Positions 1 through 64,000 of a stretch of DNA of 64,000 nt are shown here, piece after piece. A program made the translations under genes and the position numbers. Location: contig OZ241333.1 of assembly GCA_965200085.1 (NCBI GenBank), positions 1,123,704 to 1,187,703 of the forward strand. Reading direction: 5' to 3'. This DNA is from Dehalococcoidia bacterium. GTDB taxonomy: Bacteria; Chloroflexota; Dehalococcoidia; Lucifugimonadales; JADFKI01. The notes beneath the pieces are model-generated. The model searched no databases and was not told the origin of the DNA. It was given only the letters and a program-made list of their open reading frames with translations. Positions within the stretch are counted from its first letter, which is position 1, and the number at the start of each line of letters is the position of its first letter.

Positions 1-2
1 GG

Positions 3-902
3 ATGAGCCTAGATCAGGGTGGACACCTGACGCATGGCGCTTCGGTTAACTTCTCGGCGAAGATTTATGATGTGGTGCAGTATGGGGTTGACCGTGAATT
101 GGAGACGATAGACTACGATGCAGTGGAACGTCTGGCAAAGGAACACCGCCCTAAGCTCATTGTAACGGGAGCGAGCGCATATACCCGAATTATAGACTTC
201 CCACGCTTCCGAAGCATTGCAGATGAGGTGGGGGCGAAGCTTATGGTGGACATGGCGCATATAGCGGGACTGGTGGCTGCCGACGAACACCCTTCGCCTG
301 TGTCGCATGCTGAGATTATTACGACCACCACGCATAAAACGCTGCGCGGTCCGCGAGGCGGGATGATTCTGTGTGATGAGGCGCACCGGCGGGCTATCAA
401 CAGTGCGGTGTTCCCGAATATGCAGGGGGGACCGCTGGAGCATGTGATTGCTGCTAAGGCGGTGGCGCTGGGCGAGGCCATGAAGCCGGAGTTTGTGGAG
501 TATCAGAGAGGGATACGGGCTAATGCGGCGGCTCTTGCGGATGAACTGCGAGCGGGAGGGCTGCGGCTGGTATCCGGCGGCACGGATAACCACATCGTGC
601 TGGTTGATTTGACGCCTATGGACATCACGGGGCGTCAGGCGGAGGAGGCGCTGGGCGAGGCGAACATCGTAGTGAACAGGAACGCCATTCCTTACGACAA
701 GAAGCCGCCGCGCACGGCGAGCGGGATGCGTTTAGGCACTCCGTCGATTACGAGTAGAGGCATGGGCGTATCTGAGGCGCGTCAGGTGGGCAGGCTGATT
801 CTCAAAGTGCTTGCCAATCCGCAGAGCAACGCGGTTAAGAGTGAGGCGCGCGATGAGGCTATGGGGCTGTGCGCGCGTTTCCCTGCGCCTGGGCTGGGAT
901 AG
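3..902 (+). CDS. glyA: serine hydroxymethyltransferase, C-terminal ~300 aa (5' end lies outside the window)
   Basis: The ORF runs off the window start. It contains the SHMT PLP-lysine motif TTTHKTLRGPRGG and VTGASAY. Confidence 0.95.
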   Translation: MSLDQGGHLTHGASVNFSAKIYDVVQYGVDRELETIDYDAVERLAKEHRPKLIVTGASAYTRIIDFPRFRSIADEVGAKLMVDMAHIAGLVAADEHPSPVSHAEIITTTTHKTLRGPRGGMILCDEAHRRAINSAVFPNMQGGPLEHVIAAKAVALGEAMKPEFVEYQRGIRANAAALADELRAGGLRLVSGGTDNHIVLVDLTPMDITGRQAEEALGEANIVVNRNAIPYDKKPPRTASGMRLGTPSITSRGMGVSEARQVGRLILKVLANPQSNAVKSEARDEAMGLCARFPAPGLG

Positions 903-1082
903 AATGTCTTAGATGTGGATGACTTGGCTGCTGAAGAGTGGATGTTGGGCGATAGATTTCGGGTATGTCTCAGTTGCCATAGACAATATCGATGCGCTTG
1001 CTTATCGCCTTGAATCGTGTTGTATCGGTGGGGCAGGCTCACTATGTGCCGATGTTGTAGGAAGTCAAGTCGAGTGAGCCGC

Positions 1083-1811
1083 TTAAAGCCAAGAGGATGT
1101 GGCGTTCCACTGCCACAGCAGGAGGGATGCCTGAGATTGCAGGTCCATCATATTGTGGCAGACGATGGCTGCTAGGTGTCTGGTTGTCCAGCTTCCGTTG
1201 GGGAGACGATGCAGTTTATCTGTTTGGTTGGCAGAATTGGACGGTGGATGAGCGAGCAGGCGTGCGATTTCGGGGTCTTTGACCATATTAAGGTGCTGCT
1301 GCCACCAGATATGCGGAGCGCCGCCTAAGGCTTCCCATGAGATGATTTCGTTAACCGACTTGGCGCGTCGCACGGCTCTGCGAATGGCGCCCCGGTCGCG
1401 TTCACGGTCGTAGTCTGCGATACCCCATTGGTAGTAGAAGACAGGCGGGCGGACGAGTTCTCGCAGGCGTGGCCATTTGAGGGACTGCTGATCTGCCATA
1501 TCCTTCCAAGTTTGCATAGTATCGTGATCGATTAGGACAGGTTCTTCGAGCGCTTGGCTAATCCAGCCACTCACGAAATTACGGTTGTAAACGTAGATGG
1601 GCTGCGGCAGCGTTTCCCAGACCTTTCGTATTTCCGCCTTCAGCGTTTCGCAGTCGGCTTCGTTTTCTGCTTGTATTATGCGTATTGTGCTGCCGGAGAG
1701 CGTGCCTAGTGTGAACAGTCCGTTAGGCTTGGGATTCAAGCTAACTGTCTCGATGTCGATAATCGTGCCTTGAACGGAAATGCCTTGTAGAGTAAATCGG
1801 AGTGTCTGCAT
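1083..1811 (-). CDS. hypothetical protein, possible RNase H-fold/DEDD-like exonuclease (YprB/PF13482-like)
   Basis: 242-aa ORF whose ATG shares one base with the rnc stop (TAATG at 1811). Short motifs only: IIDIET (DxE), YVYNRNF, CHNMMDL (H/Y-x3-D). The function is inferred from these weak motifs. Confidence 0.45.
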   Translation of the reverse strand: MQTLRFTLQGISVQGTIIDIETVSLNPKPNGLFTLGTLSGSTIRIIQAENEADCETLKAEIRKVWETLPQPIYVYNRNFVSGWISQALEEPVLIDHDTMQTWKDMADQQSLKWPRLRELVRPPVFYYQWGIADYDRERDRGAIRRAVRRAKSVNEIISWEALGGAPHIWWQQHLNMVKDPEIARLLAHPPSNSANQTDKLHRLPNGSWTTRHLAAIVCHNMMDLQSQASLLLWQWNATSSWL

Positions 1812-2500
1812 TAGTCGGGTTCGTTCAGAGAGTTTAACGCAGTTTTTGCCGCTTCCTGTTCGGCGAGAGATTTACTGCTTCCCGTGCCCGTACCTAGCAC
1901 AGCGCCGTCAATGGCAACTTCTGCGATGAATGTGGGGGAGTGAGGTTTGCCTGATGTGTCGGTGATACGATACTCGGGCAGCGGAAGATGTCTGCTCTGT
2001 ACTAACTCTTGAAGCGCGGACTTGGGATGCTGATAGTCAGGAGACGGGCTGGCATAAGTCAGCTCGCTGTTCAGGATCCGAAGGCAGAAGTCTTTCGCAG
2101 CACAGTAACCTTTGTCCATGAATATAGCGCCAACTACCGCTTCGAATGCTGCGGCTAAGTTTGAGGCGCGAGCGCGTCCGCCGGTTGCCGCCTCGCCTGT
2201 GCCCATCGTTAGCTGCTGTCCAAGTTTGAGCCGCTGCGCTGCGCCTGCGAGTGTTTCGCCGCACACGATGTTAGATCGCATTGTGGTCAGCGCGCCTTCT
2301 TGGTAGTTGGGGAAGCGTCTGTAAAGTTCCTCGGCTATCGCCATTCCTAGTACGGCGTCGCCTAGAAATTCGAGACGTTCGTTACATTCGGACGGGGTAT
2401 TGGCTGACTCATTTATGCGTGAGCTGTGAGTGAGGGCAATCCTGAGGAGGCTCTTGTCGGAGAAGGTTACTCCGAGCGATTGTTCGATTGAATCTGCCAT
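1811..2500 (-). CDS. rnc: ribonuclease III
   Basis: ERLEFLGDAVLG RNase III signature, a C-terminal dsRNA-binding domain, 229 aa. Confidence 0.95.
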   Translation of the reverse strand: MADSIEQSLGVTFSDKSLLRIALTHSSRINESANTPSECNERLEFLGDAVLGMAIAEELYRRFPNYQEGALTTMRSNIVCGETLAGAAQRLKLGQQLTMGTGEAATGGRARASNLAAAFEAVVGAIFMDKGYCAAKDFCLRILNSELTYASPSPDYQHPKSALQELVQSRHLPLPEYRITDTSGKPHSPTFIAEVAIDGAVLGTGTGSSKSLAEQEAAKTALNSLNEPD

Positions 2501-2548
2501 AGGCGAGCGTGCGCGAAGCTGGGGTTTACATGGGCATGGGATTTATAA

Positions 2549-2578
2549 GGGGCATCCGTGTGTTCAATGAGATGCCCC
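2549..2578 (-). terminator. hairpin downstream of the DsbA-like gene (8-bp GC-rich stem GGGGCATC/GATGCCCC, 14-nt loop)
   Basis: Inverted repeat read directly from the sequence. On the minus strand it is followed by TTATAAAT. There is no clean U-tract. Confidence 0.35.
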
Positions 2579-2596
2579 TGCCCCTTGTTTGCGTAT

Positions 2597-3250
2597 TTAG
2601 TCTAGCGCGCCTTTAGGCCAGGGCGGCTGAGGGCGCTTGATTTCGCCGAAGTAGTTTCGGTGGTTGGCGAGGGCGATATAGTGCTCAAAGGATGCAACGG
2701 CGTCCTCGTCTTCGGGAATGAAGGCTTTTAGGTATGCCATGTTGCCGTTTTCGAACACATAGGTTGGTGTTCCGAAAATGCCCTCCGAGATCGCACCTTC
2801 GTGGTCTTCGCCGATGATTCTGCGCAGATCGGGGTCTTGCATGTCTTCGCGCATTTGCGCTGCATCTAGCCCGATGTCAGATGCGAGTTTTAGGATAGCT
2901 TCTTCGTCGCTGAGTGAGATTCGCCCTTCGCCGCCGTGCCGCGCCGTGAGCAGCGCAAGGTGGAACTTGGCGTGCGCCTCGTCGCCCTGACGTTTTGCTG
3001 CTTCGGCGGCAATCTGAGCCATCAGAGAACGTCCACTGGACGGGTCGTCCTGATCCCAGACTTTCCAGTCGGAACTGGTGCCCTCGGATTTCTGTCTCAG
3101 ATTAAATGCGTTTTGTTCGAGGGAGAAGTTCTTCCATGTGATGTTGAGATTGTCTCCGTAAGCCTTCTTCACCTTATCCAGCCACACGGCTGTATTGTAA
3201 ACCCAGGGTCAAGCATAGTCGCCGTAGATTTCCATTCGTAAGTTTTCCAT
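2597..3250 (-). CDS. DsbA/FrnE-like thioredoxin-fold protein with an in-frame TGA (3209..3211, codon 14) at the catalytic Cys position; candidate selenoprotein, alternatively a pseudogene
   Basis: The ORF track starts at GTG 3187. The same frame continues upstream as GGGAGG-N5-ATG(3250) MENLRMEIYGDYA-TGA-PWVYNTAVW. This aligns to the DsbA/FrnE N-terminus (I-x-I-W-S-D-x-x-C-P-W-C-Y). The cis-Pro loop GTPTYVF is present downstream. Confidence 0.6.
3176..3195 (-). promoter_or_regulatory. SECIS-like hairpin 17-36 nt downstream of the in-frame UGA
   Basis: mRNA AUACAGCC-GUGU-GGCUGGAU: 7 pairs with one A/G mismatch and a GUGU apical loop. A larger alternative stem spans about 3156..3189. Folded by eye only. 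Confidence 0.3.
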
Positions 3251-3612
3251 AATTGCCTCCCTTGTTTAGGCTGTGATGGCTGCATTGTAATGAGGGATGC
3301 GGGGTGATGTCAAACTGGAGACTACTGATATGTATGAACAGTCAGCTATGGATTGATTTGGCAATAGAAACCGATACCGGGCTGTGTTGGTGTGTGACTA
3401 TGCTTCGGCTGCAATGCTGCTCTCATGATTGAGCGATCTCGCGATGGGTACTTCTTGTCCAACAAATTGCAGAGACATAGGGTAAGAGTTGGGATATTAG
3501 CCGAAACGTTGTGTGATGTTGCGTGATGACAAGTTTGGCAGAATGATGCAAGCGTGATTTGCAGGCAAGTAATCGATTGCTATCGTTTATGCGGCGGTTA
3601 GTTAATAGGGTT

Positions 3613-3661
3613 GTAACACTCATGAAATATAGATTTTACATACACTTAACATAAATGAAAC
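3613..3661 (+). promoter_or_regulatory. five pentamers phased at exactly 11 bp upstream of amt (GTAAC-n6-GAAAT-n6-TTTAC-n6-TTAAC-n6-GAAAC)
   Basis: Read directly from the sequence. The array ends 10 nt before a -10-like TAGATT (3672..3677), so it occupies the -35 region of the putative amt promoter. Confidence 0.4.
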
Positions 3662-3721
3662 ACTCGAGGCGTAGATTTTGGAGCATCACATATCTTTTTA
3701 TAGTAGAAGGGGAGAAAGGAA

Positions 3722-5053
3722 ATGAGTTTTATAGGTGCGTTGATAAAACCTACTACGCTCAAGATGCGCCTGCTGCTGGTGGCACTGTTTGCACTGGGAA
3801 TAGTGCTGGGTGGCGGCGGCATCGCCTATGCGCAGAGCGAGATACAGGATGGGAATGACCTTTATAATACTATCTTGATATTCGCGGCTGCGCTGGTGTT
3901 TCTGATGCAGGCAGGGTTCGCGTTTTTGGGGGCGGGGCTGATTCGCGCAAAGAACACAGTCAATTACATGACTAAGTCGTTCTTGGACTTCTGCATAGCC
4001 TCGCTGGGTTTCTGGGCGTTTGGTTATGCACTGATGTGGGGCGGCGGCGCTTTGCCGGCGATAATCGGACTAGAAGGCTTCTTCCTAATCGGCTTTGATG
4101 ACGCAGCCCTAGCGGACTGGTTCTTCCAGATGGTGTTCGCGGGCACTGCCGCAACGATTATTGCTGGGGCTATGGCGGAGCGGACGAAGATTAACGCTTA
4201 TTTCGCGTACAGCTTCATTGTCGGCGCACTGATTTACCCTATCTACGGCCACTGGGTTTGGGGCGGCGGATGGCTGGGCGACATGAGTTGGATGATGCCT
4301 GATTTGGGCATGGCAGATTACGCAGGCTCCGGCGTAGTGCACATGATTGGCGGCTTCCTTGCGCTTGCCGGCGCGATGGTTGTAGGACCAAGAAAAGGCT
4401 GGGAGCAGGGTATCGTAATTCGGGGGCACAACGTCCCCTATGTGGTAATAGGCACCTTCGTGCTGTTCTTTGGCTGGTTTGGCTTTAACATCGGCGTCTT
4501 CACCGATTCCATTGGTCTGAACGCTGTCAACACGCTGCTCGCCGGCGCTGCGGGCGCGACTTCCGCAATCTATATAACCCTTATCCGTACAGATAAGGCA
4601 GACATTGAGATGGCTGCGAATGGCTCGCTTGCCGGGCTGGTGGGCATCACTGCGGGCTGTGCTTTTGTGGATGTGTGGGCGTCAGTGGTTATCGGTCTGA
4701 TTGCTGGCGGTCTAATGATTTTTGGCGTGAGCTTTGTGAAGAATGTACTGAAGGTGGACGATCCTGTTGGCGCGATTACGGTGCACGGCATCTGCGGCGC
4801 TTGGGGCGTGCTGGCTGTAGGTATCTTCGCATCCGGACATGGCGGTGTTACGGGGCTGCTGTTCGGCAACGCAATGCAGCTAGTGCCTCAGATTCTGGGC
4901 ATACTGGCAGCGGTCGTCTGGGGCTTCGGTGCAGGTTTCATACTCTTTAAGGTGCTTGATCTGACAATGGGCTTGCGTGTGGATGAACAGGAAGAGGAAG
5001 ATGGTCTTGACGAGCATGAGCACGGCACCGTTGCGTATCCGCAGATGAACTAG
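3722..5053 (+). CDS. amt: ammonium transporter (Amt family)
   Basis: 443 aa and polytopic. Amt motifs AMAERTKINAY, GSGVVHMIGG and ITVHGICGAWG. RBS GGGGAGAAAGGA. Confidence 0.95.
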   Translation: MSFIGALIKPTTLKMRLLLVALFALGIVLGGGGIAYAQSEIQDGNDLYNTILIFAAALVFLMQAGFAFLGAGLIRAKNTVNYMTKSFLDFCIASLGFWAFGYALMWGGGALPAIIGLEGFFLIGFDDAALADWFFQMVFAGTAATIIAGAMAERTKINAYFAYSFIVGALIYPIYGHWVWGGGWLGDMSWMMPDLGMADYAGSGVVHMIGGFLALAGAMVVGPRKGWEQGIVIRGHNVPYVVIGTFVLFFGWFGFNIGVFTDSIGLNAVNTLLAGAAGATSAIYITLIRTDKADIEMAANGSLAGLVGITAGCAFVDVWASVVIGLIAGGLMIFGVSFVKNVLKVDDPVGAITVHGICGAWGVLAVGIFASGHGGVTGLLFGNAMQLVPQILGILAAVVWGFGAGFILFKVLDLTMGLRVDEQEEEDGLDEHEHGTVAYPQMN

Positions 5054-5064
5054 GTCTTTCACTT

Positions 5065-5096
5065 GCCCGCCTTCACAGGAACTCACGAAGGCGGGC
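5065..5096 (+). terminator. hairpin after amt (10-bp stem GCCCGCCTTC/GAAGGCGGGC, 12-nt loop)
   Basis: Perfect inverted repeat 12 nt after the amt stop. There is no U-tract. Confidence 0.4.
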
Positions 5097-5176
5097 GCGA
5101 GGGAGCACAAGCAGTAAAACCAGTGCAGGGGCGGTTTTGGCGGCTGCCCCTGCTGATATTTCGTAAGTATTAGTCT

Positions 5177-5214
5177 GTAACAAATATTTAACATATATGC
5201 AATATACTTGAAAC
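5177..5214 (+). promoter_or_regulatory. second 11-bp-phased pentamer array (GTAAC-n6-TTAAC-n6-GCAAT-n6-GAAAC) upstream of a small ORF and glnII
   Basis: Same period, same first (GTAAC) and last (GAAAC) units, and the same AT-rich hexamer spacers as the array at 3613..3661. Confidence 0.35.
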
Positions 5215-5279
5215 ATGCCTCCTTCAAAATAAGATGCAAGACTATATGAAATGATTACTTTTTCTGGAGGCACGTGGAA

Positions 5280-5372
5280 ATGGAAGTATTGCTCGGTGGT
5301 GTAGCGTTTGCAGCGTTATTTGCAATATGGGTTATCATTCCCAGCGCAATTCGCAGGAATCGCACCAAATAG
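5280..5372 (+). CDS. possible 30-aa hydrophobic peptide MEVLLGGVAFAALFAIWVIIPSAIRRNRTK
   Basis: GGAGG sits 10 nt upstream of the ATG. One predicted TM helix with a basic C-terminal tail. It is below the ORF-track size cutoff and there is no homology evidence. Confidence 0.3.
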   Translation: MEVLLGGVAFAALFAIWVIIPSAIRRNRTK

Positions 5373-5542
5373 GTATATCCGTTACTGGACAATTGCCAGC
5401 AGCATGCATGCTCATCAGCGAGGCTTCATTTCTTGGAGGTCTCGCTGTTTGCTGTTCGTTTGATTCGTAATAAGTTGAAATTCTGCTTCTGCAAGGTTAG
5501 CATCAGAAGTGCAAAAATCTAGTCCCAAATTAGGAGGGAGTA

Positions 5543-6562
5543 ATGAGTTACTACAAGGCGGAATATATTTGGGTGGATGGCACTGAGCCAACTGCCAAGC
5601 TCCGCTCCAAAGGCAAGGTTGTACCGGTTGGTGAAGAGCCGCCGGTATGGGGTTTTGACGGTTCGAGCACGAACCAGGCGCCAGGCGACGCCTCGGACTG
5701 TGTGCTGAATCCTGTTTTTTCCTGCCCGGATCCAATTCGGGGCGGTAACAGCATACTGGTGATGTGTGAAGTGCTGCTGCCTGATATGTCCCCTCACCCA
5801 ACAAACACGCGCGCTGCATGCGCTGCCGCTGCGGAGGAGCATGCTGACTTTGATATGTGGTTTGGCATTGAGCAGGAATATACCTTCTTCAACGGAATCC
5901 GGTCGCAGCCGCTGGGATGGCCTGATAACGGCTTCCCTGCGCCGCAGGGCGGTTACTACTGTGGAGTCGGCTCCGATGAGGTGTTTGGCCGCCCGGTTGT
6001 GGAAGAGCACTTGGATGCCTGCCTTCATGCTGGTTTGCAGATAGCCGGCATTAACGCCGAAGTTATGCCTGCACAGTGGGAGTTCCAGGTTGGGCCGCTC
6101 GGCTCACCTGCGGTCGCGGATCAGCTTTGGATTGCGCGCTGGCTACTCTATCGGATAGGCGAGAGGCATGGCGTCGCCGCGACGCTGGATCCAAAGCCTG
6201 TGAAGGGCGACTGGAACGGCGCCGGAGCGCACACTAACTTCTCGACGAGGCAGATGCGTGACGGTGACGGCGCTTATGACGCTTGCATTGCTGCGGCAGA
6301 GGCATTGGGCGGAAATCATGACGAGCACATTGCGAACTACGGCGCTGAGATTGAACAGCGGCTGACCGGACTGCATGAGACCTGCTCTTACAGGGAGTTC
6401 CGATATGGAGTGTCTGACAGGGGAGCGTCGGTGCGTATTCCGTGGCAGGTAGAGCGAGACCGCAAGGGCTACATTGAGGATAGGCGACCTAACGCCAACT
6501 GTGACCCGTACAAGGTTACAGAGCTGATTCTCAAGACTGTCTGCGGGGCTGCGTCTTCATAA
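5543..6562 (+). CDS. glnII: glutamine synthetase type II
   Basis: 339 aa. The N-terminus MSYYKAEYIWVDGTEPTAKLRSK is typical of GSII. RBS AGGAGGGAG. Confidence 0.9.
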   Translation: MSYYKAEYIWVDGTEPTAKLRSKGKVVPVGEEPPVWGFDGSSTNQAPGDASDCVLNPVFSCPDPIRGGNSILVMCEVLLPDMSPHPTNTRAACAAAAEEHADFDMWFGIEQEYTFFNGIRSQPLGWPDNGFPAPQGGYYCGVGSDEVFGRPVVEEHLDACLHAGLQIAGINAEVMPAQWEFQVGPLGSPAVADQLWIARWLLYRIGERHGVAATLDPKPVKGDWNGAGAHTNFSTRQMRDGDGAYDACIAAAEALGGNHDEHIANYGAEIEQRLTGLHETCSYREFRYGVSDRGASVRIPWQVERDRKGYIEDRRPNANCDPYKVTELILKTVCGAASS

Positions 6563-6581
6563 GATCAGAATCAATTGAGAT

Positions 6582-6635
6582 AATTGAAGTCTGTACCACG
6601 CGGGACAAAATTTCCGGTGAGTGCAGGCTTCAATT
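6582..6635 (+). terminator. long imperfect hairpin 20 nt after the glnII stop
   Basis: AATTGAAGTCTGTAC...GTGCAGGCTTCAATT outer stem (two G-U pairs), with inner CAC/GTG and CGGGA/TTCCG stems and a 6-nt loop. There is no U-tract. Confidence 0.4.
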
Positions 6636-6790
6636 GCTATTAGCGTGGTATAGAGTGAGGAATTTCTGATCTTGTATCCGATTTTCGATGGGGCTTGGTT
6701 TGCTGTATAGGGTGTATAAGTGCATAGGATTTAAGGCTCTTCACCTTGCCTTTGATCCATTCAAGATGACAAGCACTGGCGCTGTTTAGT

Positions 6791-6819
6791 TTGACACAAT
6801 TTTCACAAACTGATATATT
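6791..6819 (+). promoter_or_regulatory. sigma70-type promoter for glnA (TTGACA-17 nt-TATATT, with TG at the extended -10 position)
   Basis: Near-consensus hexamers read directly from the sequence, about 80-110 nt upstream of the glnA start. Confidence 0.55.
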
Positions 6820-6898
6820 TTCCGAACGATTACCCATTGCGGCTCGCTGTGTTTTCGACAAGCATCTAAAGGCCTGCTTTGCAGTATTCACCTGAGTC

Positions 6899-8263
6899 GT
6901 GGGCGTCAATCTTAATGGGGTTGCTATGTTAGCGAGAGACCCGGAAGCCACTGAATTCGTACTTAATGAAGCCAGGGAGAACGATGTTAAGTTCATACGG
7001 CTCTGGTTTGCGGACATTCTGGGTAACCTAAAAGGATTTGCTATTACGGTTGAAGAGCTTGAACATTCTCTGACGCGTGGTATGGGTTTCGACGGCTCTT
7101 CTATCGAAGGGTTCGTGCGCTCTGATGAGCGCGACATGTACGCTCTCCCCGATCCGAATACATTCAGCTTGCTGCCGTGGCGTCCGCGTGAAAACGCAGT
7201 GGCACGTATGTTTTGTGATATTATTACTCCGGATGATGAGTCGCATGTGAGTGATCCGCGCGCTGTACTTAGACGCAATCTGGCTAATGCCGCTAATCTC
7301 GGATACACATATTATGTTGGCCCTGAGATTGAATACTTTTACTTCAAGGACACACAGGGTACGCTTACTCAAGAGCGGGGCAGTTACTTCGGACAGGATT
7401 CTGCGGATCAGGCGACTGATTTGCGCCGCCAGACGGTGCTTACTCTTGAAGAGTTGGGCATACCTGTCGAATCGAGTCATCAGGAAGCAGCGCCGAGCCA
7501 GCATGAGATTGATTTGCGGCATACTGATGCGCTGACGATGGCGGACACGATAATGACCTATCGGATTGTGGTGAAAGAGATTGCGCGGCAGAACGGTTAC
7601 TATGCGACCTTTATGCCCAAGCCTCTGCATGGCGAGAACGGCAGCGGGATGCACATGCACCAGTCGCTGTTCCAGAAGGATCGCAATGCTTTCTATGATG
7701 AGGATGATCCTCATCATATATCCGAGACAGCGAAGTTCTTTATCGCCGGGCTGATGAGGCATGCGAGAGAGATTACTGCCGTAACGAATCAGTGGGTCAA
7801 TTCGTACAAACGCCTAGTTCCGCAGTTTGAGGCGCCGACTTATGTTACATGGTCCACGGTTAATCGTGCCGACTTAATTCGAGTGCCGGATTACAAACCG
7901 GGCAGGGAGGATTCGCGTCGTATCGAATATCGCTCGCCCGATCCCGCATGCAATCCGTATCTGGCGTTCAGCGTGATGCTTGCGGCTGGATTGAAGGGTA
8001 TAGAGAATAAGTATGAGTTTCCGCCTGCGGCGCAGATGAATGCTGTGAATATGACTGAGTCGGAACGTGATGAGCTGGGCATAGAGGCGCTTCCGGCAAA
8101 CTTGTGGGAGGCGATTTATGTTGCGGAGCGCAGTGAGCTTGTACATGATTCGCTGGGAGAGCCTGTGTTCAAAAGCTTCATCGAGAATAAGAAGATAGAA
8201 TGGGAAAATTATCATAGCCGAGTGGCAGACTACGAAACTGAGCATTATTTGCCAGTGTTATAG
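6899..8263 (+). CDS. glnA: glutamine synthetase type I (start uncertain: GTG 6899 or ATG 6926)
   Basis: GSI features VKFIRLWFADILG and GSGMHMHQSLF; about 445-454 aa. Confidence 0.9.
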   Translation: MGVNLNGVAMLARDPEATEFVLNEARENDVKFIRLWFADILGNLKGFAITVEELEHSLTRGMGFDGSSIEGFVRSDERDMYALPDPNTFSLLPWRPRENAVARMFCDIITPDDESHVSDPRAVLRRNLANAANLGYTYYVGPEIEYFYFKDTQGTLTQERGSYFGQDSADQATDLRRQTVLTLEELGIPVESSHQEAAPSQHEIDLRHTDALTMADTIMTYRIVVKEIARQNGYYATFMPKPLHGENGSGMHMHQSLFQKDRNAFYDEDDPHHISETAKFFIAGLMRHAREITAVTNQWVNSYKRLVPQFEAPTYVTWSTVNRADLIRVPDYKPGREDSRRIEYRSPDPACNPYLAFSVMLAAGLKGIENKYEFPPAAQMNAVNMTESERDELGIEALPANLWEAIYVAERSELVHDSLGEPVFKSFIENKKIEWENYHSRVADYETEHYLPVL

Positions 8264-8323
8264 GTGCCGACTTTGCGATTGATTCATGTAGGCACAGGAA
8301 TGACGGAATGAGGGCGCGGCAAT

Positions 8324-11300
8324 ATGTCTGAAAGATACATACCCAATTTAACCAAGCAGGGGTTGTATGATCCTCGGTTTGAACATGATGCCTGTGGCGT
8401 AGGGCTTGTAGCCAACATAAAAGGTGTGAAGTCTCACGACATCCTGAAGCAGGGGCTCGAGGCGCTCTGCAATTTGGAGCATCGCGGCGCGAAGGGGGCT
8501 GATCCGGAGACGGGCGACGGCGCAGGCGTGCTAATACAGATGCCGCATGAGTTCTTCAGCAAGGAGATGGCGCGTCTGGGGATCGAATGCCCGCAGCCCG
8601 GTCATTATGCCGTTGGAATGGCGTTCTTGCCCCACGGAGAGGATCAACAGCAGGAAGTCGAAGCCATAGTGCGCCGCTTTGTTGAGCAGGAAGGGCAGAC
8701 ACTGCTCGGCTGGCGTGATGTGCCTGTGTTCCCTGACGAGATAGGTCCTCTTGCGGTCTCTGTTATGCCTGCAATTCGTCAGTTCTTTATTCGGCGCAGC
8801 GCAGATGTGCAGAGTGTTTCTGACTTTGAGCTGAAACTCTATGTCATTCGGAGGCAGATTGAAGATGCCGTCGCCGAATCCGGACTGGATGAGCGCAAGG
8901 AATTTTATATTTGCAGTCTGTCGTCGAATAAAATTGTCTATAAAGGGCTGATTGTCGCTACGCAGCTTCAGCACTTCTATGGCGATTTGGCAGATGAGGA
9001 TGTTGTAACTTCGTTCGCACTGGTGCACTCTCGCTTTAGCACGAACACACTTGGCTCGTGGAAGTTGGCGCACCCGTATCGGTTTGTGATTCATAACGGC
9101 GAGATAAACACGCTGCGCGGGAATATCAATTGGATGACTGCGCGCGAAAGCATGTTTGAGTCTGATGTGCTTGGGGATGATGTCGAGAAGCTGCTGCCCA
9201 TCATTACGAAGGATGTCCAAAGCGACACCGCGAGCTTTGACAACGCGCTGGAACTGCTGCTTGCGACCGGCCGCTCCCTGCCGCACGCATTGATGATGAT
9301 GATACCTGAGGCTTGGGGGGATCATCTGCCGATGGATACGGCGAAGAAGGAGTTCTATGAGTACCATTCCTGCCTAATGGAACCTTGGGACGGGCCCGCG
9401 CTCATTGTAGGGACGGACGGCTCTAAGGTGTGCGCTGTGCTGGATAGGAACGGTTTGCGTCCTTGCCGCTACCTAGTAACGACCTACGATTTGCTGGTAA
9501 TGGCGTCGGAAACCGGAGTTTTGGATGTTCCGCCTGAGAAGGTGATGTTTAAGGAGCGCATCCATCCGGGACGCATGTTTATGCTGGACACGGAGCAGGG
9601 CAGGCTTGTGGATGATGCCGAGCTGAAGAGTAATCTTGCAGCGCAGCAGCCTTACGGCGAATGGCTTCGTGAGAACCGGGTGGCGCTGGACGATTTGCCG
9701 GGAGTTGATACGCAGCAACTCACACTCACTAAGGAAGCTCTGCGCGCTCGGCAGGTTGCTTTCGGATACACACTCGAAGATCTGCGAATGATAATGGAGC
9801 CGATGGCGGCTACAGGCAGCGAACCCGTAGGCTCGATGGGCAACGACACGCCGCTTGCGGTGCTGTCTGACCAGAGTCCGCTGCTGTTCAATTACTTTAA
9901 GCAGCTTTTCGCACAGGTTAGCAATCCGCCGCTGGATGCAATCAGAGAAGAATTGGTTACATCACTCGAATCGAGAGTGGGCAGCGAGGGCAATCTGTTC
10001 ACAGAGGAGCCGGAGCACTGCCGCACCTTGCGTGTAAAGCGTCCGGTGCTGACGAATGCGGAGCTGGAGAAGATACGCAGCATTGATCTGCCGGGTTTGA
10101 AATCTAAGACAATTCGAACTCTGTTCACGATCGACGAAAATGACGGAGCGTTGAATCGTGCGGTGAATAGATTGTGTGATGAGGCGTATCGTGCGGTGGA
10201 AGAGGGCAACACGATTATCATTCTGTCTGATAGAGGTGTGGATGTTTACAACGCGCCGATACCTAGCCTGCTCGCCGTCGCGAGTGTGCATCATCACCTA
10301 ATACAGAAGGGTGTTCGCACTAAGGTCAGCCTGATAGTGGAATCGGGTGAACCCCGCGAGGTGGCGCATCTGACTCTGCTTATTGGCTACGGCGCGGTTG
10401 CGGTCAATCCATATATTGCGTTTGAGACCATCAGGGATATAGTTGGCGAAGGCGGTCCTCTGGCGGGGACTATGGATTACGAAACTGCTGGGTACAACTA
10501 TGTCAAGGCGGCGGATAAGGGCATTTTGAAGATAATGTCCAAGATGGGTATATCTACTATCGAGAGCTACCGCGGCGCGCAGATATTCGAAGCGGTGGGA
10601 TTGAACTCAGAGTTTATAGACAGATATTTCACTTGGACGCCGTCTCGGATAGGCGGAATAGGTATCCATGAAATTGAGATGGAGAGCCGCAAACGTCATG
10701 AAGCGGCGTTCCATGAACATACGCTGACCGGCAGCCTAGACCTGCAAAGTGGCGGCTTCTATCAGTGGCGGCGCGACGGGGAATACCATATGTGGAACCC
10801 TGATACGATCAGCCGTCTTCAGTATGCGACTAAGGCTAACAGTTACGAAACATATCAGCAGTTCGCTGACTTCGCTAATGATTTCAGCCGCAAGCTTTGC
10901 ACTATAAGAGGGTTGCTGGATTTTAAGAAGCTGGATATGCCCATCCCGCTGGACGAAGTGGAACCGGCGAGCGAGATTGTAAAACGCTTCGCTACGGGCG
11001 CAATTTCCTTAGGCTCAATTAGCCGCGAGGCGCACGAGACTATGGCAATTGCGATGAACCGTATAGGTGCGCGCAGCAACACGGGTGAAGGCGGCGAGGA
11101 CTATCGGCGCTACAAGCCGGACGAGAATGGAGATTCTCGCAATAGCGCGATGAAGCAGGTTGCGTCCGGGCGCTTCGGCGTAACAATCAGCTACCTCGCG
11201 AGCGCGCGAGACTTGCAGATAAAGATGGCGCAAGGCTCTAAGCCCGGCGAGGGAGGTCAGCTTCCAGGACACAAGGTTGACGAGTACATCGGTTGGGTTC

Positions 11301-12865
11301 GCAACTCCACTCCCGGCGTGGAGCTTATATCTCCGCCGCCGCACCATGACATCTACTCTATTGAAGATTTGGGACAGCTGATTCACGACTTGAAAAACTC
11401 CAATCCAGACGCCCGCGTGCATGTGAAATTGGTCGCTGAGGCGGGGGTCGGGACTATTGCCGCCGGCGTGTCTAAGGGGCATGGAGATGTAGTGCTCATA
11501 AGCGGCGACAGCGGAGGAACAGGCGCATCGCCGGAGTCGTCTATTAAGCACGCGGGGCTGCCTTGGGAGCTTGGTGTTGCCGAAACGCAGCAGGTACTGG
11601 TGCTTAACGACCTTCGCGGCCGGATTGTAGTGCAGACCGACGGGCAGCTCAAGACTGGCAGGGATGTTGCTATTGCCTGCCTGCTGGGCGCCGAAGAGTT
11701 CGGAATGGCAACTGCTCCGCTAATCAGCTTAGGCTGCATAATGCTGCGCAAGTGCCATCTGAATACCTGTTCGGTGGGAATCGCCACACAGGATCCGGAA
11801 TTGCGGAAGATGTTCACAGGTAAGCCTGAGCATGTCATCAATTACTTCTTTTTTGTTGCCGAAGAGCTTCGACAAATTATGGCTGAGATGGGCTTCCGCA
11901 CCATCAACGAGATGGTAGGCCGTATGGACAGGCTGGATACGAGAGAAGTGGTAGAGCATTGGAAGGCGAAAGGGTTGGACTTTTCTAATCTGCTGCACAT
12001 GCCGGATGTGCCCGATTCAGTGGCGACTTATTGCCGCGAGGAACAGGATCATGGACTTGATCGCGCGCTTGACAACGAACTAATTAGGTTGTGCGTCGAT
12101 GCTATCTATTCTAAGGAGGCGGTAACGCTTGATTTTCCAATCAGCAACCGTAATCGCACGGTAGGAACTACCCTCAGTTACGAAATTGCAAAGAAGCACG
12201 GCGTAGAGGCGCTGCCGGAAGACACTATCACGATTAATTTCAAAGGATCCGCGGGGCAGAGCTTCTCGGCTTTTCTTGCAAAGGGCGTAACCATGCGCGT
12301 GAGCGGCGACGCTAATGACTATTTCGCAAAAGGGTTGTCCGGCGGCAAGGTGATTATCGCGCCGCCTGAATCTTCATTTAAGCCTGAAGAAAACATTATC
12401 GTAGGGAATGTAGTATTATATGGTGCTACTGGAGGCAAGGCGTTTATTCGCGGTATTGCCGGCGAACGCTTTGCTGTGCGTAATAGTGGCGCAGAAACCG
12501 TTGTTGAGGGTGTTGGCGACCACGGCTGCGAGTATATGACGCGCGGCAGGGTGGTGGTTCTAGGTCCCACAGGGCGGAACTTCGCAGCCGGTATGAGCGG
12601 CGGTGAGGCGTTTGTGCTGGACGAGCGGGGAACATTTGCAGATCTGTGTAACCATGAAATGGTTGGTTTGGAGAGCGTCGAGGATCCTAATGACGAAGAA
12701 AACCTTCGCAGTCTGATCGAAGAGCATTATGAGCAGACCGGCAGTGTCAATGCCCGGCGCGTGCTCGACAACTGGGAGGCCATGCTGCCTCTCTTCGTCA
12801 AGGTGATGCCTCACGATTATAAACGGATACTGCTAGAGCGCGCAGCGGCAGTGGCGGCAGATTGA
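8324..12865 (+). CDS. gltB: glutamate synthase large subunit
   Basis: 1513 aa. N-terminal amidotransferase start (FEHDACGVG), FMN and Fe-S central domain, and a C-terminal GXGXG beta-helix domain. Confidence 0.95.
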
Positions 12866-12938
12866 TAGAAGACGAGATTGATTTTTGACTTCTTGCTTAT
12901 GCGAGAATGACATAGTGAGAGCGCAGGCGAACCGATAA

Positions 12939-14408
12939 ATGGGAAAACCAACAGGTTTCAAGGAATTTGGACGGCAGGGTCCGCCGCTTCAGCCGGTGGG
13001 ACAGCGTATCCAACATTACAGCGAATTTTATTACAACTGGAGTGAGAAACAGGCGCGAGATCAGGGCGCGCGCTGCATGAACTGCGCTGTGCCCTTCTGC
13101 CACACGGGATGTCCGCTGGGCAACCTGATACCTGATTTCAATGATCTTGTTTATCGCGGCAAGTGGCGTGAGGCGCTCGCAGAACTTCACGCCACAAATA
13201 ATTTTCCTGAATTCACCGGCAGGATATGCCCTGCGCCTTGTGAATCCGCCTGCGTGCTCAGCATAAACCAGGACCCGGTTACTATTGAATACATCGAAAA
13301 GGCTATTGCAGATAGGGGTTGGGAAGAGGGATGGATTGTTCCGGAGGCGCCTAATCGTCGCACGGGCAAGAAGGTAGCGATAGTTGGTTCCGGTCCTGCG
13401 GGGCTTGCGGCGGCGCAGCAGCTTAATCGATGCGGGCATTGGGTAACGGTTTTCGAACGCGACGAATACATTGGCGGTTTGCTGCGGCTGGGAATACCGG
13501 ACTTCAAACTGGATAAATCCGTCGTTCAGCGGCGTGTCGATCAGATGACCACTGAGGGCGTTATATTCAAGACAGAGGTCAATGTTGGTGTTGACTATGC
13601 TGCGGATGACCTGTTGCGTGATTTCGACGCTGTGGTGTTGACGGGCGGCTGCACGATACCGCGCGATCTGCCTGTGCCAGGGCGTGAGCTTGACGGCGTT
13701 CACTTTGCAATGGATTTTCTGACACAGCAGAACCGACTTAACGCCGGAGATCACATTCCCGAACTCGAACGTATCAGCGCTGAGGGTAAGCGGGTCGTCA
13801 TACTGGGTGGTGGAGACACCGGCTCGGACTGTCTGGGAACATCGCATCGGCAGGGCGCCGAGGTTGTATATCAGTATGAGCTGCTCTCGGAGCCTCCGTC
13901 GGAGCGCAGAGAAGACAATCCCTGGCCTCAGTGGCCCCTGGTACTGCAGGTTTCATCCTCGCAGGAAGAGGGTGGAATCCGAGACTACGATGTTCTCACT
14001 ACGCACTTCTCCGGGCGAAACGGCAGTGTGGAGAAGTTGCACGCGGTGCGTATTAACTGGGGTGCGCCGGATGCTTCGGGCAGACCCAGCATGGAGCGCA
14101 TAGAGGGCAGCGAGTTCGAGATTGATACGGATCTTGTGCTGCTCGCGATGGGCTTTTTACATCCGCAGAAGGAAGGTCTGCTGGAGCAACTGGGCGTGGT
14201 TCTTGACGGGCGCGGCAATGTGCAGACAGATGTGAACAAGATGACCAGTGTCGATGGCGTGTTTGCGGCGGGTGATATGGCGCGCGGACAGTCGTTGGTG
14301 GTTTGGGCGCTTGCAGAGGGGCGCGAGGCTGCGCGCGGAGTCGATCTGTATCTGATGGGCGGTACCTCGCTGCGTCCCGTGCTGGCGGGCGCGATGGAAC
14401 GAGCCTAG
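12939..14408 (+). CDS. gltD: glutamate synthase small subunit (NAD(P)H-dependent)
   Basis: 489 aa. Fe-S Cys motifs (CMNCAVPFCH, CPAPCESAC) and the dinucleotide fold VAIVGSGPAGLAAA. Confidence 0.95.
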   Translation: MGKPTGFKEFGRQGPPLQPVGQRIQHYSEFYYNWSEKQARDQGARCMNCAVPFCHTGCPLGNLIPDFNDLVYRGKWREALAELHATNNFPEFTGRICPAPCESACVLSINQDPVTIEYIEKAIADRGWEEGWIVPEAPNRRTGKKVAIVGSGPAGLAAAQQLNRCGHWVTVFERDEYIGGLLRLGIPDFKLDKSVVQRRVDQMTTEGVIFKTEVNVGVDYAADDLLRDFDAVVLTGGCTIPRDLPVPGRELDGVHFAMDFLTQQNRLNAGDHIPELERISAEGKRVVILGGGDTGSDCLGTSHRQGAEVVYQYELLSEPPSERREDNPWPQWPLVLQVSSSQEEGGIRDYDVLTTHFSGRNGSVEKLHAVRINWGAPDASGRPSMERIEGSEFEIDTDLVLLAMGFLHPQKEGLLEQLGVVLDGRGNVQTDVNKMTSVDGVFAAGDMARGQSLVVWALAEGREAARGVDLYLMGGTSLRPVLAGAMERA

Positions 14409-14950
14409 TCTGCGCCTGCGCCGGCGGATGCGTTCATAGACGCTACATAGGGCAAGTTGCGATAACGCTGATCGTAGTCCAGTCCATAGCCGACTACGAA
14501 TTCGTCGGGGATCTCAAAGCCTATGTATTTCAGCGGCACTTCTACCCTGCGGCGGGACTGCTTGTTAAGCAGTGTGCAGACTTCTAAACTGGCGGGTCTT
14601 TCCGATCCCATGAACTCCAGCAGGCGATTCAGCGTTATGCCGGTGTCCACGATGTCTTCCACCAGAATGACATCGCGCCCGGTGATGCTCACCTCGAGCG
14701 ACTTGGTTATCTCCACCTTCCCTGTAGTCTCACTGCCGCTGTAGCTGGAAACTGCCACTAAGTATGTTTCCAGCGGCAAATCTATATACCGCATAAGGTC
14801 TGCGAGGAATACGAGAGCGCCGTTGAGGACACCGACAAGTACGGGCTGTTTTCCGGCGTAGTCGTCTGAGATTTCGCCGCCGATTTCACGAACCCTTTCC
14901 CGAATATCTTCCGCTGTTAGCAGCACGCTTCCTATATCTACGTTACTCAT
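14405..14950 (-). CDS. hpt: hypoxanthine phosphoribosyltransferase
   Basis: 181 aa with the PRPP-binding motif VILVEDIVDTGITL. It is convergent with gltD and the two stops overlap in CTAG. Confidence 0.9.
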   Translation of the reverse strand: MSNVDIGSVLLTAEDIRERVREIGGEISDDYAGKQPVLVGVLNGALVFLADLMRYIDLPLETYLVAVSSYSGSETTGKVEITKSLEVSITGRDVILVEDIVDTGITLNRLLEFMGSERPASLEVCTLLNKQSRRRVEVPLKYIGFEIPDEFVVGYGLDYDQRYRNLPYVASMNASAGAGAD

Positions 14951-14996
14951 CGCGCCATACTAATCTTTCTTGTGTATTTTACCTACTTCTGAAATT

Positions 14997-15037
14997 AGCA
15001 GCATTATATCATCAAGCAGGGCTGATATAATGCTGCT
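14997..15037. promoter_or_regulatory. perfect 15-bp inverted repeat (AGCAGCATTATATCA-n11-TGATATAATGCTGCT) giving one consensus extended -10 (TGATATAAT) on each strand
   Basis: Read directly from the sequence. The plus-strand TATAAT at 15026..15031 faces the DUF503 gene. The minus-strand TATAAT at 15008..15003 faces hpt. Confidence 0.5.
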
Positions 15038-15079
15038 TGGATCAACTTTGTTTGATGAACTTGAGACTGGTGCGATGAA

Positions 15080-15373
15080 ATGAATGTCGGTGTGTGCAAG
15101 GTGAAGCTGCAGATTCCTGAGAACCAGAGTTTGAAGGGCAAGCGCAGTGTGATTGCTTCCATGTGTCAGCGGATACGAAACAGGTTTGGTGTGTCGGCAG
15201 CGGAGGTTGGAGATAACGATTCCTGGCAGATTGCCACGCTTGGCTTTGCCTGTGTCAGCAGCAGCGTGCGTCATGCAGACCAGATTATGGATAATGTTGT
15301 TGCGTATATAGAGCGTAGCAGAGAGGATGTGGTGGTGTTGGAGGTGGAACAGGACACGATTACCGGATATTAG
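15080..15373 (+). CDS. DUF503 (YlxP-like) protein
   Basis: 97 aa with SLKGKRSV...FGVSAAEVGDNDSWQIATLG, typical of DUF503. Confidence 0.8.
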   Translation: MNVGVCKVKLQIPENQSLKGKRSVIASMCQRIRNRFGVSAAEVGDNDSWQIATLGFACVSSSVRHADQIMDNVVAYIERSREDVVVLEVEQDTITGY

Positions 15374-15473
15374 GCAGTGGGGATACTGAGTTAACTGGGC
15401 GAACAATAGCAGCCGCGTCAGGTTTATGATTAAGCTTGGCGTGTTCGCCTATATATAAGAGCGAGCGATATTT

Positions 15474-17765
15474 ATGGATGTAGCTGCGTTTTTGGACGCG
15501 GTAAAAAAGATGCCGTGGTATATGGAGCAGATTGCGCATGGCGAGGATGTGCCTGCGCGTGGGGCGCGTTATGGCGTACTTGACCATTCCCTTGACGGCA
15601 GGTTGGAACGGGCATTAGGCGCCGGCGGTATAGACGCTCTCTATACGCACCAGACGGATGCTATCAACTCGCTGCGCAGCGGAAAGAATGTCATCGTCTC
15701 TACGGGAACAGCAAGCGGCAAGAGCCTCTGCTACAACTTGCCTGTGCTTGAGACGCTGCTGAAAGACCGATCAGCGAGCGCGATGTACATCTTTCCTACG
15801 AAGGCGCTTGCACAGGATCAGCGCAAGGCTCTGGGACGGCTTGTGCCAAAGGCGGCACGACTGAGATACGACATATTTGACGGCGATACGCCCACACGCG
15901 AGCGCGGGAACATAAGGCGCAGCGCGCGGCTGCTCATAACGAACCCGGACATGCTGCATTTGGGGATTTTACCGAACCACAGACTTTGGTATCAGCGGCT
16001 GCGAAGTTTGCGGTATGTTGTCATTGACGAGGCGCATATTTATCGGGGAGTGTTCGGTTCGCATGTCGCGAACATCATTCGGCGGCTGCGTCGCATCTGC
16101 CATAGGCTTGGCAGCAGTCCGCAGTTCATTCTGTGTTCGGCGACTATTGCCAATCCCGGTGAGCATGCAGAGCGCTTGACGGGCTTGCCTTTCGAGGTTG
16201 TGGACGATGACGGCTCGCCTTACGGTGGGAAAGACTTTCTGTTTTGGAATCCGCCCATGCTGGATCTGGCTACGGGAAGTCGGCGCAGCACGAATACAGA
16301 GTCGGCGCAGCTGTTCTCCGAGCTGCTGCGCCGTCATGTGCGGACGATGGCGTTTGTTCGCAGTAGGCGCGCCGCCGAGCTCCTTTATGTGTATGTGCGG
16401 GATAACTTGAGGTTGTCGCATCCGGATGTTGCCAAGCGTGTGATGCCCTATCGGGCGAGTTATTTGCCTGAGGACAGAAGAGCGATAGAGCGCGACCTTG
16501 CGCAGGGGCGCTTACTTGGCGTTACGACTACGAATGCGATGGAGCTGGGTATTGACATTGGAGATCTTGACGCCACTTTGTTGACGGGCTACCCGGGCAC
16601 GATAGCGAGCGCATGGCAGCAGGCGGGCAGGAGTGGGCGCAGCGGCAGTCGCTCTCTAAGTGTGCTGGTCGCGCATGATAACCCGCTTGATCAGTACCTG
16701 ATGCGGCACCCGGAAGCATTCTTCGACAAGCCGCATGAGAGAGCGCGAGTGTCGCCGGGCAACCCGTACATCCTGAAGCCGCACCTGCTCTGCGCTGCTT
16801 ACGAAGCGCCGCTTGCGATGGAAGACACCGGGTATTTTGGAGCGGAGCTTCTGTGGCATGCAGAAGAACTTGTGGAGGACGAACTGCTGTATGTGCGTAA
16901 TTCGAGCTGGTATTTGAGCGCGGATATGGATTATCCGGCGGCAGAGGTGAATATACGCTCGGCGTCTGCACGGGCATACTCGCTTGTAGAGCGAGACAGC
17001 GGTGTGATACTTGAGAGGATGGAGGAGATGTCGGCGTTCTTGCAGCTGCATCCGGGCGGCATCTATTTGCATCAAGGGGAGCAGTATCTCATCACGGATT
17101 TGGATTTGGAGGAAGGTGTGGCTTACGCCGTGCAGACAGATGTGCCGTATTATACGCAGGCGCGGGACTATACGGACACGCGCGTTCTGAGGCAGTTTAA
17201 GCAGAAGCAGGCAGGCAGAACGCAGGTATATCTGGGTGAAGTGAGTGTTACGACAAGCGTAGTCGGCTTCAAGCGTATGGCGCACATTACGGAGGAGATG
17301 CTTGGCGAAGAGTATGTCGATCTGCCGCCGCAGAGTTATGACACAATATCGCTGTGGTTTGACGTGCCGCCCGACACGCTCGATTACATACGGCGGAACA
17401 GGCTTGACCTGATGGGAGGGCTGCATGCGACAGAGCATGCGGCTATTGGGGTGCTGCCGCTGTTTGCTATGTGCGACCGCAATGACATCGGAGGCATATC
17501 CACTCCACTGCACCCGGACACGGGCAAGCCGCAGGTGTTCATTCACGACGGTGTGCCGGGCGGCGTGGGTATCACCGAACATGGTTATGACATTATCGAA
17601 GAGCTTTGGAAGGCGACCTTGCAGGTCATCAGCGAATGTCCGTGCGAGAGCGGGTGTCCGGGATGTATCCAGTCGCCCAAGTGCGGCAACAATAATGAGC
17701 CACTGGACAAGGGCGTGGCGGAGTTGATACTGCAAGCTATTTTGGGCGAAGCCCCTTATGGATAA
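15474..17765 (+). CDS. DEAD/DEAH-box helicase with a C-terminal DUF1998 zinc module (MrfA/YprA-like)
   Basis: Walker A GTASGKS, VIDEAH box, QQAGRSGR, and the C-terminal CPCESGCPGCIQSPKCGNNNEPLDK. Confidence 0.85.
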   Translation: MDVAAFLDAVKKMPWYMEQIAHGEDVPARGARYGVLDHSLDGRLERALGAGGIDALYTHQTDAINSLRSGKNVIVSTGTASGKSLCYNLPVLETLLKDRSASAMYIFPTKALAQDQRKALGRLVPKAARLRYDIFDGDTPTRERGNIRRSARLLITNPDMLHLGILPNHRLWYQRLRSLRYVVIDEAHIYRGVFGSHVANIIRRLRRICHRLGSSPQFILCSATIANPGEHAERLTGLPFEVVDDDGSPYGGKDFLFWNPPMLDLATGSRRSTNTESAQLFSELLRRHVRTMAFVRSRRAAELLYVYVRDNLRLSHPDVAKRVMPYRASYLPEDRRAIERDLAQGRLLGVTTTNAMELGIDIGDLDATLLTGYPGTIASAWQQAGRSGRSGSRSLSVLVAHDNPLDQYLMRHPEAFFDKPHERARVSPGNPYILKPHLLCAAYEAPLAMEDTGYFGAELLWHAEELVEDELLYVRNSSWYLSADMDYPAAEVNIRSASARAYSLVERDSGVILERMEEMSAFLQLHPGGIYLHQGEQYLITDLDLEEGVAYAVQTDVPYYTQARDYTDTRVLRQFKQKQAGRTQVYLGEVSVTTSVVGFKRMAHITEEMLGEEYVDLPPQSYDTISLWFDVPPDTLDYIRRNRLDLMGGLHATEHAAIGVLPLFAMCDRNDIGGISTPLHPDTGKPQVFIHDGVPGGVGITEHGYDIIEELWKATLQVISECPCESGCPGCIQSPKCGNNNEPLDKGVAELILQAILGEAPYG

Positions 17766-17777
17766 TGAGACACTGAC

Positions 17778-19025
17778 TTGCGATTTCGATTAGGCGGATT
17801 GTGGCGGGATGCGGACTTCGCGAGATTTTGGGTCAGCCGCACCGTGTCGAACTTTGGCGTTCTTATGGGCGCTTTGCAGTTCACGGCTGTGCTGGTGCTG
17901 AATGCAACTCCGTTTCAGATGGGCGTACTCGGTGCGCTTGGAGTTGCGCCGAGCATCGTCATCAGCTTCTTTGCCGGTGCTGTTGTGGATCGAATTCGGC
18001 GGCGTCTTATCCTGATAGTGTCTGAACTGGGCAGATTTGCGCTGCTGGCGTCGATTCCTGTTGCGTATGTCATCGGGCAGCTTCACATTGAGCAGCTTTA
18101 TGCCGTTGCTTTCTTTCACGGTGTGCTGACGACTTTCTTTGATGTTGCAAATCGGTCGTACTTGCCGAGGCTGGTGGAGCACGGAAAATTGCTTGACGCC
18201 AACAGCAAACTGACAGCGAGCGAATCGTTTGCCGAAGTCAGCGCGTTCAGCGTGGGCGGTTGGATAGCCCAGCTGACGAATTCAATCGTTGTGGCGGGTA
18301 TTGGCGCATTCACATTTCTGGTGTCCGCCGCATCGCTGGTTCTGATTCGTAAGCCTGAGCCTGCGTCTGATGCGTCGCAGAATGAAGGAAGCATGGCGCG
18401 CGCGATATGGGAAGGGCTGATCTTGGTGTGGAAGGATCGGCTGCTGCGCGCACTTGCGGTCGCTGCGCTTGCTGAAAATTGGGTGAGCGGCATGCTTAGT
18501 GCGGTAGTGCTGGTGTTTGGCGTGCGCGAGCTTGGATTTGGTCCTGGGGTGTTGGGAACGATATTCGCGGTGGGCGGGATAAGCTCGGTGCTAGGTTCGA
18601 TATATGCGGACAAGATGGCGCGCAGGTTTGGCTTAGGTATTGCTCTTGTGGGCGGCTATACGGTGTATATGTTTACCGTACTACTGATACCTGTGGCGCG
18701 GGAGCCGATGCTTTTTGCCGGTATGATACTGACTTTGGCTCAGTTGGGCGATGGATTTTTCACGATGTTCATGGTACACGAGAACAGCCTGCGGCAGGTG
18801 ATAACCCCCGACCGCTCTCTCGGGCGGATGAACGCGACAATTAGAGCGGTGGGACTTGCGGCGCTGTTTATCGGGTCGCTCTCGGGTGGATGGGTTGCGG
18901 GGAAGATCGGGCTGCGGCTGACTATGGTCGCCGCCGGATGCGTCGGTCTGCTGGGCGCAGCGTATCTTGCGCTGTCGTCTGTGCGATCGGTGAGGGAACT
19001 ACCGTCGCTTAAGGACGAAGGATAG
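17778..19025 (+). CDS. MFS transporter
   Basis: 415 aa with about 12 predicted TM segments. The N-terminus (FARFWVSRTVSNFG) is typical of the MFS_3/EntS-like group. TTG start. Confidence 0.8.
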   Translation: MRFRLGGLWRDADFARFWVSRTVSNFGVLMGALQFTAVLVLNATPFQMGVLGALGVAPSIVISFFAGAVVDRIRRRLILIVSELGRFALLASIPVAYVIGQLHIEQLYAVAFFHGVLTTFFDVANRSYLPRLVEHGKLLDANSKLTASESFAEVSAFSVGGWIAQLTNSIVVAGIGAFTFLVSAASLVLIRKPEPASDASQNEGSMARAIWEGLILVWKDRLLRALAVAALAENWVSGMLSAVVLVFGVRELGFGPGVLGTIFAVGGISSVLGSIYADKMARRFGLGIALVGGYTVYMFTVLLIPVAREPMLFAGMILTLAQLGDGFFTMFMVHENSLRQVITPDRSLGRMNATIRAVGLAALFIGSLSGGWVAGKIGLRLTMVAAGCVGLLGAAYLALSSVRSVRELPSLKDEG

Positions 19026-19680
19026 GGTTATGTCATAATGTGCCACTGAAATACATACATAACCTATAATTTGCAATAGGATTTTGGTTCGTTATTTTAT
19101 TGACTATTTGTTATTCTTGTTGATACTATCCTACAAGTGAATTATCAGATTATGTATAAGTATTAGCATAATATTGATGTCGTACTCTGAGGTGTATTGG
19201 ACGCCTATATGCACAGGCATGCATATAGTTTATCGCAATAACTACTTATTGCGTGCTTATTAAAGATGGAGATGTGGGTGCGGCAAGCTGATTCCTATTC
19301 ACTATCGTAGTTGTCGTTATGCCGGATGCTGCTCTTATGTCTGCCACATTGGCAGCCATTGAGAACCGCAAGGCATACGATTGTGTTCCGAATGACTATC
19401 GTGATGCACCGATTGCCCCAACCGGGAGAATAACAGTGAGTAGTTGGTGTTCCTGTCTGCCCTAGAATGTTCGGAGCAGCGCAATAGCATTGGGTTCATC
19501 ACCTCGATTTGCTATAAATCCGACCAAGATAACTACGCCCTAGGTATTTCATCTATGTATTGGAAATCAGTTCCCCTATGAGCGCATAAACTTCTTAGAT
19601 TTCCTGCTTTCGCAGGATCGTCCATTTGATCATATCTAGCAAAGTAACACCACAAAACTATGAGAATACCGGGGTGAACT

Positions 19681-22107
19681 ATGGTTCGGGCGCGTGCATT
19701 TGTTTTGAATAAGTACATATTTACTTTGGCGGTCGTCGTTGTAATCTTTGGTATGTTGGGTGAGGGCACTCGGAATGCATCAGCCAATATCCCGATAAAG
19801 CCAATAGGACTTCAGGTGCATCCGGGAAATGAAGAACTGCGGGTACGCTGGTCAAAAGTTGGCGATACCAATTATGAGGTCAGATATGGCACTACCAGTG
19901 GCAGCGGTACTTGGGTGGATGCAACTACCCCGCATGTTATCACTGGATTGACGAATGGCACACTGTACTATGTGCAGGTGCGCGACGTGTTGGAGGGTCC
20001 GATTGCTGAAGAAACAGGTACACCCACAGCAACGCCACTTCCTTGGCCTATAACTAACCTCAGTGCAACCACGGGGTATATGACGCTGCATGTTACTTGG
20101 GAATCAGCTAATTATGCCACATCTCATGAGATTACCTATGCTGACACAAAGGGTCCAGGTCATGGACCTTGGGTACCTACTGATACCGACTCGAGTCATA
20201 CACTTAACAACCTGCCAGATGATGTGCAATATGTTGTGATTGTTAGAGGTAAAAATGACCAGGGCACGGGTCACCAACGCAGCATTCTTGTTTACTTGCC
20301 AGTAGTATCGCCGACCCCTACGCCGACGCCGACAGAGACGGCGACCCCTACGCCAACGCCGACAGAGACAACGACCCCGACGATGACGCCGACAGAGACG
20401 CCGACCCCTACGCCGACGCCGACAGAGACGGCGACACCGACGCCAACACCGACAGAGACGGCGACCCCTACGCCAACGCCGACAGAGACGACGACCCCGA
20501 CGATGACGCCGACAGAGACGACGACCCCGACGATGACGCCGACAGAGACGACGACCCCGACGCCGACGCCGACAGAGACGACGACACCGACGCCAACACC
20601 GACAGAGACGACGACACCGACGCCAACACCGACGGCGAGCCCGACGCCAACACCGACGGCGAGCCCAGGTCCACCTCCAGGAATGCCCATGGATGTTACG
20701 ATCGATGTGTACCTTCCTGGGGAGTTAACACTTGATTGGACGGATGGTACAGACGCCACGAGCCATCAAGTTCGGTATGGTACCAGCAGCGGCAGCGGTG
20801 AATGGATGCCCCCGATGTCGCCCCCCTATCTCACGCAGAAACATCTTATACAGGGACTAACTAACGGCACGACTTATTACGTCGGTGTGCGTGCGGTCAA
20901 CGATACGGGATACAGCGACGTGGTTGAGGTTAGCGGCGTGCCTATGAGCGGCGTAGGCGTCGTCGAGGTTGATTCGGGGGACAGAGAGCTTACTTTGAAC
21001 TGGTCAGCTGCTGCAGGCGCCACGAGTTACCTAGTACGCATGTATAGTCCGATTAGCACCGAATTTATTGAAACAACTGAGCTGTCATACACCTTCACCG
21101 GTTTGACGAATCGTGTTCAACACGTTGGCGATGTGCGCAGCAAGAACGATACAGGATTCTTGAAAGGTGTTTCGAATTGGACTGGCACTCCTTGGCCATC
21201 AGTGGAAGCGCCGGGTACGCCGAAGCACCTAATGGCGCTTCCGGGGGATATGCAGCTGACGGTAACTTGGGCGAATGCTCCGGGCGCGACCAGCCATGAG
21301 ATCCGGTACGGCACCAACATGTACAGCGGCACTTGGATGCGGGCGAGCAGTCCGCATGTGATTACCGGATTGACGAATGGAAGGACTTATTATATCCAAG
21401 TGCGAGGCAAGAACAGCGTAGGCACTGGTGCTGTCGCAACTACCACCGGTGTGCCGGCGGCGGAGATGTACATGCCGGGAGTCGAAGTAACCCCGGGTAA
21501 TGCTCTGCTGCATTTAAGCTGGGAACCTATGCCGGGCGTACATTTTTACGAGGTTGCTGTTTCTGCAGGACCATTAGTCGGGAGCTTGCGGCATTGGAGA
21601 CCTGCGGGACCGGGTACAACATATACCCTAACAGAGTTCAGACCTTTTTCCGGGATTAAGCTTGCGAATGGGCTGATGCATGTCGTGGGTGTGCGTGGAA
21701 GACTGCCGAACAATCGTGTTACGCCTGTTATCATAGGCACCGGTGTTCCGATGGAACATCTTCAAAACCCTGTGAAGCGTCCTGAAAACCCGATGATGCC
21801 GATGCCTCCAATGCCAATAATGCCGCCGATGATGCCGATGCCAATGCCGACAATGGTGCCAATGCTGATGCCGCCGGGGCCGAATCCCATGGTTCTTCCG
21901 GTCTTGCCTATCCTTCCGGTTCTGCCAGCTCGGCCGGATCAGGTACTTGCACCTGTGCCTACGGCTACACCAGAACCTACGGTTACGCCGGAACCCACGG
22001 CTGAGCCAACGCCGAGACCTACGCCGAAGCCCCCAGGACAATCTCCGAAAAATCCTTTGCTGCCGCCCATGCCTGCACCGAAACCGGGTCCAATCATAGG
22101 TCTGTAA
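19681..22107 (+). CDS. N-terminally anchored surface protein with about six fibronectin type III-like modules, a Thr/Pro repeat linker and a Met/Pro-rich tail
   Basis: N-terminal hydrophobic anchor and a recurring FN3-like pattern (L.V.W....ATS[HY].[IV]RYG...G.W......H.ITGLTNG..YY[VI].VR). 808 aa. Confidence 0.8.
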   Translation: MVRARAFVLNKYIFTLAVVVVIFGMLGEGTRNASANIPIKPIGLQVHPGNEELRVRWSKVGDTNYEVRYGTTSGSGTWVDATTPHVITGLTNGTLYYVQVRDVLEGPIAEETGTPTATPLPWPITNLSATTGYMTLHVTWESANYATSHEITYADTKGPGHGPWVPTDTDSSHTLNNLPDDVQYVVIVRGKNDQGTGHQRSILVYLPVVSPTPTPTPTETATPTPTPTETTTPTMTPTETPTPTPTPTETATPTPTPTETATPTPTPTETTTPTMTPTETTTPTMTPTETTTPTPTPTETTTPTPTPTETTTPTPTPTASPTPTPTASPGPPPGMPMDVTIDVYLPGELTLDWTDGTDATSHQVRYGTSSGSGEWMPPMSPPYLTQKHLIQGLTNGTTYYVGVRAVNDTGYSDVVEVSGVPMSGVGVVEVDSGDRELTLNWSAAAGATSYLVRMYSPISTEFIETTELSYTFTGLTNRVQHVGDVRSKNDTGFLKGVSNWTGTPWPSVEAPGTPKHLMALPGDMQLTVTWANAPGATSHEIRYGTNMYSGTWMRASSPHVITGLTNGRTYYIQVRGKNSVGTGAVATTTGVPAAEMYMPGVEVTPGNALLHLSWEPMPGVHFYEVAVSAGPLVGSLRHWRPAGPGTTYTLTEFRPFSGIKLANGLMHVVGVRGRLPNNRVTPVIIGTGVPMEHLQNPVKRPENPMMPMPPMPIMPPMMPMPMPTMVPMLMPPGPNPMVLPVLPILPVLPARPDQVLAPVPTATPEPTVTPEPTAEPTPRPTPKPPGQSPKNPLLPPMPAPKPGPIIGL
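20311..20664 (+). repeat. in-frame tandem repeat, 30-bp period, about 11.8 copies, encoding (T/A)TPT(P/M)TPTET
   Basis: Copies align exactly with the 30-nt grid of the sequence listing (ccgaccccta cgccgacgcc gacagagacg and variants). Confidence 0.95.
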
Positions 22108-22389
22108 GCGTGTGCCGAAGCGTATGAGCATATGAATGAAGCGGCGTTCCTCGTCAGACCGGCGGGGGGCGCCTTTTGCTGTGGATTTGAACTTGCTGAC
22201 AAGAACTTGCGGAGGTTCACCTGACAATTACGCGGGGATGCGGTATGATTGCTGTCATTGGAACTGGCGCGGCGCTTGTATGCAGTATGTGCTATTTGCG
22301 TTATGTCCATTAGACAAGCGTTTAAGCTCGTGGATGCGGAGTTTGCCGGACGAAGTTTCAGGGCTGGCGCTAGATGAAAGATTCGGAAT

Positions 22390-22539
22390 ATGGCATCGAT
22401 TCCGCCCCAGATTCCGCACTCGAATGAAGAGCTGCGCGGAAGATACAAGCGGAGTTCCAATGAGTTGGGGTGTTTGGGTCTTTCGCTGATGATTTTCATA
22501 TTGTTAGCAGTATTGGCGGTTATTATATTTGTGTGGTAG
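22390..22539 (+). CDS. possible 49-aa tail-anchored membrane peptide (MASIPPQIPHSNEELRGRYKRSSNELGCLGLSLMIFILLAVLAVIIFVW)
   Basis: ORF found by hand, 62 nt upstream of the RdhA/QueG-like gene. Weak RBS and no homology evidence. Confidence 0.2.
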   Translation: MASIPPQIPHSNEELRGRYKRSSNELGCLGLSLMIFILLAVLAVIIFVW

Positions 22540-22601
22540 TCGGCGTGCGGTAGTGTGGCGAATTAGCTTACGCAAATCTCGGATATTCAGGTGAGGGTAA
22601 T

Positions 22602-23897
22602 ATGGCGAGACGGCGATTTGGACATGCAGTAACGAGGCCGGGACGCAAGCATGGTGATGAGCCTGTGGAGATTCCGGTTGCGAAGGATTTAGAGAAGGCG
22701 CCGGGGGAGCTTCGGCGAGAGCAGGAGATTAGCTTCTACGCGCGGGAGTATCCATTGGAGAGCTTTGCGCTGGAGCAGAGCGCGTCCGTGGAGTGGGCTG
22801 ACGGCATACGGCGCGAGTTTTCGCCTGAGACGGCAGAGCTGTATGAAGAGTTTCAGGAAGACATGAAGCCTGAGCTGGAGTGGATACGCGCGAGCGGCGA
22901 ACTTGATCCCATTGCTGAGCCTAGCGGCGAGGATGTTACGCAATCCATCAGGGAGATGGCGCGGAGTCTTGGTTACAGCGAAGTGGGTTTCACTCGCTTC
23001 GACAGGCGTTATGTGTATAAGGCGCGTCAGGGGGATGTGCGGCGCGGACTGCCGCACGCGATATGTTTGGCGCTGGAGCAGGAGCATACGGCGACGCAGT
23101 CTATACCTAGCTTGACGGCGGAAGAGGCGCAGGGCGAGACTTACAGAAGGCAGGCGGCGTTGGTGAAGGATCTGGTGGATCATATTCGCTCGCTGGGCTA
23201 TCGGGCGCAGGTGTCAGGTCCTACTTGGCAGTTTGGGCCTATGATACCGATGTTTGTAGATGCGGGGCTTGGGCAGCTTGGCGTGAACGGCCAGCTTCTA
23301 TCGCCGCACTTCGGGTCAAGGGCGCGGCTGCAAATCGTAATCACGGATGCGAAGGTAACTTACGACAGACCGGTAGATTACGGCATCCCCAAGTTCTGCG
23401 AGATATGCCAAGTCTGCTTTATGCGCTGTCCGGGACGGGCGATACAGGGTCAGCGGTTGTGGTATCGAGGCGTGGAGAAGGCGAAGCTGATAGCGAAACG
23501 CTGCCGCCCGGTGATGACGCGGTATTCAGGCTGCGGTGTGTGCATGAAGACCTGCCCGATACAGAAGTACGGCATGAAGCCTGTGATGGAACACTATATC
23601 GAGACAGGTGAGGTGCTGGGCAAAGGTACGGATAACCTTGAAGGATATGAACTCCCTGACAAGGGGTATTTCGCTGTGGGTAAGCTGCCGCGCTTTGACA
23701 CCGAGTTCTTTGATATGCCTACCGGACGTTCCGAAGACCATTTGATGGATGAACTTCAGGGCAGGCTGCAATCGGCGTCGAGCGCAGAAGACGAAGAGAG
23801 TGCATGGCGCGAGTATCGTCAGAAGCTGGGAAACACAATGAACAGGCATACGGCGGTAGTTGACATGGGCATGGATTTGGGCGTGTGGGAGCGTTAG
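22602..23897 (+). CDS. reductive dehalogenase / epoxyqueuosine reductase (QueG) superfamily 2x[4Fe-4S] protein, no TAT signal
   Basis: FCEICQVCFMRCP (CxxCxxCxxxCP) plus C-x10-CGVCMKTCP. AGLGQLGVNGQLLSPHFGSRARLQIVITDAKVTYDRPVDYG resembles the RdhA/QueG core. RBS GGTGAGGG. Confidence 0.6.
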   Translation: MARRRFGHAVTRPGRKHGDEPVEIPVAKDLEKAPGELRREQEISFYAREYPLESFALEQSASVEWADGIRREFSPETAELYEEFQEDMKPELEWIRASGELDPIAEPSGEDVTQSIREMARSLGYSEVGFTRFDRRYVYKARQGDVRRGLPHAICLALEQEHTATQSIPSLTAEEAQGETYRRQAALVKDLVDHIRSLGYRAQVSGPTWQFGPMIPMFVDAGLGQLGVNGQLLSPHFGSRARLQIVITDAKVTYDRPVDYGIPKFCEICQVCFMRCPGRAIQGQRLWYRGVEKAKLIAKRCRPVMTRYSGCGVCMKTCPIQKYGMKPVMEHYIETGEVLGKGTDNLEGYELPDKGYFAVGKLPRFDTEFFDMPTGRSEDHLMDELQGRLQSASSAEDEESAWREYRQKLGNTMNRHTAVVDMGMDLGVWER

Positions 23898-24018
23898 CAG
23901 GCGGCGTTAGGTAACAATGTGCTTTGCTGCGGTGCATTCGGCAGTCTGTTCAGCAGCGTGTTATTAGAAGTTCAAACAGTATAATTAGAGTCGAAATAAT
24001 TTTTAGGAGATAGGCAAA

Positions 24019-25092
24019 GTGTCATCATTTCTGAGCAATGAGGAGATAGTGCAGCGGGCGAGGAAGAACCTGCCTCAGGGCGCGTGGGACTATCTGGTGG
24101 GTGCGTCTGAGTCGGAAACGACAATGCGCCGCAATCGTCTAGCCTTCGACCGTATAGCGTTTCGGCCTAGAGTTCTGAACGATGTTTCCTCTGTGGATAC
24201 CTCAACCACTTTTCTGGGCAACAAGCTGCGGATTCCCGCTTTGCTCGCACCGATAGGGTCGCTTCAAGTCTTCAATCCTGAGGGCGGAGCAGCTTCCACT
24301 AGAGCGGCGGCAGAGTTTGGAATAACCCATGTGGTCAGTTCGGTTACGGATCCAAGTCTGGAGGATATAGCAGCGGCAGCGGATCATCCAAAGGTGTTTC
24401 AGCTCTACATTCACGGAGACTGGGGTTGGATCGAGGAGATGGTAGGGCGCATAAAGGCTGCGGGTTACATTGGGCTGTGCATAACGGTTGATACGGCGCA
24501 TTACAGCCGAAGGGAGCGCCCCATGCTGACGCGGTGGATGCCGCCAACTAGGCGCGCTAGGCCTAATCCGGTTCACTCCGCATCGGTTACATGGGATACT
24601 GTGGACAGAATTAAGAGCCTCGCCGGGCTTCCTTTTATGCTTAAGGGAATAGCGACCGCTGAAGATGCCAAAATCGCCGTTGAGCATGGCGTTGATGTGG
24701 TGTGGGTGTCGAATCATGGTGGACGGCAGCTCGACCATGGGCAAGGCACGATGGATATGCTTGAGGAAGTGGTGGAAGCGGTTGACGGCAATGCGGAGAT
24801 CGTACTAGACGGAGGTGTGCAGCGCGGCACGGACATTGCCAAAGCGGTTGCGCTGGGAGCGCGAGCCGTTGCGCTTGGTAAGCTGCAAGGCTGGGGACTT
24901 TCGGCAGACGGTCAGTCCGGTGTCGTTCGGATGTTGGAGATTCTGGAGGACGAGCTTATCGTCGCGATGGCGCTTCTCGGTGTAACTGCGATTGACCAGC
25001 TTACTCCTGCGTATGTGTGTCGGGATGAGGCGGTTACAATGCCGCACGAGATGAGCGCTTGGACTAATATGCCCGGCGATCGGATACTATAG
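24019..25092 (+). CDS. FMN-dependent alpha-hydroxy-acid dehydrogenase/oxidase (LldD / glycolate oxidase family)
   Basis: 357 aa with the SNHGGRQLD motif and a TIM-barrel FMN family pattern. GTG start with an upstream TAGGAG. Confidence 0.9.
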   Translation: MSSFLSNEEIVQRARKNLPQGAWDYLVGASESETTMRRNRLAFDRIAFRPRVLNDVSSVDTSTTFLGNKLRIPALLAPIGSLQVFNPEGGAASTRAAAEFGITHVVSSVTDPSLEDIAAAADHPKVFQLYIHGDWGWIEEMVGRIKAAGYIGLCITVDTAHYSRRERPMLTRWMPPTRRARPNPVHSASVTWDTVDRIKSLAGLPFMLKGIATAEDAKIAVEHGVDVVWVSNHGGRQLDHGQGTMDMLEEVVEAVDGNAEIVLDGGVQRGTDIAKAVALGARAVALGKLQGWGLSADGQSGVVRMLEILEDELIVAMALLGVTAIDQLTPAYVCRDEAVTMPHEMSAWTNMPGDRIL

Positions 25093-25217
25093 GCGCGGCG
25101 TACAATCTCGAACTATCTGAACTATCACAGTGGTAGGTATGCCATAGATGCGATTATCTGCCACTGTTAGATACACGCAGAGCGAGTGAAAAGGGAATTC
25201 GCTCGCTAAACACCAGA

Positions 25218-28200
25218 TTACTCGCCGTCGATGATGCGGAACATATACTCACGTGCAGGCGACAGATATTCGGGTGCAATGCGTGCTTCAGGCTTGCCCG
25301 GCGAAGTCCACAGCACCTCGAACCACGGCGATCCTCCGGTCGTATGATATTCCAGCCTGATCTGTCGCTCGCCCTCCGAAAGCTCTACGCTGCGCTCCCG
25401 TTCTACGCGCGTGTCAATTACAACATCGTCGTCCAAAATCAACTTCAGATTTCCGTGAACCTCACCGAATTTGAACTGATATAGACCGGACTCCGGCACA
25501 TGAAGGCTTCCGTCCCATACGGCAAGGTGCTCGCCCCTCACAACAGGGTCGTACCAAAACGCGCCGCCTATGCCGGGTGTAATGCGCATTGCGTCGGGCG
25601 CGGCATCTCCAATCTCATTGGTATCCGCAACTTCCTTGAAGAAGCGTCCTGCCAGCCCCACAGGGCGAATATCTCCATGATAAAGATTACTGGCAGGTAT
25701 AGGCTCCAATGAGCGTTCAGCAGCAGGTTCATCAATCTGCTGGGATTGCTCATCTTCATCAGACGGGGACGTCGGCTGTTTCCAAAGTAATCGCAGCGCG
25801 CTGTCATTGTCTTCCACTTGCGCACGTAACTCAAGCGCATGCAGCCCAACTGCCGGCTCTATCCGTATCTGCGGGTTTCTATTTGACAAGATGACTTCTC
25901 CGTCCAGCAGCACTTGAGCAAGCGAACTGCTTTCCAGCTCGAGTACGTACTCTCCCGGATGCGTTATGTGCAGAGCGCCTACCCACTCGACATCGAACGG
26001 TGTGTGTTCCGATGCATCTTCCAGCATCCACACACTCTCGCTGCTCTTCTTGAGATGCTCCACAACCTCGCCGTCTGGTTGAGTAATCCGCGAAACAAGT
26101 CCTTGCGCTGCCTCTATCTGCTCGCGGCTCAAATATGCCGCGTAGTACATCACTTCGCCTCCCGTTGGCGGTCGAACCTCATGGAACTCGGCGTCAGGGT
26201 AGTATGTCTTCAGCGTGTCATAGAAGCCGGATTCGCGGGGTTCCAGATAGACCGCAGCGCCGTGCCACACCGATTTCAAATCTATCGGAATGCTCTCAGG
26301 CGCAGCGATTACTTCTCGGAAAAGCCTGCCTCCATAGATATGTGTGTAAACGGTATGAATCAATATGAACTGCCTTGACACAAGCGGGTTGTATCCTCTG
26401 GATGCCAGCTCGTCCACATCTATCTGCATGAGAGATTCTGCGGTGGAAAATGACGCATACACCTCAGGATGCTCCGCTTGTTCGCCGAAGTAGGTGTTAA
26501 TGTTGGTATATGCGATGACTGCAAGTAGAAGCGCCACTGCTGCTGCGGCTCCAAAGCGCACCCATCGCCAGCCGACAGACTGCGCCGTGCGGAGAATGAA
26601 GTCCAGCCCAAGCGTGATAAGAGCTGCCACCGCAGGAATAACTGTGATGCTTCGAAGCGATTGTGGCGCTTCCCAAGGTATGGTCAGTACACCGGGCATA
26701 ATCATCACAAGCACCCATACGGGTAGAACGATGTAAGCCGCATTGCGCCAGCGGAATACTGCGACTACAAGTCCCACCAGCATCAGCATACCTGAAAAGA
26801 CATCCAGCATCGGCGCGCCGGGGATGTTGTGCCGTCCGTTTGGGTCGCCTTGTATATGGAACATCAAAATATGGCGTCTAAAGTTATCCACTATTGCGGA
26901 CAGGGTCTCCCCTTCACCCACAAAGTTGGATATGAATACTACCCCTGTGCGCCGAAAAAACTCTTCCGGGTAGATGAGAGCGACTTCTGCGACAGGCGCG
27001 GCTACTATTAGCATAAAAAGTACCAGTACGCCGATATTCACCAGTAGCCGTCTTCTTCCATCCGATTTCGCAAATACCAGTGCATGCAGCAGTACAAATC
27101 CAATCACCAACGGGAACATGCGAAATGGCGAGTAGAACCACATGCCCAGACCCAGTGAGATGCCCGCCAGTGCGAAGTCGGATGCGCGCTCACTGCGTAT
27201 AGCGCGATAGGTCAACCAAGCGCTGAGTGCGGCAAAGAAAGGCAGGCTTATCGCATGCAGCCCAACGCGGCTCCAAATAATATCCCAGCGCATAACTGCA
27301 ATTAGGAACGCGGCGGTCAATCCCATCAGAGTTCCTGCCATGTATCGCATCATCAGGAACATCGCGGCGATTCCCGCAAGACCGAACCCGGCGGCTACCA
27401 GCCTTCCAGTTGATATGGATATGCCGGTGAACTCTATCTGAATTGCGGTCAGCACCGACATCAGGCTGGGGAGGTTCTGAAATGCGACGAATACCGGCGT
27501 AGAACTAGGCTCTTCAGAAATTCGTATTGCTTCGCCAATCAGATCAGCCTCGTCAAACCATAAGCCCGGCGGAACTTCGTTCAGGTTGTACAGCCGGATC
27601 AGCAGCGCAAATAACAGAATTGCGCTTAGCGCACCCCAGATCAGTATCGCCCGATACTCAAACGAGACAATTTCCCCATGTCTAAATCGATGGATAAGAG
27701 CCGACCACTTACCTTCAAACGCAGGCATAGCCGCGATCGTCAGCAGAACCGACAGAATGTAACTCCACCAAGCGAGCGTGTTTGGCGGTCCCTGGGGAAA
27801 CATATACAGACTGACCATCGCTGACAGCAAGCCAATGCACATCACGGCTATTCCCACACGCCTCTCGTTGAATCTACGTGTGGATGCTGCTTGGGCAGGC
27901 GCGTCTGTGTCTGTGGCGCCCGTTACGCTTTGATGCGATGGCGTATCAGGGTTTGCCTGTGGTAAAGCAGGCGCAGTGGGCGCTGAAGACCTTGGTGGCG
28001 CGATAGGCGAGGATGGCGCAGTATAGACCTCAGATGAATCTGAATTCGGACCTACATCCTCTGACAATGTGTCAGGAGTTCTTGCGGCAGCAGCAGGCTT
28101 GCCTGCCAGAAAAACCTTAATATCCGACAGGAACAGTGTGAAGGACTTGCGCGACAGCCCACCTGCAGCAACTGCAATCGAGGTTAGCGCAAGTGCGAAC

Positions 28201-28805
28201 GGAAATATCGCCCATTGAACGCCCGAGAAAGCGTATATCAAAAACGCAAGAATCAGCAGAATCGCGGCTGACAGTATAAGCGTAAGGCGCAGCTGTAATC
28301 TGTTCGATGCCGGTTGCTCGACGGGTGCATCAGCCGGTTCGGGATCACTTATTACCTTAGGCTCAGCGGCGTGCAGTGGATTCCCACAATCTGCACAGAA
28401 ACTATACTCAGCCGGGTTCGTTGAGCCGCATGTGCTGCAAATCGCATCCGGGAAATTTGGCGCTGGGCGCTCAAACGCCACATCGTCCGGCTCACGCACA
28501 TCGTCCGGTTCGGTTGCGGCGGTTGCGCTATCGGTATCTGTAATATCTGCGATCTGTGCTTCAAGCTCGGAGTCTTGAAGCACAGATCCACAATTGGCAC
28601 AAAACAGGAATTCAGTCGAGTTTGGCGCGTCGCATGCGCTGCAGACAGTTCTGGAAGGCGCAGACCTCGACGGTTCAATAGTGGAATCAGTAGAAGCTGC
28701 GCGCAAACTCTGCCCGCAGCCAAGGCAAAATAGGTATCTTTCAGGATTTAGAACTCCGCAGACAGGGCAGGATACAGAGGTGGAGTTGCCGTTATCCCTA
28801 ATCAC
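25218..28805 (-). CDS. multidomain membrane protein: three N-terminal zinc ribbons, a GT-C (ArnT/PMT-like, GT39/83-type) glycosyltransferase domain, and two C-terminal PA14-like domains
   Basis: CPVCG..FCLGCG, CSACD..FCANCG and CSTCG..FCADCG. More than 10 TM segments, with WFDEADLIGEA in the first loop. PA14-like WVGALHITHPGEYVLELESSSLAQVLLDGEVIL and WDGSLHVPESGLYQFKFGEVHGNLKLILDDDVVID. Confidence 0.75.
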   Translation of the reverse strand: MIRDNGNSTSVSCPVCGVLNPERYLFCLGCGQSLRAASTDSTIEPSRSAPSRTVCSACDAPNSTEFLFCANCGSVLQDSELEAQIADITDTDSATAATEPDDVREPDDVAFERPAPNFPDAICSTCGSTNPAEYSFCADCGNPLHAAEPKVISDPEPADAPVEQPASNRLQLRLTLILSAAILLILAFLIYAFSGVQWAIFPFALALTSIAVAAGGLSRKSFTLFLSDIKVFLAGKPAAAARTPDTLSEDVGPNSDSSEVYTAPSSPIAPPRSSAPTAPALPQANPDTPSHQSVTGATDTDAPAQAASTRRFNERRVGIAVMCIGLLSAMVSLYMFPQGPPNTLAWWSYILSVLLTIAAMPAFEGKWSALIHRFRHGEIVSFEYRAILIWGALSAILLFALLIRLYNLNEVPPGLWFDEADLIGEAIRISEEPSSTPVFVAFQNLPSLMSVLTAIQIEFTGISISTGRLVAAGFGLAGIAAMFLMMRYMAGTLMGLTAAFLIAVMRWDIIWSRVGLHAISLPFFAALSAWLTYRAIRSERASDFALAGISLGLGMWFYSPFRMFPLVIGFVLLHALVFAKSDGRRRLLVNIGVLVLFMLIVAAPVAEVALIYPEEFFRRTGVVFISNFVGEGETLSAIVDNFRRHILMFHIQGDPNGRHNIPGAPMLDVFSGMLMLVGLVVAVFRWRNAAYIVLPVWVLVMIMPGVLTIPWEAPQSLRSITVIPAVAALITLGLDFILRTAQSVGWRWVRFGAAAAVALLLAVIAYTNINTYFGEQAEHPEVYASFSTAESLMQIDVDELASRGYNPLVSRQFILIHTVYTHIYGGRLFREVIAAPESIPIDLKSVWHGAAVYLEPRESGFYDTLKTYYPDAEFHEVRPPTGGEVMYYAAYLSREQIEAAQGLVSRITQPDGEVVEHLKKSSESVWMLEDASEHTPFDVEWVGALHITHPGEYVLELESSSLAQVLLDGEVILSNRNPQIRIEPAVGLHALELRAQVEDNDSALRLLWKQPTSPSDEDEQSQQIDEPAAERSLEPIPASNLYHGDIRPVGLAGRFFKEVADTNEIGDAAPDAMRITPGIGGAFWYDPVVRGEHLAVWDGSLHVPESGLYQFKFGEVHGNLKLILDDDVVIDTRVERERSVELSEGERQIRLEYHTTGGSPWFEVLWTSPGKPEARIAPEYLSPAREYMFRIIDGE

Positions 28806-28813
28806 TATGGAGA

Positions 28814-31156
28814 TTACGCCTTCTGCGGTTCTTCCGTAGTGAGAACACGCTTGGCATAAAGTTCGTCTATTTCCGCAGGTGAATAGCCCAAAGCCCCAAG
28901 CTTTTCGCGGTTGTGCTCGCCCAGCAGGGGAGTCTGCCTACCGTTGATAGGCTGCGTCTCACCGAACACGATGCTATTGGCACAGTAGTGCATCTTGCCA
29001 TATACGGCATGATTGTGCTCGACAATCATCCGGTTTGCGATAACCTGTTCGTCTTCAAAATACCTCACATTATACTGATCAGTAACTCTGGTGCAGCGCA
29101 CGCCTGCTTCTCTCAGTCTGTGTATCCATTCCGCTGCGGTTCTCTGAACGAATGTATCTGTCAGTAAAGTCCACAAAGCATCATCGTTCTCCAAACGCTT
29201 CGACGGTGATGCAAAGCGTTTGTCGCTGCACAGGTCTTGCAGATCGATCGCAGAGCAAAACCGCTTCCATTCCTCTTGCGTTTCAACGATGAGGTACAGC
29301 CACCCTTCTTGTGTCTCGAAAAGCCTATACAGTGCGTTCAACCCATACTGTCCGCTGTCAGCGATGGGAGGCGATTTCTTGCCCTCATAGCGTAGGAAGT
29401 CGTCTTCCCTAAGCACGGCGCCGGCGTTGAGCAGGTTGCAATCCACCTTTTGCGCCACGCCTGTGCGCTCCCTCGCGTACAGAGCCATTATTGCCCCCAG
29501 TGCAACCATACCCCCGGAGGAGAAGTCTGTCGGCGCGAGCTGCGCAAGGAACACCGGCGGATTGCCGCGCCCGCCCTGTGCGAACTGCAATCCCATCCAA
29601 GCCTGCGCTAATGGATCGACTCCGGGACGGTGAGCGTAAGGTCCGGACCAGCCAAAAGCCGTAGTATGCGCCTGAATCAGTCTGGGGTTGATAGTGTCCA
29701 GTTCCTTTGAACTGAGCCCCATTCGGTCCGTAGCGTTGGGGCGCATATTCGCTAACATAATATCTGCTTCCGCTGCGATCTTCTGCGCTATCCGCTGCCC
29801 TTCCGAAGTCTTGGTGTTCGCAGATACGGACCGCTTATTGGAGTTCAGGTAAAGGAAATACTGCGCTCCCGCCGGCCTGGATATGTCTCCATACGGCGGC
29901 TCGAACTTGATGATGTCTGCGCCTAAGTCGCCAAGGCACTTGCCTGCGGCCGGACCGGCGATGACATTTGTCATTTCCATCACTCGAACGCCGTCGAGTG
30001 GTGCAGCGTCGTGGCGCGGCTCTACATCGCGCGGCTCAGGCAGCGCCACATCCGCAATCTCTGCTAATACGCTCTCGGTATGCTCCCCGCGCATTGGGCG
30101 CCTGCCCCGGATGCCCCCCGGAGTTTTCATGAACTTGATGGGGTTTCCCATCTGCGTAACATCGCCGACAATCGGGTCGTGCAGTTGCAGCAGCATGTCG
30201 TTGACGATAACCTGCGGGTTGTCCATAGCTTCGTTGGTCGTGCTGGCACGCGCATAGGGTACATCAGCGTCCTCGAATATGCGTTCCCATTCGGCGCAAG
30301 GTTTTGTTCTGATGACATTCGCAACAATATCGAACAGTTCAGCGCGCGCTTCCTCGCTTTCCGGACGCCTGCCATCGCCGTATCGCGGATTGGCAAGCAG
30401 TTCGGCGATACCCATTACCGTGGCGGCAATATCCACAAACCCGCCATGTATGCACCCAATCTGAATCCAATTCCCGTCAGCGCACTCGAACACGCTGTAA
30501 AAAGGTCCGCCGCCAGCCGTAGTGAGTTGGAACGGACGCTGCTCCAGCAGTTCGCCGATAACCTTCGGTGAGAACAGCAGCGCGCCTGCCATAACCGATG
30601 TATCTACCTTACGCCCGAAACCTGTTTTCTCACGCGCGTACAGCGAAGCGGTGATTCCCTGAGCCGCAAGTACCGCCGTCCCAAGATTGACGACCGGATG
30701 CACCACATGCACAGGACCTTCGCGGAAGCCCGGTTGGGACGCGAGAATACCCATGCGCGCCATGACCAGATGTTCATCGCCGGGTTCGTCTCGCATCGGT
30801 CCATTATTACCGTAGGCTGTTATTGAGCAATGCACAAGGCGAGGATTGATACGGCGCAGTTTGCTGTAATCCACAATTTTTTTGTATGCAGAGCTTGACG
30901 CAAAGTCTTCTATGAGCACATCGGCAGTGAGAGCCAGCTTCCTAAAAGTCTCTTCTTCCGCAGATATATCTAACGACACACTTTCTTTGCCCCTGTCCCA
31001 AACCATGTATATAGGCTTGGTGCGGTCGTTATCATCATCAGGGAGCTCCAGCCGTATTACGCGCGCGCCGTTATCGCAGAGGAACATTCCCGCCAGAGCG
31101 CCGGGTCTATGCCGTGTCAGATCAAGTATCGTAATTCCGTCTAGTGCGCTGGGCAT
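28814..31156 (-). CDS. fused tandem family III CoA-transferase (two CaiB/BaiF-like domains in one 780-aa chain)
   Basis: Two N-terminal-type motifs: LDGITILDLTRHRPGALAGMFLCDNGARVIRLE and LDGVRVMEMTNVIAGPAAGKCLGDLGADIIKFEPP. Each half has a catalytic-Asp-type motif (GDEHLVMARMG and GVDPLAQAWMG). Confidence 0.85.
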   Translation of the reverse strand: MPSALDGITILDLTRHRPGALAGMFLCDNGARVIRLELPDDDNDRTKPIYMVWDRGKESVSLDISAEEETFRKLALTADVLIEDFASSSAYKKIVDYSKLRRINPRLVHCSITAYGNNGPMRDEPGDEHLVMARMGILASQPGFREGPVHVVHPVVNLGTAVLAAQGITASLYAREKTGFGRKVDTSVMAGALLFSPKVIGELLEQRPFQLTTAGGGPFYSVFECADGNWIQIGCIHGGFVDIAATVMGIAELLANPRYGDGRRPESEEARAELFDIVANVIRTKPCAEWERIFEDADVPYARASTTNEAMDNPQVIVNDMLLQLHDPIVGDVTQMGNPIKFMKTPGGIRGRRPMRGEHTESVLAEIADVALPEPRDVEPRHDAAPLDGVRVMEMTNVIAGPAAGKCLGDLGADIIKFEPPYGDISRPAGAQYFLYLNSNKRSVSANTKTSEGQRIAQKIAAEADIMLANMRPNATDRMGLSSKELDTINPRLIQAHTTAFGWSGPYAHRPGVDPLAQAWMGLQFAQGGRGNPPVFLAQLAPTDFSSGGMVALGAIMALYARERTGVAQKVDCNLLNAGAVLREDDFLRYEGKKSPPIADSGQYGLNALYRLFETQEGWLYLIVETQEEWKRFCSAIDLQDLCSDKRFASPSKRLENDDALWTLLTDTFVQRTAAEWIHRLREAGVRCTRVTDQYNVRYFEDEQVIANRMIVEHNHAVYGKMHYCANSIVFGETQPINGRQTPLLGEHNREKLGALGYSPAEIDELYAKRVLTTEEPQKA

Positions 31157-31411
31157 AGTTTTTTGTCCATAACTAATAAATTATCTGCTGGGCAGATTTC
31201 CACAAAGCCAAAAGATGTCGCAAATTGTAACATGGGTGCGATAATAATACAGGAATAATATATACCGTTTCGCATAGCATTTACTCCTTATCAGCCCTGT
31301 CAGGCTTTCACCGCAACTTGACAAGTAAGACATATAAACAGACAATCAGGGCGATTTTATTGATGTCTGCCTACATAATGGAAACTCTGCTAACCTTCAC
31401 AGGAGTTATTG

Positions 31412-32212
31412 ATGACTACCACTTCAAGTGTATGGACGGAAGAAATTATCGAGGTGGCAGGCAGCCGCCTCCAAATTGCCAAAGGCGGTAGTGGAGCGCC
31501 GCTGCTTGTACTTCATGACGAACTGGGACACAATGCCACGCTCCGATGGCATGATGCGCTCGCTGAAAACAACACACTTCACATACCCTCGCATCCCGGG
31601 TTTGGCAAATCCCCCAGAATGGAATGGATTATGAACATGCGCGACCTCGCAGGCTGGTATCTGCGCGCTTTAGATGAGCTGGGTCTGCAAAGCGTGAATG
31701 TCATTGGATTCTCGCTCGGTGGCTGGCTTGCGGCGGAAATGGCGACGATGTGCCCGCAGCAGTTTAATAAGATGATTCTGGTTGGCGCAGCGGGCATCAA
31801 ACCAACTGCCGGTGAGATATTCGACATATTTCTTGTAACGGCTGAAGAGTACTTGGACGAGCTGTGCTTGGACAACTCGGCCGCCTCTGAGTTTGCTGCC
31901 ATTCGTCCGGAGGAGCCGTCGGCAGACTTAGTGGAGGCATGGGCGGTTGCCCGTGAAGAATCGTGCCGACTTAGCTGGAAGCCGTATATGCACTACCCCG
32001 CGCTGCCTCAGCTGCTTGGTCGAGTGCAGAACCTGCCCACCCTTCTAATATGGGGCGCGCAAGACCCTATTGTCCCGGTCAGCTCCGGTGAGATATACCA
32101 GCAGTCTATCAAAGATTCGCGTCTCGAAATTGTCGAAGATTGTGGCCACCGCCCGGACATCGAGCAGACAGACGAATTTCTGGCGCTTGTGCAGGGTTTT
32201 CTGACAGAGTAA
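31412..32212 (+). CDS. alpha/beta hydrolase
   Basis: GFSLGG nucleophile elbow and a C-terminal DCGHRP. AGGAG sits 6 nt upstream of ATG 31412. Confidence 0.85.
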   Translation: MTTTSSVWTEEIIEVAGSRLQIAKGGSGAPLLVLHDELGHNATLRWHDALAENNTLHIPSHPGFGKSPRMEWIMNMRDLAGWYLRALDELGLQSVNVIGFSLGGWLAAEMATMCPQQFNKMILVGAAGIKPTAGEIFDIFLVTAEEYLDELCLDNSAASEFAAIRPEEPSADLVEAWAVAREESCRLSWKPYMHYPALPQLLGRVQNLPTLLIWGAQDPIVPVSSGEIYQQSIKDSRLEIVEDCGHRPDIEQTDEFLALVQGFLTE

Positions 32213-32452
32213 ATCAGGGACGATTTCCGTACATATTGGATTAGATATAGCCAAGAAGTTCGCTGTTACGATAACTATCCGCCCTAATCAGCGGTTTTGT
32301 GGTATAAATACTACACAAAGATTACTCAAGCAAGGGACTGCTTGATGGCGGACTGTCGGATTTGCCTATAAGCTCGATAGATATATACGGCAAGCACAAC
32401 TATTTCGCTTGCATACACTAGCCATAGAACGGGAAACTTAAAGGAGAGCGCA

Positions 32453-33712
32453 ATGTTCATCGCACACTTCACCGAACGCCCATACCAGGATCCTGCTTCC
32501 GGATACTTCGGGGCAACAGGCAAGTCCATCAAAGATCTCACCCTGAGTAATGACATCTACGACCCTGAGCTTGGCGCAAACCTCTATAATCGCTATCTCG
32601 ACGAGAAGATGTACGCCGAGGAGATGGGATTCGACGGTCTAATGCTCAACGAGCATCACAGCACCCCCTTCTGCATGGGCGGCGCTATGAACATAGAAGC
32701 GGCGATTCTCGCTAGGATGACCAAACGCGCTAAGATTGTACTGCTAGGCAACATTATCCCAATATGGGACGATCCGCTCTGGCTGGTAGAGCAGCTTTCC
32801 ATCATAGATATGATTTCGCGCGGGCGCCTCGTATCCGGGTGGGTCCGTGGAACAGGGCGCGAGAGCGTGGCGCACAACGCGCCGCCGCCATATAACTGGG
32901 AACGATTCCAGGAGGCGCATGACTTCATTGTCAAGGCTTGGACGACGCCTGGCCCGTTCCGCTGGGAAGGTAAGCATTACCAGTACCGCTATGTCAACCC
33001 ATGGGCGAGGCCATACCAGAAGCCGCATCCGCCTATATGGCTACCCGGCGTCGTTAGCCGTGACTCACTCCAATGGGCAGCGCGCAACCGTATTCCCTAT
33101 ATTATGCTTGCAACCGAAATGGGTCCTACCAAGCAGGCATTTGAACTCTACCATGAGACTGCCGCCGAAGAGGGCTATGAGTCAGGCTCACAGAACATAG
33201 GCTACCTTTGGAAAGTGCATGTGGACGAGACTGATGAGCTTGCGGAACAGACCGCGCGCAAGTATGTGCAGGGACCCAGCAATCCTTTCCTCGCAGGCAA
33301 CGAAGGCACGACCAACCGCGCGCTTGTGAGCCTGCCGGGACTGACATCTCGCCGGCGTGTGCTTCCGACGCGCGATGTCGCAACCGCAAACCGCGGCGGC
33401 ATGATAAGCGCCCGCCCATTTGAAGAGCAGCAAGAAAACTACACTATCGTTTCGGGCACTCCTGACAGCGTTCTGCCCAAGATTCGTCATGTGCTGGAAA
33501 CACTTCGCCCCGGCAGCGTCATATTCTGGGACGGAGATGGCGCTATGACACACGAAGACCAGATGCGAAGTCTGCGTCTCATGGGTGAGTATGTCATTCC
33601 GGCAGTTCGTGAAATGGGCAAGGAGCTTGAACTCTTCAGCCCGTTCGAAGTCGATCCTGCCACCGGTAAGCCAATCGAGCAGGAAACCGAGGCACAGGCA
33701 GTCGCAGATTAA
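32453..33712 (+). CDS. luciferase-like (LLM class) flavin-dependent monooxygenase
   Basis: 419 aa with MLNEHHSTPF and an LLM-type TIM-barrel pattern. Confidence 0.8.
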   Translation: MFIAHFTERPYQDPASGYFGATGKSIKDLTLSNDIYDPELGANLYNRYLDEKMYAEEMGFDGLMLNEHHSTPFCMGGAMNIEAAILARMTKRAKIVLLGNIIPIWDDPLWLVEQLSIIDMISRGRLVSGWVRGTGRESVAHNAPPPYNWERFQEAHDFIVKAWTTPGPFRWEGKHYQYRYVNPWARPYQKPHPPIWLPGVVSRDSLQWAARNRIPYIMLATEMGPTKQAFELYHETAAEEGYESGSQNIGYLWKVHVDETDELAEQTARKYVQGPSNPFLAGNEGTTNRALVSLPGLTSRRRVLPTRDVATANRGGMISARPFEEQQENYTIVSGTPDSVLPKIRHVLETLRPGSVIFWDGDGAMTHEDQMRSLRLMGEYVIPAVREMGKELELFSPFEVDPATGKPIEQETEAQAVAD

Positions 33713-33783
33713 ACTTAATCCTGCCCGTATAACAACATAACAACCGTATAGCCACACTATTCAGAACTCCGAACAGACTACAA

Positions 33784-33816
33784 GGGGGATGCGTTTACGG
33801 CGCATCCCCCTTATAT
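33784..33816. terminator. intrinsic terminator between convergent genes (10-bp stem GGGGGATGCG/CGCATCCCCC, 7-nt loop, T-rich tail)
   Basis: Perfect inverted repeat followed by TTATATGTTAATTTCATTTT. Confidence 0.6.
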
Positions 33817-33890
33817 GTTAATTTCATTTTGATTCATTATTTCATTATTTTGCACTATCTACGCTATAGGCAGTGCAATCGTGGGTTAGA

Positions 33891-34376
33891 CTAAAGGCGG
33901 GGATCTTTGACAGCCTTGAATAAACCGAGAGCAAATGTAGGTATATTCGAGCCGAGTACTGCCCCGACTGTCGTTATGTGTATCTCAGGTATGCCGGGCT
34001 TCCAAATCGGGTGAATCGCGCCCAGGTCTATCCCGCGCTGCAGCCCCAGCCAAGCGCCTGCCAAGCCGAATACCAGGGCGATCAGCAGCAGCAGTGTCTG
34101 TGTTCTTATGTCGAAGTCCCTATCGAACCATGTAATATAGCTGCCCACTCCTGCGCCAACGCCTGTGGACACCACTAACACCCCGACTACGCCACTGCCG
34201 TATCCCCAGCTGGAGACATATATAGCCAACAGCATCACATAAAGCCCGAACCCCAACGATGCAGACACGAAAAGCCCCAGCACGCCTCTGGCGAAAACCA
34301 AGCTAATCTTCAGAAGCGCACCTATCGTGGCGAGCATCTGCATGTGTCTATAAAACGCCGAACCTATTTTCTGCAT
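33891..34376 (-). CDS. hypothetical membrane protein (about 4 TM)
   Basis: 161 aa, Gly/Val/Leu-rich hydrophobic segments, last gene of a same-strand run. Confidence 0.5.
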   Translation of the reverse strand: MQKIGSAFYRHMQMLATIGALLKISLVFARGVLGLFVSASLGFGLYVMLLAIYVSSWGYGSGVVGVLVVSTGVGAGVGSYITWFDRDFDIRTQTLLLLIALVFGLAGAWLGLQRGIDLGAIHPIWKPGIPEIHITTVGAVLGSNIPTFALGLFKAVKDPRL

Positions 34377-34408
34377 CTCGTATCTCGGCTAACGCCTTGC
34401 AATCCTAT

Positions 34409-34951
34409 CTATTCATCCATGTTAGCATACGGTTCGCCAAACCGCTCTCCATGCGCTATTTGGGATAATGACTTGCGGTTCCTGCGCCCTAACGTACCCA
34501 TGTTAATGTTCTTTCGGTATCCAAACGGCAAGATGGTCAGCAGGACGAGATGGTCGGGAATGTTTAGCATCTTCTTAATTTCTTGGTTCTGATCGGCTTG
34601 GCGAATGCCCACGAAGCAGGTACCCAATCCCGCCTCCCATGCTACAAGCTCCATCTGCTGGATGGCGCGCCCTGCATCCAGCTGCGCTCTGGGCGTATCG
34701 TCAGTAACGATAGCGATAGCCAATGGCGCGTCCGCGATGAACGGTCCCTGTGTGGCAAGTTTGCCTAACTGCCTTATAACATCGCGATTCCGAACTACTA
34801 CGAAATGCCAAGGCTGCAAGTTCTGCGAACTTGGCGCAAGTCTGCCTGCTTCCAGTAACTTGTTCACTATCTCATCCGGCACCGGATCAGAATTATACTC
34901 CCGTACCGTAAGCCGCGATCGCATCGCATCATAAACTTGCATATCGTTCAC
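34409..34951 (-). CDS. nitroreductase family protein
   Basis: APSSQNLQPWHFVVV motif; 180 aa. Confidence 0.85.
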   Translation of the reverse strand: MNDMQVYDAMRSRLTVREYNSDPVPDEIVNKLLEAGRLAPSSQNLQPWHFVVVRNRDVIRQLGKLATQGPFIADAPLAIAIVTDDTPRAQLDAGRAIQQMELVAWEAGLGTCFVGIRQADQNQEIKKMLNIPDHLVLLTILPFGYRKNINMGTLGRRNRKSLSQIAHGERFGEPYANMDE

Positions 34952-34986
34952 CTCCGTGTTGACTTATTCCGCCAACCCTCTAACAT

Positions 34987-35496
34987 TTATACCGGGTACC
35001 GCCAAACTTCACCCCTAGGTTCTTCGTCTGACAGGCGAAACTGTGGCAGCGAAAATCCTTCTTCAGTATCCAGGAACACCACTTCGACACGCTTGCCGAT
35101 GCCCACATTCTCAGGGTCTTCAGGCTCCATCTCATCATTCAGCAGATTTGCGGTAATGCGCAGTCCGTTCTCCGGGTTCGGCTCCCCGCTCTGTTCATCC
35201 AGTTCCACCAACACCACCGTGTACGGTACCCATTCACGGAATGCGGGCATAATCGCGTGCGTAATGACTTGGTAGCTGTATATCGTGCCTTTGCCGCTCA
35301 CTTCTTGCCACTCCCAGTCTAGGGATGCGCACCACGGGCAAGCTGCGCCCGGCTCGCCGCGCAGCAGACCGCAGCCTTCTACACTGCACTTCTTTACTAC
35401 CAGCTTGTGCTCTTTAGCCGCATCGAAATAGCCCTTATACTCACTGTCAAGTTCCGATATATTCAGTGCGAGACCACGATATTCATAAATCGGCAT
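34987..35496 (-). CDS. DUF35 Zn-ribbon/OB-fold protein (thiolase partner)
   Basis: CSVEGCG...ACPWC zinc ribbon followed by an OB-fold-type segment. Start moved to MPIYEY (GGAGGA-6 nt-ATG). Confidence 0.8.
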   Translation of the reverse strand: MPIYEYRGLALNISELDSEYKGYFDAAKEHKLVVKKCSVEGCGLLRGEPGAACPWCASLDWEWQEVSGKGTIYSYQVITHAIMPAFREWVPYTVVLVELDEQSGEPNPENGLRITANLLNDEMEPEDPENVGIGKRVEVVFLDTEEGFSLPQFRLSDEEPRGEVWRYPV

Positions 35497-35569
35497 TATA
35501 TTTCCTCCACTCACTCAAGCGCTGCATACGCAATAACAATTATTGTATGAATGGCATTGTTCGGATGTC

Positions 35570-36790
35570 TTATCGCCGCATAATCAGCGCGCTGCCGACG
35601 CCCGGCATAGCCCAGCCCATGTTCATCGTGATATTCACATTCGGCACCTGACGACACCCGCCTTCCGAGTAGTCATAAGTATGCTCGCCGTTAGCCCAGT
35701 TTTCGCAGTAATCGTCCACTGTACCGCGGAGCTGGCGTGTGTTCTCGATGACCATATTCATCCCGTGCGTGTAACCTTCGCACAGATGGCCGCCGCTTGT
35801 GTTGTTCGGACGCCTGCCCCCCAAGTCGGTAATGCCGCTGGTTACATAGTCCTTGCCTTCGCCCTTCTCACAGAACCCGTAGTCCTCGAATTGCAAGAGC
35901 GTCGTATAAGTGAATGCGTCGTAGCATCCCGTAACATCGATGTCGTCGTGTGTAACACCTGCGAGCTCGAACAGGCGCGGACCTACATAGTAGCCTGCCA
36001 CTCGCGAAATCGGGGCATACTGGTAATGGAAGTCGCCGCCCGGTTTGACTCCTCTGCCTTGCACCGCCATTATATATGCTGGCGGATGCCGCAGATTTTT
36101 CGCTCGTTCTGCCGATGTAACGATAATGCAGGTCGCATTGTCGGTTTCTAGGCAGCAGTCCAGCAAGTGCGCGCATGGCTTCACAATCCAGCGCGAGTTG
36201 AGTACATCATCCACCGTAACGCGTTGCTTCATCAGCGCCTTCGGGTTATTGCTTGCGTGCTTACTGTGCGTAACCTTAATGTTCGCCAGATGTTCGCCGG
36301 TAACGCCGTACTCCATCATGTGCCTAGTGAATGTGAACGCGAAGTTCTGAACCGCGCTTGCTACGCCGTAAGAGCGCTTCAACAGGTCAGAACCACTCAC
36401 GGGAGCTGCTGCGCGCGCGCCGGTGCCGCCGATACGCACCTGCGAATAGCCGTTCATCGCGCGGAATATCGCAACCGTGTCGCACATACCTCCTTCAATC
36501 GCGCCGATAGCAAGTCCGATAAGAGCTTCAGTGCTCGAACCGCCGCCCGAGCAGTCCATATAAAAGTTCAGACGCATCCCAAGATCATACATCATGGTCG
36601 TCGAAGGCGTTGAATCTCCCCCGTGGTAGCTCAGCATCCCATCTACATCTTGGGGCGTTAGCCCTGCGTCATAGATAGCATTGCGTATAGCCTCTACTCC
36701 CAGCGCGCGTGTGCTGCGCCCTGAAGCGCGGCTGTACTCCGTTTCGCCCACACCAACGATAGCGTACTTTTCTTTCAGTCGTCCTTCCAT
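35570..36790 (-). CDS. thiolase-like / SCP-x-type lipid-transfer protein
   Basis: YAIVGVGETEYSR N-terminus, CSGGGSS, and a C-terminal GGHLCEGYTHGMN. Start moved to MEGRLKEK (AGGAGGG-7 nt-ATG). Confidence 0.85.
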   Translation of the reverse strand: MEGRLKEKYAIVGVGETEYSRASGRSTRALGVEAIRNAIYDAGLTPQDVDGMLSYHGGDSTPSTTMMYDLGMRLNFYMDCSGGGSSTEALIGLAIGAIEGGMCDTVAIFRAMNGYSQVRIGGTGARAAAPVSGSDLLKRSYGVASAVQNFAFTFTRHMMEYGVTGEHLANIKVTHSKHASNNPKALMKQRVTVDDVLNSRWIVKPCAHLLDCCLETDNATCIIVTSAERAKNLRHPPAYIMAVQGRGVKPGGDFHYQYAPISRVAGYYVGPRLFELAGVTHDDIDVTGCYDAFTYTTLLQFEDYGFCEKGEGKDYVTSGITDLGGRRPNNTSGGHLCEGYTHGMNMVIENTRQLRGTVDDYCENWANGEHTYDYSEGGCRQVPNVNITMNMGWAMPGVGSALIMRR

Positions 36791-36957
36791 TTTAAGTCCC
36801 TCCTGCGTCATCGCCATGCAACGCCGTAAGTATCGCCTGTTCGCGGGGGAATGGCAAGTGTCGGCGTGTGCTACTACCTGGACTCATATAGTATTTTGAC
36901 TACCGCTTCCAAAACACCAGCGCCCCAAACGCAGCGCCAATGAATATTCCAGCATCT

Positions 36958-37080
36958 CTACTCTCTTTGGTCTCCACAGTTATAGACCTGCTTGCCGCGT
37001 GAGTGTCCGTTCTTGCGTATCCAGTCGGAGTTACAGTCGGGACAGCGTATATCCTGGCTGTAAGTTCTCGCTCGTGCCAT
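36958..37080 (-). pseudogene. 40-codon remnant resembling the N-terminal zinc finger of IS1-family InsA-type transposases
   Basis: Hand translation gives MARARTYSQDIRCPDCNSDWIRKNGHSRGKQVYNCGDQRE*. The pattern CPxC-x8-KNG-x3-GKQ-x-Y-x-C is then truncated before the second Cys pair. Confidence 0.3.
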
Positions 37081-37158
37081 TCACTCCTCACCTGCGATCT
37101 TCTTCTTGATCTACAACCTGCTCTGTATTGTATTATGACTTCAAGCTAATAACACTGA

Positions 37159-37169
37159 GGCCTTGACAC
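37159..37169 (+). repeat. left copy of the 11-bp target-site duplication GGCCTTGACAC
   Basis: An identical 11-mer directly abuts both IS ends. Confidence 0.8.
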
Positions 37170-38357
37170 CTCACGCGTACCCAGTTTAGTACGAGGTATA
37201 GAAAAAGGTCGGATACTCAGGTATAGATATAAGTTGACAAAACTCTGCCTGAGGAGTCCGACCAATGAAATGGTATAACAGCATCAGCACATTTCTCAAC
37301 TGCGCTATCCCCAATATCAGAGCTACCAGAAAAGTTAACCTCGCTCTGTTAACCTGCTCTATCCTCTCTCGCCGCCAACTCTCACTATCCGTACTCGCAA
37401 GAGAACTTGCCCGATCCTCTCTAACCAGAACCAGCTCGCATCACCACAACAAGAAGCGACTGTTCCGCTTCCTGTCCAACCACCGCCTAGATCCCTTTCA
37501 AACACAGACCGCGATGATGCCTCACATCGTCTCAACCGCACGACTCAAAGGTCTCACACCCATAATGATAGACTGGTCTGATCTTGGCAGAGGTTTCAAC
37601 GGACTGTTCGCTGCGGTCTGCTTCAGGAAGAGAGGTCTCCCACTTCTGAGCTGGGTGTCGCGCAGTGAGGAGCTGAATCCCTCTCAAAATCGCCTTGAGG
37701 AGATGTTCATTCGCAGACTGGTAACTCACCTGCCCAACACTGTTCGTCCGCTGATACTTGCTGACAGGGGTTTTGGCAGAGCCAGTCTGCTTCTGTTTAT
37801 ACAGCGCCTCCCTTCTTTCAGTGGATACCCTGTGGACTATGTCATCCGGCTCAAGAAAGATGTGATAGTGCAGAGTGAGGAGTTCAGGTGCAGATTGCGA
37901 GATTACCCTCTGCGGAAGCGGCGCATCGTGTTCGTGCCGGGTGTGAAGTATCGTCAGGATGGCGCAGTGACTACAAACCTCGTGCTGTTCTGGGGAAGCG
38001 GACATAAGAATCCGTGGTATCTGGCGACTTCCTTGTCTGATGCGAGACTTGCTGTGAAGATGTACCGCAAGCGGATGCAGCCTGAACAGTACTTTAGGGA
38101 CGGCAAGCAGCGCTTCTCTCTTGCTTCTACGACCGTTACCACCTCAAGTCGTCTTCAGCGTCTGCTGCTTGGAGTTGTGCTGGCGTGTGTTGTGCTCATT
38201 CTTGTTGGGATGCGTGTATCGCCGTCATTTCGGAAACAAGTCTGTTCCTGGGGCAAACTTGGGGTTTTGCACCTCGGACTGGAATACTACTTTGCATACT
38301 ATGAACCTCCTCCCGACTATCTCGGCATCACTCCTTTCCAAACTGGGTACGTGTGAG
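37170..38357 (+). mobile_element. intact IS4-family insertion sequence (1188 bp)
   Basis: 18-bp terminal inverted repeats CTCACGCGTACCCAGTTT and CTCACACGTACCCAGTTT (17/18 match), a single DDE transposase ORF, and an 11-bp TSD. Confidence 0.85.
37265..38356 (+). CDS. IS4-family DDE transposase
   Basis: D in IMIDWSD, D in LILADRGFG, and the exact Y-x2-R-x3-E-x6-K signature YRKRMQPEQYFRDGK. The stop lies inside the right IR. Confidence 0.85.
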   Translation: MKWYNSISTFLNCAIPNIRATRKVNLALLTCSILSRRQLSLSVLARELARSSLTRTSSHHHNKKRLFRFLSNHRLDPFQTQTAMMPHIVSTARLKGLTPIMIDWSDLGRGFNGLFAAVCFRKRGLPLLSWVSRSEELNPSQNRLEEMFIRRLVTHLPNTVRPLILADRGFGRASLLLFIQRLPSFSGYPVDYVIRLKKDVIVQSEEFRCRLRDYPLRKRRIVFVPGVKYRQDGAVTTNLVLFWGSGHKNPWYLATSLSDARLAVKMYRKRMQPEQYFRDGKQRFSLASTTVTTSSRLQRLLLGVVLACVVLILVGMRVSPSFRKQVCSWGKLGVLHLGLEYYFAYYEPPPDYLGITPFQTGYV

Positions 38358-38368
38358 GGCCTTGACAC
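38358..38368 (+). repeat. right copy of the 11-bp target-site duplication GGCCTTGACAC
   Basis: Identical to 37159..37169. Confidence 0.8.
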
Positions 38369-38390
38369 TTGTTGCCAAGAACTATACTAT
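38362..38390 (+). promoter_or_regulatory. putative rny promoter: TTGACA (inside the TSD), 17 nt, TACTAT (or 15 nt, TATACT)
   Basis: Hexamers read directly from the sequence, about 60 nt upstream of the rny start. Confidence 0.45.
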
Positions 38391-38448
38391 TGGTTCATCG
38401 GGAGACCTAGATAATCTAGGGTTAATTACTATAAGGGAGGTGAGTGAA

Positions 38449-40047
38449 TTGGAATTCATCGCAATTTTCTCAATACTCGCCGTCCTCATAGGCCTTGCTA
38501 TAGGCGCACTTGGAGGATATTTCGGAAGAGGACTGCTGCAAAAAAAGAACTACGCAGCAGCGCAGTCGGAGGCTGCGAAGATACTTGAAGACGCCGCTGA
38601 TGAGCGGCGTACTATTATTGTCGAAGGTAAGGAGGAGGCACTAAAGTTTCGATCAGAGGCAGAATCGGAAATTCGCGATCGCCGTTCTGAAGTTCAGCGC
38701 ACAGAGCGACGCATTGCGAATAGACAGGAAAATGTTGAGCGGAGGTCCAATAACTTAGACCGCCGTGAAAGAAAGCTGTCTGATAAAGAGAAGGCTATTA
38801 CTGATCTGGAGCGTTCTCTTTCTGACCTCAAGGCTAAGAGAAAGCAGCGCTTACAAGAAATGAAGTCGGAGCACCTGCAGAAGCTGGAAGATATGCGCTC
38901 CGAACATCTCGCTAAATTGGAAGAAGTCGGTGAATTGTCGATTTTCGATGCGAAAAACCAGCTAATGGAGCACGCAGAACAGGAAATCCGACATGACATC
39001 GCAGTACGCTACCGCAGTCTTGAAGAGCAGGCGAAAGCAGAAGCGAACGAAAAGGCTCGCAATATTCTTGCCCTTGCAATTCACAGATTTGCGGCAGATG
39101 TGGTTTCCGAAGCCACAGTCACCATAGTGCAGCTCCCCAGCGACGACATGAAAGGTCGTCTTATAGGCCGTGAAGGACGTAACATACGCGCAATTGAGAA
39201 GGCTACAGGCGTAGATCTTATCATAGATGATACCCCTGAGGCGGTAACTCTATCCTGCTTTGATCCCGTACGCAGGGAGATTGCCCGCTTGGCCGTTACC
39301 AATCTGGTATCAGACGGAAGAATACATCCAGCCCGCATCGAGGAGATGGTGGGCAGATCGGAGAAAGAAGTCGCAGATATTATTTGGAGAAGTGGCGAAG
39401 AGGCCGCTCTCGAAGTCGGCGTTCGTGGACTGCAGCCGGATATCATCCGACTGCTCGGGCGCTTGAAGTATCGTTACAGCTACGGAGAGAATGTCCTGCA
39501 GCACAGCATCGAAGTGGCTCACTTGGCGAGCATGATTGCATCTGAGGTGGGAGCCAATATGAAGGTCGCCAGAGCGGGCGGTCTGCTCCATGATATTGGC
39601 AAAGCTCTTTCGCATGAAGTCGAAGGTCCCCACGCAGAGATTGGCGCAGATGTCGCGTTGAAGCACAGCGTGGCAAAGGCTGTCTGCACCTGCATCGCCG
39701 AACACCACGATGATGTTATGAGCACAACGGAAGCGTTCATCGTTTCCGCCGCTGACGCAATCAGCGCCGCGCGTCCAGGTTCCCGCCGAGACACTGCTGA
39801 GAACTACATTAAACGGCTTGAAGCGCTTGAAGAAGTCGGCAGGGCTTTCGACGGCGTGGATAAATGTTACGCTATTCAGGCGGGGCGAGAGGTGCGAGTG
39901 ATGGTCAAGCCGCAAGCGGTTGACGACGCTACTGCTGCGAAGATGGCCAACGACATCGTGAAGAAAATCGAGTCAACCTTGGTTTATCCTGGGCAAATCA
40001 AGGTAACCGTCATCCGTGAAAGCCGTGCAATCGGATACGCTCGCTAA
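38449..40047 (+). CDS. rny: ribonuclease Y
   Basis: N-terminal TM helix, coiled-coil region, KH domain (GREGRNIRAIEKATGVDLIIDD) and HD domain (GLLHDIGKA). Start set at TTG 38449, 8 nt after AAGGGAGG. The track's 38353 start would read through the IS end. Confidence 0.9.
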   Translation: MEFIAIFSILAVLIGLAIGALGGYFGRGLLQKKNYAAAQSEAAKILEDAADERRTIIVEGKEEALKFRSEAESEIRDRRSEVQRTERRIANRQENVERRSNNLDRRERKLSDKEKAITDLERSLSDLKAKRKQRLQEMKSEHLQKLEDMRSEHLAKLEEVGELSIFDAKNQLMEHAEQEIRHDIAVRYRSLEEQAKAEANEKARNILALAIHRFAADVVSEATVTIVQLPSDDMKGRLIGREGRNIRAIEKATGVDLIIDDTPEAVTLSCFDPVRREIARLAVTNLVSDGRIHPARIEEMVGRSEKEVADIIWRSGEEAALEVGVRGLQPDIIRLLGRLKYRYSYGENVLQHSIEVAHLASMIASEVGANMKVARAGGLLHDIGKALSHEVEGPHAEIGADVALKHSVAKAVCTCIAEHHDDVMSTTEAFIVSAADAISAARPGSRRDTAENYIKRLEALEEVGRAFDGVDKCYAIQAGREVRVMVKPQAVDDATAAKMANDIVKKIESTLVYPGQIKVTVIRESRAIGYAR

Positions 40048-40071
40048 CTTTGTTTCATCAAACTCTAATTG

Positions 40072-40121
40072 GATTGACCGTCAAAGGCTTGGCATTCAAG
40101 CTTTGGCGGTCAATCAGTTTT
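40072..40121 (+). terminator. intrinsic terminator of rny (about 19-bp stem, 5-nt loop, AGTTTT tail)
   Basis: GATTGACCGTCAAAGGCTTG / CAAGCTTTGGCGGTCAATC with one bulge and one G-U pair. Confidence 0.65.
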
Positions 40122-40205
40122 ACATCCCGGATAGTAGGGTTAACATAAGTTCTGACATCTTAATTGTACAAAGCGCAGTTTGCGTAACGGAGAAAGACAC
40201 AAATC

Positions 40206-41075
40206 GTGCCTACCATCAAAGCGGATCTACACCTACACACAACCTTCTCAGACGGTACACTGACCCCCACGCAGATCGTAGGGCTCTGCGCAGCGCGCGG
40301 CTTAAAGGTAATATGCATCAGTGATCACGATACCACCAACGGGCTGCCCGAGGCGTTCGATGCTGCGCGCGCATATCCAAACTTGTCCGTCATACCGGGT
40401 ATAGAATTGAGTACCGATGTACCCGGAAGCGAGATTCATATTCTGGGGTATTTTGTTGACCAGGCCGACGCTTCCCTTCAAGACATATTGAGGGAGTTTC
40501 GCAGCGGACGCCAAGACCGCGGCAGGAAGATGGTCGAAAACCTGAACGCTATGGGTTTGACTATATTGTGGGAGCGCGTTCAGCAAATAGCCGGAGATGC
40601 ATCTATCGGCAGACCCCACATAGCTCAGGCGCTCGTCGAATCAGGCTATGTGCAGTACCCCAGGGAGGCTTTCGACAAGTACATCGGACGCAATGGTGCG
40701 GCATACGTAGAGCGTCCCAAACTTTTACCAGAAGACGCTGTACGACTGCTGACGGAACATGGCGCACTGCCGGTCATGGCGCATCCCACCTACTCTGACT
40801 CAAAATCAGACCGTGGCGGTGTGTCCTCACTTCCCGACATCCTGAATGAGCTGAAAGCGGCAGGACTGGTCGGGATGGAAGTCTATTATGGAGATTATAC
40901 GCCTGAACAAGTGGAGTGGCTGCGCGGACTGGCGGACAAATTCGATCTTATACCTTGCGGCGGCAGCGACTACCATGCATTAGGCAATCCGGGTGAACCC
41001 GAACCGGGTACGGTCGGACCTCCGATGTCCAGCGTCGAAGCGCTCTGCGCTCTCAAGGCAGTGGCGGTTCAATGA
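40206..41075 (+). CDS. PHP-domain metal-dependent phosphoesterase (TrpH/YciV-like)
   Basis: ADLHLHTTFSDG N-terminus and a C-terminal GGSDYH. GTG start. Confidence 0.85.
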   Translation: MPTIKADLHLHTTFSDGTLTPTQIVGLCAARGLKVICISDHDTTNGLPEAFDAARAYPNLSVIPGIELSTDVPGSEIHILGYFVDQADASLQDILREFRSGRQDRGRKMVENLNAMGLTILWERVQQIAGDASIGRPHIAQALVESGYVQYPREAFDKYIGRNGAAYVERPKLLPEDAVRLLTEHGALPVMAHPTYSDSKSDRGGVSSLPDILNELKAAGLVGMEVYYGDYTPEQVEWLRGLADKFDLIPCGGSDYHALGNPGEPEPGTVGPPMSSVEALCALKAVAVQ

Positions 41076-41773
41076 CTATCACAGACGGGGTTCTGGTTAT
41101 ATCCGCCTATCTGTGGGGCGGCATTCCTACTGCATATCTTATTGCCCGTTTAGCCTCTGATATAGATATTCGCAGCTATGGATCGGGAAATGTGGGTGCA
41201 TCAAATGCGCTTGTGCATCTTGGCGCTAAGACAGGGATTGCCATAGGGGTGTTCGACTTTGTAGGGAAGGGTATGCTTCCCGTGCTGCTGGCACGCTTAT
41301 TAGACGCATCCCTCGCTGTGCAAGTGGCTGTGGGACTTGCATCAGTGGCGGGGCATAACTGGTCGCCGTATATTAGATTCACCGGCGGACGGGGCGTGGG
41401 TACGGCGGGCGGTCTGATTATCGCGTTTGCTCTGTGGTATGAAGCCGTTGTAGCGACAATTCTCATTGTGGGGCTTGGCAGACTCACGCTCAAAGACACA
41501 GGATTGCTTACGCTGATAGCCATGCTTGCGCTGCCGTTTACCGCTATTGCGGTAGGCGCTTTGCAATTGGCTGTAAGACCCGCAGAACTAATCGTAATGT
41601 GCGCTCTTATAACTACACTCTTAATCGCCAAGCGCCTAATCGCAAACTGGGAAAATCCTTCTAAGAATCAACCTGTTCTTCAAACGGCAATATATCGTAT
41701 CCTATGGGATAGAGATGTTCCCAAAAGGCAGGATTGGACAGAACGCACCCCTGAAGAAGAAAGAGTTTCTTGA
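41072..41773 (+). CDS. plsY: glycerol-3-phosphate acyltransferase PlsY
   Basis: GSGNVGASN motif and a polytopic protein. The ATGA overlaps the PHP gene stop. Confidence 0.85.
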   Translation: MTITDGVLVISAYLWGGIPTAYLIARLASDIDIRSYGSGNVGASNALVHLGAKTGIAIGVFDFVGKGMLPVLLARLLDASLAVQVAVGLASVAGHNWSPYIRFTGGRGVGTAGGLIIAFALWYEAVVATILIVGLGRLTLKDTGLLTLIAMLALPFTAIAVGALQLAVRPAELIVMCALITTLLIAKRLIANWENPSKNQPVLQTAIYRILWDRDVPKRQDWTERTPEEERVS

Positions 41774-41785
41774 GACATCATAACA

Positions 41786-42310
41786 ATGACACAGACGCAG
41801 TATTGCACCAGACATCCAAAAAACGAGACTAATATACGCTGCGGGAGGTGTGAGGAGGCTATCTGTCCGGACTGCCTTGTGCATTCGCCCGTCGGTATGC
41901 GCTGTCCGGACTGCGCGCGTGTTAACCGAGTTCCCACTTATGACGTTACCCTGCCATATCTCCTGCGCGGAATCACAGCGGGGTTAGCGGCTGCTTTGCT
42001 TTTGGGGGTAGTTTTCTACTTTGCTGCTCAGGCGCTTTTCAATATAGTTCTGTTCAGCGGAATACCCATGCTAAACATCATATTTCCAATTGTGCATGTG
42101 GTCGTTACCGCGGCAATCGGATTAGCCATTGGCGAAGCGGTAAGCCTTGCCACGAATCGCAAGCGTGGAATGAGACTAAAGATCGTAAGCGCAGCCTGCG
42201 TGTTTGTAGCGTCAATACCTCTCACTATCGCATTCCCGGCAGCCTTCAGCACAATGTATTTGTTCATAGGTTTGGCGCTGGCGACTTGGCTCTCAATTCG
42301 TCCCTTCTAG
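41786..42310 (+). CDS. membrane protein with an N-terminal B-box-like zinc finger
   Basis: CTRHPKNETNIRCGRCEEAICPDCLVHSPVGMRCPDC followed by about 4 TM helices. Confidence 0.6.
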   Translation: MTQTQYCTRHPKNETNIRCGRCEEAICPDCLVHSPVGMRCPDCARVNRVPTYDVTLPYLLRGITAGLAAALLLGVVFYFAAQALFNIVLFSGIPMLNIIFPIVHVVVTAAIGLAIGEAVSLATNRKRGMRLKIVSAACVFVASIPLTIAFPAAFSTMYLFIGLALATWLSIRPF

Positions 42311-42597
42311 CTCCGGGCTGCTCACGCTATTTCATTATGAACGCATCGAAAGCGGAGTGAAGATTTTTGTATTATTCGCACTATCGGGTATCTGTAGGCT
42401 ATCCACGCGGCAAGTCTTTATAAGAGACAAGCAAGCCTGCGTTGCAATTGCCTGCGAAGGTCGGAAACTCACACCCACGGATACTCGTATAGAGATTTTC
42501 ATCATCATAGGATTGCAAACCGACGGATATTCGTTGACAGCCGAATCTTGTTATCACTGAAATTGCTGAACTGTAAATCCCGCAATCGCATCACCAC

Positions 42598-43038
42598 ATG
42601 GATGAACTAGACGCTAAGATAATATCAACACTGCGTCAGGACGGCAGGGCGTCTAACGCCGGCATTGCCCGAAGCGCAGGGGTAAGCGAAGGCACGGTGC
42701 GCCGCCGCTTGCGCCGCCTCATAGACGAACGGCGCATATTCGTAGTAGCTGTTCCCAATCCCAACACAACGGGTAGTGCGTTCGAGGCGCTCATCGGTGT
42801 CCAGGCGGATCCCGACAAGACTGATTTTGTGGCTAATGCGATGTCTGTCCTGGATGAACTATCTTGGGTAACGGTCAGCACGGGACCTTACGACATCTAC
42901 GGCTGGGTAACACTTGCTTCGCCACCGGACTTGAGCGAGTTTCTGCGTGTCAAAATAGCGCCCATATCGGGCGTGCGCCGCACGGAAACTTTCGTGCATC
43001 TTGAAGTGAAGAAACGCTTTTACGGAATCGCCACCTGA
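42598..43038 (+). CDS. Lrp/AsnC family transcriptional regulator
   Basis: HTH LDAKIISTLRQDGRASNAGIARSAGVSEGTVRRRLRRL plus a C-terminal RAM-type domain. Confidence 0.85.
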   Translation: MDELDAKIISTLRQDGRASNAGIARSAGVSEGTVRRRLRRLIDERRIFVVAVPNPNTTGSAFEALIGVQADPDKTDFVANAMSVLDELSWVTVSTGPYDIYGWVTLASPPDLSEFLRVKIAPISGVRRTETFVHLEVKKRFYGIAT

Positions 43039-43092
43039 CGCCAGGACTGATTCACGCTGCTGCTTACCCCTGAAATCTGGCGTCCCAGCCTG

Positions 43093-43098
43093 TATAAT
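43093..43098 (+). promoter_or_regulatory. consensus -10 box TATAAT upstream of aspS
   Basis: ccTGTATAATttc, 36 nt upstream of the aspS TTG start. No clear -35. Confidence 0.4.
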
Positions 43099-43133
43099 TT
43101 CTATACACTCGTGATTTCAAGGGGGCAGAATAA

Positions 43134-44933
43134 TTGCTTAAGACCATTAACTGCGGCGAAGTACGCGCCGAACACATTGGCAAGACAGTAACTCTGGCAG
43201 GTTGGGTGCATCGCCGCCGTGACCATGGCGGACTTATCTTCATAGACCTGCGCGACCGTGAAGGGCTGATACAAGTCGTCTTTAACCCGGATGACGCACC
43301 ATCCGATATTCACAGCATAGCGGAGTCACTACGCAACGAATGGGTTGTACAAATTACGGGCACCGTAACCGAACGTCCGGAAGGCACTGATAATCCGAAC
43401 ATTGCCACAGGCGAAATTGAGGTCGCTGCTGAGCAAGTCAGGGTACTTAACGAATCCAAAACACCTCCGTTTTACATCAATGAGGAGAGCGAAGTTGACG
43501 AACTGATTCGTATGAAGTATCGCTTCCTTGATCTACGCCGTCAATCAATGCGCGACACTATCATTATGCGCCACGAGGTAGTGCGCTTTATTCGAGATTT
43601 CCTCAGCGAGCGCGGCTTCCTCGAAGTTGAAACACCTATCCTCATCAAGAGTACACCGGAAGGCGCACGCGATTACCTCGTGCCGAGCCGTATATATCCA
43701 GGACGGTTCTACGCTCTGCCTCAGTCTCCCCAGCAGCTCAAGCAGCTTCTTATGGCTGCGGGCGTCGAGAAATACTTCCAGATTGCGCGCTGTTTCCGTG
43801 ACGAAGACCCGCGCGCCGACCGCCAGCCGGAACACACTCAGCTCGATTTGGAAATGAGCTTCGTGGAAGAAGACGACGTACTCAACCTGATTGAAGAACT
43901 TTACACAAAACTCATCGAGGCGCTGTTTCCCGAAAAGTGGATTATACGACCGTTTCCGCGCATCACCTATGCTGAAGCGATGGCGTCTTATGGCACCGAC
44001 AAACCTGATCTGCGCTTCGATTTAGACATGGCTGACCTATCTGACATAGCGGCTCAGACCGACTTCCGCGTGTTTACATCAGTCGTCGCCAACGGCGGCA
44101 TAGTCAAGGGCTTCAAAGCCCCCGGATGCGCTTCTTACTCCCGCCGCCAAACAGATACCCTCATCGACTTCGCCAAGGCAAACGGCGCGCAGGGATTGGT
44201 TACCATCGCACTCACAGGAGAGGGCGAGCTGGACGACCTGACGCCGGACGGCATACGTTCAGCAGCAGCACGCTTCTTAACAGTGGAACAGGTGAAAGCT
44301 ATTGCACATAGAACCGAAGCGGAAATCGGGGACATGATTCTCATCGTAGCAGGACCTTCCAAGACGACGAATCAGGCACTGAGCGCGCTGCGCAACGAAA
44401 TGGGACGCAGGCTCGAACTCGCAGACCCCAATCTCATCGCGTTCGCCTTCGTAACCGATTTCCCTTTGTTCGAGTGGAATGTGGACGAAAAACGATGGGA
44501 CGCTATGCACCACGCCTTCTCCATGCCCAAAGACGGGCACGAAGCATATTTGGATACCGATCCGGGCAAGGTTATAGGCAGGCTTTACGACCTCGTTGCA
44601 AATGGGGAAGAGCTTGCGAGCGGAAGTATCCGAATCCACAACCGTGAACTGCAGGAGCGTGTTTTCGGCGTACTTGGCTACACGAAAGAGCAGGTCGCAG
44701 AACGATTTGAGCAGCTCCTCACTGCGTTCGAGTATGGCGCGCCGCCGCATGGTGGTATAGCGCCGGGTATCGACAGGCTCATGATGGTGTTGACCGGGCG
44801 TGATAACATTCGAGATGTCATCGCGTTCCCTAAGACGCAGAGCGGTTTCGACCCGTTGTTTGAAGCGCCAAACTTCGTGGAGGAGAACCACCTCGAAGAG
44901 CTGCATATCAGTATTAATGCTGAAGATATGTAA
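43134..44933 (+). CDS. aspS: aspartate--tRNA ligase
   Basis: 599 aa. N-terminal OB fold (GWVHRRRDHGGLIFIDLRD) and class II motifs (FRDEDPRADRQPE, GGIAPGIDRL). Confidence 0.95.
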   Translation: MLKTINCGEVRAEHIGKTVTLAGWVHRRRDHGGLIFIDLRDREGLIQVVFNPDDAPSDIHSIAESLRNEWVVQITGTVTERPEGTDNPNIATGEIEVAAEQVRVLNESKTPPFYINEESEVDELIRMKYRFLDLRRQSMRDTIIMRHEVVRFIRDFLSERGFLEVETPILIKSTPEGARDYLVPSRIYPGRFYALPQSPQQLKQLLMAAGVEKYFQIARCFRDEDPRADRQPEHTQLDLEMSFVEEDDVLNLIEELYTKLIEALFPEKWIIRPFPRITYAEAMASYGTDKPDLRFDLDMADLSDIAAQTDFRVFTSVVANGGIVKGFKAPGCASYSRRQTDTLIDFAKANGAQGLVTIALTGEGELDDLTPDGIRSAAARFLTVEQVKAIAHRTEAEIGDMILIVAGPSKTTNQALSALRNEMGRRLELADPNLIAFAFVTDFPLFEWNVDEKRWDAMHHAFSMPKDGHEAYLDTDPGKVIGRLYDLVANGEELASGSIRIHNRELQERVFGVLGYTKEQVAERFEQLLTAFEYGAPPHGGIAPGIDRLMMVLTGRDNIRDVIAFPKTQSGFDPLFEAPNFVEENHLEELHISINAEDM

Positions 44934-45054
44934 TCCAGCAAATCAAGCGTTTGGTGCGGGGTGTCAGGCGAAGTGCGCGCCTTCCGAACGCAATACAGCG
45001 TCCGATACCCTTGCATCCACACCAATATCAGAGTGAGAAAAGTACCAGATACAA

Positions 45055-45093
45055 ATGAGTGCAGAAAGGGAAATACACCCTTTCTGCACTCAT
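45055..45093. terminator. bidirectional terminator between aspS and the enoyl-CoA hydratase gene (14-16-bp perfect stem, 7-nt loop)
   Basis: GAGTGCAGAAAGGG-aaataca-CCCTTTCTGCACTC, with T-rich flanks on both strands. Confidence 0.65.
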
Positions 45094-45130
45094 ATTTCTT
45101 CGCAGCCGCAAAAACTGTTGATATGCCTTA

Positions 45131-45937
45131 TCAGAACGGAGCGTCGCGCGCCTCCAGAAATGCGCGCATTCCCTGCTCCTGCTTTATGATTTCGAGCGCC
45201 TCTTTTTCGGGAACATTGGGCGCCATTGCCTCTATCATACGCAGCATTAGGTGATGCTCAAACGCCTCAGAGAATCCCATCTTCTCATAAGTGCCTTTAA
45301 TGCTTCGCTTCATCATTTGAACGGCATACGGAGGCACATTGGCGATACGCGTGGCAGCCTTGCGGGCATTATCCATCAGTTCGTCCGCCGGCACTACCCA
45401 GTTCACCATGTTCCATTTCTCCGCAGTACGCGCATCCACGGTATCGCCGGTATAGTACAGCCAGTGGAGATGTCGCAGCGGAATCATGAACGGCAGCATA
45501 ATCGCCGGTGAATGTGCCACAAATCTTATCTCCGGCTCGCCGAACGTCGCATTCTCTGCAGCGATTACGATGTCGGCGGTCATCGCCAGCACATTGCCGG
45601 CAGCGAGTGCGTAGCCGTTCACCGCGGCGATGGTCGGCTGCCGCAGGTGCCACAGCTTCATCAGAGTTCGTGCGGGCAGGTGCTTTGAGTCCCAATAAGC
45701 CGTCGCAGGTATATCCGGCGCTTCCTGCCCCGGTGATATGTCGTATCCTGCAGAGAATGCCTTGCCCGCGCCTGTGAGTATCAGCACATTGACATTGTGG
45801 TCGTTATGCACATTGTCCAAGGCGTCGCTGAACTCCGTAAGCAGTTCTGTGCTCAGCGCGTTCATCTTGGCGGGACGATTTAGCGTTAGAGTCGCAATTC
45901 GATCCGACTTTTCCAGTTTGATGAACTCGTAACCCAT
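45131..45937 (-). CDS. enoyl-CoA hydratase/isomerase (crotonase) family protein
   Basis: LTLNRPAKMNAL and GAGKAFSAGYD crotonase motifs. Confidence 0.85.
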   Translation of the reverse strand: MGYEFIKLEKSDRIATLTLNRPAKMNALSTELLTEFSDALDNVHNDHNVNVLILTGAGKAFSAGYDISPGQEAPDIPATAYWDSKHLPARTLMKLWHLRQPTIAAVNGYALAAGNVLAMTADIVIAAENATFGEPEIRFVAHSPAIMLPFMIPLRHLHWLYYTGDTVDARTAEKWNMVNWVVPADELMDNARKAATRIANVPPYAVQMMKRSIKGTYEKMGFSEAFEHHLMLRMIEAMAPNVPEKEALEIIKQEQGMRAFLEARDAPF

Positions 45938-46002
45938 ATAATTCTGTCCTTATCTGACCGTCAACATTTTAACTGTCCCAATCGGATTGAGCGCTAATGG
46001 CG

Positions 46003-47499
46003 CTAGATGCTCGGCAAGGGCACTGTGTCGCCGGTCTCGTGCTGCCAGATTCGGATGCGTGCCGCCATGTCGATAATCCTATCACGCTGCGCCGGATCGT
46101 TGTAAAGGTTGTTCTGCTCATACGGGTCGTTGTTCATGTCAAACAGCTCACACTGGTCTCCTGCACACAGATTAAGCTTCCAGCGGTCAGGCGTAATAAC
46201 TGAACGCCAGGGGAGTGTCAGCATACGGTTGATATCCGAACTGCCCAAGAATCGATCAGGAAGTTCATCACTTGTGCCATTCCACTGCACGAACACATCG
46301 TTGTTATCAAGCGTCTGTTCGCCTTTGAGCACAGGCACGAGGCTCTTACCTTGCAGCGACTCGGGGATGTCATGACCGCTCAGATCCAGCAGTGTAGGCA
46401 CGAGGTCTATATGTCCCACACTGCCATCAACTATCGTTTGCTCCTTTGACAGCCATGGAACGCACATCAGCAAAGGCACTCTCGATGCCTCCTCATAGAA
46501 CGAGCGTTTTTCGAGCATGCCGTGGTCTCCCATCATGTCTCCGTGCTCGCTGGTGAACACCACGACTGTGTTGTCTGCTACCCCGGCATTCTCCAAGGCA
46601 TCCGTTATTCTGCCCACCATGTCGTCGACAAGCGTGATATTCGCAAGATAATGCGCGCGCAGTGTGCGCCAGCCCTCTTCGGTCGTAACATCTTCTCGTG
46701 CGGCGGCATAGCGCGTCATGTAGTCGTCGTCAGAGTGGCTTTTTCCTTCCAGCATGAACTGCATGAAATAGTTGGCGCGTACGCGATTAACTCGCGATGC
46801 GCCTTCGGGCAACTCAAGGAAGGCATCTCCAACGGGAAGCTCTGCCGGGTCGTACATATCCATATAAGGACCGTGATAGGGCGAATGCGGTTCAAAAGTG
46901 CTGACATACAGAATGAAAGGGCGGTCCTTATTCTGTTCTATGAACTCTGCGGCGCTGTCTCCTAAGTAAGACGCCATCTGGAACTCTTTGGGCAGGTCTT
47001 GGCGCGCATCCGCAGAGAACACTTCCAGTCCGTCGGAATGCGAGCTGTCGGGTATGTAGCCGTTCTCAACCAAGTGCTGGTGATACGGTGTCAGCTCATA
47101 GCGCAGTTCCGTGCGCGTGTATGCTTCGCGATGACCATCCTCAGTTGGATTCCACACATCGAACCCGTGCTGAACTTGCACGTCGTTGCCGAGATGCCAC
47201 TTACCCATATACCCCTTGAAGTATTCGTCGTCAATCATCTCAGCAATGACGGGTGTACCCTCAGGCAGGTGAATCTTGTTCACGATAGGACCTGCAGTGT
47301 GCGGGTATAGACCCGTCATAATAGTGGCTCGCGCCGGAGTGCATACCGGCTGGGCTACATACGCGTTGCGGAATACGAAGCTTCGGTCAGCCAGCGCATT
47401 CAGGTTCGGTACATTCATAAACTCACTGCCATAGCAAGCAAGAGTGTCATAACGCTGCTGATCACTCATTATGAATACGATGTTTGGCCTTTCTGCCAT
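46003..47499 (-). CDS. Cys-type sulfatase, no signal peptide
   Basis: PNIVFIMSDQQRYD N-terminus and the formylglycine motif CTPARATIMTGLYPH. Confidence 0.9.
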   Translation of the reverse strand: MAERPNIVFIMSDQQRYDTLACYGSEFMNVPNLNALADRSFVFRNAYVAQPVCTPARATIMTGLYPHTAGPIVNKIHLPEGTPVIAEMIDDEYFKGYMGKWHLGNDVQVQHGFDVWNPTEDGHREAYTRTELRYELTPYHQHLVENGYIPDSSHSDGLEVFSADARQDLPKEFQMASYLGDSAAEFIEQNKDRPFILYVSTFEPHSPYHGPYMDMYDPAELPVGDAFLELPEGASRVNRVRANYFMQFMLEGKSHSDDDYMTRYAAAREDVTTEEGWRTLRAHYLANITLVDDMVGRITDALENAGVADNTVVVFTSEHGDMMGDHGMLEKRSFYEEASRVPLLMCVPWLSKEQTIVDGSVGHIDLVPTLLDLSGHDIPESLQGKSLVPVLKGEQTLDNNDVFVQWNGTSDELPDRFLGSSDINRMLTLPWRSVITPDRWKLNLCAGDQCELFDMNNDPYEQNNLYNDPAQRDRIIDMAARIRIWQHETGDTVPLPSI

Positions 47500-47576
47500 C
47501 CTTTCACCTCCGGTTAACGATAAGTTTGTGCATTGAATTCGCTTGCGTGAGTTTATAAACAGACAGGTAGTATGTC

Positions 47577-47598
47577 AATCCCAACGCAATCCCAACGC
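47577..47598 (+). promoter_or_regulatory. tandem 11-bp direct repeat AATCCCAACGC x2 at the centre of a divergent promoter region
   Basis: Read directly from the sequence. It abuts a minus-strand TTGACA (47578..47573) and covers the -35 position of a plus-strand TGgTAATAT (47607..47615). Confidence 0.4.
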
Positions 47599-47677
47599 AT
47601 TTTGTGTGGTAATATGTGCCAGATAACGAAGCCCGTATGTCTGTGTATTGTCGAAAACATCAGCAGGAATGTTTAAT

Positions 47678-48565
47678 ATGACCACCTCCGGCTTTACCGT
47701 AACGTTGCTTGGCACGAGTTCGCCTTCGCCTTCTATCGAGCGCTTTGGAATGAGTACGCTGGTGGAAGCCGGCGGGGAACGGCTGCTGTTCGACTGCGGA
47801 CGCGGGGCGATTCAGCGGCTGCTCCAGCTTGGGCCGGACTATCCTCAAGTGGACAGACTATTCCTGACGCACTTGCACTCAGATCACATCGTAGGCATAC
47901 CGGATCTATGGCTCACGGCTTGGATTATGGGACGCAAGACGCCGTTTAAGGTCTGGGGACCTGAGGGAACTGTGAATATGATGGCGCACCTTGAGCAGGC
48001 GTACCAAGCGGACATCCATATTCGTAGAGACCTAGACGAGCTTCTTCCGCAATCCGGCATCGACGTCGTCGCGCAAGACATCGCCGAGGGCTTCGAATAC
48101 ACACAGAATGGTGTGCGCGTCATCGTGTTTGATGTTGACCATCGCCCCGTAACGCCCGCGTTTGGCTATCGCATCGAATACGGCGGAAAAACTGTCGTGT
48201 TGTCGGGGGATACCCGTCCCTGCGATAACCTCGTGAAATACGCACAAGGCGCCGATTTACTGATTCACGAAATTATCGCGCCACAGGCTTTTCTGAAGCG
48301 CGCAGCTCGAATGACTGATCATCACAAGCGTGCGGTCATAGAGCACCATACGACGCCTACACAAGCGGGCGAGATTTTCAGCAGAATAAATCCGAAGTTA
48401 GCCGTGTTTTCGCATGTGATTGGAGGTCCCATTCCGGGTTACGAAGCAGAGATACTTGACGGCACTCGCAGTACATACTCCGGACGAGTGGCTGTGGGCT
48501 ACGATCTGACACGCATACAAGTGAGCGAAGAAGTTAAGATACTCAGTGCGCATCCTGATGGCTGA
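47678..48565 (+). CDS. MBL-fold metallo-hydrolase (RNase Z-like subgroup)
   Basis: LTHLHSDH motif. Start moved to ATG 47678 (AGGAA 8 nt upstream). Confidence 0.8.
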   Translation: MTTSGFTVTLLGTSSPSPSIERFGMSTLVEAGGERLLFDCGRGAIQRLLQLGPDYPQVDRLFLTHLHSDHIVGIPDLWLTAWIMGRKTPFKVWGPEGTVNMMAHLEQAYQADIHIRRDLDELLPQSGIDVVAQDIAEGFEYTQNGVRVIVFDVDHRPVTPAFGYRIEYGGKTVVLSGDTRPCDNLVKYAQGADLLIHEIIAPQAFLKRAARMTDHHKRAVIEHHTTPTQAGEIFSRINPKLAVFSHVIGGPIPGYEAEILDGTRSTYSGRVAVGYDLTRIQVSEEVKILSAHPDG

Positions 48566-48610
48566 TCGTAAGCACAGCCTGTTTTAACGTGGATACGTGG
48601 ATAGTATGTT

Positions 48611-50251
48611 TTAAGCGATGTAGTTGTGCAAGCCCAAGGTGCGATATTTGCCTTGCAGTGTGCGCGGGTTGGCGGGCCAGCGCACGACTTGGCATCGAGC
48701 CGCCCACTCTTCGTATAGCCGTGACATCTGCCGTACACGTTCGCTGTCCCCGGATGCTAGGTCATTCAGCTCGGTGCGGTCCTCGTCCATGTTGTACAGC
48801 TCCCACGCCATGCCATACTCGGCAACGAGCTTCCATTCGCCGACGCGCACTGCGCAGTTGCCCTCATGCTCCCAGAATATCGGCTGCTGCCGTTTCCACG
48901 AACTACCTTGCAGTATCGGCAGAAAGCTCTCCCCCTCAATTGGGATGATTTGCCTGCCCTCAAACTCTGAAGGATATGTCGCGCCGGCGGTGTCTATACA
49001 GGTAGCGGTAATGTCAGTGATATACATCGCACTGTGGTTGACGCCTGTCTGTTTTATGCCTTTGGGCCAATGGATGATGAAAGGAGTTGAGATGCCGCCT
49101 TCCTGTATCCAGCTCTTGAACAGGCGGAAAGGCGCGTTGCTCACATTCGCCCACGGCAGGTCGTAGCTCATGAAAGTGTCGTCCGGACCTGGTCTTACGC
49201 CGGGGATGTTGCCCGATGTTACATGTCTGCCATCCACAGTGGGAGTAGAGTATATGCTCGGTACGGGGATGTCGTTGTCCTCTTTGAACAGCTCCGCGCA
49301 CCCTCCATTGTCGGACAGAAACATGAACAGGGTATTGTCGTACTCGCCCAGCTCGCGCAGTTTTGCCATGATGTGTCCGATGCCTTGGTCAACGCGGTCG
49401 ATTTGCGCCGCATAAACGGCCATGCGCAAGTCTTCCCAGTCCTTATGCTGAACATCATTCCAGTCGGGCGCATCCAAGTCGCGTGCGCTGATTTGCCATT
49501 TCTCGTCAAGCAGTCCCATCGCTTTCTGCGACTCATGCCGCGCTGTGCGCTCCGCATCCCAACCCTGACGGAACGCACCTTCATATTTGGCGATGTCCTC
49601 TTCCAGAGCATGCAGTGGCCAATGCGGTGCGGTGTAGGACAGATATAGAAAGAACGGATTGCTCGAGCTGCTGGCTTCGTCAATCATACGAAGGGCGTGA
49701 TTGGTAATTTCTTCAGTCAAGTAGAAATCGGTAGTCTCAGCTTTGATAGGCGTATCATCCAATCCCAGAGAATCGGGGTTAAAGAAGGATGTGTACCCGC
49801 CCCAGATGCCAAAGAATCGGTCGAAGCCACGCTGTCTTGGTGTAGGGTATCCTTCCTCACCTGTTGGCCAGCCGAAATCAGGCACAGGTGGATGATAGTT
49901 GCCGCCTACATGCCATTTGCCGGACATCAGAGTGCGATAACCCGCAGTACGGAGCACTTCCGCTATAGTTACGCACCTATCGTTCAGATAGCCTTGATAG
50001 CTGTCGATGCCGTAATCCGATGTCATGTGCCCAACTCCAGCCTGATGCGGATACAGACCTGTCAGCAGGGCAGCGCGTGATGGGCAGCAGCGCGCGGAGT
50101 TGTACATCTGCGTACATCGGATACCATTCTCCGCAAGTTTGTCTATATTGCGTGTCAGAAGGCGTGAACCGTAGCTTCCGAGGTCCGAGAAGCCGAGGTC
50201 GTCCACAAGGCAGACGATTATATTTGGGCGTTCGATAGACTGCTCACTCAT
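48611..50251 (-). CDS. Cys-type arylsulfatase, no signal peptide (tandem paralog A)
   Basis: PNIIVCLVDDLGFSD and CCPSRAALLTGLYPHQAG. Confidence 0.9.
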   Translation of the reverse strand: MSEQSIERPNIIVCLVDDLGFSDLGSYGSRLLTRNIDKLAENGIRCTQMYNSARCCPSRAALLTGLYPHQAGVGHMTSDYGIDSYQGYLNDRCVTIAEVLRTAGYRTLMSGKWHVGGNYHPPVPDFGWPTGEEGYPTPRQRGFDRFFGIWGGYTSFFNPDSLGLDDTPIKAETTDFYLTEEITNHALRMIDEASSSSNPFFLYLSYTAPHWPLHALEEDIAKYEGAFRQGWDAERTARHESQKAMGLLDEKWQISARDLDAPDWNDVQHKDWEDLRMAVYAAQIDRVDQGIGHIMAKLRELGEYDNTLFMFLSDNGGCAELFKEDNDIPVPSIYSTPTVDGRHVTSGNIPGVRPGPDDTFMSYDLPWANVSNAPFRLFKSWIQEGGISTPFIIHWPKGIKQTGVNHSAMYITDITATCIDTAGATYPSEFEGRQIIPIEGESFLPILQGSSWKRQQPIFWEHEGNCAVRVGEWKLVAEYGMAWELYNMDEDRTELNDLASGDSERVRQMSRLYEEWAARCQVVRWPANPRTLQGKYRTLGLHNYIA

Positions 50252-50306
50252 CCAATACCTCAGCCTATTCTCATCTAATCCGAAGTGGTTCCGTCAGACT
50301 TAAGCG

Positions 50307-51980
50307 TTATTGTTTGTCGTCCATTGGAGTTGGCATAGAAGGCGCGCCTGCGATATGAGCGTTCCTTCCCATCATCCTGAAGCCTGTGAACGCCGGATTC
50401 GCGGGCCAGGGCACAACATTCGCCCTGTCTGCCCACTGCTGCCACATTTGCGCCATCTGCCTAACCCTGTCTGCATCGCCTGCCGCTAGATTGTTAAGCT
50501 CAGTGCGGTCCTCATCCATGTTATAAAGTTCCCATGGGCCGTTGTGCTCGGCAACCAACTTCCATTCGCCTATGCGGACAGCGCGATTGCCTTCGTGTTC
50601 CCAGAATATAGGCGCTTCCCGGCTCCATTGCCTTCCGTAGGCTACCGACAGGAAACTCTCACCCTCAAGCGGCGCTACGCTTCTGTCCGCGTGTTCTGTG
50701 GGATATGCTGCGCCTGCCGCCTCTATACAGGTTGCCGTGATGTCGGATATGTACGCCGGCGAGTTAATGATTGCAGGCTGCTTTATGCGATTGGGCCAAT
50801 GCATGATGAATGGTGTGGATATGCCGCCCTCATGGATCCAGCGCTTAAACAGGCGAAACGGCGTGTTGCTCGCATTTGCCCAAGGCAGATCATAGCTCAT
50901 GAAAGTGTCTGCGCCGCCCGGACGCAGTGAAGGAATGTTTCCTACTCGCGTCTGTCTGCCGTCCACCGTGGGAATGGCGAAGACAGACGGCATGGGAATG
51001 TCAGTATCTTCCATAAACAGCTCAGCATCGCCTCCGTTGTCAGACAGGAACATAAACAGCGTGTTGTCTGCCTGCCCAAGCCGCCTCAGCCGATCCATGA
51101 TTTGTCCGACGCCTTGGTCAACGCGGTCTATCATCGCAGCATACACTGCCATACGCAGGTCTTCCCAATCCTGATTGGGCGCTTCCTGCCAAGGTGGAGC
51201 GTCCACATCGCGAGGGCTTATCTCCCATTTGGAATCTAGCAAGCCCATCCCTTTCATTTCCTCGTGGCGCGCGGTTCGCAGCGCATCCCATCCACCGCGA
51301 TAGATGCTTTCGTACTTGGCTATATCCTCATCCCGCGCGTGCAGCGGCCAGTGGGGAGCGGTGTACGACAAATATAGGAAGAAGGGCTTATCCATATCTG
51401 CGCTCTCATCAATCATCTGAAGCGCGTGGTCAGTAATGGCATCAGTGAAGTAGAAGTCCGGAGTCTCCGCATCGATGGGTGTATCGTCCAGCATCATGGA
51501 GAACGGATTGAACAGCGAGCCGTATCCGCCTAATATACCGAAGAACCTGTCGAACCCGCGCTGACGCGGTGTAGGGCGCCCGGGTGAACCGACGTCCCAG
51601 CCTTCTTCGGGCACTGGCGGGTGGTAGTGGCCGCCCACATGCCACTTGCCGCTCATCAGCGTGCGATAGCCCGATGAGCGCAGAACCTCTGCGACCGTAA
51701 CACATCTATCGTTAAGATAACCTTGATAGCCCGGAGTGCCGTAATTCTGCACCATGTGCCCCACGCCTGCCTGATGAGGGTATAGCCCGGTTAGCAGAGC
51801 CGCTCTCGATGGACAGCAGCGCGCGGCATTGTACATCTGTGTGAAGCGTAACCCGTTGTTGCCCATCCGGTCGAGATTAGGCGTGCTAATCTCAGACCCA
51901 TAGCAGCCGATATCTGAGAAACCAAGGTCGTCCACGAGGCAGACTATGATGTTCGGTCGGGAGTTGGATTGAGTAGGCAT
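50307..51980 (-). CDS. Cys-type arylsulfatase, no signal peptide (tandem paralog B)
   Basis: By eye, identical to 48611..50251 at most positions along the full length. Start moved to MPTQSNSRPN (GGAG-6 nt-ATG at 51980). Confidence 0.9.
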   Translation of the reverse strand: MPTQSNSRPNIIVCLVDDLGFSDIGCYGSEISTPNLDRMGNNGLRFTQMYNAARCCPSRAALLTGLYPHQAGVGHMVQNYGTPGYQGYLNDRCVTVAEVLRSSGYRTLMSGKWHVGGHYHPPVPEEGWDVGSPGRPTPRQRGFDRFFGILGGYGSLFNPFSMMLDDTPIDAETPDFYFTDAITDHALQMIDESADMDKPFFLYLSYTAPHWPLHARDEDIAKYESIYRGGWDALRTARHEEMKGMGLLDSKWEISPRDVDAPPWQEAPNQDWEDLRMAVYAAMIDRVDQGVGQIMDRLRRLGQADNTLFMFLSDNGGDAELFMEDTDIPMPSVFAIPTVDGRQTRVGNIPSLRPGGADTFMSYDLPWANASNTPFRLFKRWIHEGGISTPFIMHWPNRIKQPAIINSPAYISDITATCIEAAGAAYPTEHADRSVAPLEGESFLSVAYGRQWSREAPIFWEHEGNRAVRIGEWKLVAEHNGPWELYNMDEDRTELNNLAAGDADRVRQMAQMWQQWADRANVVPWPANPAFTGFRMMGRNAHIAGAPSMPTPMDDKQ

Positions 51981-52084
51981 AGCAGACTCCAATAGCAGGT
52001 TAGTGGTCAATTCTGGGTAGAAGTTATGCCAAACTATGCTTGTTGTCAATGCCGTATCTAGCTTAGGGATGTGCCAAAATGAAT

Positions 52085-52115
52085 CGGGGACAGACCCACA
52101 AAAGGTCTGTCCCCG
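52085..52115 (-). terminator. hairpin after the NHL gene (12-bp perfect stem CGGGGACAGACC/GGTCTGTCCCCG, 7-nt loop)
   Basis: Read directly from the sequence. The minus-strand tail is ATTCATTTTGG. Confidence 0.5.
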
Positions 52116-52153
52116 GAAGTTGAGCGTGGATTTTTGATTGTTACCGCTGGTTA

Positions 52154-53188
52154 CTACAAGTTGAACTGAGCTTCCATGTAGCCGTTCAGCTTGTTATAAA
52201 TCTGGAGTCTGCCCCGCTGAGTGTCAGCCACAAGCAATCGAGACTTTTTAGTGTCAAATGTAACGGATGTGGGCATCGCAAAGCGCCACTCGGGTTCGAG
52301 TGTATAGACGCGGCGGCGTGCCTTGATTACATCGATGTTTGCATCCACCTGCTCCTGGTGCCACTTGGCGAGCTGCTGTGCATCCCCTCTGAGGCTTGCG
52401 ATGAAACTCCCATCGGGAGCGAAAACCTGAACACGGTCGTTGCCCCAGTCGCACACATACAGATCCCCGTCCGGATCAACGGCAACATCGCTGGGGCGGT
52501 TCAGCTGTCCCCTGCCTTTGCCGTACCTGCCAAAGGACATTAGGTAGTCGCCATCTGAATCGAACTTCTGCACGCGGTGGTTCTTATGGTCGGCGATGTA
52601 CACATTGTCTTGGGCGTCGCAAGTGATGCCCCAAGGCGCATTGAACTCGCCTTCATCGTCGCCGAAGCTGCCGAACTGTAAGATATACTCCCCGTCCTTG
52701 CTGAACTTCTGTACTCGGTGATTTAGACTGTCCACGATATAGGCATCTTCGTTGGAGTCCAGAGCAATGCCGGACGGCTTATTAAGTTCGCCGTCTCCAC
52801 TGCCGCCGGATCCCCACACCTTTAGAAGTTCGCCATCTTTGGTAAACACGGATACCCTGTTCATCCATTCGTCCGTGATGTAAATGTTCTCTTCAGAATC
52901 GAGCGCGATCCCGCTGGGCCAGATGAGCTGGCCTTCGTCGTCGCCGTATCTGCTGAAACGCCCCAAAAACTCCTCATCGCCAGGCGTATCAGTTACTGTG
53001 AACCGATTCACTTGTGCTGCTGTGGCAGTTTTGTTCCAGGGCACATCTAAAATCTGCTCATATTGGCGGCTCAGCACATACACCATGTCGTCTTCCCCGG
53101 AGACTACGCCGATAGGCTGAGGCATGTATAGCCCGCCCACCGCATGGCTGAAGTCGTAAGTGCGTCCTTTCGCTACTGTGGTCAGCAT
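52154..53188 (-). CDS. NHL-repeat beta-propeller protein, no signal peptide
   Basis: Repeated blades containing NHRVQKF, NDRVQVF and MNRVSVF with D.EGNIYV-type strands. Confidence 0.85.
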   Translation of the reverse strand: MLTTVAKGRTYDFSHAVGGLYMPQPIGVVSGEDDMVYVLSRQYEQILDVPWNKTATAAQVNRFTVTDTPGDEEFLGRFSRYGDDEGQLIWPSGIALDSEENIYITDEWMNRVSVFTKDGELLKVWGSGGSGDGELNKPSGIALDSNEDAYIVDSLNHRVQKFSKDGEYILQFGSFGDDEGEFNAPWGITCDAQDNVYIADHKNHRVQKFDSDGDYLMSFGRYGKGRGQLNRPSDVAVDPDGDLYVCDWGNDRVQVFAPDGSFIASLRGDAQQLAKWHQEQVDANIDVIKARRRVYTLEPEWRFAMPTSVTFDTKKSRLLVADTQRGRLQIYNKLNGYMEAQFNL

Positions 53189-53207
53189 ATGTTACACTCC
53201 CCGCTAT

Positions 53208-53275
53208 TCGGTCGGCCAGCGTGCTGGTTTATCATCACAACTGCGATGATATATCCGTGTAGCTGCCGACCGAAA
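53208..53275 (-). other. nested inverted repeats in the DUF1501-NHL intercistronic region
   Basis: Outer 10-bp arms TTCGGTCGGC/GCCGACCGAA enclose an inner hairpin TATCATC-n8-GATGATA (53231..53252). Confidence 0.4.
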
Positions 53276-53285
53276 GACTGACAAA

Positions 53286-54419
53286 TTAATTGGCAATGAA
53301 GCTCATCTTCTCAAAATTACCGCCAACGATTTCCTTAGAATCCATCTTCATCCAGTCTTCGACCAGTGTGGAATAGACACTGCGGAAGTCCACATTGGGT
53401 ACGACGTCGCCCTGTTGGAGGTCTTCGGGGCGAAGCGACGGATACTCGCCATATTGACCGCCCTTCACATTGTCCCCGATGACCATGACTGCGCCGGCAG
53501 CTCCGTGGTCAGTGCCGGAGCCGTTGTCATGCGTCCTGCGTCCGAATTCGGAGAACAGCATCATAACGACATTGTCTGAGGCGTCATGCGCTCGCAAATC
53601 ATCAAAGAAATCATTGATGGCGGTGGAGAGGTCGTCCCAAAGCCCGGCGAGCATGTTCGGCTGACCCGCATGGGAGTCGAAGCTGCCATGGTCGCAGTAG
53701 AAGACGCGAGTTCCGAGATCCGCCATATGTACCTGTGCGATACCCTTAAGTTTCTTCGCCAGCGTGGTATCTGCGTATTCGATGTTGGAGGAGTAGCGCT
53801 CCGGGGCAACTTTGAGAATATCCGCACCTTGCAGAGCGTCCAAGCCTGTCTGTCCGAGGAACTCCATCACCGGACCTCGACCGATAGCCTGACCGTACAG
53901 TCGAGAGAACCTGTTTAGTATCTTCTGCCGCTGCTCATCTGCGCTGATTCCGGGCATCAGACCGTAGTTGTTCAGGTCTTCGACACAGGCTACTGGGACA
54001 CCGGGTACGGCCATTGCGCGAAACATGCTAGGACCGAAGCTGACGCCTGTAACAACATTTTCCTTGCGCGGGTCTATGTTTTGGATAACCTTGCCGAGCC
54101 AGCCTTCCGTGCCCACATCGTCCGGTTCGCAGGTGTGCCAGATGTCCATAGAACGGAAATGAGAGCGCGGCGAGTTTTCGTAGCCCACGCCGTGAACGAT
54201 GGCTACATTGCCCTGATTATACAGGTCGCGTATCGCGCCCATCTGAGGGTGCAGACCAATCTCGTCGTCGAGGTGTAGAACCTGCTCCTGTGGAATGCCG
54301 ACTGTGGGGCGGTTGTCGTAGTAGATTTCATTGTTGTACGGAATCACTGTGTTCAGGTAGTCGTTGCCGCCCGAGAGCTGCACGATAACCAAGACTGGGT
54401 CTTTCTGCACTGTGGTCAT
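53286..54419 (-). CDS. DUF1501 (sulfatase-fold) protein, no TAT signal
   Basis: VIVQLSGGNDYLNT, SEFGRR and GTDHG motifs typical of DUF1501. The N-terminus starts directly in the domain. Confidence 0.85.
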   Translation of the reverse strand: MTTVQKDPVLVIVQLSGGNDYLNTVIPYNNEIYYDNRPTVGIPQEQVLHLDDEIGLHPQMGAIRDLYNQGNVAIVHGVGYENSPRSHFRSMDIWHTCEPDDVGTEGWLGKVIQNIDPRKENVVTGVSFGPSMFRAMAVPGVPVACVEDLNNYGLMPGISADEQRQKILNRFSRLYGQAIGRGPVMEFLGQTGLDALQGADILKVAPERYSSNIEYADTTLAKKLKGIAQVHMADLGTRVFYCDHGSFDSHAGQPNMLAGLWDDLSTAINDFFDDLRAHDASDNVVMMLFSEFGRRTHDNGSGTDHGAAGAVMVIGDNVKGGQYGEYPSLRPEDLQQGDVVPNVDFRSVYSTLVEDWMKMDSKEIVGGNFEKMSFIAN

Positions 54420-54459
54420 CTTAAGTATCCCTCCAATCTATTATCAGGTGTGTGTATGC

Positions 54460-55866
54460 TTATGCGTATTGGTAATCTCTCAGCGATGCGATCAACTGAA
54501 GCATCTCGCTCACACGCATAGTGGAGAATTCAGAGTCTTCGTTAGTTTCCCACTTCAGATCTCCGTCAATTTCTGCGTGGTCTATCAATTCTTGTCGTGT
54601 TGCGCCGTCCAAGTCTAATGGCCCCATCAGGTCGAGGCATGTGTCCACGAACTGATCAGTGGGTATGTCGCCGGCATCCTGAAGTCTAGCGATAATGGAC
54701 TGAACGCCGGGCAGCGATGTGTCGCCCACGAGGTCGGCGACGAAGTTGATGCGGCGCATAAGTGAGCCGCTGTTAATCCATTCGCGTCCGGTGTGCCAGC
54801 CCTCTACGCTTGGCGGGTTCAGCACTTCCTGTCCCATATAGCCCATCTGCCGTCCGAGATTGCCAATACCGGGTGCGGGGAATTCGTGTCCGCCGACGAA
54901 ACGCAGTGTGTTGACCACAACTTCCACCGGGCTTTTGATGCGGGTGAAGCGTGCTTCTTTGAAGAAGTCTGAGTTGAAAAGCACGCGCAGCACTGATCGC
55001 ATGTCGTACTCTGACTCCACAAATGCGTCTGCAAGTATTTGAATGGCTTCAGGGTCGCCCGGGGCTACGCGCTGCCAAGCGGGGACTTGCGCCTCGTCCG
55101 AGACGAAGAAGTTGTACAAGTGGCGCGCGATAAAGCGTGAAGTTGCCGGCTGCTGGCAAATTATATCGATAATCTGCTCGCCATCGAAGTTGCCTGTATA
55201 GCCAAGGAACGACTTCTCTCCATCGTCGTGGTCATCTTCGCGGTACTCGAACGACCAGTCGAAGCGTCCCATCGGGAAGCGCGGCAATTTTGGCGTAATT
55301 GTCCAGCCAGTAAATGCGCGAGAGCATTCAAACACATCCTCTTCGGTGTAGTTGCCCACGCCCATGCTGAATAGCTCGAGCAGCTCGCGTCCCCAGTTCT
55401 CATTGGGCGCATCTGCATGGTTTTCGTTGTTGTCGAGCCAGTAAATCATTGCAGGGTTTTGGGCAATCTCCATCAGGATCTGCTTGTAGCTGCCCATTCC
55501 GTTCTCGCGCAGCATGTCAACCATGTCCTGAATTTCGTCCCAGTGGTCAACCTTTGACACTCCTGTGGCGAAGATACCGTGCCAGAAGACCGCCATCTTC
55601 TCTTGCAGAGGAGCCTTCGTGTTGACCATGTGATACAGCCATGTAGCATGCCCTGTGCCTTGGATCGTGCCGGGCTTCCAAGACCAAGGGTGATACCTAA
55701 GAAGCTCAAATCTGTCCACAGGCTCCTGTGCTTCAGGATGGAGCAGTTCTTCCACAGTTGCTTCGTAACCCTGAGCAACATACTTTTCCAGCTGATCGCG
55801 TGTCGCTCCGAATCCGGCGCGCCGCATCAGATGTGCCATCAATGCAATTTCATCTCGGTGTGCCAT
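54460..55866 (-). CDS. DUF1800 protein, no signal peptide
   Basis: LMRRAGFGAT, HWHGIFAT-type (FWHGIFAT) and NENxAREL-type (NENWGRELLELF) motifs. Start moved to MAHRDE (AGGAGG-7 nt-ATG at 55866). Confidence 0.85.
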   Translation of the reverse strand: MAHRDEIALMAHLMRRAGFGATRDQLEKYVAQGYEATVEELLHPEAQEPVDRFELLRYHPWSWKPGTIQGTGHATWLYHMVNTKAPLQEKMAVFWHGIFATGVSKVDHWDEIQDMVDMLRENGMGSYKQILMEIAQNPAMIYWLDNNENHADAPNENWGRELLELFSMGVGNYTEEDVFECSRAFTGWTITPKLPRFPMGRFDWSFEYREDDHDDGEKSFLGYTGNFDGEQIIDIICQQPATSRFIARHLYNFFVSDEAQVPAWQRVAPGDPEAIQILADAFVESEYDMRSVLRVLFNSDFFKEARFTRIKSPVEVVVNTLRFVGGHEFPAPGIGNLGRQMGYMGQEVLNPPSVEGWHTGREWINSGSLMRRINFVADLVGDTSLPGVQSIIARLQDAGDIPTDQFVDTCLDLMGPLDLDGATRQELIDHAEIDGDLKWETNEDSEFSTMRVSEMLQLIASLRDYQYA

Positions 55867-55894
55867 AGTGCTACCTCCTGTTTGAAGCACATTC

Positions 55895-55914
55895 ATTCCC
55901 AACGTTATTCCCAA
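55895..55914 (+). promoter_or_regulatory. direct repeat ATTCCCAA x2 (12-bp period), 29-48 nt upstream of the DUF1800 start
   Basis: ATTCCCAACGTTATTCCCAAGTTT; the same core as the repeat at 47577..47598. Confidence 0.35.
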
Positions 55915-56139
55915 GTTTGAGTTCGACTCTTTACCTAGTAATCGATCAATTGGCAGTAAAGTAATCGCCGCGCAATTTATCATTTTCAGTATATGAAGCG
56001 AGGCACATCGTGTCAAACCCTTTTTCCAACAAACTGACTATAACTAATTCTTATTCTGTACATTGTCGTCATCCACTCATATAATCCTTGTAATCCTTTA
56101 ATCTTCACAGGAGTAACAATACTGGGGAGGTATTGATAA

Positions 56140-56892
56140 ATGTCTGACTCTGAACGCCGCCTAGAAGGCAAAGTAGCAGTGATTACGGGAGCGGGTAGAG
56201 GCATAGGTCGTGCGATTGCCCTTGGTTATGCGGCAGAAGGTGCATCTATATGCTGCGCCGCCCGCACTCTCTCTGAAATAGAAGATGTGGTTCAACAGAT
56301 TACAAACGAAGGCAGCAGCGCGATTGCTGTGCAAGCCGATGTAACGTGCCTGGAAGAAGTCGAGCGCCTGTTTAACGCAGCGGCAGACAGGTTCGGAGGC
56401 GTCGACATAGTAGTTATAAATGCAGGGGGCAACCTTGAGGGCGGCAGAATTGAAGACAGCGATGCTGACGCCTGGACGGCGACCATAGACCTTAACCTCA
56501 AAGGCGCATATTATACTGCCAAGAGCGCTATACCGCATCTCAGACAACGTGGAGGCGGCAAGATAATCACAATGGGATCCGGTATTGGGCACAACGGCCG
56601 AGTCAGTGCGTCCGCGTATGCCTGCGCCAAGGCAGGTTCCTGGATGCTGACTCGCGTGCTCGCTCAGGAGCTGTGGGAGCACAACATCAGCGTGAACGAA
56701 CTTGTTCCGGGTCCGGTACTTACACCGGGAGCGATTGCCTCGTGGGAGCGAGAAGAAAGCGGAGTGGATACCATCAACAGCGAATGGGTTAAAGAGGCGG
56801 AGGATGTCTTGCCTCTCGCGCTTTTCCTCGCAATTCAGCCCGACAAGGGACCTACAGCCCAGAGCTTCAGCCTAATGCGCCGTGACACTTAG
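56140..56892 (+). CDS. SDR family oxidoreductase
   Basis: VAVITGAGRGIGRAIA, NAG and YACAK catalytic pattern. A consensus TATAAT lies at 56080..56085. Confidence 0.9.
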   Translation: MSDSERRLEGKVAVITGAGRGIGRAIALGYAAEGASICCAARTLSEIEDVVQQITNEGSSAIAVQADVTCLEEVERLFNAAADRFGGVDIVVINAGGNLEGGRIEDSDADAWTATIDLNLKGAYYTAKSAIPHLRQRGGGKIITMGSGIGHNGRVSASAYACAKAGSWMLTRVLAQELWEHNISVNELVPGPVLTPGAIASWEREESGVDTINSEWVKEAEDVLPLALFLAIQPDKGPTAQSFSLMRRDT

Positions 56893-57109
56893 ACTTCAGG
56901 GTAAGCCATGCTAAACGGAATGCCAGCACATCGGTAATACTACCGAATTTTGGGACGGACGCCTGTCCGACAGTCCATAAGATTGGGATAATGAACGTTG
57001 CTGTGTTCACATTTCATCACGGTGGCGCCGTGAATCTGACTTGTTTGGCAGCGCATGGTTAATAGCTTTTCCGGTTAGTATCATAATCACAGGTTAACGA
57101 CGAAAGTAT

Positions 57110-57796
57110 ATGAACACCTGCCGCATTATCTCGTTGGGGATGGTTGATTTCCGAGCGGCTTACGATTTGCAGCGGAGACTGCATGCTGATGTAGTCGCGG
57201 GCAATCTTTCTGACTTGCTGCTCCTGCTGGAACATCCGCATATCTACACACTGGGGCGCAGAGGCAAGCGGGAGCACATTCTTGCATCTGAGGATACGCT
57301 CACGCGTCTGGGCGTCGAGACTCGTTTTACCGACAGGGGCGGGGAGGTAACCTATCACGGGCCTGGCCAGCTTGTCGGATACCCTATCATCGACCTGCGG
57401 CGCTGGGGCGGCGGCGTACGCAAGTATGTAGATACGCTGGAGCAAGTCCTCATCGATGCACTATCAGAGTGTGGTATTGCTGCTTATAACGAGGGAAAGC
57501 CGACAGGCGTTTGGGTCGGTGATGCGAAGATTGCCGCGCTCGGAGTGCGCGTGAGCCGCAGTGTAACGATGCATGGTTTTGCGCTCAATGTATGCACGGA
57601 TTTGTCCATGTTTGACTACATCGTGCCGTGTGGAATGCCTGATGGGCGTGCTACTTCTATTGAGCAGGAACTTGGGCGTCAAGTCTCAATGCCTGATGTC
57701 GAGTCTGTGGTGGCTCACGCATTTGCTGGAGGATTCGGGGTTTCCCTTGATTTCAGCAGCCTTGCGAAGTATGAAAGCTCGGAAGTCTTGTCATAG
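57110..57796 (+). CDS. lipB: octanoyltransferase (lipoyl(octanoyl) transferase)
   Basis: LLLEHPHIYTLGRRGK, RGGEVTYHGPGQLVGYPI and KIAALGVRV. Confidence 0.9.
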   Translation: MNTCRIISLGMVDFRAAYDLQRRLHADVVAGNLSDLLLLLEHPHIYTLGRRGKREHILASEDTLTRLGVETRFTDRGGEVTYHGPGQLVGYPIIDLRRWGGGVRKYVDTLEQVLIDALSECGIAAYNEGKPTGVWVGDAKIAALGVRVSRSVTMHGFALNVCTDLSMFDYIVPCGMPDGRATSIEQELGRQVSMPDVESVVAHAFAGGFGVSLDFSSLAKYESSEVLS

Positions 57797-57841
57797 GGTC
57801 TTGCGTTGGGTGATGACTGCCTAGCTGCCTAGGATGGCTGA

Positions 57842-58744
57842 TTATAGGAAATGCCCTCTCATTCTTGGGTCCAGATAATCACGGAGCGCGTCTCCTATTA
57901 GCACAACTGCGAGAACCGTAAGCGTCAGGAATACTCCGGGGAAGAAGGATATCCAGAAAGCGACCTGTACATATCCTTTGCCTGTCGCGACGATGTTGCC
58001 CCAAGTCGGGATGAACTCCGGCACGCCTGCTCCAAGGAAGCTGAGGCTTGCTTCAGCAAGTATAGCCGTTGCTAGTGTGAAGGTCGCCTGCACCATTACG
58101 ATACCAAAGGTGTTAGGTGCGATGTGCAGCAGCAGAATGCGCCATACCGGAGAGCCGATAGCCCGAGCTGCTTCAACGAACTGCTCCTCGCGCAGACTTA
58201 GCACTTGCCCTCTTACCAGCCGCACTTTGCTTGCGGTGCCCGTTACCGACAGAGCGATGATGACATTGGTTACACTTCCGCCCAGCAATGCTATAAGGGC
58301 GAGTGCAAGCAGTATTGTGGGAAAGGCGAGCAGACCATCTACGAACCGCATTAGGATGTGGTCTAAGATTCTGAAATATCCTGCGAATAGCGCGATTATG
58401 AGGCCAAGAACGACGGATACCACGGTTACTGCAAAGCCTACATAGAGCGAGATCCGACTTCCTGCTATCACCCTGTCGAACACATCTCTTCCGAATGCAT
58501 CAGTGCCGAACCAGTGCTCTGATGACGGCGGCAGTCTCAGATCTGTTGTGGTCTGAGTGTAATCCGAGCGTACTATGACTGGGGAGAACACGGTCATGAG
58601 GAGTATCGCAGAGAGTATCACCACGCCCAACAGCACATTAGGGTTGCTTCGCGTAATGACGAGAAAGGCATTGAGGCTGCGGCGCACGCGGGCGCCCGCG
58701 CTTGGCGCCAGCCTGATAGAAGGCTCTTGCTGCTGTGTGTCCAT
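57842..58744 (-). CDS. ABC transporter permease (DppC/OppC-like)
   Basis: EAA-loop region (SLREEQFVEAARAIGSP) and 6 TM segments. Overlaps the upstream permease gene by 1 nt. Confidence 0.9.
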   Translation of the reverse strand: MDTQQQEPSIRLAPSAGARVRRSLNAFLVITRSNPNVLLGVVILSAILLMTVFSPVIVRSDYTQTTTDLRLPPSSEHWFGTDAFGRDVFDRVIAGSRISLYVGFAVTVVSVVLGLIIALFAGYFRILDHILMRFVDGLLAFPTILLALALIALLGGSVTNVIIALSVTGTASKVRLVRGQVLSLREEQFVEAARAIGSPVWRILLLHIAPNTFGIVMVQATFTLATAILAEASLSFLGAGVPEFIPTWGNIVATGKGYVQVAFWISFFPGVFLTLTVLAVVLIGDALRDYLDPRMRGHFL

Positions 58745-59685
58745 TAGTATCTAATCCTCGGGTCGAGGTAGGCATACGTAATGTCGATGATAAGGTTGAT
58801 CAGCACATACGCGGTAGCCACTACTATCATCAGGGCTTGGATTATGGGAAAGTCCCTACGGATAATCGCTTCTATGAGCATTCTGCCCAGCCCCGGAATC
58901 GCGAAGATAGACTCGGTAACTACAAAGCCGGTAGCCAGGCTTGCGAGCGAGGCGCCTATGACGGTTACGACCGGTATGGATGCAGGGCGGAATGCATGGC
59001 GCATGTACACTATGAGTTCTTGCAGTCCCTTTGCGCGAGCGGTTCGGACATAGTCTTCACGGAGGACATCCAACATCGCGGAGCGGGTAATTCTTGATAT
59101 GAAAGCTGATGACAGGATGCTGTTGACTGCAACCGGCAAGAACATGCTGTGCAAGTGCGGCAACAGCCCATCACCGATAGGTCGGTATCCGAGCGCAGGA
59201 AACCAGCCGAGATTTACGGACAGCACCCAGATTAGAATGAACGCGAGCCAGAAGCCGGGCGCTGAAAAACCTAGCACCGCAAAGAACATAAAGCCGCGAT
59301 CCACAGGCGTTCCTGCCTTCCATGCCGATATGATACCTATGGATACACCGAGCAGTGTGGATAATACGATGACCTGAATGCCCAAGGAAATAGTTGGCTG
59401 CAGGCGCGGAGCCATTAGTTCCGTTATTGATCTTTTGGAGAATATGGAAGTTCCAAGGTCTCCTCGAGCAAGGCGAGAAATCCACCTGACAAACTGTATG
59501 TGGATTGGCTGGTCGGTGCCAAGTTCGCTGCGGATGCGCTGCAAGTCTTCCACTGTAGCTTCATCGCCGCCGATAATCGCTGCGGGGTCGCCAGGGGCGA
59601 TGTGGATTATGGAAAAGGTGATTATCCCGACGACTGCTATGACAGGTATGGCGGACACGATACGAACCAGTGTATATCGCCACAT
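58744..59685 (-). CDS. ABC transporter permease (DppB/OppB-like)
   Basis: YVRTARAKGL motif; 313 aa. Confidence 0.9.
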   Translation of the reverse strand: MWRYTLVRIVSAIPVIAVVGIITFSIIHIAPGDPAAIIGGDEATVEDLQRIRSELGTDQPIHIQFVRWISRLARGDLGTSIFSKRSITELMAPRLQPTISLGIQVIVLSTLLGVSIGIISAWKAGTPVDRGFMFFAVLGFSAPGFWLAFILIWVLSVNLGWFPALGYRPIGDGLLPHLHSMFLPVAVNSILSSAFISRITRSAMLDVLREDYVRTARAKGLQELIVYMRHAFRPASIPVVTVIGASLASLATGFVVTESIFAIPGLGRMLIEAIIRRDFPIIQALMIVVATAYVLINLIIDITYAYLDPRIRY

Positions 59686-59824
59686 CCGCCTAATTACGCT
59701 CCTTCGCCGATAGTTGTTGCAATATGCTGAATGGTAGCGGGTCGCTCAAAAACCATTCGTGGTCGGGGGCAGTTTCGTATATGCCCCCGACCGATTTATC
59801 TACTTGCCAATGTGATGATTAGAC

Positions 59825-61681
59825 TTATTCTATGATCCACTTGTCGAATGGCTTCTGCTGCGCTGATCCACCGTTGACGATTCCTTGAACTTTGGTGCTT
59901 GCCGCCCATCGGCTGAAGAACTCGCCGATTTGCAGGAATATTGCGTCCTCATAGAAGTGCTCATGAAATTCGTTGTTCAGCGCTATCTGCTCTTCCTCCG
60001 TAGTGGCGCGTGCCAGTCGGGAGTATATTTCTCTCTGCTTTTCGGTCGTGTCCTGATAGTTATTAAACCAGGCATCGTACTGAAGCTCAGAGAACAGCAG
60101 GTGCCCGACAGGACCTGACCTTACTGTTACGCCGCTCCATGTGTGGAAGAACTCCCAGTCATCGGGGCGAGCGCGCTGAGAGACCATGGTAGCCCAGTCC
60201 ATGACCTGAAAATCAACATCAAAGCCGAGCGCCGTCAGCACTTCGCGGCTGACCTGCGCTGCGGCGTGCGCGGGCTGTCTATCCGCCGGATCCATAAGGC
60301 GTACATGCGCTCCGGTTACGCCTGCTTCTGCCAGAAGCTGCTTAGCTTCTTCTAAGTTCTGCGCATAGTAGAATCCGTCAGATCCTGATGTGGTTTCCCA
60401 CTTGGTTCCGCACTGGAGCAGAGAAGGGCACAGGCGGGTGAAAGCAGGATCGCCTGTTGCGAGCGTTAATGCCTTCTGATTGTCATAGGCTTTGACCATT
60501 GCCTGCCGCGCCAGCTTGTTATCGAATGGCGGTCGCACATGGTTGAAGTGCCCCAACAACCTGAATGGCGGGTTGTCATAGAGAGAAACTTCCGGGTCTG
60601 CTTCAAGCCTTGAGAGAAGTTCTGCCGGGAATTCCTGGACTATGTGGACTTCACGAGTTTGCAGGGCTGCCACGCGGGTGGTCTGGTCCGGCACTTCGAT
60701 GTACACCATTCTGTCCACATACGCGGTATGCCCGCCCGAAGTTCCGTTCGCAGGGGTCGGATGCGGGCTGTAATCCTCGTATCTCACAGCGCTCCAGCGG
60801 TCTCCTGGGAGCCACTCTTCGAAAATGAAGGGGCCTGTTCCGTTGGGAGGACCTTCCGCAGATTCGTTCGCAGTGTAGTTGTCATACCAGTCAGACGTTA
60901 CGAGGCGCGGGCCAAATCCCTGTGGACCTATGGCGTCAATAACAAGACCGGTGCCCTCTTTAAGGTTCAAGCTAAAGTGCAGGTCGTCTTCAATTGTGAA
61001 AAACTCTTCAAATTCGCCTGAGCCTGCGCCGAACTCATTCCTGACGAGCCTCAGGATTGGGGCACGGTCCTTTTGACGGTTGAGGGTTCCACGCACTTGC
61101 TCTGTAGTCAGGGGAGTTCCGTCGTGGAATTTGATGCCATCTCGGATCCTGAATGTCCACGAGAGATTGTCGTCGCTGCTCTCCCAGCTCTCGATCAGCA
61201 GGGGACCAATTCCGTAGTCGCTCGTGTACTCAAAGAGCCCTTCGAGTATGGTATTGGACACGTTTCCGGTACCTGATGCAGTCGTCCATAGAGGGTCGAA
61301 TGACTGAATGCTGCCCGCTGCCACTATGCGCAGAGTTCCACCATATTGCGCTTCGTCTGAGGAAGCCATCATTGCAGGGCGTCTGGTCTGCTGCTGAGGC
61401 ACAGGTGCGAGTTGCGGCGACTGAGGTGTAGGGAGCGCTTGGACTGCCGCCGGCGCTGCGGGAGCTGCAGGCGCCGGAAGTGCTGGCGCTACGGGCATAG
61501 CGGGCGCTTGTGCTGCGGGAGCCGCGGGCGCTTGTACAGGCGCCGGTGCGACGGCGGGCGCTTGTACAGGCGCCGGTTGCTGCACTGGCGCAGCTGTGGA
61601 ACAGGCAATTGCCCCAACCGCCATTATGGATACTAAAATCAGAAGCAGAGATAATGCCTTACTCCTTGATAATTTCCGCAT
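59825..61681 (-). CDS. ABC transporter substrate-binding lipoprotein (family 5, peptide/nickel type) with an Ala/Pro-rich linker
   Basis: Signal peptide ending ...GAIAC, about 70 aa of an AP(V/Q) low-complexity tether, then an SBP_bac_5-like body. RBS AAGGAG. Confidence 0.9.
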   Translation of the reverse strand: MRKLSRSKALSLLLILVSIMAVGAIACSTAAPVQQPAPVQAPAVAPAPVQAPAAPAAQAPAMPVAPALPAPAAPAAPAAVQALPTPQSPQLAPVPQQQTRRPAMMASSDEAQYGGTLRIVAAGSIQSFDPLWTTASGTGNVSNTILEGLFEYTSDYGIGPLLIESWESSDDNLSWTFRIRDGIKFHDGTPLTTEQVRGTLNRQKDRAPILRLVRNEFGAGSGEFEEFFTIEDDLHFSLNLKEGTGLVIDAIGPQGFGPRLVTSDWYDNYTANESAEGPPNGTGPFIFEEWLPGDRWSAVRYEDYSPHPTPANGTSGGHTAYVDRMVYIEVPDQTTRVAALQTREVHIVQEFPAELLSRLEADPEVSLYDNPPFRLLGHFNHVRPPFDNKLARQAMVKAYDNQKALTLATGDPAFTRLCPSLLQCGTKWETTSGSDGFYYAQNLEEAKQLLAEAGVTGAHVRLMDPADRQPAHAAAQVSREVLTALGFDVDFQVMDWATMVSQRARPDDWEFFHTWSGVTVRSGPVGHLLFSELQYDAWFNNYQDTTEKQREIYSRLARATTEEEQIALNNEFHEHFYEDAIFLQIGEFFSRWAASTKVQGIVNGGSAQQKPFDKWIIE

Positions 61682-62148
61682 TTGTAAATACTCCTTTGGA
61701 CTTTAATGTAATTCTCTATATCGGAAGTGTATGACCGACACTCATCAGATATAGGATAGATTTAAGCAATTATGAGGGTTTATCCGTTGAGTAGTCAATA
61801 TGAATATGATGCAGCAGTCGCCATGTGAGAGCGATGTCTAAGAAAATAAGTGTGCGACGATTGTGGAATCATGGGAAGGTATGGAAATGCGCCAAATCCG
61901 ATCATCCCCCTCTTATGAGTAGGGTGTAGGAGTAGAGAGAGTATGGACGGAATACTAAACAGAGCCGGAACTGCCACAGCGATTGTGAATTGCAGGGGAT
62001 GGTCGGAGGCTTGGGCAGATGCGTAGATGATTTTGGCAGTAGTCTGCGCTGTTCTACTGATGAACCTATTCCACTTGTGAAACGGTTGCTTCCTGCGCCT
62101 ACTAATCACTGACAAACATTCGTTAGTGAGTGTACAATGTAGCAAGGC

Positions 62149-62224
62149 GCCCCTGTAGCTCAGGAGGATAGAGCAACGGTTTCCTAAACCGTGTGCCCCG
62201 GTTCGAGTCCGGGCAGGGGTACCA
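62149..62224 (+). tRNA. tRNA-Arg (anticodon CCT), CCA encoded
   Basis: Hand-folded cloverleaf: acceptor GCCCCTG/CAGGGGT (G1-U72), D stem GCTC/GAGC, anticodon stem ACGGT/ACCGT with loop TTCCTAA, T arm CCCGG-TTCGAGT-CCGGG. 76 nt. Confidence 0.85.
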
Positions 62225-62293
62225 TACATCGCCTCAACGACTGTCCCATGACCCCATTGCTTGCCCGGCGCGATTTCTGTGTATGTCGTGTGC

Positions 62294-62914
62294 CTATTCC
62301 AGCCAAGACACGATAGTCTGTGACGGCTTACGCCTGGAAGTTGGAGCGTTTGCCGGCTGACCAATGAACAGCGCGCCGACCATTGCCCATTCTTCTTCCG
62401 CGCCCAGCGCTTCGGAGAGCTTCGGATGCTTGGTTACTGACCCCGTGCTCCAGTCCAGAACCAGACCTTCTGCTACGGCGGCGAGTGCCATATTGTGTAC
62501 CGCACAGCAGACTGATGCGTAGTTTTCCTGTGTTGTTTCTTCGTCTCGTCCCGGCACGCTGTACGCATAGATCATCGCGGGAGCGTTGAGCACGCGGCTC
62601 TTGCTTGCGTCCGCGGAGCTTTGCTTCTGATTGGGGTTGGGATTGGCAACATTATCGTAGGTAAACTGCCATGCTAAGTCTGCTGCTTTCTCACGCGCTG
62701 AACTGCCTTTCTCCAACACAAAAAACCGCCATGGTTCCGTCAGGCGGTGATTTGGCGCCCATATAGCTGCGTCAAACATTCGGTTGAGGACTTCACGTGA
62801 GACGTCTGCGCCGGTGAACTCCTTTGTCATCCGCCTTCCAAAGATGGCTTCGTACACCGATGTCTGCGTAGATGGAATCGACACTTCTCTGCTGTTAATA
62901 GTGTTTGTGGTCAT
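62294..62914 (-). CDS. nitroreductase family protein
   Basis: WAPNHRLTEPWRFFVL motif; 206 aa. Confidence 0.85.
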   Translation of the reverse strand: MTTNTINSREVSIPSTQTSVYEAIFGRRMTKEFTGADVSREVLNRMFDAAIWAPNHRLTEPWRFFVLEKGSSAREKAADLAWQFTYDNVANPNPNQKQSSADASKSRVLNAPAMIYAYSVPGRDEETTQENYASVCCAVHNMALAAVAEGLVLDWSTGSVTKHPKLSEALGAEEEWAMVGALFIGQPANAPTSRRKPSQTIVSWLE

Positions 62915-63284
62915 ATTGTCCTCTCATCTGGTGGATATGATGATTCAATTATTGGCCGTTGGCGAGTACAGCATAGTACCTGCAGGGCGAACCCGCGACT
63001 CTAACCTATACTAATGTTTAGTATTAATATACACACATTATATTAAGTGTCAATTATAAGACTAAATTGCATCATTGCCGAATGGGTAAATACGCATTAG
63101 CCAAGTGTGCGAATTATGATAGCAGGCGCTGATGTTTGATAGTGTCAATCGTACCGCTTTGCATAAGAGATTATTTTTCAAATAACTCTGGACTACCCCT
63201 TTAACCGGTGTAATCATAATTATAGAGTGTGAACAGTGAGCTACATAAAAGTAGCTTGAAAATAATGACAGGAGAGGTTTTTAT

Positions 63285-63788
63285 ATGAAACTGAGCACTA
63301 CTTTACAGGAATCTTTCAATGATCAGATTAACGCGGAACTTGCGTCGGCATACCTGTATTTGTCAATGGCGGCGTACTTTGAGGACCTGAATCTGCCCGG
63401 GTTCGCTCACTGGATGCGCCTGCAGAACGAAGAGGAGACTGCTCACGCGATGCGCTTCTTCGATTATGTGCATGATCGGGGCGGGCGCGCTACGCTACAA
63501 GGAATCGCAGAGCCGGCATCGGACTTTCGCAGCCCGTTAGATGCAATGGAGCGCACACTGGATCACGAGCGCAAGGTTACGGCGCTCATCAATCGTATGT
63601 ACCAACTCGCAATCGAAGAGAGCGACTACGCCGCGCAGGTCATGCTGCATGAACTTATCAACGAGCAGGTCGAAGAAGAGAAGACAGCAGAGGAGATTGT
63701 GGAACACCTGCGCATAATCGATGGGGACGGCAGCGGTTTGCTGCTGCTAGACGCGCGGCTGGGCGACAGAACGGCAGGGGAGGAGTAG
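63285..63788 (+). CDS. ferritin (non-heme, Ftn-like)
   Basis: ELASAYLYLSMAAYF...EEETAHAMRFFDY ferroxidase-centre pattern; 167 aa. RBS AGGAGAGG. Confidence 0.9.
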   Translation: MKLSTTLQESFNDQINAELASAYLYLSMAAYFEDLNLPGFAHWMRLQNEEETAHAMRFFDYVHDRGGRATLQGIAEPASDFRSPLDAMERTLDHERKVTALINRMYQLAIEESDYAAQVMLHELINEQVEEEKTAEEIVEHLRIIDGDGSGLLLLDARLGDRTAGEE

Positions 63789-63880
63789 AATTACTGCCGA
63801 TCTCCTTGGAGCGCATAAAAGACACTCATAAACGACACCGGTAATTTATTTAGCAGGCTTTAGGCGCTGCGCCGCAAATG

Positions 63881-63919
63881 AAAACCATGCCCTCTGTATC
63901 ACAAGGGGCATGGTTTTTT
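63881..63919 (+). terminator. intrinsic terminator of the ferritin gene
   Basis: AAAACCATGCCC-13-nt loop-GGGCATGGTTTT, followed by a run of T. Confidence 0.65.
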
Positions 63920-64000
63920 GTGTCTCAAATCTTTCCAATTGGTTAGTTTGATATATGTGAGAAATATAAAATAATGTGTTGACATATCAAAATCACCTAT

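Follow-up and report, generated by a model that had tools for sequence, protein, structure and literature searches.

An in-frame TGA codon interrupts a gene for a DsbA-like protein in a 64-kb window of Dehalococcoidia DNA (the whole stretch that was analysed, 64,000 nucleotides), which raises the question of whether this codon ends translation or is read as selenocysteine (Sec). A preliminary description of the window had proposed Sec recoding, with a pseudogene as the alternative. Our analysis indicates that the TGA is almost certainly a real Sec codon in a small cytoplasmic DsbA-like redox protein. Taken as a whole, the locus is very probably best explained by a 217-residue DsbA-like protein of the DsbA 3 subfamily, with Sec at position 14, recoding by SelB and a hairpin, and one-selenol chemistry.

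Read from ATG 3250 on the minus strand, the frame is MENLRMEIYGDYA-TGA-PWVYNTAVWLDKVKK. It runs to the TAA at 2597, and the TGA at 3211..3209 is its sole interruption. The features of the locus are as follows.

2597..3250, minus strand: complete coding sequence of the single-Sec DsbA-like protein, 217 codons plus the stop codon TAA (2599..2597)
3212..3250, minus strand: true start ATG (3250..3248) and the rest of codons 1-13, MENLRMEIYGDYA, which code for strand beta-1 in the thioredoxin fold
3209..3211, minus strand: Sec codon UGA, codon 14, nucleophile position where helix alpha-1 begins, motif U-P-W-V
3176..3195, minus strand: bacterial SECIS hairpin, assigned by conservation, covariation and model criteria
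3256..3261, minus strand: Shine-Dalgarno sequence GGGAGG, 5 nt 5' of the ATG, read from the sequence
3284..3313, minus strand: candidate sigma-70-like promoter TTGACA-18-TACAAT, a consensus match only (11/12 positions)
2600..2641, minus strand: C-terminal family signature G-E-I-K-R-P-Q-P-P-W-P-K-G, invariant columns G202..G214
1811..2500, minus strand: RNase III gene rnc, directly 3' on the same strand, a conserved neighbour

The preliminary description had placed ATG 3250, TGA 3209-3211, GGGAGG at 5 nt and the hairpin at 3176-3195 correctly. The candidate promoter lies about 34 nt upstream of ATG 3250 and would fit a transcript covering the upstream start. In the mechanical list of open reading frames, the gene starts at GTG 3187 (2597..3187, 196 aa), and this is the only form in public annotations (P0001). 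Close database homologues are nearly all called at 188-198 aa, starting just after the TGA codon. As had also been claimed, TGA serves other genes of the window as a genuine stop: 6 of the 37 other long ORFs terminate with it, for example a 1513-aa ORF at 8324..12865, and it is the least used of the stop codons.

The 196-aa ORF, which is all that gene callers and public records show, would also be compatible with a recent nonsense mutation or sequencing error, leaving a pseudogene or a gene whose sole product is a 196-aa protein initiated at GTG 3187; that Sec machinery was not seen in the window points in the same direction. Against this stands a comparison with 80 species-level Dehalococcoidia/SAR202 loci, in which TGA occupies the same column in 82 gene copies from 79 loci, at 48-88% protein identity, and TAA or TAG never does. 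The remaining locus (L078) carries TGT (Cys), and full-length homologues (P0055, P0056, P0080 and P0090) also have Cys at this column. These five proteins read C-P-[WYF]-V, and C-P-W-V-Y-N is read in Cys forms of the gene. The TGA column thus alternates with Cys only, a classic Sec/Cys pair, as the preliminary description had suggested looking for.

The codons upstream of the TGA give a similar picture. Across relatives, 13-14 codons 5' of the TGA are kept in frame as protein, with D11 conserved in 100% and Y12 in 86%. Entropy in these codons is 0.89/0.70/1.47 for the first, second and third positions; third positions are the most variable both upstream and downstream of the UGA, a coding-type pattern. 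A Shine-Dalgarno-like motif precedes the equivalent start in 78/80 related genes. The upstream segment is therefore under coding-type constraint and equipped for initiation, and a 196-aa product would have neither the beta-1 strand of the DsbA fold nor its active-site residue. These comparative data effectively refute the pseudogene alternative, and we regard a nonsense mutation or sequencing error as extremely improbable.

In relatives, the gene has rnc, glnA, amt and SHMT as conserved neighbours, with rnc on its 3' side in at least 63 loci. Functional linkage with these genes was considered and rejected, and the neighbourhood was judged to be lineage synteny. The gene itself is nearly universal in SAR202/Dehalococcoidia genomes and is systematically truncated by gene callers.

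A hairpin downstream of the TGA had been noted as a possible SECIS element. It has the sequence AUACAGCC-GUGU-GGCUGGAU (3195..3176) and lies at +17..+36 from the U of the UGA, with a core stem C20-A-G-C-C / G-G-C-U-G33 (3192..3179), an apical loop GUGU (3187..3184) and outer pairs 17-36 and 18-35. Published bSECIS criteria (PMC13188914) comprise a loop of 3-9 nt with a G in its first two positions, a stem of 4-16 bp, a spacing of 16-37 nt and a minimum free energy of -7.5 kcal/mol or lower. The hairpin falls within the limits of all four, having a 4-nt loop that starts with G-U, a stem of 5 bp plus 2-3 outer pairs, a spacing of 21 nt and an energy of -8.4 kcal/mol. When this sequence was folded alone, the hairpin was not more stable than shuffled versions (z = -0.22), so that single-sequence folding proves nothing. 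Only when relatives are compared does the signal rise far above chance.

In that comparison, the hairpin is present in every TGA carrier, and its core is invariant in 65/65 distinct sequences. Synonymous sites within it are frozen (GCC 77/80, GTG 78/80, CTG 80/80): the hairpin codons have a third-position entropy of 0-0.23 bit, versus 1.7-1.9 bit at comparable 4-/6-fold sites of the same gene. The outer pairs covary (AU/GC and UA/GC/CG), and one locus (L048) has a paired C-to-G and G-to-U change at the cost of a Trp-to-Leu substitution. Pairing was found in 86.9% of cells, versus at most 48.5% in slid controls. Conservation of the peptide A-A-V-W-L could account for part of the hairpin conservation. 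The hairpin is lost in distant Cys forms (L078, L081/82), and two Cys-form orthologues (L084 and L085) keep an identical hairpin, so that it is not strictly tied to TGA; in these two it is best read as a fossil SECIS. Conservation of the TGA column, coding upstream codons and a SECIS-type hairpin in all TGA carriers, down to its synonymous sites, together support the proposed Sec recoding.

The protein belongs to the DsbA family. Pfam DSBA (PF01323) matched with E 4e-17 and 62.9 bits (cut-off 25.6), aligning residues 7-171 to profile positions 3-176; since the alignment begins at residue 7, it crosses the TGA. The fold was assessed with an AlphaFold2 model of the Cys homologue P0055, which is 65% identical to the window protein (pLDDT 90.2; residues 206-217 of low confidence). 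The model contains a strand at residues 4-10 and a helix at residues 15-34, starting right after residue 14, and predicts a thioredoxin fold that carries a helical insertion and places the nucleophile at the N-terminal end of helix alpha-1. The top PDB match was the single-Cys DsbA-like protein DR2335 (7DK9, TM 0.73-0.78), followed by Rv2466c, FrnE, kappa-GST and HCCA isomerase; every one of the top matches was DsbA-like.

These results bear on a second alternative, in which the locus makes two products, a conserved 13-codon leader peptide ending at the UGA and a protein re-initiated at GTG 3187, with the hairpin acting in an attenuation-like regulation. The GTG lies 8 codons past the UGA, within the hairpin region, and some relatives also have an in-frame GTG or ATG shortly after the TGA. 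The called downstream starts vary between relatives (MYNTAVWL, MWLDK, VYQAAVWL), however, so they do not represent a conserved initiation site. Both the Pfam DSBA profile and the Cys homologues are continuous through the TGA column, and the fold needs beta-1 and the nucleophile. We therefore consider two separate products highly improbable.

The Sec machinery was searched for in the window and in related loci. Neither the 64-kb window nor about 1 Mb of related-locus flanks yielded tRNA-Sec, selA, selB or selD. ARAGORN and Rfam searches of the window and ARAGORN searches of 60 related loci returned ordinary tRNAs only, and approximate E. coli SelB and SelD probes had no tblastn match in the window or the 80 loci. 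The corresponding SelA probe matched a 381-aa PLP protein in four loci (L041, L042, L045 and L046), which was rejected as SelA because it lacks the SelA N-terminal part. A crude scan of the window for other selenoprotein genes, as TGA-interrupted ORFs with redox motifs, gave noise, mostly antisense. COGs for SelA, SelB and SelD have been reported in the SAR202 genome bin90, for which tRNA-Sec was not reported (Slaby et al. 2017, PMC5649159 Table S4). This genome (MPND) corresponds to one of our related loci (L008) and carries the same gene, 84% identical and with the TGA.

From this relative and the literature, we infer the Sec trait of the source genome. That indirect route leaves some room for a third alternative, in which the UGA is read as a standard amino acid (Cys, Trp or Gly) with no Sec pathway, and the hairpin is a general stimulator of read-through or pausing. 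UGA-C is a leaky termination context, and the low use of TGA as a stop in the window (6/37) would fit as well. Several observations argue instead for Sec: the hairpin conforms to the bSECIS model in loop sequence and spacing, the column is that of the redox nucleophile and alternates only with Cys, SelA, SelB and SelD are reported from the SAR202 relative that shares the gene, the family was independently called a selenoprotein family in the Global Ocean Sampling (GOS) study, and other genes of the window still end at TGA. Standard read-through is accordingly given only a small chance.

The sequence of the Sec protein suggests a catalytic mechanism. By analogy to E. coli SelB, SelB loaded with Sec-tRNA(Sec) would be recruited by the in-frame hairpin CAGCC-GUGU-GGCUG, whose apical-loop G-U begins 21 nt past the UGA. 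The inserted Sec would take the place of the nucleophilic Cys of DsbA/FrnE proteins. A one-selenol mechanism would be required, because Val stands in for the second Cys of the CxxC motif and no other Cys is conserved in the family; for the same reason, no intramolecular selenenylsulfide is possible. In the proposed pathway, the selenolate would attack a disulfide, an S-thiolated or sulfenylated target or another electrophile, forming a selenenylsulfide that would then be resolved by an external thiol. The likeliest resolving partner may be an adjacent glutaredoxin (Grx)-like protein of "UXX-star family 2" and/or a low-molecular-weight thiol, in a relay that would resemble the pair of Rv2466c and mycoredoxin-1.

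The Grx-like gene encodes 77 aa and scores 106 bits on the model NF041211, "UXX-star family 2" (cut-off 100). Both in Sec-form loci (L025 and L030-L034) and in unrelated Cys-form loci (L081-L083), it comes directly after the DsbA-like gene; the window lacks it, and of the 80 Dehalococcoidia loci only 6 have it in this adjacent position. Members of the wider family with one Cys were found fused to dephospho-CoA kinase. A 2026 review describes a DsbA-like "form 2" selenoprotein (DxxUP, MDP6049977.1) that is annotated as crotonase/enoyl-CoA hydratase; the 415-423-aa fusions that we found are CoaE-DsbA and not crotonase-DsbA. The kinase fusions and the form 2 annotation hint at a link to CoA or low-molecular-weight thiols. 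We tentatively raise the idea, which we hold to be rather unlikely, that single-Sec DsbA-like and UXX-star family 2 proteins, as adjacent genes in several phyla, form a dedicated selenol/thiol relay whose substrate may be linked to CoA or low-molecular-weight thiols. If true, the relay would be a previously unrecognised redox system at the core of SAR202, which ranks among the most abundant lineages in the deep ocean and in association with sponges.

The find is correct and fairly ordinary, the UxxV family having been reported from ocean metagenomes in 2008. DsbA-like selenoproteins, the UxxV type included, have been catalogued since 2005-2008, and current understanding is not overturned. Since virtually all public SAR202/Dehalococcoidia records carry the gene in truncated form, estimates of the selenoproteome and selenium dependence of the SAR202 lineage are too low; the conserved hairpin and motif provide a simple rule for correcting the annotations. 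NCBIfam release 20 has no model that covers the family, the only match being NF041057 (23.7 bits, cut-off 190), which fits the truncated calls in NCBI-derived records. DsbA is not mentioned in the deep-Sep paper. The family would be a clear-cut natural case of a DsbA-like enzyme working with one selenol, and it combines a strongly constrained SECIS with a "fossil" SECIS in recently converted Cys forms. The recurrent UXX-star Grx-like neighbour offers a testable partner for the 1-Cys/1-Sec DsbA-like clade, the crystallised DR2335 included.

The hairpin resembles the E. coli fdhF-type and consensus bSECIS in being a stem-loop within the coding region just 3' of the UGA, with a small G-U apical loop and a spacing within 16-37 nt. 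It differs from them in its very short upper stem (5 bp) with a tetraloop, and a bulged U was not identified in it.

Among known proteins, the preliminary description had likened the gene product to DsbA and FrnE. The DsbA likeness holds, and assignment to FrnE in the strict sense does not, because the resolving Cys and the C-terminal CxxxxC are both absent. The window protein shares with FrnE (DR_0659-type, cd03024) the DSBA domain, an N-terminal site of the D-x-x-C-P-[WF]-x type and a cytoplasmic location. FrnE has a CxxC motif, usually with a C-terminal CxxxxC tail that regenerates the active site, whereas the window protein has neither; with Val at the fourth motif position, no conserved Cys and the C-terminus KRPQPPWPKG, placement in the FrnE subfamily was rejected. 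The DsbA-like "form 1" or "DsbA 1" selenoproteins (UxxC, Sargasso Sea 2005, PMC1088965; COG2761, FrnE-like) also have a DsbA-like thioredoxin fold, with Sec as the N-terminal nucleophile and a bSECIS following immediately. They keep the resolving Cys (U-x-x-C), in contrast to the Val of the window protein, which has no other conserved Cys.

DR2335 of Deinococcus radiodurans (7DK9; C24S mutant 7DKA) is the best match both by sequence (E 4e-16) and by fold. The two proteins share a single nucleophile (in the motif C-P-Y-A in DR2335), the helical insertion and a related C-terminal tail (RRPVP in DR2335), whereas DR2335 has Cys instead of Sec and is only about 26% identical. Since no function or expression data are reported for DR2335 in the literature, no function can be transferred from it. 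Rv2466c, the mycothiol/mycoredoxin-1-dependent reductase of M. tuberculosis, is also a cytoplasmic protein of DsbA-like fold and a structural match. Its re-reduction by a small glutaredoxin-like protein parallels the adjacency of the Grx-like gene in some loci. Rv2466c has the motif C-P-W-C with a resolving Cys, which the window protein lacks, and the mycothiol link belongs to Rv2466c; an Rv2466c-like assignment (PF22234) was rejected at 21.7 bits, below the cut-off of 27, with the second Cys absent.

The closest known system is the "DsbA 3, UxxV" family listed in the GOS selenoproteome (Zhang & Gladyshev 2008, PLoS Genet, PMC2398784, Table 2). The U-P-W-V motif had been described as an unusual U-x-x-V; the motif is present as read, and its type had already been recorded in this family. 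BLASTP against the GOS reads gave full-length alignments at 38% (E 3e-55) and 37% (E 4e-44) identity, with the Sec columns aligned. Common to both are PF01323, the motif U-P-[WF]-V and the blocks W-[KR]-x-F-[SA]-L-[EA]-Q, FG[TV]PT and KRPQPP. The full-length identity of 37-38% makes the window protein a new, mis-annotated member of a known family, in which it is, by sequence, a different branch. In the GOS set, the family consists of five shotgun reads, all unassigned, that came from three samples (PMC2398784), whereas the present analysis assigns the gene to SAR202/Dehalococcoidia genomes and describes its SECIS, its synteny and how nearly universal it is there.

The mechanical ORF list begins the gene at GTG 3187 (2597..3187, minus strand, 196 aa), as the preliminary description had stated. 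The frame remains open further upstream to ATG 3250, reading MENLRMEIYGDYA-TGA-PWVYNTAVWLDKVKK, with the TGA at 3211..3209 as its sole interruption. With Cys placed at the TGA, the Pfam DSBA domain (PF01323) was matched on residues 7-171 (E 4e-17), and the domain therefore spans the TGA. The features accompanying this frame, including the previously described GGGAGG and hairpin, are as follows:

3313..3284, minus strand: TTGACA-18-TACAAT, an 11/12 match
3261..3256, minus strand: Shine-Dalgarno-type GGGAGG, 5 nt ahead of the ATG
3195..3176, minus strand: hairpin downstream of the TGA

Elsewhere in the window TGA is a genuine stop, as had been noted, and is the least used one, ending 6 of the 37 long ORFs (TAA 19, TAG 12), among them a 1513-aa ORF at 8324..12865. 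All sequence elements named in the preliminary description are thus borne out.

Relatives were collected by a protein search (representatives numbered P) and by a genome scan with one genome per species (loci numbered L). Nearly all of the ~120 close homologues from the protein search are called as 188-198 aa proteins with ~90% query coverage, starting just past the TGA column. Full-length proteins are limited to P0055, P0056, P0080 and P0090 (211-217 aa), four sequences reading ...D-[YFP]-A-C-P-[WY]-V-Y-N, with Cys in the column. The genome scan gave 438 confirmed loci, and column analysis was carried out on the best 80 of these, all from MAGs of Dehalococcoidia, SAR202 or Chloroflexota, with many closed chromosomes among them and identities of 48-88%. 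Within this set TGA occupies exactly the same column in 82 gene copies, counting the tandem paralogues of L017, L018 and L020, while TGT was found at one locus (L078) and TAA or TAG at none. In these SAR202 tandem arrays (L017:6001-7500, L018:2090-3600, L020:5993-7650), TGA and hairpin are both present in every copy.

A recent nonsense pseudogene had been put forward as the alternative to recoding. The reading frame of the 13-14 codons ahead of the TGA is intact in every locus, their protein sequence is conserved (D11 100%, Y12 86%), hydrophobic residues alternating along it, and entropy by codon position (0.89/0.70/1.47 upstream of the TGA vs 0.53/0.45/1.12 downstream) follows a coding periodicity. 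The start is preceded by an SD-like motif in 78 of 80 genes. The shared TGA, the conserved in-frame upstream codons and the SD-like motifs therefore exclude both a recent nonsense mutation and a sequencing error.

Numbered from the U of the UGA, the hairpin consists of the stem C20-A-G-C-C24 / G29-G-C-U-G33, the loop G25-U-G-U28 and outer pairs 17-36 and 18-35. For the window sequence alone, its stability was not greater than that of shuffles (z = -0.22). RNAalifold returned the same helix for 65 distinct sequences, among which the five core pairs are all but invariant; judged from this alignment, the outer pairs covary, 17-36 being AU in 53 and GC in 3, and 18-35 UA in 56, GC in 4 and CG in 2. 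Paired cells amounted to 86.9%, vs ≤48.5% in a control with the 3' partners slid. The strongest signal for the hairpin in the comparison comes from synonymous codon choice: GCC is used for Ala21 in 77/80, GTG for Val22 in 78/80 and CTG for Leu24 in 80/80 genes (third-position entropy 0-0.23 bit), vs 1.7-1.9 bit and up to six codons at comparable positions elsewhere in the gene (Val27, Gly32, Leu35, Leu44). At L048, GCC-to-GCG plus TGG-to-TTG maintains pairing at the price of a Trp-to-Leu change.

The consensus criteria for a bacterial SECIS element (bSECIS) are a loop of 3-9 nt, a stem of 4-16 bp, a spacing of 16-37 nt and an MFE ≤ -7.5 kcal/mol, with G among the first two loop nucleotides and, in most cases, G or U next (PMC13188914). 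The window hairpin, with its GUGU loop, a 5-bp stem extended by outer pairs, 21 nt spacing and -8.4 kcal/mol, falls within all four ranges. In distant Cys forms the hairpin is lost (L078, GCA GCT ATT TGG TTA; L081/82, ACC GCG GTC TGG CTC). Two TGC Cys-form orthologues at syntenic Dehalococcoidia loci (L084:2460-3110 and L085:3001-3636) keep the exact hairpin GCAGCCGTGTGGCTG unchanged, which looks like a fossil SECIS persisting from before a recent TGA-to-TGC (Sec-to-Cys) conversion.

No tRNA-Sec, selB or selD was found in the 64-kb window or in the sequence flanking the gene in related loci (~1 Mb). An 84%-identical counterpart of the gene, TGA included, occurs at L008 in SAR202 bin90 (MPND00000000), for which Table S4 of Slaby et al. 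2017 (PMC5649159) lists COG1921 SelA (3), COG3276 SelB (1) and COG0709 SelD (1); SelA and SelB occur together in most sponge-symbiont bins of that study. Because bin90 bears both these COGs and the same TGA gene, we infer for the source genome the Sec trait documented in this close relative. From the Cys/Sec column, the coding upstream codons, the conserved hairpin and the machinery of bin90, the UGA is very probably a selenocysteine codon, as first proposed; the remaining doubt concerns the Sec machinery of the source genome itself and the protein product.

At L042:7759-11204 (also L041, L045 and L046), a three-ORF cluster downstream of the DsbA-like gene and rnc encodes a 472-aa multi-rhodanese protein, a 196-aa ORF resembling, by eye, cysteine dioxygenase or cupin, and a 381-aa SelA-like PLP protein (motif SFSGGKGVLGPQ), probably not canonical SelA. 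The cluster may serve sulfur or selenium metabolism.

Throughout the class the gene keeps rnc, glnA, amt and SHMT as neighbours, which we regard as synteny, not function. In window 1..8263, L085 and many related loci, glnA-(P-II)-amtB is divergent from the DsbA-like gene, rnc and a 242-aa ORF, with glyA (SHMT) convergent. In the window, amtB (3722..5053) is followed by two glutamine-synthetase-like ORFs (5543..6562 and 6899..8263). The 242-aa ORF (1083..1811, minus strand) shares one base with the stop codon of rnc; NCBIfam gave no match to it at E ≤ 0.01, but at least 16 related loci keep it 3' of rnc.

The AF2 model of P0055, the 65%-identical Cys form, has a thioredoxin fold that includes a helical insertion (pLDDT 90.2), and residue 14 lies directly ahead of helix 15-34. 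The protein has no signal peptide, strand β-1 beginning at residue 4. Invariant residues include R104-H105, D149-H150, F159-G-T-P-T163, which we infer to be the cis-Pro loop, and a C-terminal G-E-x-K-R-P-Q-P-P-W-P-K-G; no second conserved Cys beyond the Sec/Cys column was found in the family. The wider family comprises 889 cluster representatives at E ≤ 1e-3, and some 1-Cys members (P0146, P0154, P0193; 414-423 aa) carry an N-terminal dephospho-CoA kinase (CoaE) domain as a fusion, a weak hint of CoA-related chemistry.

Having a single selenol and lacking a resolving thiol, the window protein would require an intermolecular selenenylsulfide or selenenic acid, which an external thiol would then resolve. 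A 77-aa glutaredoxin-like gene stands directly 3' of the Sec-form gene in Dehalococcoidia (L025, L030-L034; L030:6669-6901, plus strand) and of the Cys-form gene at L081/L082:2189-2422 (Krumholzibacteria) and L083:981-1214, the Sec-form and Cys-form loci together spanning different phyla. It scores 106 bits on NCBIfam NF041211, 'UXX-star (seleno)protein family 2' (cut-off 100) and carries C-x-x-C close to its N-terminal end and, three or four residues ahead of the stop, G-I-G-C; all copies seen are Cys forms. These gene neighbourhoods make its product a candidate redox partner. In the window no such gene is present, and rnc takes its place. At the Krumholzibacteria-type locus, a 150-aa AhpC/TSA peroxiredoxin gene (L081:2491-2943) follows the two, forming a small thiol-redox cluster.

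Among solved structures, the top matches are 7DK9 and 7DKA (sequence E 4e-16, fold TM 0.73-0.78), the DsbA-like DR2335 of Deinococcus radiodurans, whose single Cys lies in C-P-Y-A, and its C24S mutant; according to a review, DR_2335 has no functional data. Rv2466c, FrnE, kappa-class GST and HCCA isomerase follow. Of the proposed DsbA/FrnE-like identity, the DsbA part stands, the PF01323 domain running across the TGA, whereas the CxxC and C-terminal CxxxxC that define FrnE are both missing. Unlike Rv2466c-like proteins, the window protein scores 21.7 on PF22234 (cut-off 27) and its motif is not CPWC.

We found no NCBIfam model for the family, and our literature search found no paper joining SAR202 with selenoproteins. 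Added here are the placement of the family in SAR202/Dehalococcoidia, where the gene is near-universal and uniformly truncated in public annotation, the SECIS anatomy with its fossil copies, the missing NCBIfam model and the glutaredoxin-like neighbour. The value lies in annotation, with modest interest for the chemistry of 1-Sec/1-Cys DsbA-like proteins and no surprise to a specialist. UxxC DsbA-like selenoproteins were reported from the Sargasso Sea in 2005 (PMC1088965), and the 2008 GOS ocean metagenome survey (PMC2398784) listed 'DsbA 3, pfam01323, UxxV', with 5 selenoproteins in 3 samples and 72 Cys homologues. Its supplement contains reads such as ...IDYTUPWVRQAGIWLARVK...FGELKRPQPP and ...FDFRUPFVYNVAVWL..., which are 38% and 37% identical to the window protein (E 3e-55 and 4e-44). 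Because these reads are homologous over the full length, with Sec in the same column, the U-x-x-V motif, earlier called unusual, is not new. A 2026 review (PMC13188914) describes a DsbA-like selenoprotein 'form 2 (DxxUP)', annotated as crotonase. The window gene joins a known selenoprotein family as a new member that has been mis-annotated.

What the first reader, a model, noticed from the sequence alone, without database searches (positions are those of the whole stretch)
25218..28805. 1195-aa fusion: three cytoplasmic zinc ribbons, a GT-C glycosyltransferase and two PA14 domains
Seen: three consecutive CxxC-x12-15-CxxC ribbons, a TM segment, a Pro/Ala/Ser-rich spacer, a polytopic ArnT/PMT-like core with an FDEA loop, then two PA14-like modules. 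Established knowledge: PA14 domains bind carbohydrates, and GT-C enzymes transfer sugars from lipid carriers on the outer face of the membrane. Inference: a self-contained enzyme that recognises a glycan or glycoprotein target with its PA14 domains. The intracellular zinc ribbons could be a regulatory or protein-docking input.
Basis: partly seen in the sequence, partly recalled or inferred. Interest (0 to 1): 0.55.

Follow-up and report, generated by a model that had tools for sequence, protein, structure and literature searches.

The report
Membrane glycosyltransferase with tandem PA14 tail
This is a real, intact gene for a large membrane sugar-transferase of a marine SAR202-type Chloroflexota bacterium. 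It carries two PA14 modules outside the cell and three optional zinc fingers inside, belongs to a widespread but unstudied family, and is almost always paired with an odd CoA-transferase gene.

Summary
A 1195-aa ORF on the minus strand (25218-28805) encodes three 4-Cys zinc ribbons and two extra TM hairpins separated by a disordered Pro/Ala/Ser/Thr spacer. These are followed by an 11-TM GT-C core with an invariant WFDE loop, an alpha/beta ectodomain and two PA14-fold modules.

It is not a chimera. Identical copies occur in independent assemblies, and collinear orthologues occur in many Dehalococcoidia/SAR202 genomes. Relatives are found in 368 species genomes.

- The ribbon spacing is CxxC-x10-CxxC.
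- Ribbons number 0-3 among orthologues, so they are accessory.
- The first PA14 is below Pfam threshold but is confirmed by profile and fold.
- Both PA14 modules lack the DcisD calcium/sugar site of lectin-type PA14.
- The GT-C core matches no solved GT-C by sequence, only by fold and a marginal PMT_2 hit.

New finding: a fused, half-degenerate family III CoA-transferase gene lies immediately upstream in about 41-43 of 47 SAR202-type loci, often with a 4-bp overlap. This is unexplained.

Best reading: a polyprenyl-phosphate-sugar-dependent envelope glycosyltransferase whose PA14 dyad holds the acceptor, similar in logic to Emb/AftD. It is a new variant of a known kind, of moderate interest.

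The parts
25218..28805 (-). Whole ORF: 1195 aa, GTG start, stop codon at 25218-25220.
   Evidence: The identical protein is found in independent assemblies.
28716..28769 (-). Zinc ribbon 1 (aa 13-30, CPVCGVLNPERYLFCLGC).
   Evidence: AF2 pLDDT is about 77.
28590..28643 (-). Zinc ribbon 2 (aa 55-72, CSACDAPNSTEFLFCANC).
   Evidence: DZR 13-73. It is poorly modelled (pLDDT 25-29) because few homologues cover it.
28386..28439 (-). Zinc ribbon 3 (aa 123-140, CSTCGSTNPAEYSFCADC).
   Evidence: Zn_Ribbon_1/DUF7577 123-145. pLDDT is about 82.
28164..28304 (-). Extra TM hairpin 1 (aa 168-214).
   Evidence: Hydropathy. AF2 helices 168-194 and 196-214.
27897..28094 (-). Disordered Pro/Ala/Ser/Thr-rich spacer (aa 238-303), inferred cytoplasmic.
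   Evidence: 64% P/A/S/T. pLDDT is below 50. Orthologues insert zinc ribbons here.
27717..27896 (-). Extra TM hairpin 2 (aa 304-363).
26478..27656 (-). GT-C core, about 11 TM helices (aa 384-776).
   Evidence: Pfam PMT_2 at 452-605. Fold matches to AglB, ArnT, STT3, Emb, PglB and Pmt4.
27546..27560 (-). WFDEA motif (aa 416-420) at the start of the first extracytoplasmic loop helix. Putative catalytic acidic pair D418/E419.
   Evidence: W416, D418 and E419 are invariant in 57/57 sequences. The position follows core TM1.
26802..26873 (-). Family-signature extracytoplasmic loop H645..GDPNGRHNIPGAPMLD668.
   Evidence: Invariant residues are H645, G653, D654, N656, R658, H659, N660, P665-D668. It was used as a search pattern.
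26106..26468 (-). Alpha/beta ectodomain (aa 780-900) that follows the last TM helix.
   Evidence: AF2 secondary structure with pLDDT of 65-92 in 10-residue blocks, mostly 84 or above. It co-occurs collinearly with the PA14 dyad in relatives.
25770..26105 (-). PA14 module 1 (aa 901-1012), divergent.
   Evidence: Pfam 16.3 bits, below the 24-bit cut-off. The profile hits only PA14 structures. The fold matches GH31/GH3 PA14 inserts at TMq 0.66-0.76.
25686..25769 (-). Acidic disordered linker (aa 1013-1040).
25230..25685 (-). PA14 module 2 (aa 1041-1192).
   Evidence: Pfam PA14 36 bits. RsgI3 dyad E 4e-22. Foldseek 5e-13.
28814..31156 (-). Conserved upstream partner gene: a 780-aa fused double family III CoA-transferase. 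Its stop codon lies 8 bp before the GT start.
   Evidence: Pfam CoA_transf_3 x2. Adjacency is conserved. The C-half resembles SUGCT (2e-52). D544 is invariant, while the N-half equivalent is never Asp.

Best explanation
The gene encodes an active GT-C-fold (ArnT/PMT/OST-like) membrane glycosyltransferase of a monoderm, SAR202-type Dehalococcoidia bacterium.

Shown:
- Fifteen predicted TM helices: two accessory N-terminal hairpins plus an 11-TM core.
- An invariant D418-E419 pair at the start of the first outward-facing loop.
- A strongly conserved outward-facing loop (GDPNGRHNIPGAPMLD).
- A C-terminal ectodomain made of an alpha/beta domain and two PA14-fold modules.

Inferred:
- The enzyme takes a sugar from a polyprenyl-phosphate carrier at the outer face of the membrane. 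It transfers the sugar to an extracytoplasmic acceptor, most likely a glycan or glycoprotein of the S-layer-type, peptidoglycan-free envelope.
- The PA14 dyad holds or positions the acceptor. This follows the logic of the lectin-like modules of EmbC/AftD and the PA14 inserts of GH31/GH3 enzymes.
- The three zinc ribbons and the Pro/Ala/Ser/Thr spacer are cytoplasmic, lineage-variable accessories. They probably serve as docking sites and are not part of the catalytic mechanism.
For: GT-C identity:
- Pfam PMT_2 scores above its cut-off.
- The confident AF2 model (pLDDT 79.8) matches AglB (3e-9), ArnT (7e-7, TMt 0.53), STT3, EmbA/B/C, PglB and Pmt4 (TMt 0.55).

Catalytic competence:
- W416, D418, E419, R468, R513, H645, D654, N656, R658, H659, N660 and D668 are invariant across 57 homologues down to 23% identity.

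Topology:
- Loop charges follow the positive-inside rule.
- Orthologues place ribbons either before hairpin 1 or between hairpins 1 and 2.

PA14 dyad:
-.
- The whole ectodomain occurs as one collinear unit at the C-terminus of 850-1250-aa proteins. There are 225 representatives at E<=1e-10, so it evolves together with the GT-C core.

Envelope context:
- Cultured SAR202 are monoderm, lack peptidoglycan synthesis genes and show an S-layer-like coat (PMC10444878).

Precedent for GT-C plus lectin modules:
- EmbC (PMC3044687) and AftD (bioRxiv 10.1101/2019.12.22.885152).

Accessory nature of the ribbons:
- Orthologues carry 0-3 ribbons.
Against: - No characterised homologue exists. The GT-C core has no sequence match to any solved GT-C even at E<=10.
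- The PMT_2 score is only 4.5 bits above its cut-off.
- NCBIfam gives no family.
- Neither PA14 module has the DcisD-N calcium/sugar site, so sugar binding is unproven.
- No polyprenyl-phosphate sugar synthase, flippase or other glycan-synthesis gene lies in the 64-kb window or next to relatives.
- The only conserved neighbour is a CoA-transferase, which this model does not explain.
- Donor, acceptor and sugar are all unknown.
Confidence: 0.55

Rival explanations
1. The glycosyltransferase and the upstream fused CoA-transferase work as a unit. The soluble pseudo-dimeric CoA-transferase docks on the cytoplasmic face, at the extra TM hairpins, the spacer or the zinc ribbons. It then regulates the GT-C enzyme or feeds it, as acyl carrier protein does for AftD and Emb proteins. 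This would couple acyl-CoA metabolism to surface glycan synthesis or modification. It is compatible with the best explanation but adds an obligatory partner.
For: - The 775-783-aa double CoA_transf_3 gene is the immediate upstream, same-strand neighbour in 5/5 contigs inspected, although all other neighbours differ.
- It is also the upstream neighbour in about 41-43 of 47 Dehalococcoidia/SAR202 species loci. Gaps run from -4 to +14 bp in most of them, and the 4-bp overlap is common.
- There is no other CoA_transf_3 paralogue in the window, so paralogue density does not explain the adjacency.
- Precedent: ACP binds a unique extra 4-TM bundle of AftD.
Against: - Adjacency alone does not show interaction.
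- The 33 Anaerolineae/Caldilineae-type relatives (about 30% identity) lack the CoA-transferase neighbour.
- Orthologues with and without ribbons both keep the pairing, so the ribbons are not the docking element.
- No fusion of the two proteins was seen among the hits.
- No known chemistry links a family III CoA-transferase to a GT-C enzyme.
Confidence: 0.15
2. The protein has the GT-C fold but is not a classical polyprenyl-phosphate-sugar transferase. It might transfer a non-sugar or acylated group, or act as a polymerase or scaffold for envelope assembly.
For: - It is very distant from all characterised GT-C enzymes.
- It has a family-specific invariant loop motif.
- It has an unexplained CoA-transferase partner.
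- No sugar-donor genes lie nearby.
Against: - The EL1 acidic pair and conserved basic residues are arranged as in GT-C glycosyltransferases.
- From established knowledge, all characterised members of this fold class use lipid-phosphate-linked sugars.
Confidence: 0.1
3. The protein is mainly a transmembrane sensor of the RsgI type. The outside PA14 dyad senses a polysaccharide, and the inside zinc ribbons pass the signal to a cytoplasmic partner.
For: The best sequence and structure match of the ectodomain is the PA14 dyad of the polysaccharide-sensing anti-sigma factors RsgI3/RsgI4. The zinc ribbons are cytoplasmic.
Against: - There is no RsgI N-terminal anti-sigma domain.
- Ribbons are absent in most orthologues.
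- The GT-C catalytic-type residues are invariant.
- The calcium/sugar site used by RsgI PA14 is missing (PMC6852018).
- No sigma factor gene is adjacent.
Confidence: 0.05
4. The long ORF is an assembly or annotation artefact: a chimera of unrelated genes.
For: Only the unusual length and mixed domain content.
Against: - The identical 1195-aa product occurs on independently assembled contigs from two sequencing runs and on a 2.83-Mb contig.
- Orthologues at 48-62% identity are collinear over 86-100% of the length.
- The N-terminus lines up with orthologues, which also have 11-12 residues before the first Cys.
Confidence: 0.01

Closest known systems
ArnT (GT83) and protein O-mannosyltransferases (GT39; Pfam PMT_2/PMT), e.g. 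PDB 5EZM/5F15 and Pmt4 9I5K
   Same: - GT-C fold with about 11-13 TM helices.
- An acidic motif at the start of the first outward loop.
- Two loop helices after TM1, and a C-terminal outward domain.
- Pfam PMT_2 above its cut-off.
- Foldseek TMt of 0.53-0.55.
   Different: - No detectable sequence similarity to any solved member at E<=10, and no PF02366 hit.
- Four extra N-terminal TM helices.
- Cytoplasmic zinc ribbons.
- An alpha/beta plus PA14-dyad ectodomain.
- No MIR domain.
- Donor and acceptor are unknown.
Mycobacterial arabinosyltransferases EmbA/B/C and AftD (GT-C enzymes with lectin-like carbohydrate-binding modules and a bound acyl carrier protein)
   Same: - A GT-C core fused to large extracytoplasmic carbohydrate-binding-type beta-sandwich modules that hold the acceptor glycan (PMC3044687).
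- Fold-level matches to EmbA/B/C.
- Extra TM helices and a cytoplasmic partner from acyl/pantetheine metabolism, which is only an analogy to the conserved CoA-transferase neighbour.
   Different: - The modules here are PA14, not the CBM folds of Emb/AftD.
- No sequence homology.
- A different phylum and envelope, with no arabinan or peptidoglycan.
- The partner relationship here rests only on gene adjacency.
Tandem PA14 dyads of the anti-sigma factors RsgI3 (C. thermocellum, 6QE7) and RsgI4 (C. clariflavum, 6QDI)
   Same: - Two PA14 modules in tandem, on the outside of a membrane-anchored protein of a monoderm bacterium.
- Best sequence match (4e-22) and best structural match (5e-13, about 317 aligned columns).
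   Different: - The DcisD-N calcium/sugar site is absent here.
- The dyad is attached to an enzyme, not to an anti-sigma domain.
- An acidic 28-residue linker separates the two modules.
PA14 inserts of glycoside hydrolases (GH31 alpha-xylosidases 7KMP/2XVG/5JOU; GH3 beta-glucosidases 3AC0/7PJJ)
   Same: - They are the best structural matches of PA14 module 1 (TMq 0.66-0.76).
- In both cases a PA14 is built into a carbohydrate-active enzyme.
- From established knowledge, the PA14 there extends the substrate-binding site rather than acting as a free lectin.
   Different: Those enzymes are soluble hydrolases with the PA14 as an internal insert. Here the PA14 modules are C-terminal to a membrane transferase.
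Oligosaccharyltransferases AglB/PglB/STT3 (GT66)
   Same: They are the top GT-C fold hits (AglB 3e-9). The layout is also TM core plus C-terminal outward domain.
   Different: - No WWDxG motif is present in the sequence (read directly).
- No STT3 Pfam hit for this protein.
- No sequence similarity.

Membership tests
GT-C fold glycosyltransferases (ArnT/PMT/OST/Emb class) | Polytopic membrane core of about 11-13 TM helices, with N-terminus in and C-terminal domain out. | tested here: met
   Hydropathy and loop charges. AF2 helices 384-776 form 11 TM helices, preceded by two hairpins.
GT-C fold glycosyltransferases (ArnT/PMT/OST/Emb class) | Conserved acidic residue(s) in the first extracytoplasmic loop directly after core TM1. 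| tested here: met
   W416-F-D418-E419 is invariant in 57/57 homologues. It lies at the start of loop helix 417-431.
GT-C fold glycosyltransferases (ArnT/PMT/OST/Emb class) | Structural similarity to solved GT-C enzymes. | tested here: met
   Foldseek hits: AglB 3e-9, ArnT 7e-7 (TMt 0.53), STT3, Emb, PglB, Pmt4 (TMt 0.55).
GT-C fold glycosyltransferases (ArnT/PMT/OST/Emb class) | Use of a polyprenyl-phosphate-linked sugar donor. | not testable with these tools
   This needs biochemistry. No donor-synthase gene was found nearby.
GT39 protein O-mannosyltransferase (PMT) | Match to curated PMT models. | tested here: inconclusive
   PMT_2 (PF13231) scores 30.6 bits against a cut-off of 26.1. There is no PF02366 (PMT) hit and no NCBIfam family.
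GT39 protein O-mannosyltransferase (PMT) | Sequence relationship to characterised or solved PMTs, and a MIR domain in the luminal loop of eukaryotic members. | tested here: not met
   No solved GT-C chain matches at E<=10, with either the profile or the single sequence. There is no MIR hit.
GT39 protein O-mannosyltransferase (PMT) | Transfer of mannose to Ser/Thr of secreted proteins. | not testable with these tools
   This needs glycoproteomics or an enzyme assay.
PA14 domain (PF07691) | Match to the curated model, or to PA14 structures. | tested here: met
   Module 2 scores 36 bits alone and 4e-22 to RsgI3. Module 1 scores 16.3 bits, below the 24-bit cut-off. Its profile nevertheless hits only PA14 structures, and its fold matches PA14 inserts.
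Lectin-type PA14 (yeast Flo/Epa adhesins, RsgI sensors) | DcisD motif on strand 5 plus Asn in calcium-binding loop 2, which together hold the sugar-binding calcium (PMC6852018). | tested here: not met
   In module 2 the aligned positions are V1116-H1117(-G1118). H is present in 43/57 and G in 51/57 sequences. In module 1 the positions are S-S here and D-S in most orthologues.
Zinc ribbon (DZR PF12773 / Zn_Ribbon_1 PF13240) | Two CxxC knuckles 8-20 residues apart, and a match to curated models. | tested here: met
   There are three CxxC-x10-CxxC units. DZR scores 45.6 bits and Zn_Ribbon_1 38.7 bits, both above their cut-offs.
Zinc ribbon (DZR PF12773 / Zn_Ribbon_1 PF13240) | Zinc binding. | not testable with these tools
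   This needs metal analysis of residues 1-165.
RsgI-type anti-sigma sensors | N-terminal cytoplasmic anti-sigma (RsgI_N) domain and an adjacent sigI gene. | tested here: not met
   There is no such Pfam hit at E<=1. The neighbours are a CoA-transferase and an FMN dehydrogenase.
Oligosaccharyltransferase (GT66: STT3/AglB/PglB) | WWDxG motif in the C-terminal domain, and a match to the STT3 model. | tested here: not met
   There is no WWD in the sequence and no PF02516 hit for this protein.

The most novel reading that the evidence does not exclude
The GT-C enzyme and the half-degenerate, fused family III CoA-transferase encoded just upstream form an obligate two-protein machine specific to SAR202-type Dehalococcoidia. 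The cytoplasmic CoA-transferase docks on the enzyme's extra cytoplasmic and TM elements. It either gates glycosyl transfer according to acyl-CoA status or supplies an acyl or acid group that ends up on the exported glycan. This would directly couple central acyl-CoA metabolism to envelope glycosylation, a link not described for any GT-C enzyme.
Probability: 0.12. Interest if true: 0.7.

Novelty: new variant of a known kind. Interest (0 to 1): 0.4.

Why it matters
SAR202 and related Dehalococcoidia are among the most abundant deep-ocean and sponge-associated bacteria. They lack peptidoglycan, and how their envelope is built is essentially unknown.

This family is widespread: relatives occur in 368 species genomes, and the ectodomain has 225 cluster representatives at E<=1e-10. 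It is one of the few recognisable envelope-glycosylation candidates in these organisms. It would also be the first GT-C enzyme type with a PA14 dyad.

If the conserved pairing with a pseudo-dimeric CoA-transferase reflects a physical or metabolic link, it would extend the still unexplained ACP-Emb/AftD observation. That would point to a broader theme of acyl-carrier or CoA proteins controlling GT-C enzymes.

If the pairing is merely operonic, the finding is a well-documented but ordinary multidomain member of an uncharacterised GT-C family.

Tried and rejected
- A homologue search with the N-terminal 236 residues alone (ribbons plus hairpin 1) returned nothing, not even the protein itself. I could not ask which other proteins share this N-terminal module.
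- NCBIfam gave only sub-threshold noise.
- PDB sequence searches with the family profile and with the GT-C core alone gave no GT-C hit at E<=10. Residue-by-residue mapping onto ArnT/PMT catalytic residues was therefore not possible. Model coordinates are not exposed, so I could not measure where the PA14 dyad sits relative to the DE loop.
- I looked for donor-pathway genes (GT2 polyprenyl-phosphate sugar synthases, flippases) in the whole window and beside distant relatives. None were found.
- Literature searches for PA14 + GT-C, Chloroflexi + GT39, and SAR202 + CoA transferase + glycosyltransferase found nothing on this family.
- Rejected: the chimera/mis-assembly reading.
- Rejected: the RsgI-like anti-sigma reading.
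- Rejected: OST membership, because there is no WWDxG motif.
- Rejected: chance adjacency to an expanded CoA-transferase paralogue family. There is no second paralogue in the 64 kb, and the orthologous double enzyme is conserved in more than 40 species.

Full report
**1. What is in the sequence**

The coordinates 25218-28805 hold a single ORF on the minus strand. It has a GTG start and encodes 1195 aa. The plus-strand reading is full of stops.

The first 167 residues are acidic (27 D/E against 8 K/R). They contain three 4-Cys ribbons at 13-30, 55-72 and 123-140. Twelve of the protein's 13 cysteines sit in these motifs. Pfam confirms the ribbons: DZR 45.6 bits, Zn_Ribbon_1 38.7 bits and DUF7577 42.2 bits, all above their cut-offs.

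After the ribbons comes a TM hairpin (168-214), not a single TM segment. A 66-residue spacer follows that is 64% Pro/Ala/Ser/Thr and modelled as disordered. Then come a second TM hairpin (304-363) and the polytopic core (384-776).

**2. The GT-C assignment**

- Pfam PMT_2 matches residues 452-605 at 30.6 bits against a cut-off of 26.1. This is a real but marginal hit.
- NCBIfam gives nothing.
- A profile of 57 homologues finds no solved GT-C chain by sequence, even at E<=10. Neither does the core on its own.
- The fold is nevertheless clear. The AlphaFold2 model has mean pLDDT 79.8 and pTM 0.71, with values above 90 across most of the core.
- Foldseek matches include AglB (3e-9), ArnT (7e-7, TMt 0.53), STT3, EmbA/B/C, PglB and Pmt4 (TMt 0.55).
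- The helix pattern is the GT-C one: core TM1 (384-405), two loop helices (417-431, 448-460), then ten more TM helices.
W416, D418 and E419 are invariant in all 57 homologues, down to 23% identity.
- R468, R513, H645 and the loop G653-D-P-N-G-R-H-N-x-P-x-x-P-M-L-D668 are also invariant.
- This is the conservation pattern expected of an active enzyme.

**3. The two PA14 modules**

Module 2 (about 1041-1192) is unambiguous.
- It scores 36 bits on its own.
- It matches the tandem PA14 dyad of the anti-sigma factor RsgI3 at E 4e-22.
- The whole-protein model aligns over about 317 columns to that 291-residue dyad.

Module 1 (about 901-1012) is below the Pfam cut-off by itself (16.3 vs 24 bits), so I tested it separately.
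- A profile of this segment from 22 family members hits only PA14-containing structures in the PDB. The best is 6qdi at 3.6e-6.
- Its own model (pLDDT 82) best matches the PA14 inserts of GH31 alpha-xylosidases and GH3 beta-glucosidases (TMq 0.66-0.76). The RsgI dyads, yeast Epa/Flo adhesins and anthrax protective antigen follow.

Both modules therefore have the PA14 fold. An alpha/beta domain (780-900) links them to the last TM helix.

**4. Topology**

- There are four TM helices (an even number) between the ribbons and core TM1. Cytoplasmic ribbons therefore imply an outward DE loop, which the GT-C mechanism requires. Eleven core helices then put the C-terminal ectodomain outside.
- Orthologues provide an independent check. 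The same ribbon type (consensus CxxCGxxNPxxYRFCxxC) lies before hairpin 1 in some orthologues. In others (P0004, P0005, P0020, second ribbon of P0002) it lies inside the spacer between hairpins 1 and 2.
- Those two segments are separated by two TM helices, so they are on the same side of the membrane.

**5. It is not an artefact, and how common it is**

- The identical protein is encoded on contigs from two independent sequencing-run assemblies and on a 2.83-Mb contig.
- Sixty-seven protein clusters are related. Collinear orthologues reach 48-62% identity.
- A scan of one genome per species found relatives in 368 genomes. The closest 47 loci (39-57% identity) are Dehalococcoidia/SAR202 MAGs. 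The next tier (about 30%) are Anaerolineae, Caldilineae and Herpetosiphon.
- The ectodomain (780-1195), searched against 1.84 billion cluster representatives, gives 817 hits at E<=1e-3 and 225 at E<=1e-10. Nearly all are single collinear matches at the C-terminus of 850-1250-aa proteins. The GT-C core and the alpha/beta-PA14-PA14 tail are therefore one evolutionary unit.
- The zinc ribbons are not part of that unit. Orthologues carry 0, 1, 2 or 3 ribbons. Most have none (39 of 57 clusters). This protein is the only cluster in the set with three clearly separate ribbons; one species locus, L025, also matched the motif three times, but at overlapping positions.

**6. The unexpected feature: a conserved CoA-transferase partner**

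The gene directly upstream (28814-31156, minus strand) has its stop codon 8 bp before the GTG start. It encodes a 780-aa fusion of two family III CoA-transferase domains.

- In five contigs inspected, the GT-C protein is 42-100% identical to the window protein. This 775-783-aa gene was the immediate upstream neighbour in every one, while all other neighbours differed.
- Across the 47 Dehalococcoidia/SAR202 species loci it is the upstream neighbour in about 41-43. Intergenic distances are mostly -4 to +14 bp, and the 4-bp overlap is frequent.
- It is absent from all 33 Anaerolineae-type loci.
- There is no second CoA_transf_3 paralogue in the 64-kb window.
- The C-terminal half is SUGCT-like (2e-52) and keeps an invariant Asp (D544, 47/47) at the catalytic position.
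- The equivalent residue of the N-terminal half is N/Y/S/I and never Asp. The equivalence between the two halves rests on my alignment of them.
- The partner thus looks like a fused pseudo-dimer with one active site.

I cannot explain this pairing. The nearest precedent is the unexplained binding of acyl carrier protein to the cytoplasmic face of the GT-C enzymes AftD and EmbA/B/C. In AftD the ACP sits on an extra four-helix TM bundle (Emb-AcpM entries). That is an analogy, not evidence.

**7. Context**

- The window is ordinary chromosome. It carries SHMT, RNase III, glutamine synthetase, glutamate synthase, RNase Y and AspRS, among others. It also has the catabolic paralogues typical of SAR202: luciferase-like monooxygenase, nitroreductase, thiolase and three sulfatases.
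- No polyprenyl-phosphate sugar synthase or other glycan-synthesis gene is present.
- The distant Anaerolineae relatives sit in tandem arrays of PMT_2 paralogues. These carry NHL propellers and PA14 domains, sometimes with a DUF2298 membrane protein or an M23/LysM peptidase.
- Cultured SAR202 are monoderm, lack peptidoglycan synthesis genes and show an S-layer-like coat (PMC10444878).

**8. How it most likely works**

Shown: the fold, the conserved catalytic-type residues, the inferred topology and the tandem PA14 ectodomain.

Inferred: it is a polyprenyl-phosphate-sugar-dependent transferase acting at the outer membrane face on an envelope glycan or glycoprotein. The PA14 dyad holds or positions the acceptor. 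This is the logic of the lectin-like C-terminal module of EmbC (PMC3044687), the three CBMs of AftD and the PA14 inserts of GH31/GH3 enzymes.

One caveat is important. Lectin-type PA14 domains bind sugar through a calcium held by a DcisD-N motif, and loss of that motif abolishes binding in RsgI3 PA14B (PMC6852018). Here the aligned positions are V-H-G in module 2 (H in 43/57 and G in 51/57 sequences) and S-S in module 1. If these modules bind glycans, they do so differently. The conserved His-Gly hints at a family-specific site.

The ribbons are best seen as optional cytoplasmic docking modules. I put this overall reading at 0.55.

**9. Rival readings**

- An obligate CoA-transferase/GT-C unit: 0.15. 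This is compatible with the main reading.
- A GT-C-fold protein with non-classical chemistry: 0.10.
- An RsgI-like sensor: 0.05. There is no anti-sigma domain, the ribbons are mostly absent and the catalytic residues are invariant.
- An artefact: 0.01.

**10. Comparison and verdict**

The protein works like an Emb/AftD/PMT-type GT-C enzyme with a built-in acceptor-binding module. It is a member of the GT-C fold class.

It cannot be filed as a bona fide GT39 PMT, GT83 ArnT or GT66 OST. It shows no sequence relationship to characterised members, has no MIR domain and has no WWDxG motif.

Public annotation calls relatives 'glycosyltransferase family 39 protein' or 'hypothetical'. I found no paper on the family.

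It is therefore a new variant of a known kind:
- a widespread, uncharacterised Chloroflexota GT-C family with a PA14 dyad;
- here decorated with three zinc ribbons;
- in SAR202-type genomes, locked to a pseudo-dimeric CoA-transferase gene.

Interest is moderate (0.4). The architecture itself is a logical extension of known designs. The conserved CoA-transferase coupling is the feature most worth following up.

Noticed in passing
window 28814-31156 (-): A 780-aa fusion of two family III CoA-transferase domains. The C-terminal half is SUGCT-like with an invariant catalytic-type Asp (D544). The N-terminal half has N/Y/S/I at the equivalent position, so the protein is probably a single-active-site pseudo-dimer. 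It is more conserved than the GT-C gene it precedes (up to 83% vs 57% identity).
   Followed up: partly
orthologues P0002, P0004, P0005, P0020 (protein ids): Zinc ribbons of the same consensus (CxxCGxxNPxxYRFCxxC) are inserted in the spacer between TM hairpins 1 and 2 instead of at the N-terminus. The ribbon therefore behaves as a mobile cassette that lands in either cytoplasmic segment.
   Followed up: partly
window 46003-47499, 48611-50251, 50307-52049 (all -): Three sulfatase genes (Sulfatase + SGSH_C) lie close together, separated by a metallo-beta-lactamase-fold gene on the other strand. This suggests use of sulfated glycans or organosulfates.
   Followed up: no
window 52154-53188 (-): A free-standing 344-aa NHL beta-propeller without an obvious signal peptide. 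It is 38-40% identical to the NHL propellers that are fused to GT-C (PMT_2) paralogues next to the distant Anaerolineae relatives. Other SAR202 loci have an NHL gene 7-8 kb downstream of the GT-C gene.
   Followed up: partly
loci L056, L067, L074, L078 and others (Anaerolineae/Caldilineae): Distant relatives (about 30% identity) sit in tandem arrays of two to four large PMT_2 paralogues carrying NHL and/or PA14 ectodomains. Some arrays also include a DUF2298 membrane protein or an M23/LysM peptidase. The CoA-transferase neighbour is absent there.
   Followed up: partly
window 19681-22107 (+): An 808-aa protein with fibronectin type III repeats lies 3 kb from the GT-C gene. It is a possible surface protein, but it is not conserved next to the GT-C gene in other genomes.
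   Followed up: no
window 37265-38356 (+): A DDE transposase gene, the only mobile-element signature seen in the window.
   Followed up: no
loci L038 and L046 (same MAG, contigs CBDCEF010000003.1 and CBDCEF010000004.1): Two copies of the CoA-transferase/GT-C pair occur in one assembly. The GT-C proteins are 88.6% identical and each has a 4-bp overlap with its CoA-transferase. This is either a duplication of the pair as a unit or strain heterogeneity.
   Followed up: no
window 5543-6562 (+) and 6899-8263 (+): Two glutamine synthetase-type genes in tandem (one short at 339 aa, one canonical at 454 aa) lie next to an ammonium transporter and glutamate synthase genes.
   Followed up: no

Follow-up and report, generated by a model that had tools for sequence, protein, structure and literature searches.

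The arylsulfatase AtsA of Pseudomonas aeruginosa is a member of the sulfate-starvation regulon, and in the polysaccharide utilisation loci of Bacteroidota and the PVC group sulfatases are periplasmic or surface-located and carry signal peptides. For the Chloroflexota, the portions of the SAR202 literature drawn on here describe expansions of sulfatase paralogues in SAR202 groups I and II (PMC6946804, PMC10444878, PMC5596340) and monoderm cells (PMC10444878); localisation, maturation genes and neighbourhoods of these sulfatases are not addressed in those portions of the three papers. The comparison set for DUF1800 and DUF1501 consisted of proteobacterial DUF1800-DUF1501 operons and planctomycete and verrucomicrobial DUF1501-PSCyt/PSD1 modules, and the DUF1501 proteins in the literature have twin-arginine or Sec signals (PMC5122149, PMC3542564). 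Such a signal is typical of the described members and is not part of the Pfam PF07394 definition.

The window analysed here, meaning the whole stretch of 64,000 nt, comes from the genome of Dehalococcoidia bacterium GCA_965200085.1 (contig OZ241333.1), a marine SAR202-type member of the Dehalococcoidia (Chloroflexota), with sponge or seawater as the probable source. An earlier note on this DNA had singled out eight genes as one island, and a Pfam profile search of the window ORFs confirmed all eight in place and in family (Table 1). The minus-strand run of DUF1800, DUF1501, NHL and two sulfatases, put by the note at about 7.3 kb, occupies 48611-55866 (7.26 kb). Our main reading, to which we assign a probability of roughly 0.65, is that two unrelated things are juxtaposed in this region, namely a set of cytoplasmic sulfatases and an independent operon of the DUF1800, DUF1501 and NHL genes (the trio), and that they do not make up a single system.

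Table 1. Features of the region in window coordinates; promoter and terminator entries are consensus matches, the overall counts of which were not above those in shuffled controls.
Feature	Position	Strand	Properties
Terminator-like hairpin, bidirectional	45055..45093	.	16-bp stem; between ECH gene and convergent aspartyl-tRNA synthetase gene
Crotonase/enoyl-CoA hydratase family protein	45131..45937	-	268 aa; PF00378 ECH_1 169 bits
Sulfatase S1	46003..47499	-	498 aa; PF00884 171 bits (cut-off 25) and SGSH_C; Cys-type CTPAR; leaderless
Promoter-like site upstream of S1	47550..47578	-	TTGACA-17-TAAACT, 10/12; consensus match only
MBL-fold hydrolase	47678..48565 (47648/47678-48565)	+	295 aa; PF12706 Lactamase_B_2 78 bits; RNase Z/Lactamase_B_2 type
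Sulfatase S2	48611..50251	-	546 aa; PF00884 194 bits (cut-off 25); CCPSR; leaderless
Sulfatase S3	50307..51980	-	557 aa; PF00884 190 bits (cut-off 25); CCPSR; leaderless
Terminator-like hairpin	52085..52115	-	NHL stop to S3 start; 13-bp stem, 9 G-C pairs, T-rich tail
NHL-repeat beta-propeller	52154..53188	-	344 aa; PF01436 137 bits, four stretches; third trio gene; leaderless
DUF1501 protein	53286..54419	-	377 aa; PF07394 88.6 bits (cut-off 27); no Tat/Sec leader
DUF1800 protein	54460..55866	-	468 aa; PF08811 346 bits (cut-off 26.1), full profile; first trio gene; leaderless
Promoter-like site upstream of DUF1800	55988..56016	-	TTGACA-17-TATACT, 11/12; consensus match only

N-terminal leaders and sulfatase chemistry

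Leaders were assessed by inspection of hydropathy and motifs in the longest possible ORFs, with internal positive controls. The maximum 10-residue Kyte-Doolittle hydropathy within the first 60 residues was at most 2.04 in all eight proteins, whereas the window's Amt, fn3 protein, RNase Y, permeases and SBP5 lipoprotein reached 3.0-3.35 by the same measure. The ORFs of S1, S2, NHL and DUF1501 allow no upstream extension, and the only extensions begin at TTG codons (52049 for S3 and 56016 for DUF1800), adding no hydrophobic or Tat-like segment to either protein. Shine-Dalgarno motifs precede the ATG starts and none precedes the TTGs, with GGAG ahead of the S3 ATG at 51980 and an AGGAGG, conserved in relatives, ahead of the DUF1800 ATG at 55866. 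Genes called independently on 18 public contigs had the same protein lengths, S3 again being 557 aa. Even when read from the longest ORFs, all eight proteins are without an N-terminal export signal, as the earlier note had maintained for the three sulfatases and for DUF1501, DUF1800 and NHL. Corrected starts, which the note had named as what might yet expose leaders, exposed none when longest ORFs and homologue starts were checked.

An artefact of wrong starts, frameshifts or pseudogenes could be suspected from the in-frame upstream TTG codons of two genes, but the extensions are not signal-like, lack Shine-Dalgarno motifs, and in one case overlap a promoter-like site. This site ranked first in the scan, and its TTG (56016) serves both as part of the -35 hexamer and as the apparent longest-ORF start of DUF1800. 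In addition, upstream stops rule out any longer reading, gene structures are identical on the 18 independent contigs, and homologues share the start positions; we regard the artefact as refuted for practical purposes.

All three sulfatases score above the PF00884 gathering threshold and carry the nucleophile signature of formylglycine-dependent (type I, class S1) enzymes. The C-x-P-x-R motif that the note had reported in each is present as CTPAR in S1 and as CCPSR in both S2 and S3, and C53, P55, and R57 are invariant in sulfatase alignment A3. The window was also correctly described as lacking a maturase, in that neither ORFs of at least 90 aa nor a six-frame tblastn revealed an FGE or radical-SAM/SPASM gene within the 64 kb. 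This is uninformative and not puzzling, given that 64 kb says nothing about the remainder of the genome.

The MBL-fold gene, a transcription unit by itself, runs convergently to S2 and was also called independently at 295 aa; its product scores far under the cut-offs of both NCBIfam GntH (188) and RNase Z (184). We rejected an MBL-type alkylsulfatase (SdsA1-like class III), defined by an MBL domain with alkylsulfatase dimerisation and SCP2-like C-terminal domains over ~650 aa, because the protein is 295 aa long and matches only Lactamase_B_2/Lactamase_B.

Sulfatase relatives and their neighbourhoods

The PDB matches of S1 were 4UPI (2.9e-48), the choline sulfatases 7OZ8 and 6FNY, and the phosphonate monoester hydrolase (PMH) 2VQR, which suggests that S1 lies nearest to the choline-sulfatase/PMH branch; its 213 bits against the choline sulfatase equivalog TIGR03417 fall under the cut-off of 433. 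The best 120 S1 homologues (63-90% identity, ~495 aa) were leaderless without exception. In three of the seven contexts available (L089, L092, L095) the S1 orthologue lies directly downstream of an SBP_bac_5 ABC importer, in the order SBP5-permease-permease(-ATPases)-sulfatase-S1, and in two others (L090, L094) it lies directly behind an FGE gene (266-273 bits) whose product is leaderless, with no hydrophobic N-terminus. These importers and leaderless FGEs support import followed by intracellular desulfation. The window has an ABC transporter of its own (57842-61681), but its binding protein is only 21-27% identical to those beside the S1 orthologues, so that it is not identifiable as the importer for these sulfatases. 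The crotonase gene is co-directional with S1 at a gap of 65 nt, is paired with S1 only in close relatives, and encodes a protein under every NCBIfam equivalog cut-off.

A role in phosphorus acquisition, in which S1 and possibly the other sulfatases would mainly hydrolyse phosphonate monoesters or phosphodiesters, appears unlikely to us. Although the nearest solved relatives of S1 include the PMHs 2VQR, 2W8S, and 4UPK (1e-36 to 6e-38) and NCBIfam PehA gives it 199 bits, its best matches are the arylsulfatase-type 4UPI and the choline sulfatases, and it misses all curated equivalog cut-offs (900 for PehA). The FGE-sulfatase pairing cannot tell sulfate from phosphonate chemistry because PMHs of this branch also use formylglycine.

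S2 and S3 are, as the note had recognised, tandem paralogues (70% identical). The PDB matches of S2 were 7ALL (6.6e-95) and the P. aeruginosa arylsulfatase 1HDH (9.4e-77), the latter over its full length (query 7-517 to chain 3-521), and by full-length homology and leaderless architecture both proteins resemble the Pseudomonas-type arylsulfatases, with arylsulfatase activity putative. Against TIGR03417 (cut-off 433) they reach 108-115 bits. Some 20 metagenomic relatives at 52-63% identity are all leaderless, while gut-metagenome relatives at 45% identity or less have signal peptides and 123 of the 136 close cluster representatives carry leaders. Genes next to the leaderless relatives encode, among others, radical-SAM/SPASM, GH39, and solute-binding proteins and an enolase-family enzyme, and in L112 a leaderless S2-like sulfatase adjoins a radical-SAM/SPASM maturase-like gene.

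Could this likeness to an enzyme of sulfate starvation mean that the sulfatases serve sulfur scavenging and not carbon catabolism? We consider this most improbable: the relatives come from seawater and sponges, which are sulfate-rich settings (sulfate is abundant in seawater), catabolic enzymes and importers adjoin the relatives' sulfatases, and no sulfate-starvation genes lie nearby within the window. Export without an N-terminal signal (Tat hitch-hiking, a C-terminal or internal signal, or vesicles), with desulfation outside the cell or at its surface, is likewise highly unlikely. It would accord with the leaders on 123 of 136 cluster representatives, with the Tat motifs usual in published DUF1501 proteins (PMC5122149, PMC3542564), and with the abundance of DUF1800 proteins in the intracellular vesicle fraction of Entotheonella (PMC12981691); however, none of the units encodes a signal-peptide-bearing partner, leaders are missing across hundreds of homologues and whole clades, ABC importers and leaderless FGEs adjoin S1 orthologues, and well-studied leaderless relatives exist, such as 1HDH, aligned from residue 3. 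Judged from sequence, the sulfatases most probably reside in the cytoplasm and act there on organosulfates that have been imported.

The DUF1800-DUF1501-NHL trio

The best 120 homologues of the DUF1800 protein are almost all 464-470 aa long, and TTGACA-type words recur upstream of the gene in relatives. Its AF2 model is mostly helical (pLDDT 75), and sequence and fold searches of the PDB gave no solved relative. DUF1501 matches PF07394 over profile positions 4-343 of 390 and starts 40 nt past the DUF1800 stop, so there is no room for a leader; its first strand begins 9 residues from the N-terminus, and neither an RR motif nor a hydrophobic segment is present. Its best 120 homologues are likewise leaderless, nearly all of them being 375-384 aa long. 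The DUF1501 model (pTM 0.81, pLDDT 72, with a poorly modelled putative active-site loop) gave as best Foldseek matches sulfatases, LtaS, YejM, and iPGM, with E values of 6e-7 to 1e-4 at TM scores of only ~0.4, and the profile-profile match to sulfatases was local only (37 columns, E 0.017). The invariant residues D20, S83/S86, H87, D243, D248, H250, D304, and H305 are, as sequence positions, compatible with the superfamily fold, and at moderate model confidence DUF1501 is a candidate distant member of the alkaline-phosphatase/sulfatase superfamily. The NHL protein has the repeated motifs and solved homologues of a six-bladed NHL-repeat beta-propeller, with matches to PDB NHL propellers up to 4.6e-65. 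An assignment as ScyF of scytonemin biosynthesis (NF035926) was rejected, at 203 bits against a cut-off of 350.

To follow the trio beyond this genome we used the best 80 DUF1501 loci, all from Dehalococcoidia/SAR202 MAGs. In 73 of them all three genes are present in the same order, separated by median gaps of 83 and 119 nt. Leaders are missing throughout the 80 loci and from a second copy of 53% identity, and several genomes hold two or more copies. A sulfatase occurs within ~10 kb of the trio in only 4 of the 80 loci (5 sulfatase ORFs), a frequency that does not exceed background. A strong terminator-like hairpin stands between NHL and S3 in the window and is one of the motifs by which the operon boundaries were drawn. 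We conclude that the trio is an independent, strongly conserved, and often multi-copy operon.

The whole eight-gene set is syntenic only in contigs of the same species and, interrupted by insertions, in the close relatives L001 and L096; it is absent from L002 and the other 78 trio loci. The island as proposed therefore keeps its synteny at close range and loses it elsewhere, and it is not a conserved unit. These data bear directly on the proposal that all eight genes serve one intracellular desulfation pathway, with the trio as sulfatase accessories for maturation, substrate delivery, or complex formation. Adjacency and co-orientation in the window and two close relatives, the modelled sulfatase-superfamily fold of DUF1501, and a trio 3.5 kb upstream of the FGE-S1 pair in L090 all fit such a proposal. 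Yet 76 of 80 loci have the trio and no sulfatase, six of seven S1 contexts and all ~20 S2-like contexts have no trio, the hairpin lies between NHL and S3, no sulfatase follows NHL in L002 although its DUF1501 is 95% identical, and in L001 unrelated genes are inserted within the DUF1800-to-S2 run. Synteny thus largely refutes a single pathway, which we hold to be very unlikely, and neither the accessory role that the note had suggested for the trio nor the co-occurrence of DUF1800/DUF1501 with sulfatases in the clade, which it had listed as a check, is upheld.

In L090 the distance between the trio and the S1 orthologue is 3.5 kb, and two S1-like genes, in L023 and L038, are found 6-8 kb away from trios. 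Given the small samples, a loose association of the trio with S1 may be conceivable.

Proposed roles and relation to known systems

Intracellular desulfation of imported organosulfates, as first proposed for the island, holds up for the sulfatases, with their leaderless clades and importer and FGE neighbours, and does not extend to the trio. We infer a pathway in which ABC or MFS transporters, whether encoded here or at other loci, would bring in small sulfated organic molecules, S1, S2, and S3 would cleave their sulfate esters in the cytoplasm, and the desulfated carbon skeletons would pass to catabolism. Conversion of the catalytic Cys to formylglycine would fall to a cytosolic FGE with its gene in another part of the genome, and a cytoplasmic location would fit a monoderm cell without a periplasm. 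For the trio, presumably cytoplasmic as well, we infer that DUF1501 is the probable catalytic subunit, a putative and very distant metalloenzyme of the alkaline-phosphatase/sulfatase superfamily, likely working with the helical DUF1800 and the NHL propeller on some ester or related substrate. Taken together, the neighbouring sulfatases and trio are an ordinary-to-moderately interesting pair of things and no single new pathway. Neither cytoplasmic sulfatases nor the expansion of sulfatases in SAR202 is new; for a leaderless DUF1800-DUF1501 pair linked to NHL there appears to be no earlier description.

Compared with P. aeruginosa AtsA (1HDH), S2 and S3 are alike in full-length alignment, Cys-type chemistry, a domain near the N-terminus, and the missing leader, but the similarity is only moderate, they come from a marine Chloroflexota genome, duplicated in tandem and outside any sulfate-starvation context, and the majority of their other close relatives are exported. 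S1 has its nearest kin in the BetC/arylsulfatase/PMH branch (6FNY, 7OZ8, 4UPI, 2VQR; 2.9e-48 to 6e-38), sharing Cys-type chemistry and the leaderless state, and its relatives follow ABC importers, an arrangement to be expected if small substrates are taken up; it differs in scoring below the curated cut-offs and in having a crotonase neighbour and no adjacent betaine-pathway genes. With the Bacteroidota and PVC utilisation loci the region shares several sulfatases clustered with hydrolases and transporters, whereas all sulfatases here are leaderless and the window contains no SusC/D or glycoside hydrolase genes. The SAR202 reports, as far as the portions drawn on go, concern the same clade and likewise describe genomes with several COG3119-type sulfatases each, the cultured strain JH545 having 18. 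Finally, the trio shares with the published DUF1800-DUF1501 operons the same two Pfam families, adjacent, co-transcribed and in the same order, but differs from the published DUF1501 systems in that both proteins are leaderless here and in 80/80 relatives, NHL has a fixed place as the third gene, and the module has multiplied within genomes of a monoderm lineage.

Gene content and N-termini of the region

The longest ORFs at 45.1-56.0 kb and their Pfam families agreed with the eight-gene list of the earlier note, which had proposed an intracellular desulfation island of proteins without N-terminal Sec or Tat export signals (leaderless). As it had also stated, the sulfatases S2 and S3 were tandem paralogues, and C-x-P-x-R was found in S1, S2, and S3 alike; S2 and S3 proved 70% identical. 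No sulfatase maturase was found within the window: Pfam scans of its other non-overlapping ORFs of at least 90 AA detected neither FGE-sulfatase nor radical-SAM/SPASM families, and six-frame tblastn with two formylglycine-generating enzymes (FGEs) of relatives as queries gave no match. An Rfam search of the 5' regions of the genes revealed no known RNA element or riboswitch. Other genes of the window, among them a luciferase-like monooxygenase, CoA-transferases, thiolase-like genes, and RNase Y, fitted the SAR202 clade.

Features of the window, with strand and basis of assignment or composition
Feature	Position	Strand	Basis or composition
Crotonase (ECH)	45131-45937	-	longest ORF and Pfam
Sulfatase S1	46003-47499	-	longest ORF and Pfam
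MBL-fold hydrolase (MBL)	47678-48565	+	longest ORF and Pfam
Sulfatase S2	48611-50251	-	longest ORF and Pfam
Sulfatase S3	50307-51980	-	longest ORF and Pfam
NHL propeller	52154-53188	-	longest ORF and Pfam
DUF1501	53286-54419	-	longest ORF and Pfam
DUF1800	54460-55866	-	longest ORF and Pfam
ABC transporter	57842-61681		SBP_bac_5 lipoprotein and two permeases, without adjacent ATPase genes
IS4-type DDE transposase	37265-38356		immediately upstream of RNase Y gene (4-nt overlap), whose reading frame is apparently lengthened at its N-terminal end
780-AA protein	28814-31156		two CoA_transf_3 stretches, apparently a fused family III CoA-transferase; adjoins alpha/beta hydrolase and luciferase-like monooxygenase genes
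1195-AA protein	25218-28805		N-terminal zinc ribbons, PMT_2 glycosyltransferase-like membrane domain, C-terminal PA14
Nitrogen-assimilation cluster	3722-14408		ammonium transporter, short glutamine-synthetase-like gene, full glutamine synthetase, glutamate synthase large and small subunits

N-termini were judged at the longest ORF, with each ORF opened at the earliest start codon behind its upstream stop, and leaders were sought as the maximum 10-residue hydropathy in the first 60 residues, with the window's exported and membrane proteins as positive controls. All eight proteins scored at most 2.04, while the controls (Amt, an fn3 protein, RNase Y, two permeases, and the SBP_bac_5 lipoprotein) scored 3.0-3.35. 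For S1 (MAERPNIVF...), S2 (MSEQSIERPNIIV...), NHL, and DUF1501 no N-terminal extension was possible. The exact S2 protein occurred on 18 public contigs, where independent gene calls gave equal lengths for all eight genes, and every ATG start was preceded by a Shine-Dalgarno motif, with the AGGAGG before DUF1800 conserved in relatives. Upstream in-frame TTG codons of S3 (52049) and DUF1800 (56016) were rejected as starts, both lacking a Shine-Dalgarno motif and yielding extensions that were not signal-like; the latter codon is also the -35 hexamer of the region's best promoter-like site. The "RR" near the N-terminus of DUF1800 (HLMRRAGFGAT) was rejected as a Tat motif: it lies where the Pfam domain begins, has charged residues behind it, and is kept in every homologue. 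On all of these counts the proposed absence of leaders from the eight proteins held.

Synteny and putative units of the region

To examine the synteny of the DUF1800-DUF1501-NHL genes (the trio), the window proteins were compared by tblastn with 80 loci of about 21 kb each, the best 80 of more than 590 DUF1501 relatives in a scan of species-representative genomes. These best 80 came from Dehalococcoidia/SAR202 MAGs, many named for sponge samples, except for two labelled Entotheonella. The trio was adjacent, in the same order and on the same strand, in 73 of the 80 loci, with median gaps of 83 and 119 nt, and two of the seven loci without the intact order were cut by contig ends. The flanks of the trio varied from one locus to the next; even in a locus with a 95% identical DUF1501 (L002), the genes after NHL were unrelated. 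A passage of PMC10444878 gives 18 sulfatases for a 3.1-Mb SAR202 genome, a density at which chance alone would place about ten in the DNA of the 80 loci. Only five sulfatase ORFs, in four of the loci, were observed, and there is therefore no enrichment near the trio, contrary to its assignment to a sulfatase pathway. Clustering of the trio neighbours gave no common theme, only typical SAR202 catabolic genes.

Nor are the eight genes one conserved island, as the full set was confined to same-species contigs and to the two closest relatives, L001 and L096. In both relatives a paralogue (66-69% identical; L001:12091-13119, L096:~4605) comes right behind the first NHL gene; the window has only one NHL gene. 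In L001 the tandem sulfatase pair is split by a secreted LRR/fn3 protein (15949-17370), inserted between S3 and S2, that has an evident signal peptide and a linker rich in His, Asp, and Glu. Between the end of NHL and the start of S3 the window has a hairpin with a 13-bp stem and a T-rich tail behind it; promoter-like sites are found ahead of DUF1800 and of S1, and the crotonase gene has a bidirectional hairpin behind it, although all of these are consensus matches whose total counts were no higher than in shuffled controls. The motif positions agree with the synteny in delimiting four putative units: [DUF1800-DUF1501-NHL], [S3-S2], [MBL], and [S1-ECH]. Two candidate conserved pairs were rejected. 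S1-ECH was found in close relatives only, the ECH near other S1 orthologues being 27% identical, and the MBL directly after S1 in L091 was of another MBL subfamily (tblastn E 0.003). We concluded that the trio is an operon of its own, widely conserved and probably cytoplasmic, which adjoins the sulfatases by happenstance in this species group; adjacency in one genome should not be taken for a pathway.

Probable cytoplasmic sulfatases and proposed organosulfate import

In comparisons with the PDB, S1 was nearest to 4UPI, choline sulfatases, and phosphonate monoester hydrolases, and it fell below every curated equivalog cut-off. Its best 120 homologues (63-90% identity, about 495 AA) shared the N-terminus M-x-x-R-P-N-(I/L)-V-F. 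Among seven S1 orthologue neighbourhoods, three had an SBP_bac_5-permease-permease importer, in some cases with ATPases, immediately ahead of the S1 orthologue and in its orientation, and two of these three had a second S1-type sulfatase. An FGE gene lay immediately upstream of the S1 orthologue in two of the seven; the encoded proteins (266-273 bits to PF03781) had no hydrophobic N-terminus. With such importer and FGE neighbourhoods around S1 orthologues, the absence of an FGE from the window is therefore no puzzle. An unrelated MBL gene followed the S1 orthologue in one neighbourhood, and in another the orthologue lay 3.5 kb downstream of a trio. L090 (1-7491) was the only distant case of a trio near an S1-type sulfatase, in the order DUF1800-DUF1501-NHL, GFO/IDH/MocA oxidoreductase, peptidase S51, FGE, and S1 orthologue. 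The window's own ABC transporter was rejected as an orthologue of the S1-linked importers, its binding protein being only 21-27% identical; its ATPase-less layout recurred, with non-orthologous proteins, beside S1 orthologues in L089 and L095.

The closest PDB match of S2 and S3 was 7ALL (6.6e-95), and both aligned over their full length with the Pseudomonas aeruginosa arylsulfatase 1HDH (9.4e-77), whose chain was aligned from residue 3. Of the 136 nearest cluster representatives whose N-terminus could be aligned, 123 were extended there by 18 or more residues that included a hydrophobic core, and only 13 were short. In a metagenome scan, all of the roughly 20 relatives at 52-63% identity were leaderless at their longest ORFs and those at or below 45% carried clear signal peptides, which places S2 and S3, as judged from N-termini, within a leaderless clade of a mostly exported subfamily. 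The neighbours of these leaderless relatives differed between loci and included GH39 and a radical-SAM/SPASM protein (L112); an enolase-family enzyme, a second sulfatase, and an SBP_bac_5 protein (L105); a sugar-type solute-binding protein (L099); TauD (L100); and DUF2961 (L104).

The S1 neighbourhoods thus lend good comparative support to a route in which import would be followed by cytoplasmic maturation and desulfation. Of the proposed intracellular desulfation of imported organosulfates, the part concerning the three sulfatases is the best-supported reading, whereas the trio, as an independent operon, falls outside it. In the dark ocean and in sponges, few heterotrophs are as abundant as SAR202 bacteria, to which the degradation of resistant dissolved organic matter is ascribed. 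The sulfatases that have expanded in them seem to be cytoplasmic enzymes linked with ABC importers and a cytosolic FGE, which points to small imported organosulfates, and not extracellular sulfated polymers, as substrates and narrows the choice of substrates for tests in cultured strains. This reading also fits a monoderm cell, as SAR202 cells are described in a passage of PMC10444878.

The trio as a form of a known module

Homologue searches with DUF1501 and DUF1800 each gave at least 8,000 sequence clusters, and the best 120 of each were nearly uniform in length (about 376 and 467 AA, respectively). Not one of the three trio proteins had an N-terminal hydrophobic stretch in any of the 80 loci, even at the longest ORF. 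Several genomes held two or more trios, and L043 (8524-20165), L064, and L072 contained two complete or partial trios within 21 kb with about 53% mutual identity, which shows old duplications of the whole operon; the second copy in L043 (53% identical) was also leaderless. An ORF of about 110 AA without a Pfam family followed NHL in at least 22 of the 80 loci (for example, L005:12654-12980 and L050:12372-12704), a possible fourth component that the window lacks. The Entotheonella copies (MAGs L060 and L078; P0169) were leaderless and 63-73% identical to those of SAR202, an identity that suggests transfer between sponge symbionts. Two DUF1800 proteins were among the most abundant in an intracellular vesicle fraction of Entotheonella (proteomics, PMC12981691), which shows high expression and not a function.

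Sequence searches found no solved relative of DUF1501 or DUF1800. The AlphaFold model of DUF1501 (pLDDT 72, pTM 0.81) matched sulfatases, LtaS, YejM, and cofactor-independent phosphoglycerate mutase at E values of 6e-7 to 1e-4 but with a TM score of only about 0.4, and profile comparison with sulfatases recovered only the strand-helix element around SEFGR/SEHGD. The invariant Asp, His, and Ser residues would be compatible with a metal-dependent hydrolase. The DUF1800 model (pLDDT 75, pTM 0.81) was mainly helical with a small beta insertion and had no significant PDB match in a fold search; NHL was a standard six-bladed propeller. We give about one chance in four to a reading in which the trio forms a cytoplasmic enzyme complex whose core would be a branch of the alkaline-phosphatase/sulfatase superfamily not recognised before. 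In this reading the complex, multiplied in SAR202 genomes and shared with Entotheonella, would be a hallmark module for the catabolism of a class of imported dissolved organic compounds of ester type, and its leaderless form would have arisen by re-localisation of DUF1501 systems that diderm bacteria export through Tat.

Both Cys-type sulfatases in the cytoplasm and the expansion of sulfatase paralogues in SAR202 were known before, the latter from PMC6946804, PMC10444878, and PMC5596340, and the sulfatases are thus not new in kind. The trio, a variant of a known uncharacterised module, is the more interesting lead: the DUF1800-DUF1501 pair is widespread and has been without explanation for more than 10 years, and a leaderless trio with a fixed beta-propeller partner offers a tractable route to that missing explanation, since cytoplasmic proteins can be expressed easily and without export. 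For published DUF1800-DUF1501 operons and DUF1501-PSCyt modules, Tat or Sec targeting is described (PMC5122149, PMC3542564), whereas the trio is leaderless and has NHL as a fixed third gene, a three-gene form that appears new to the searchable literature.
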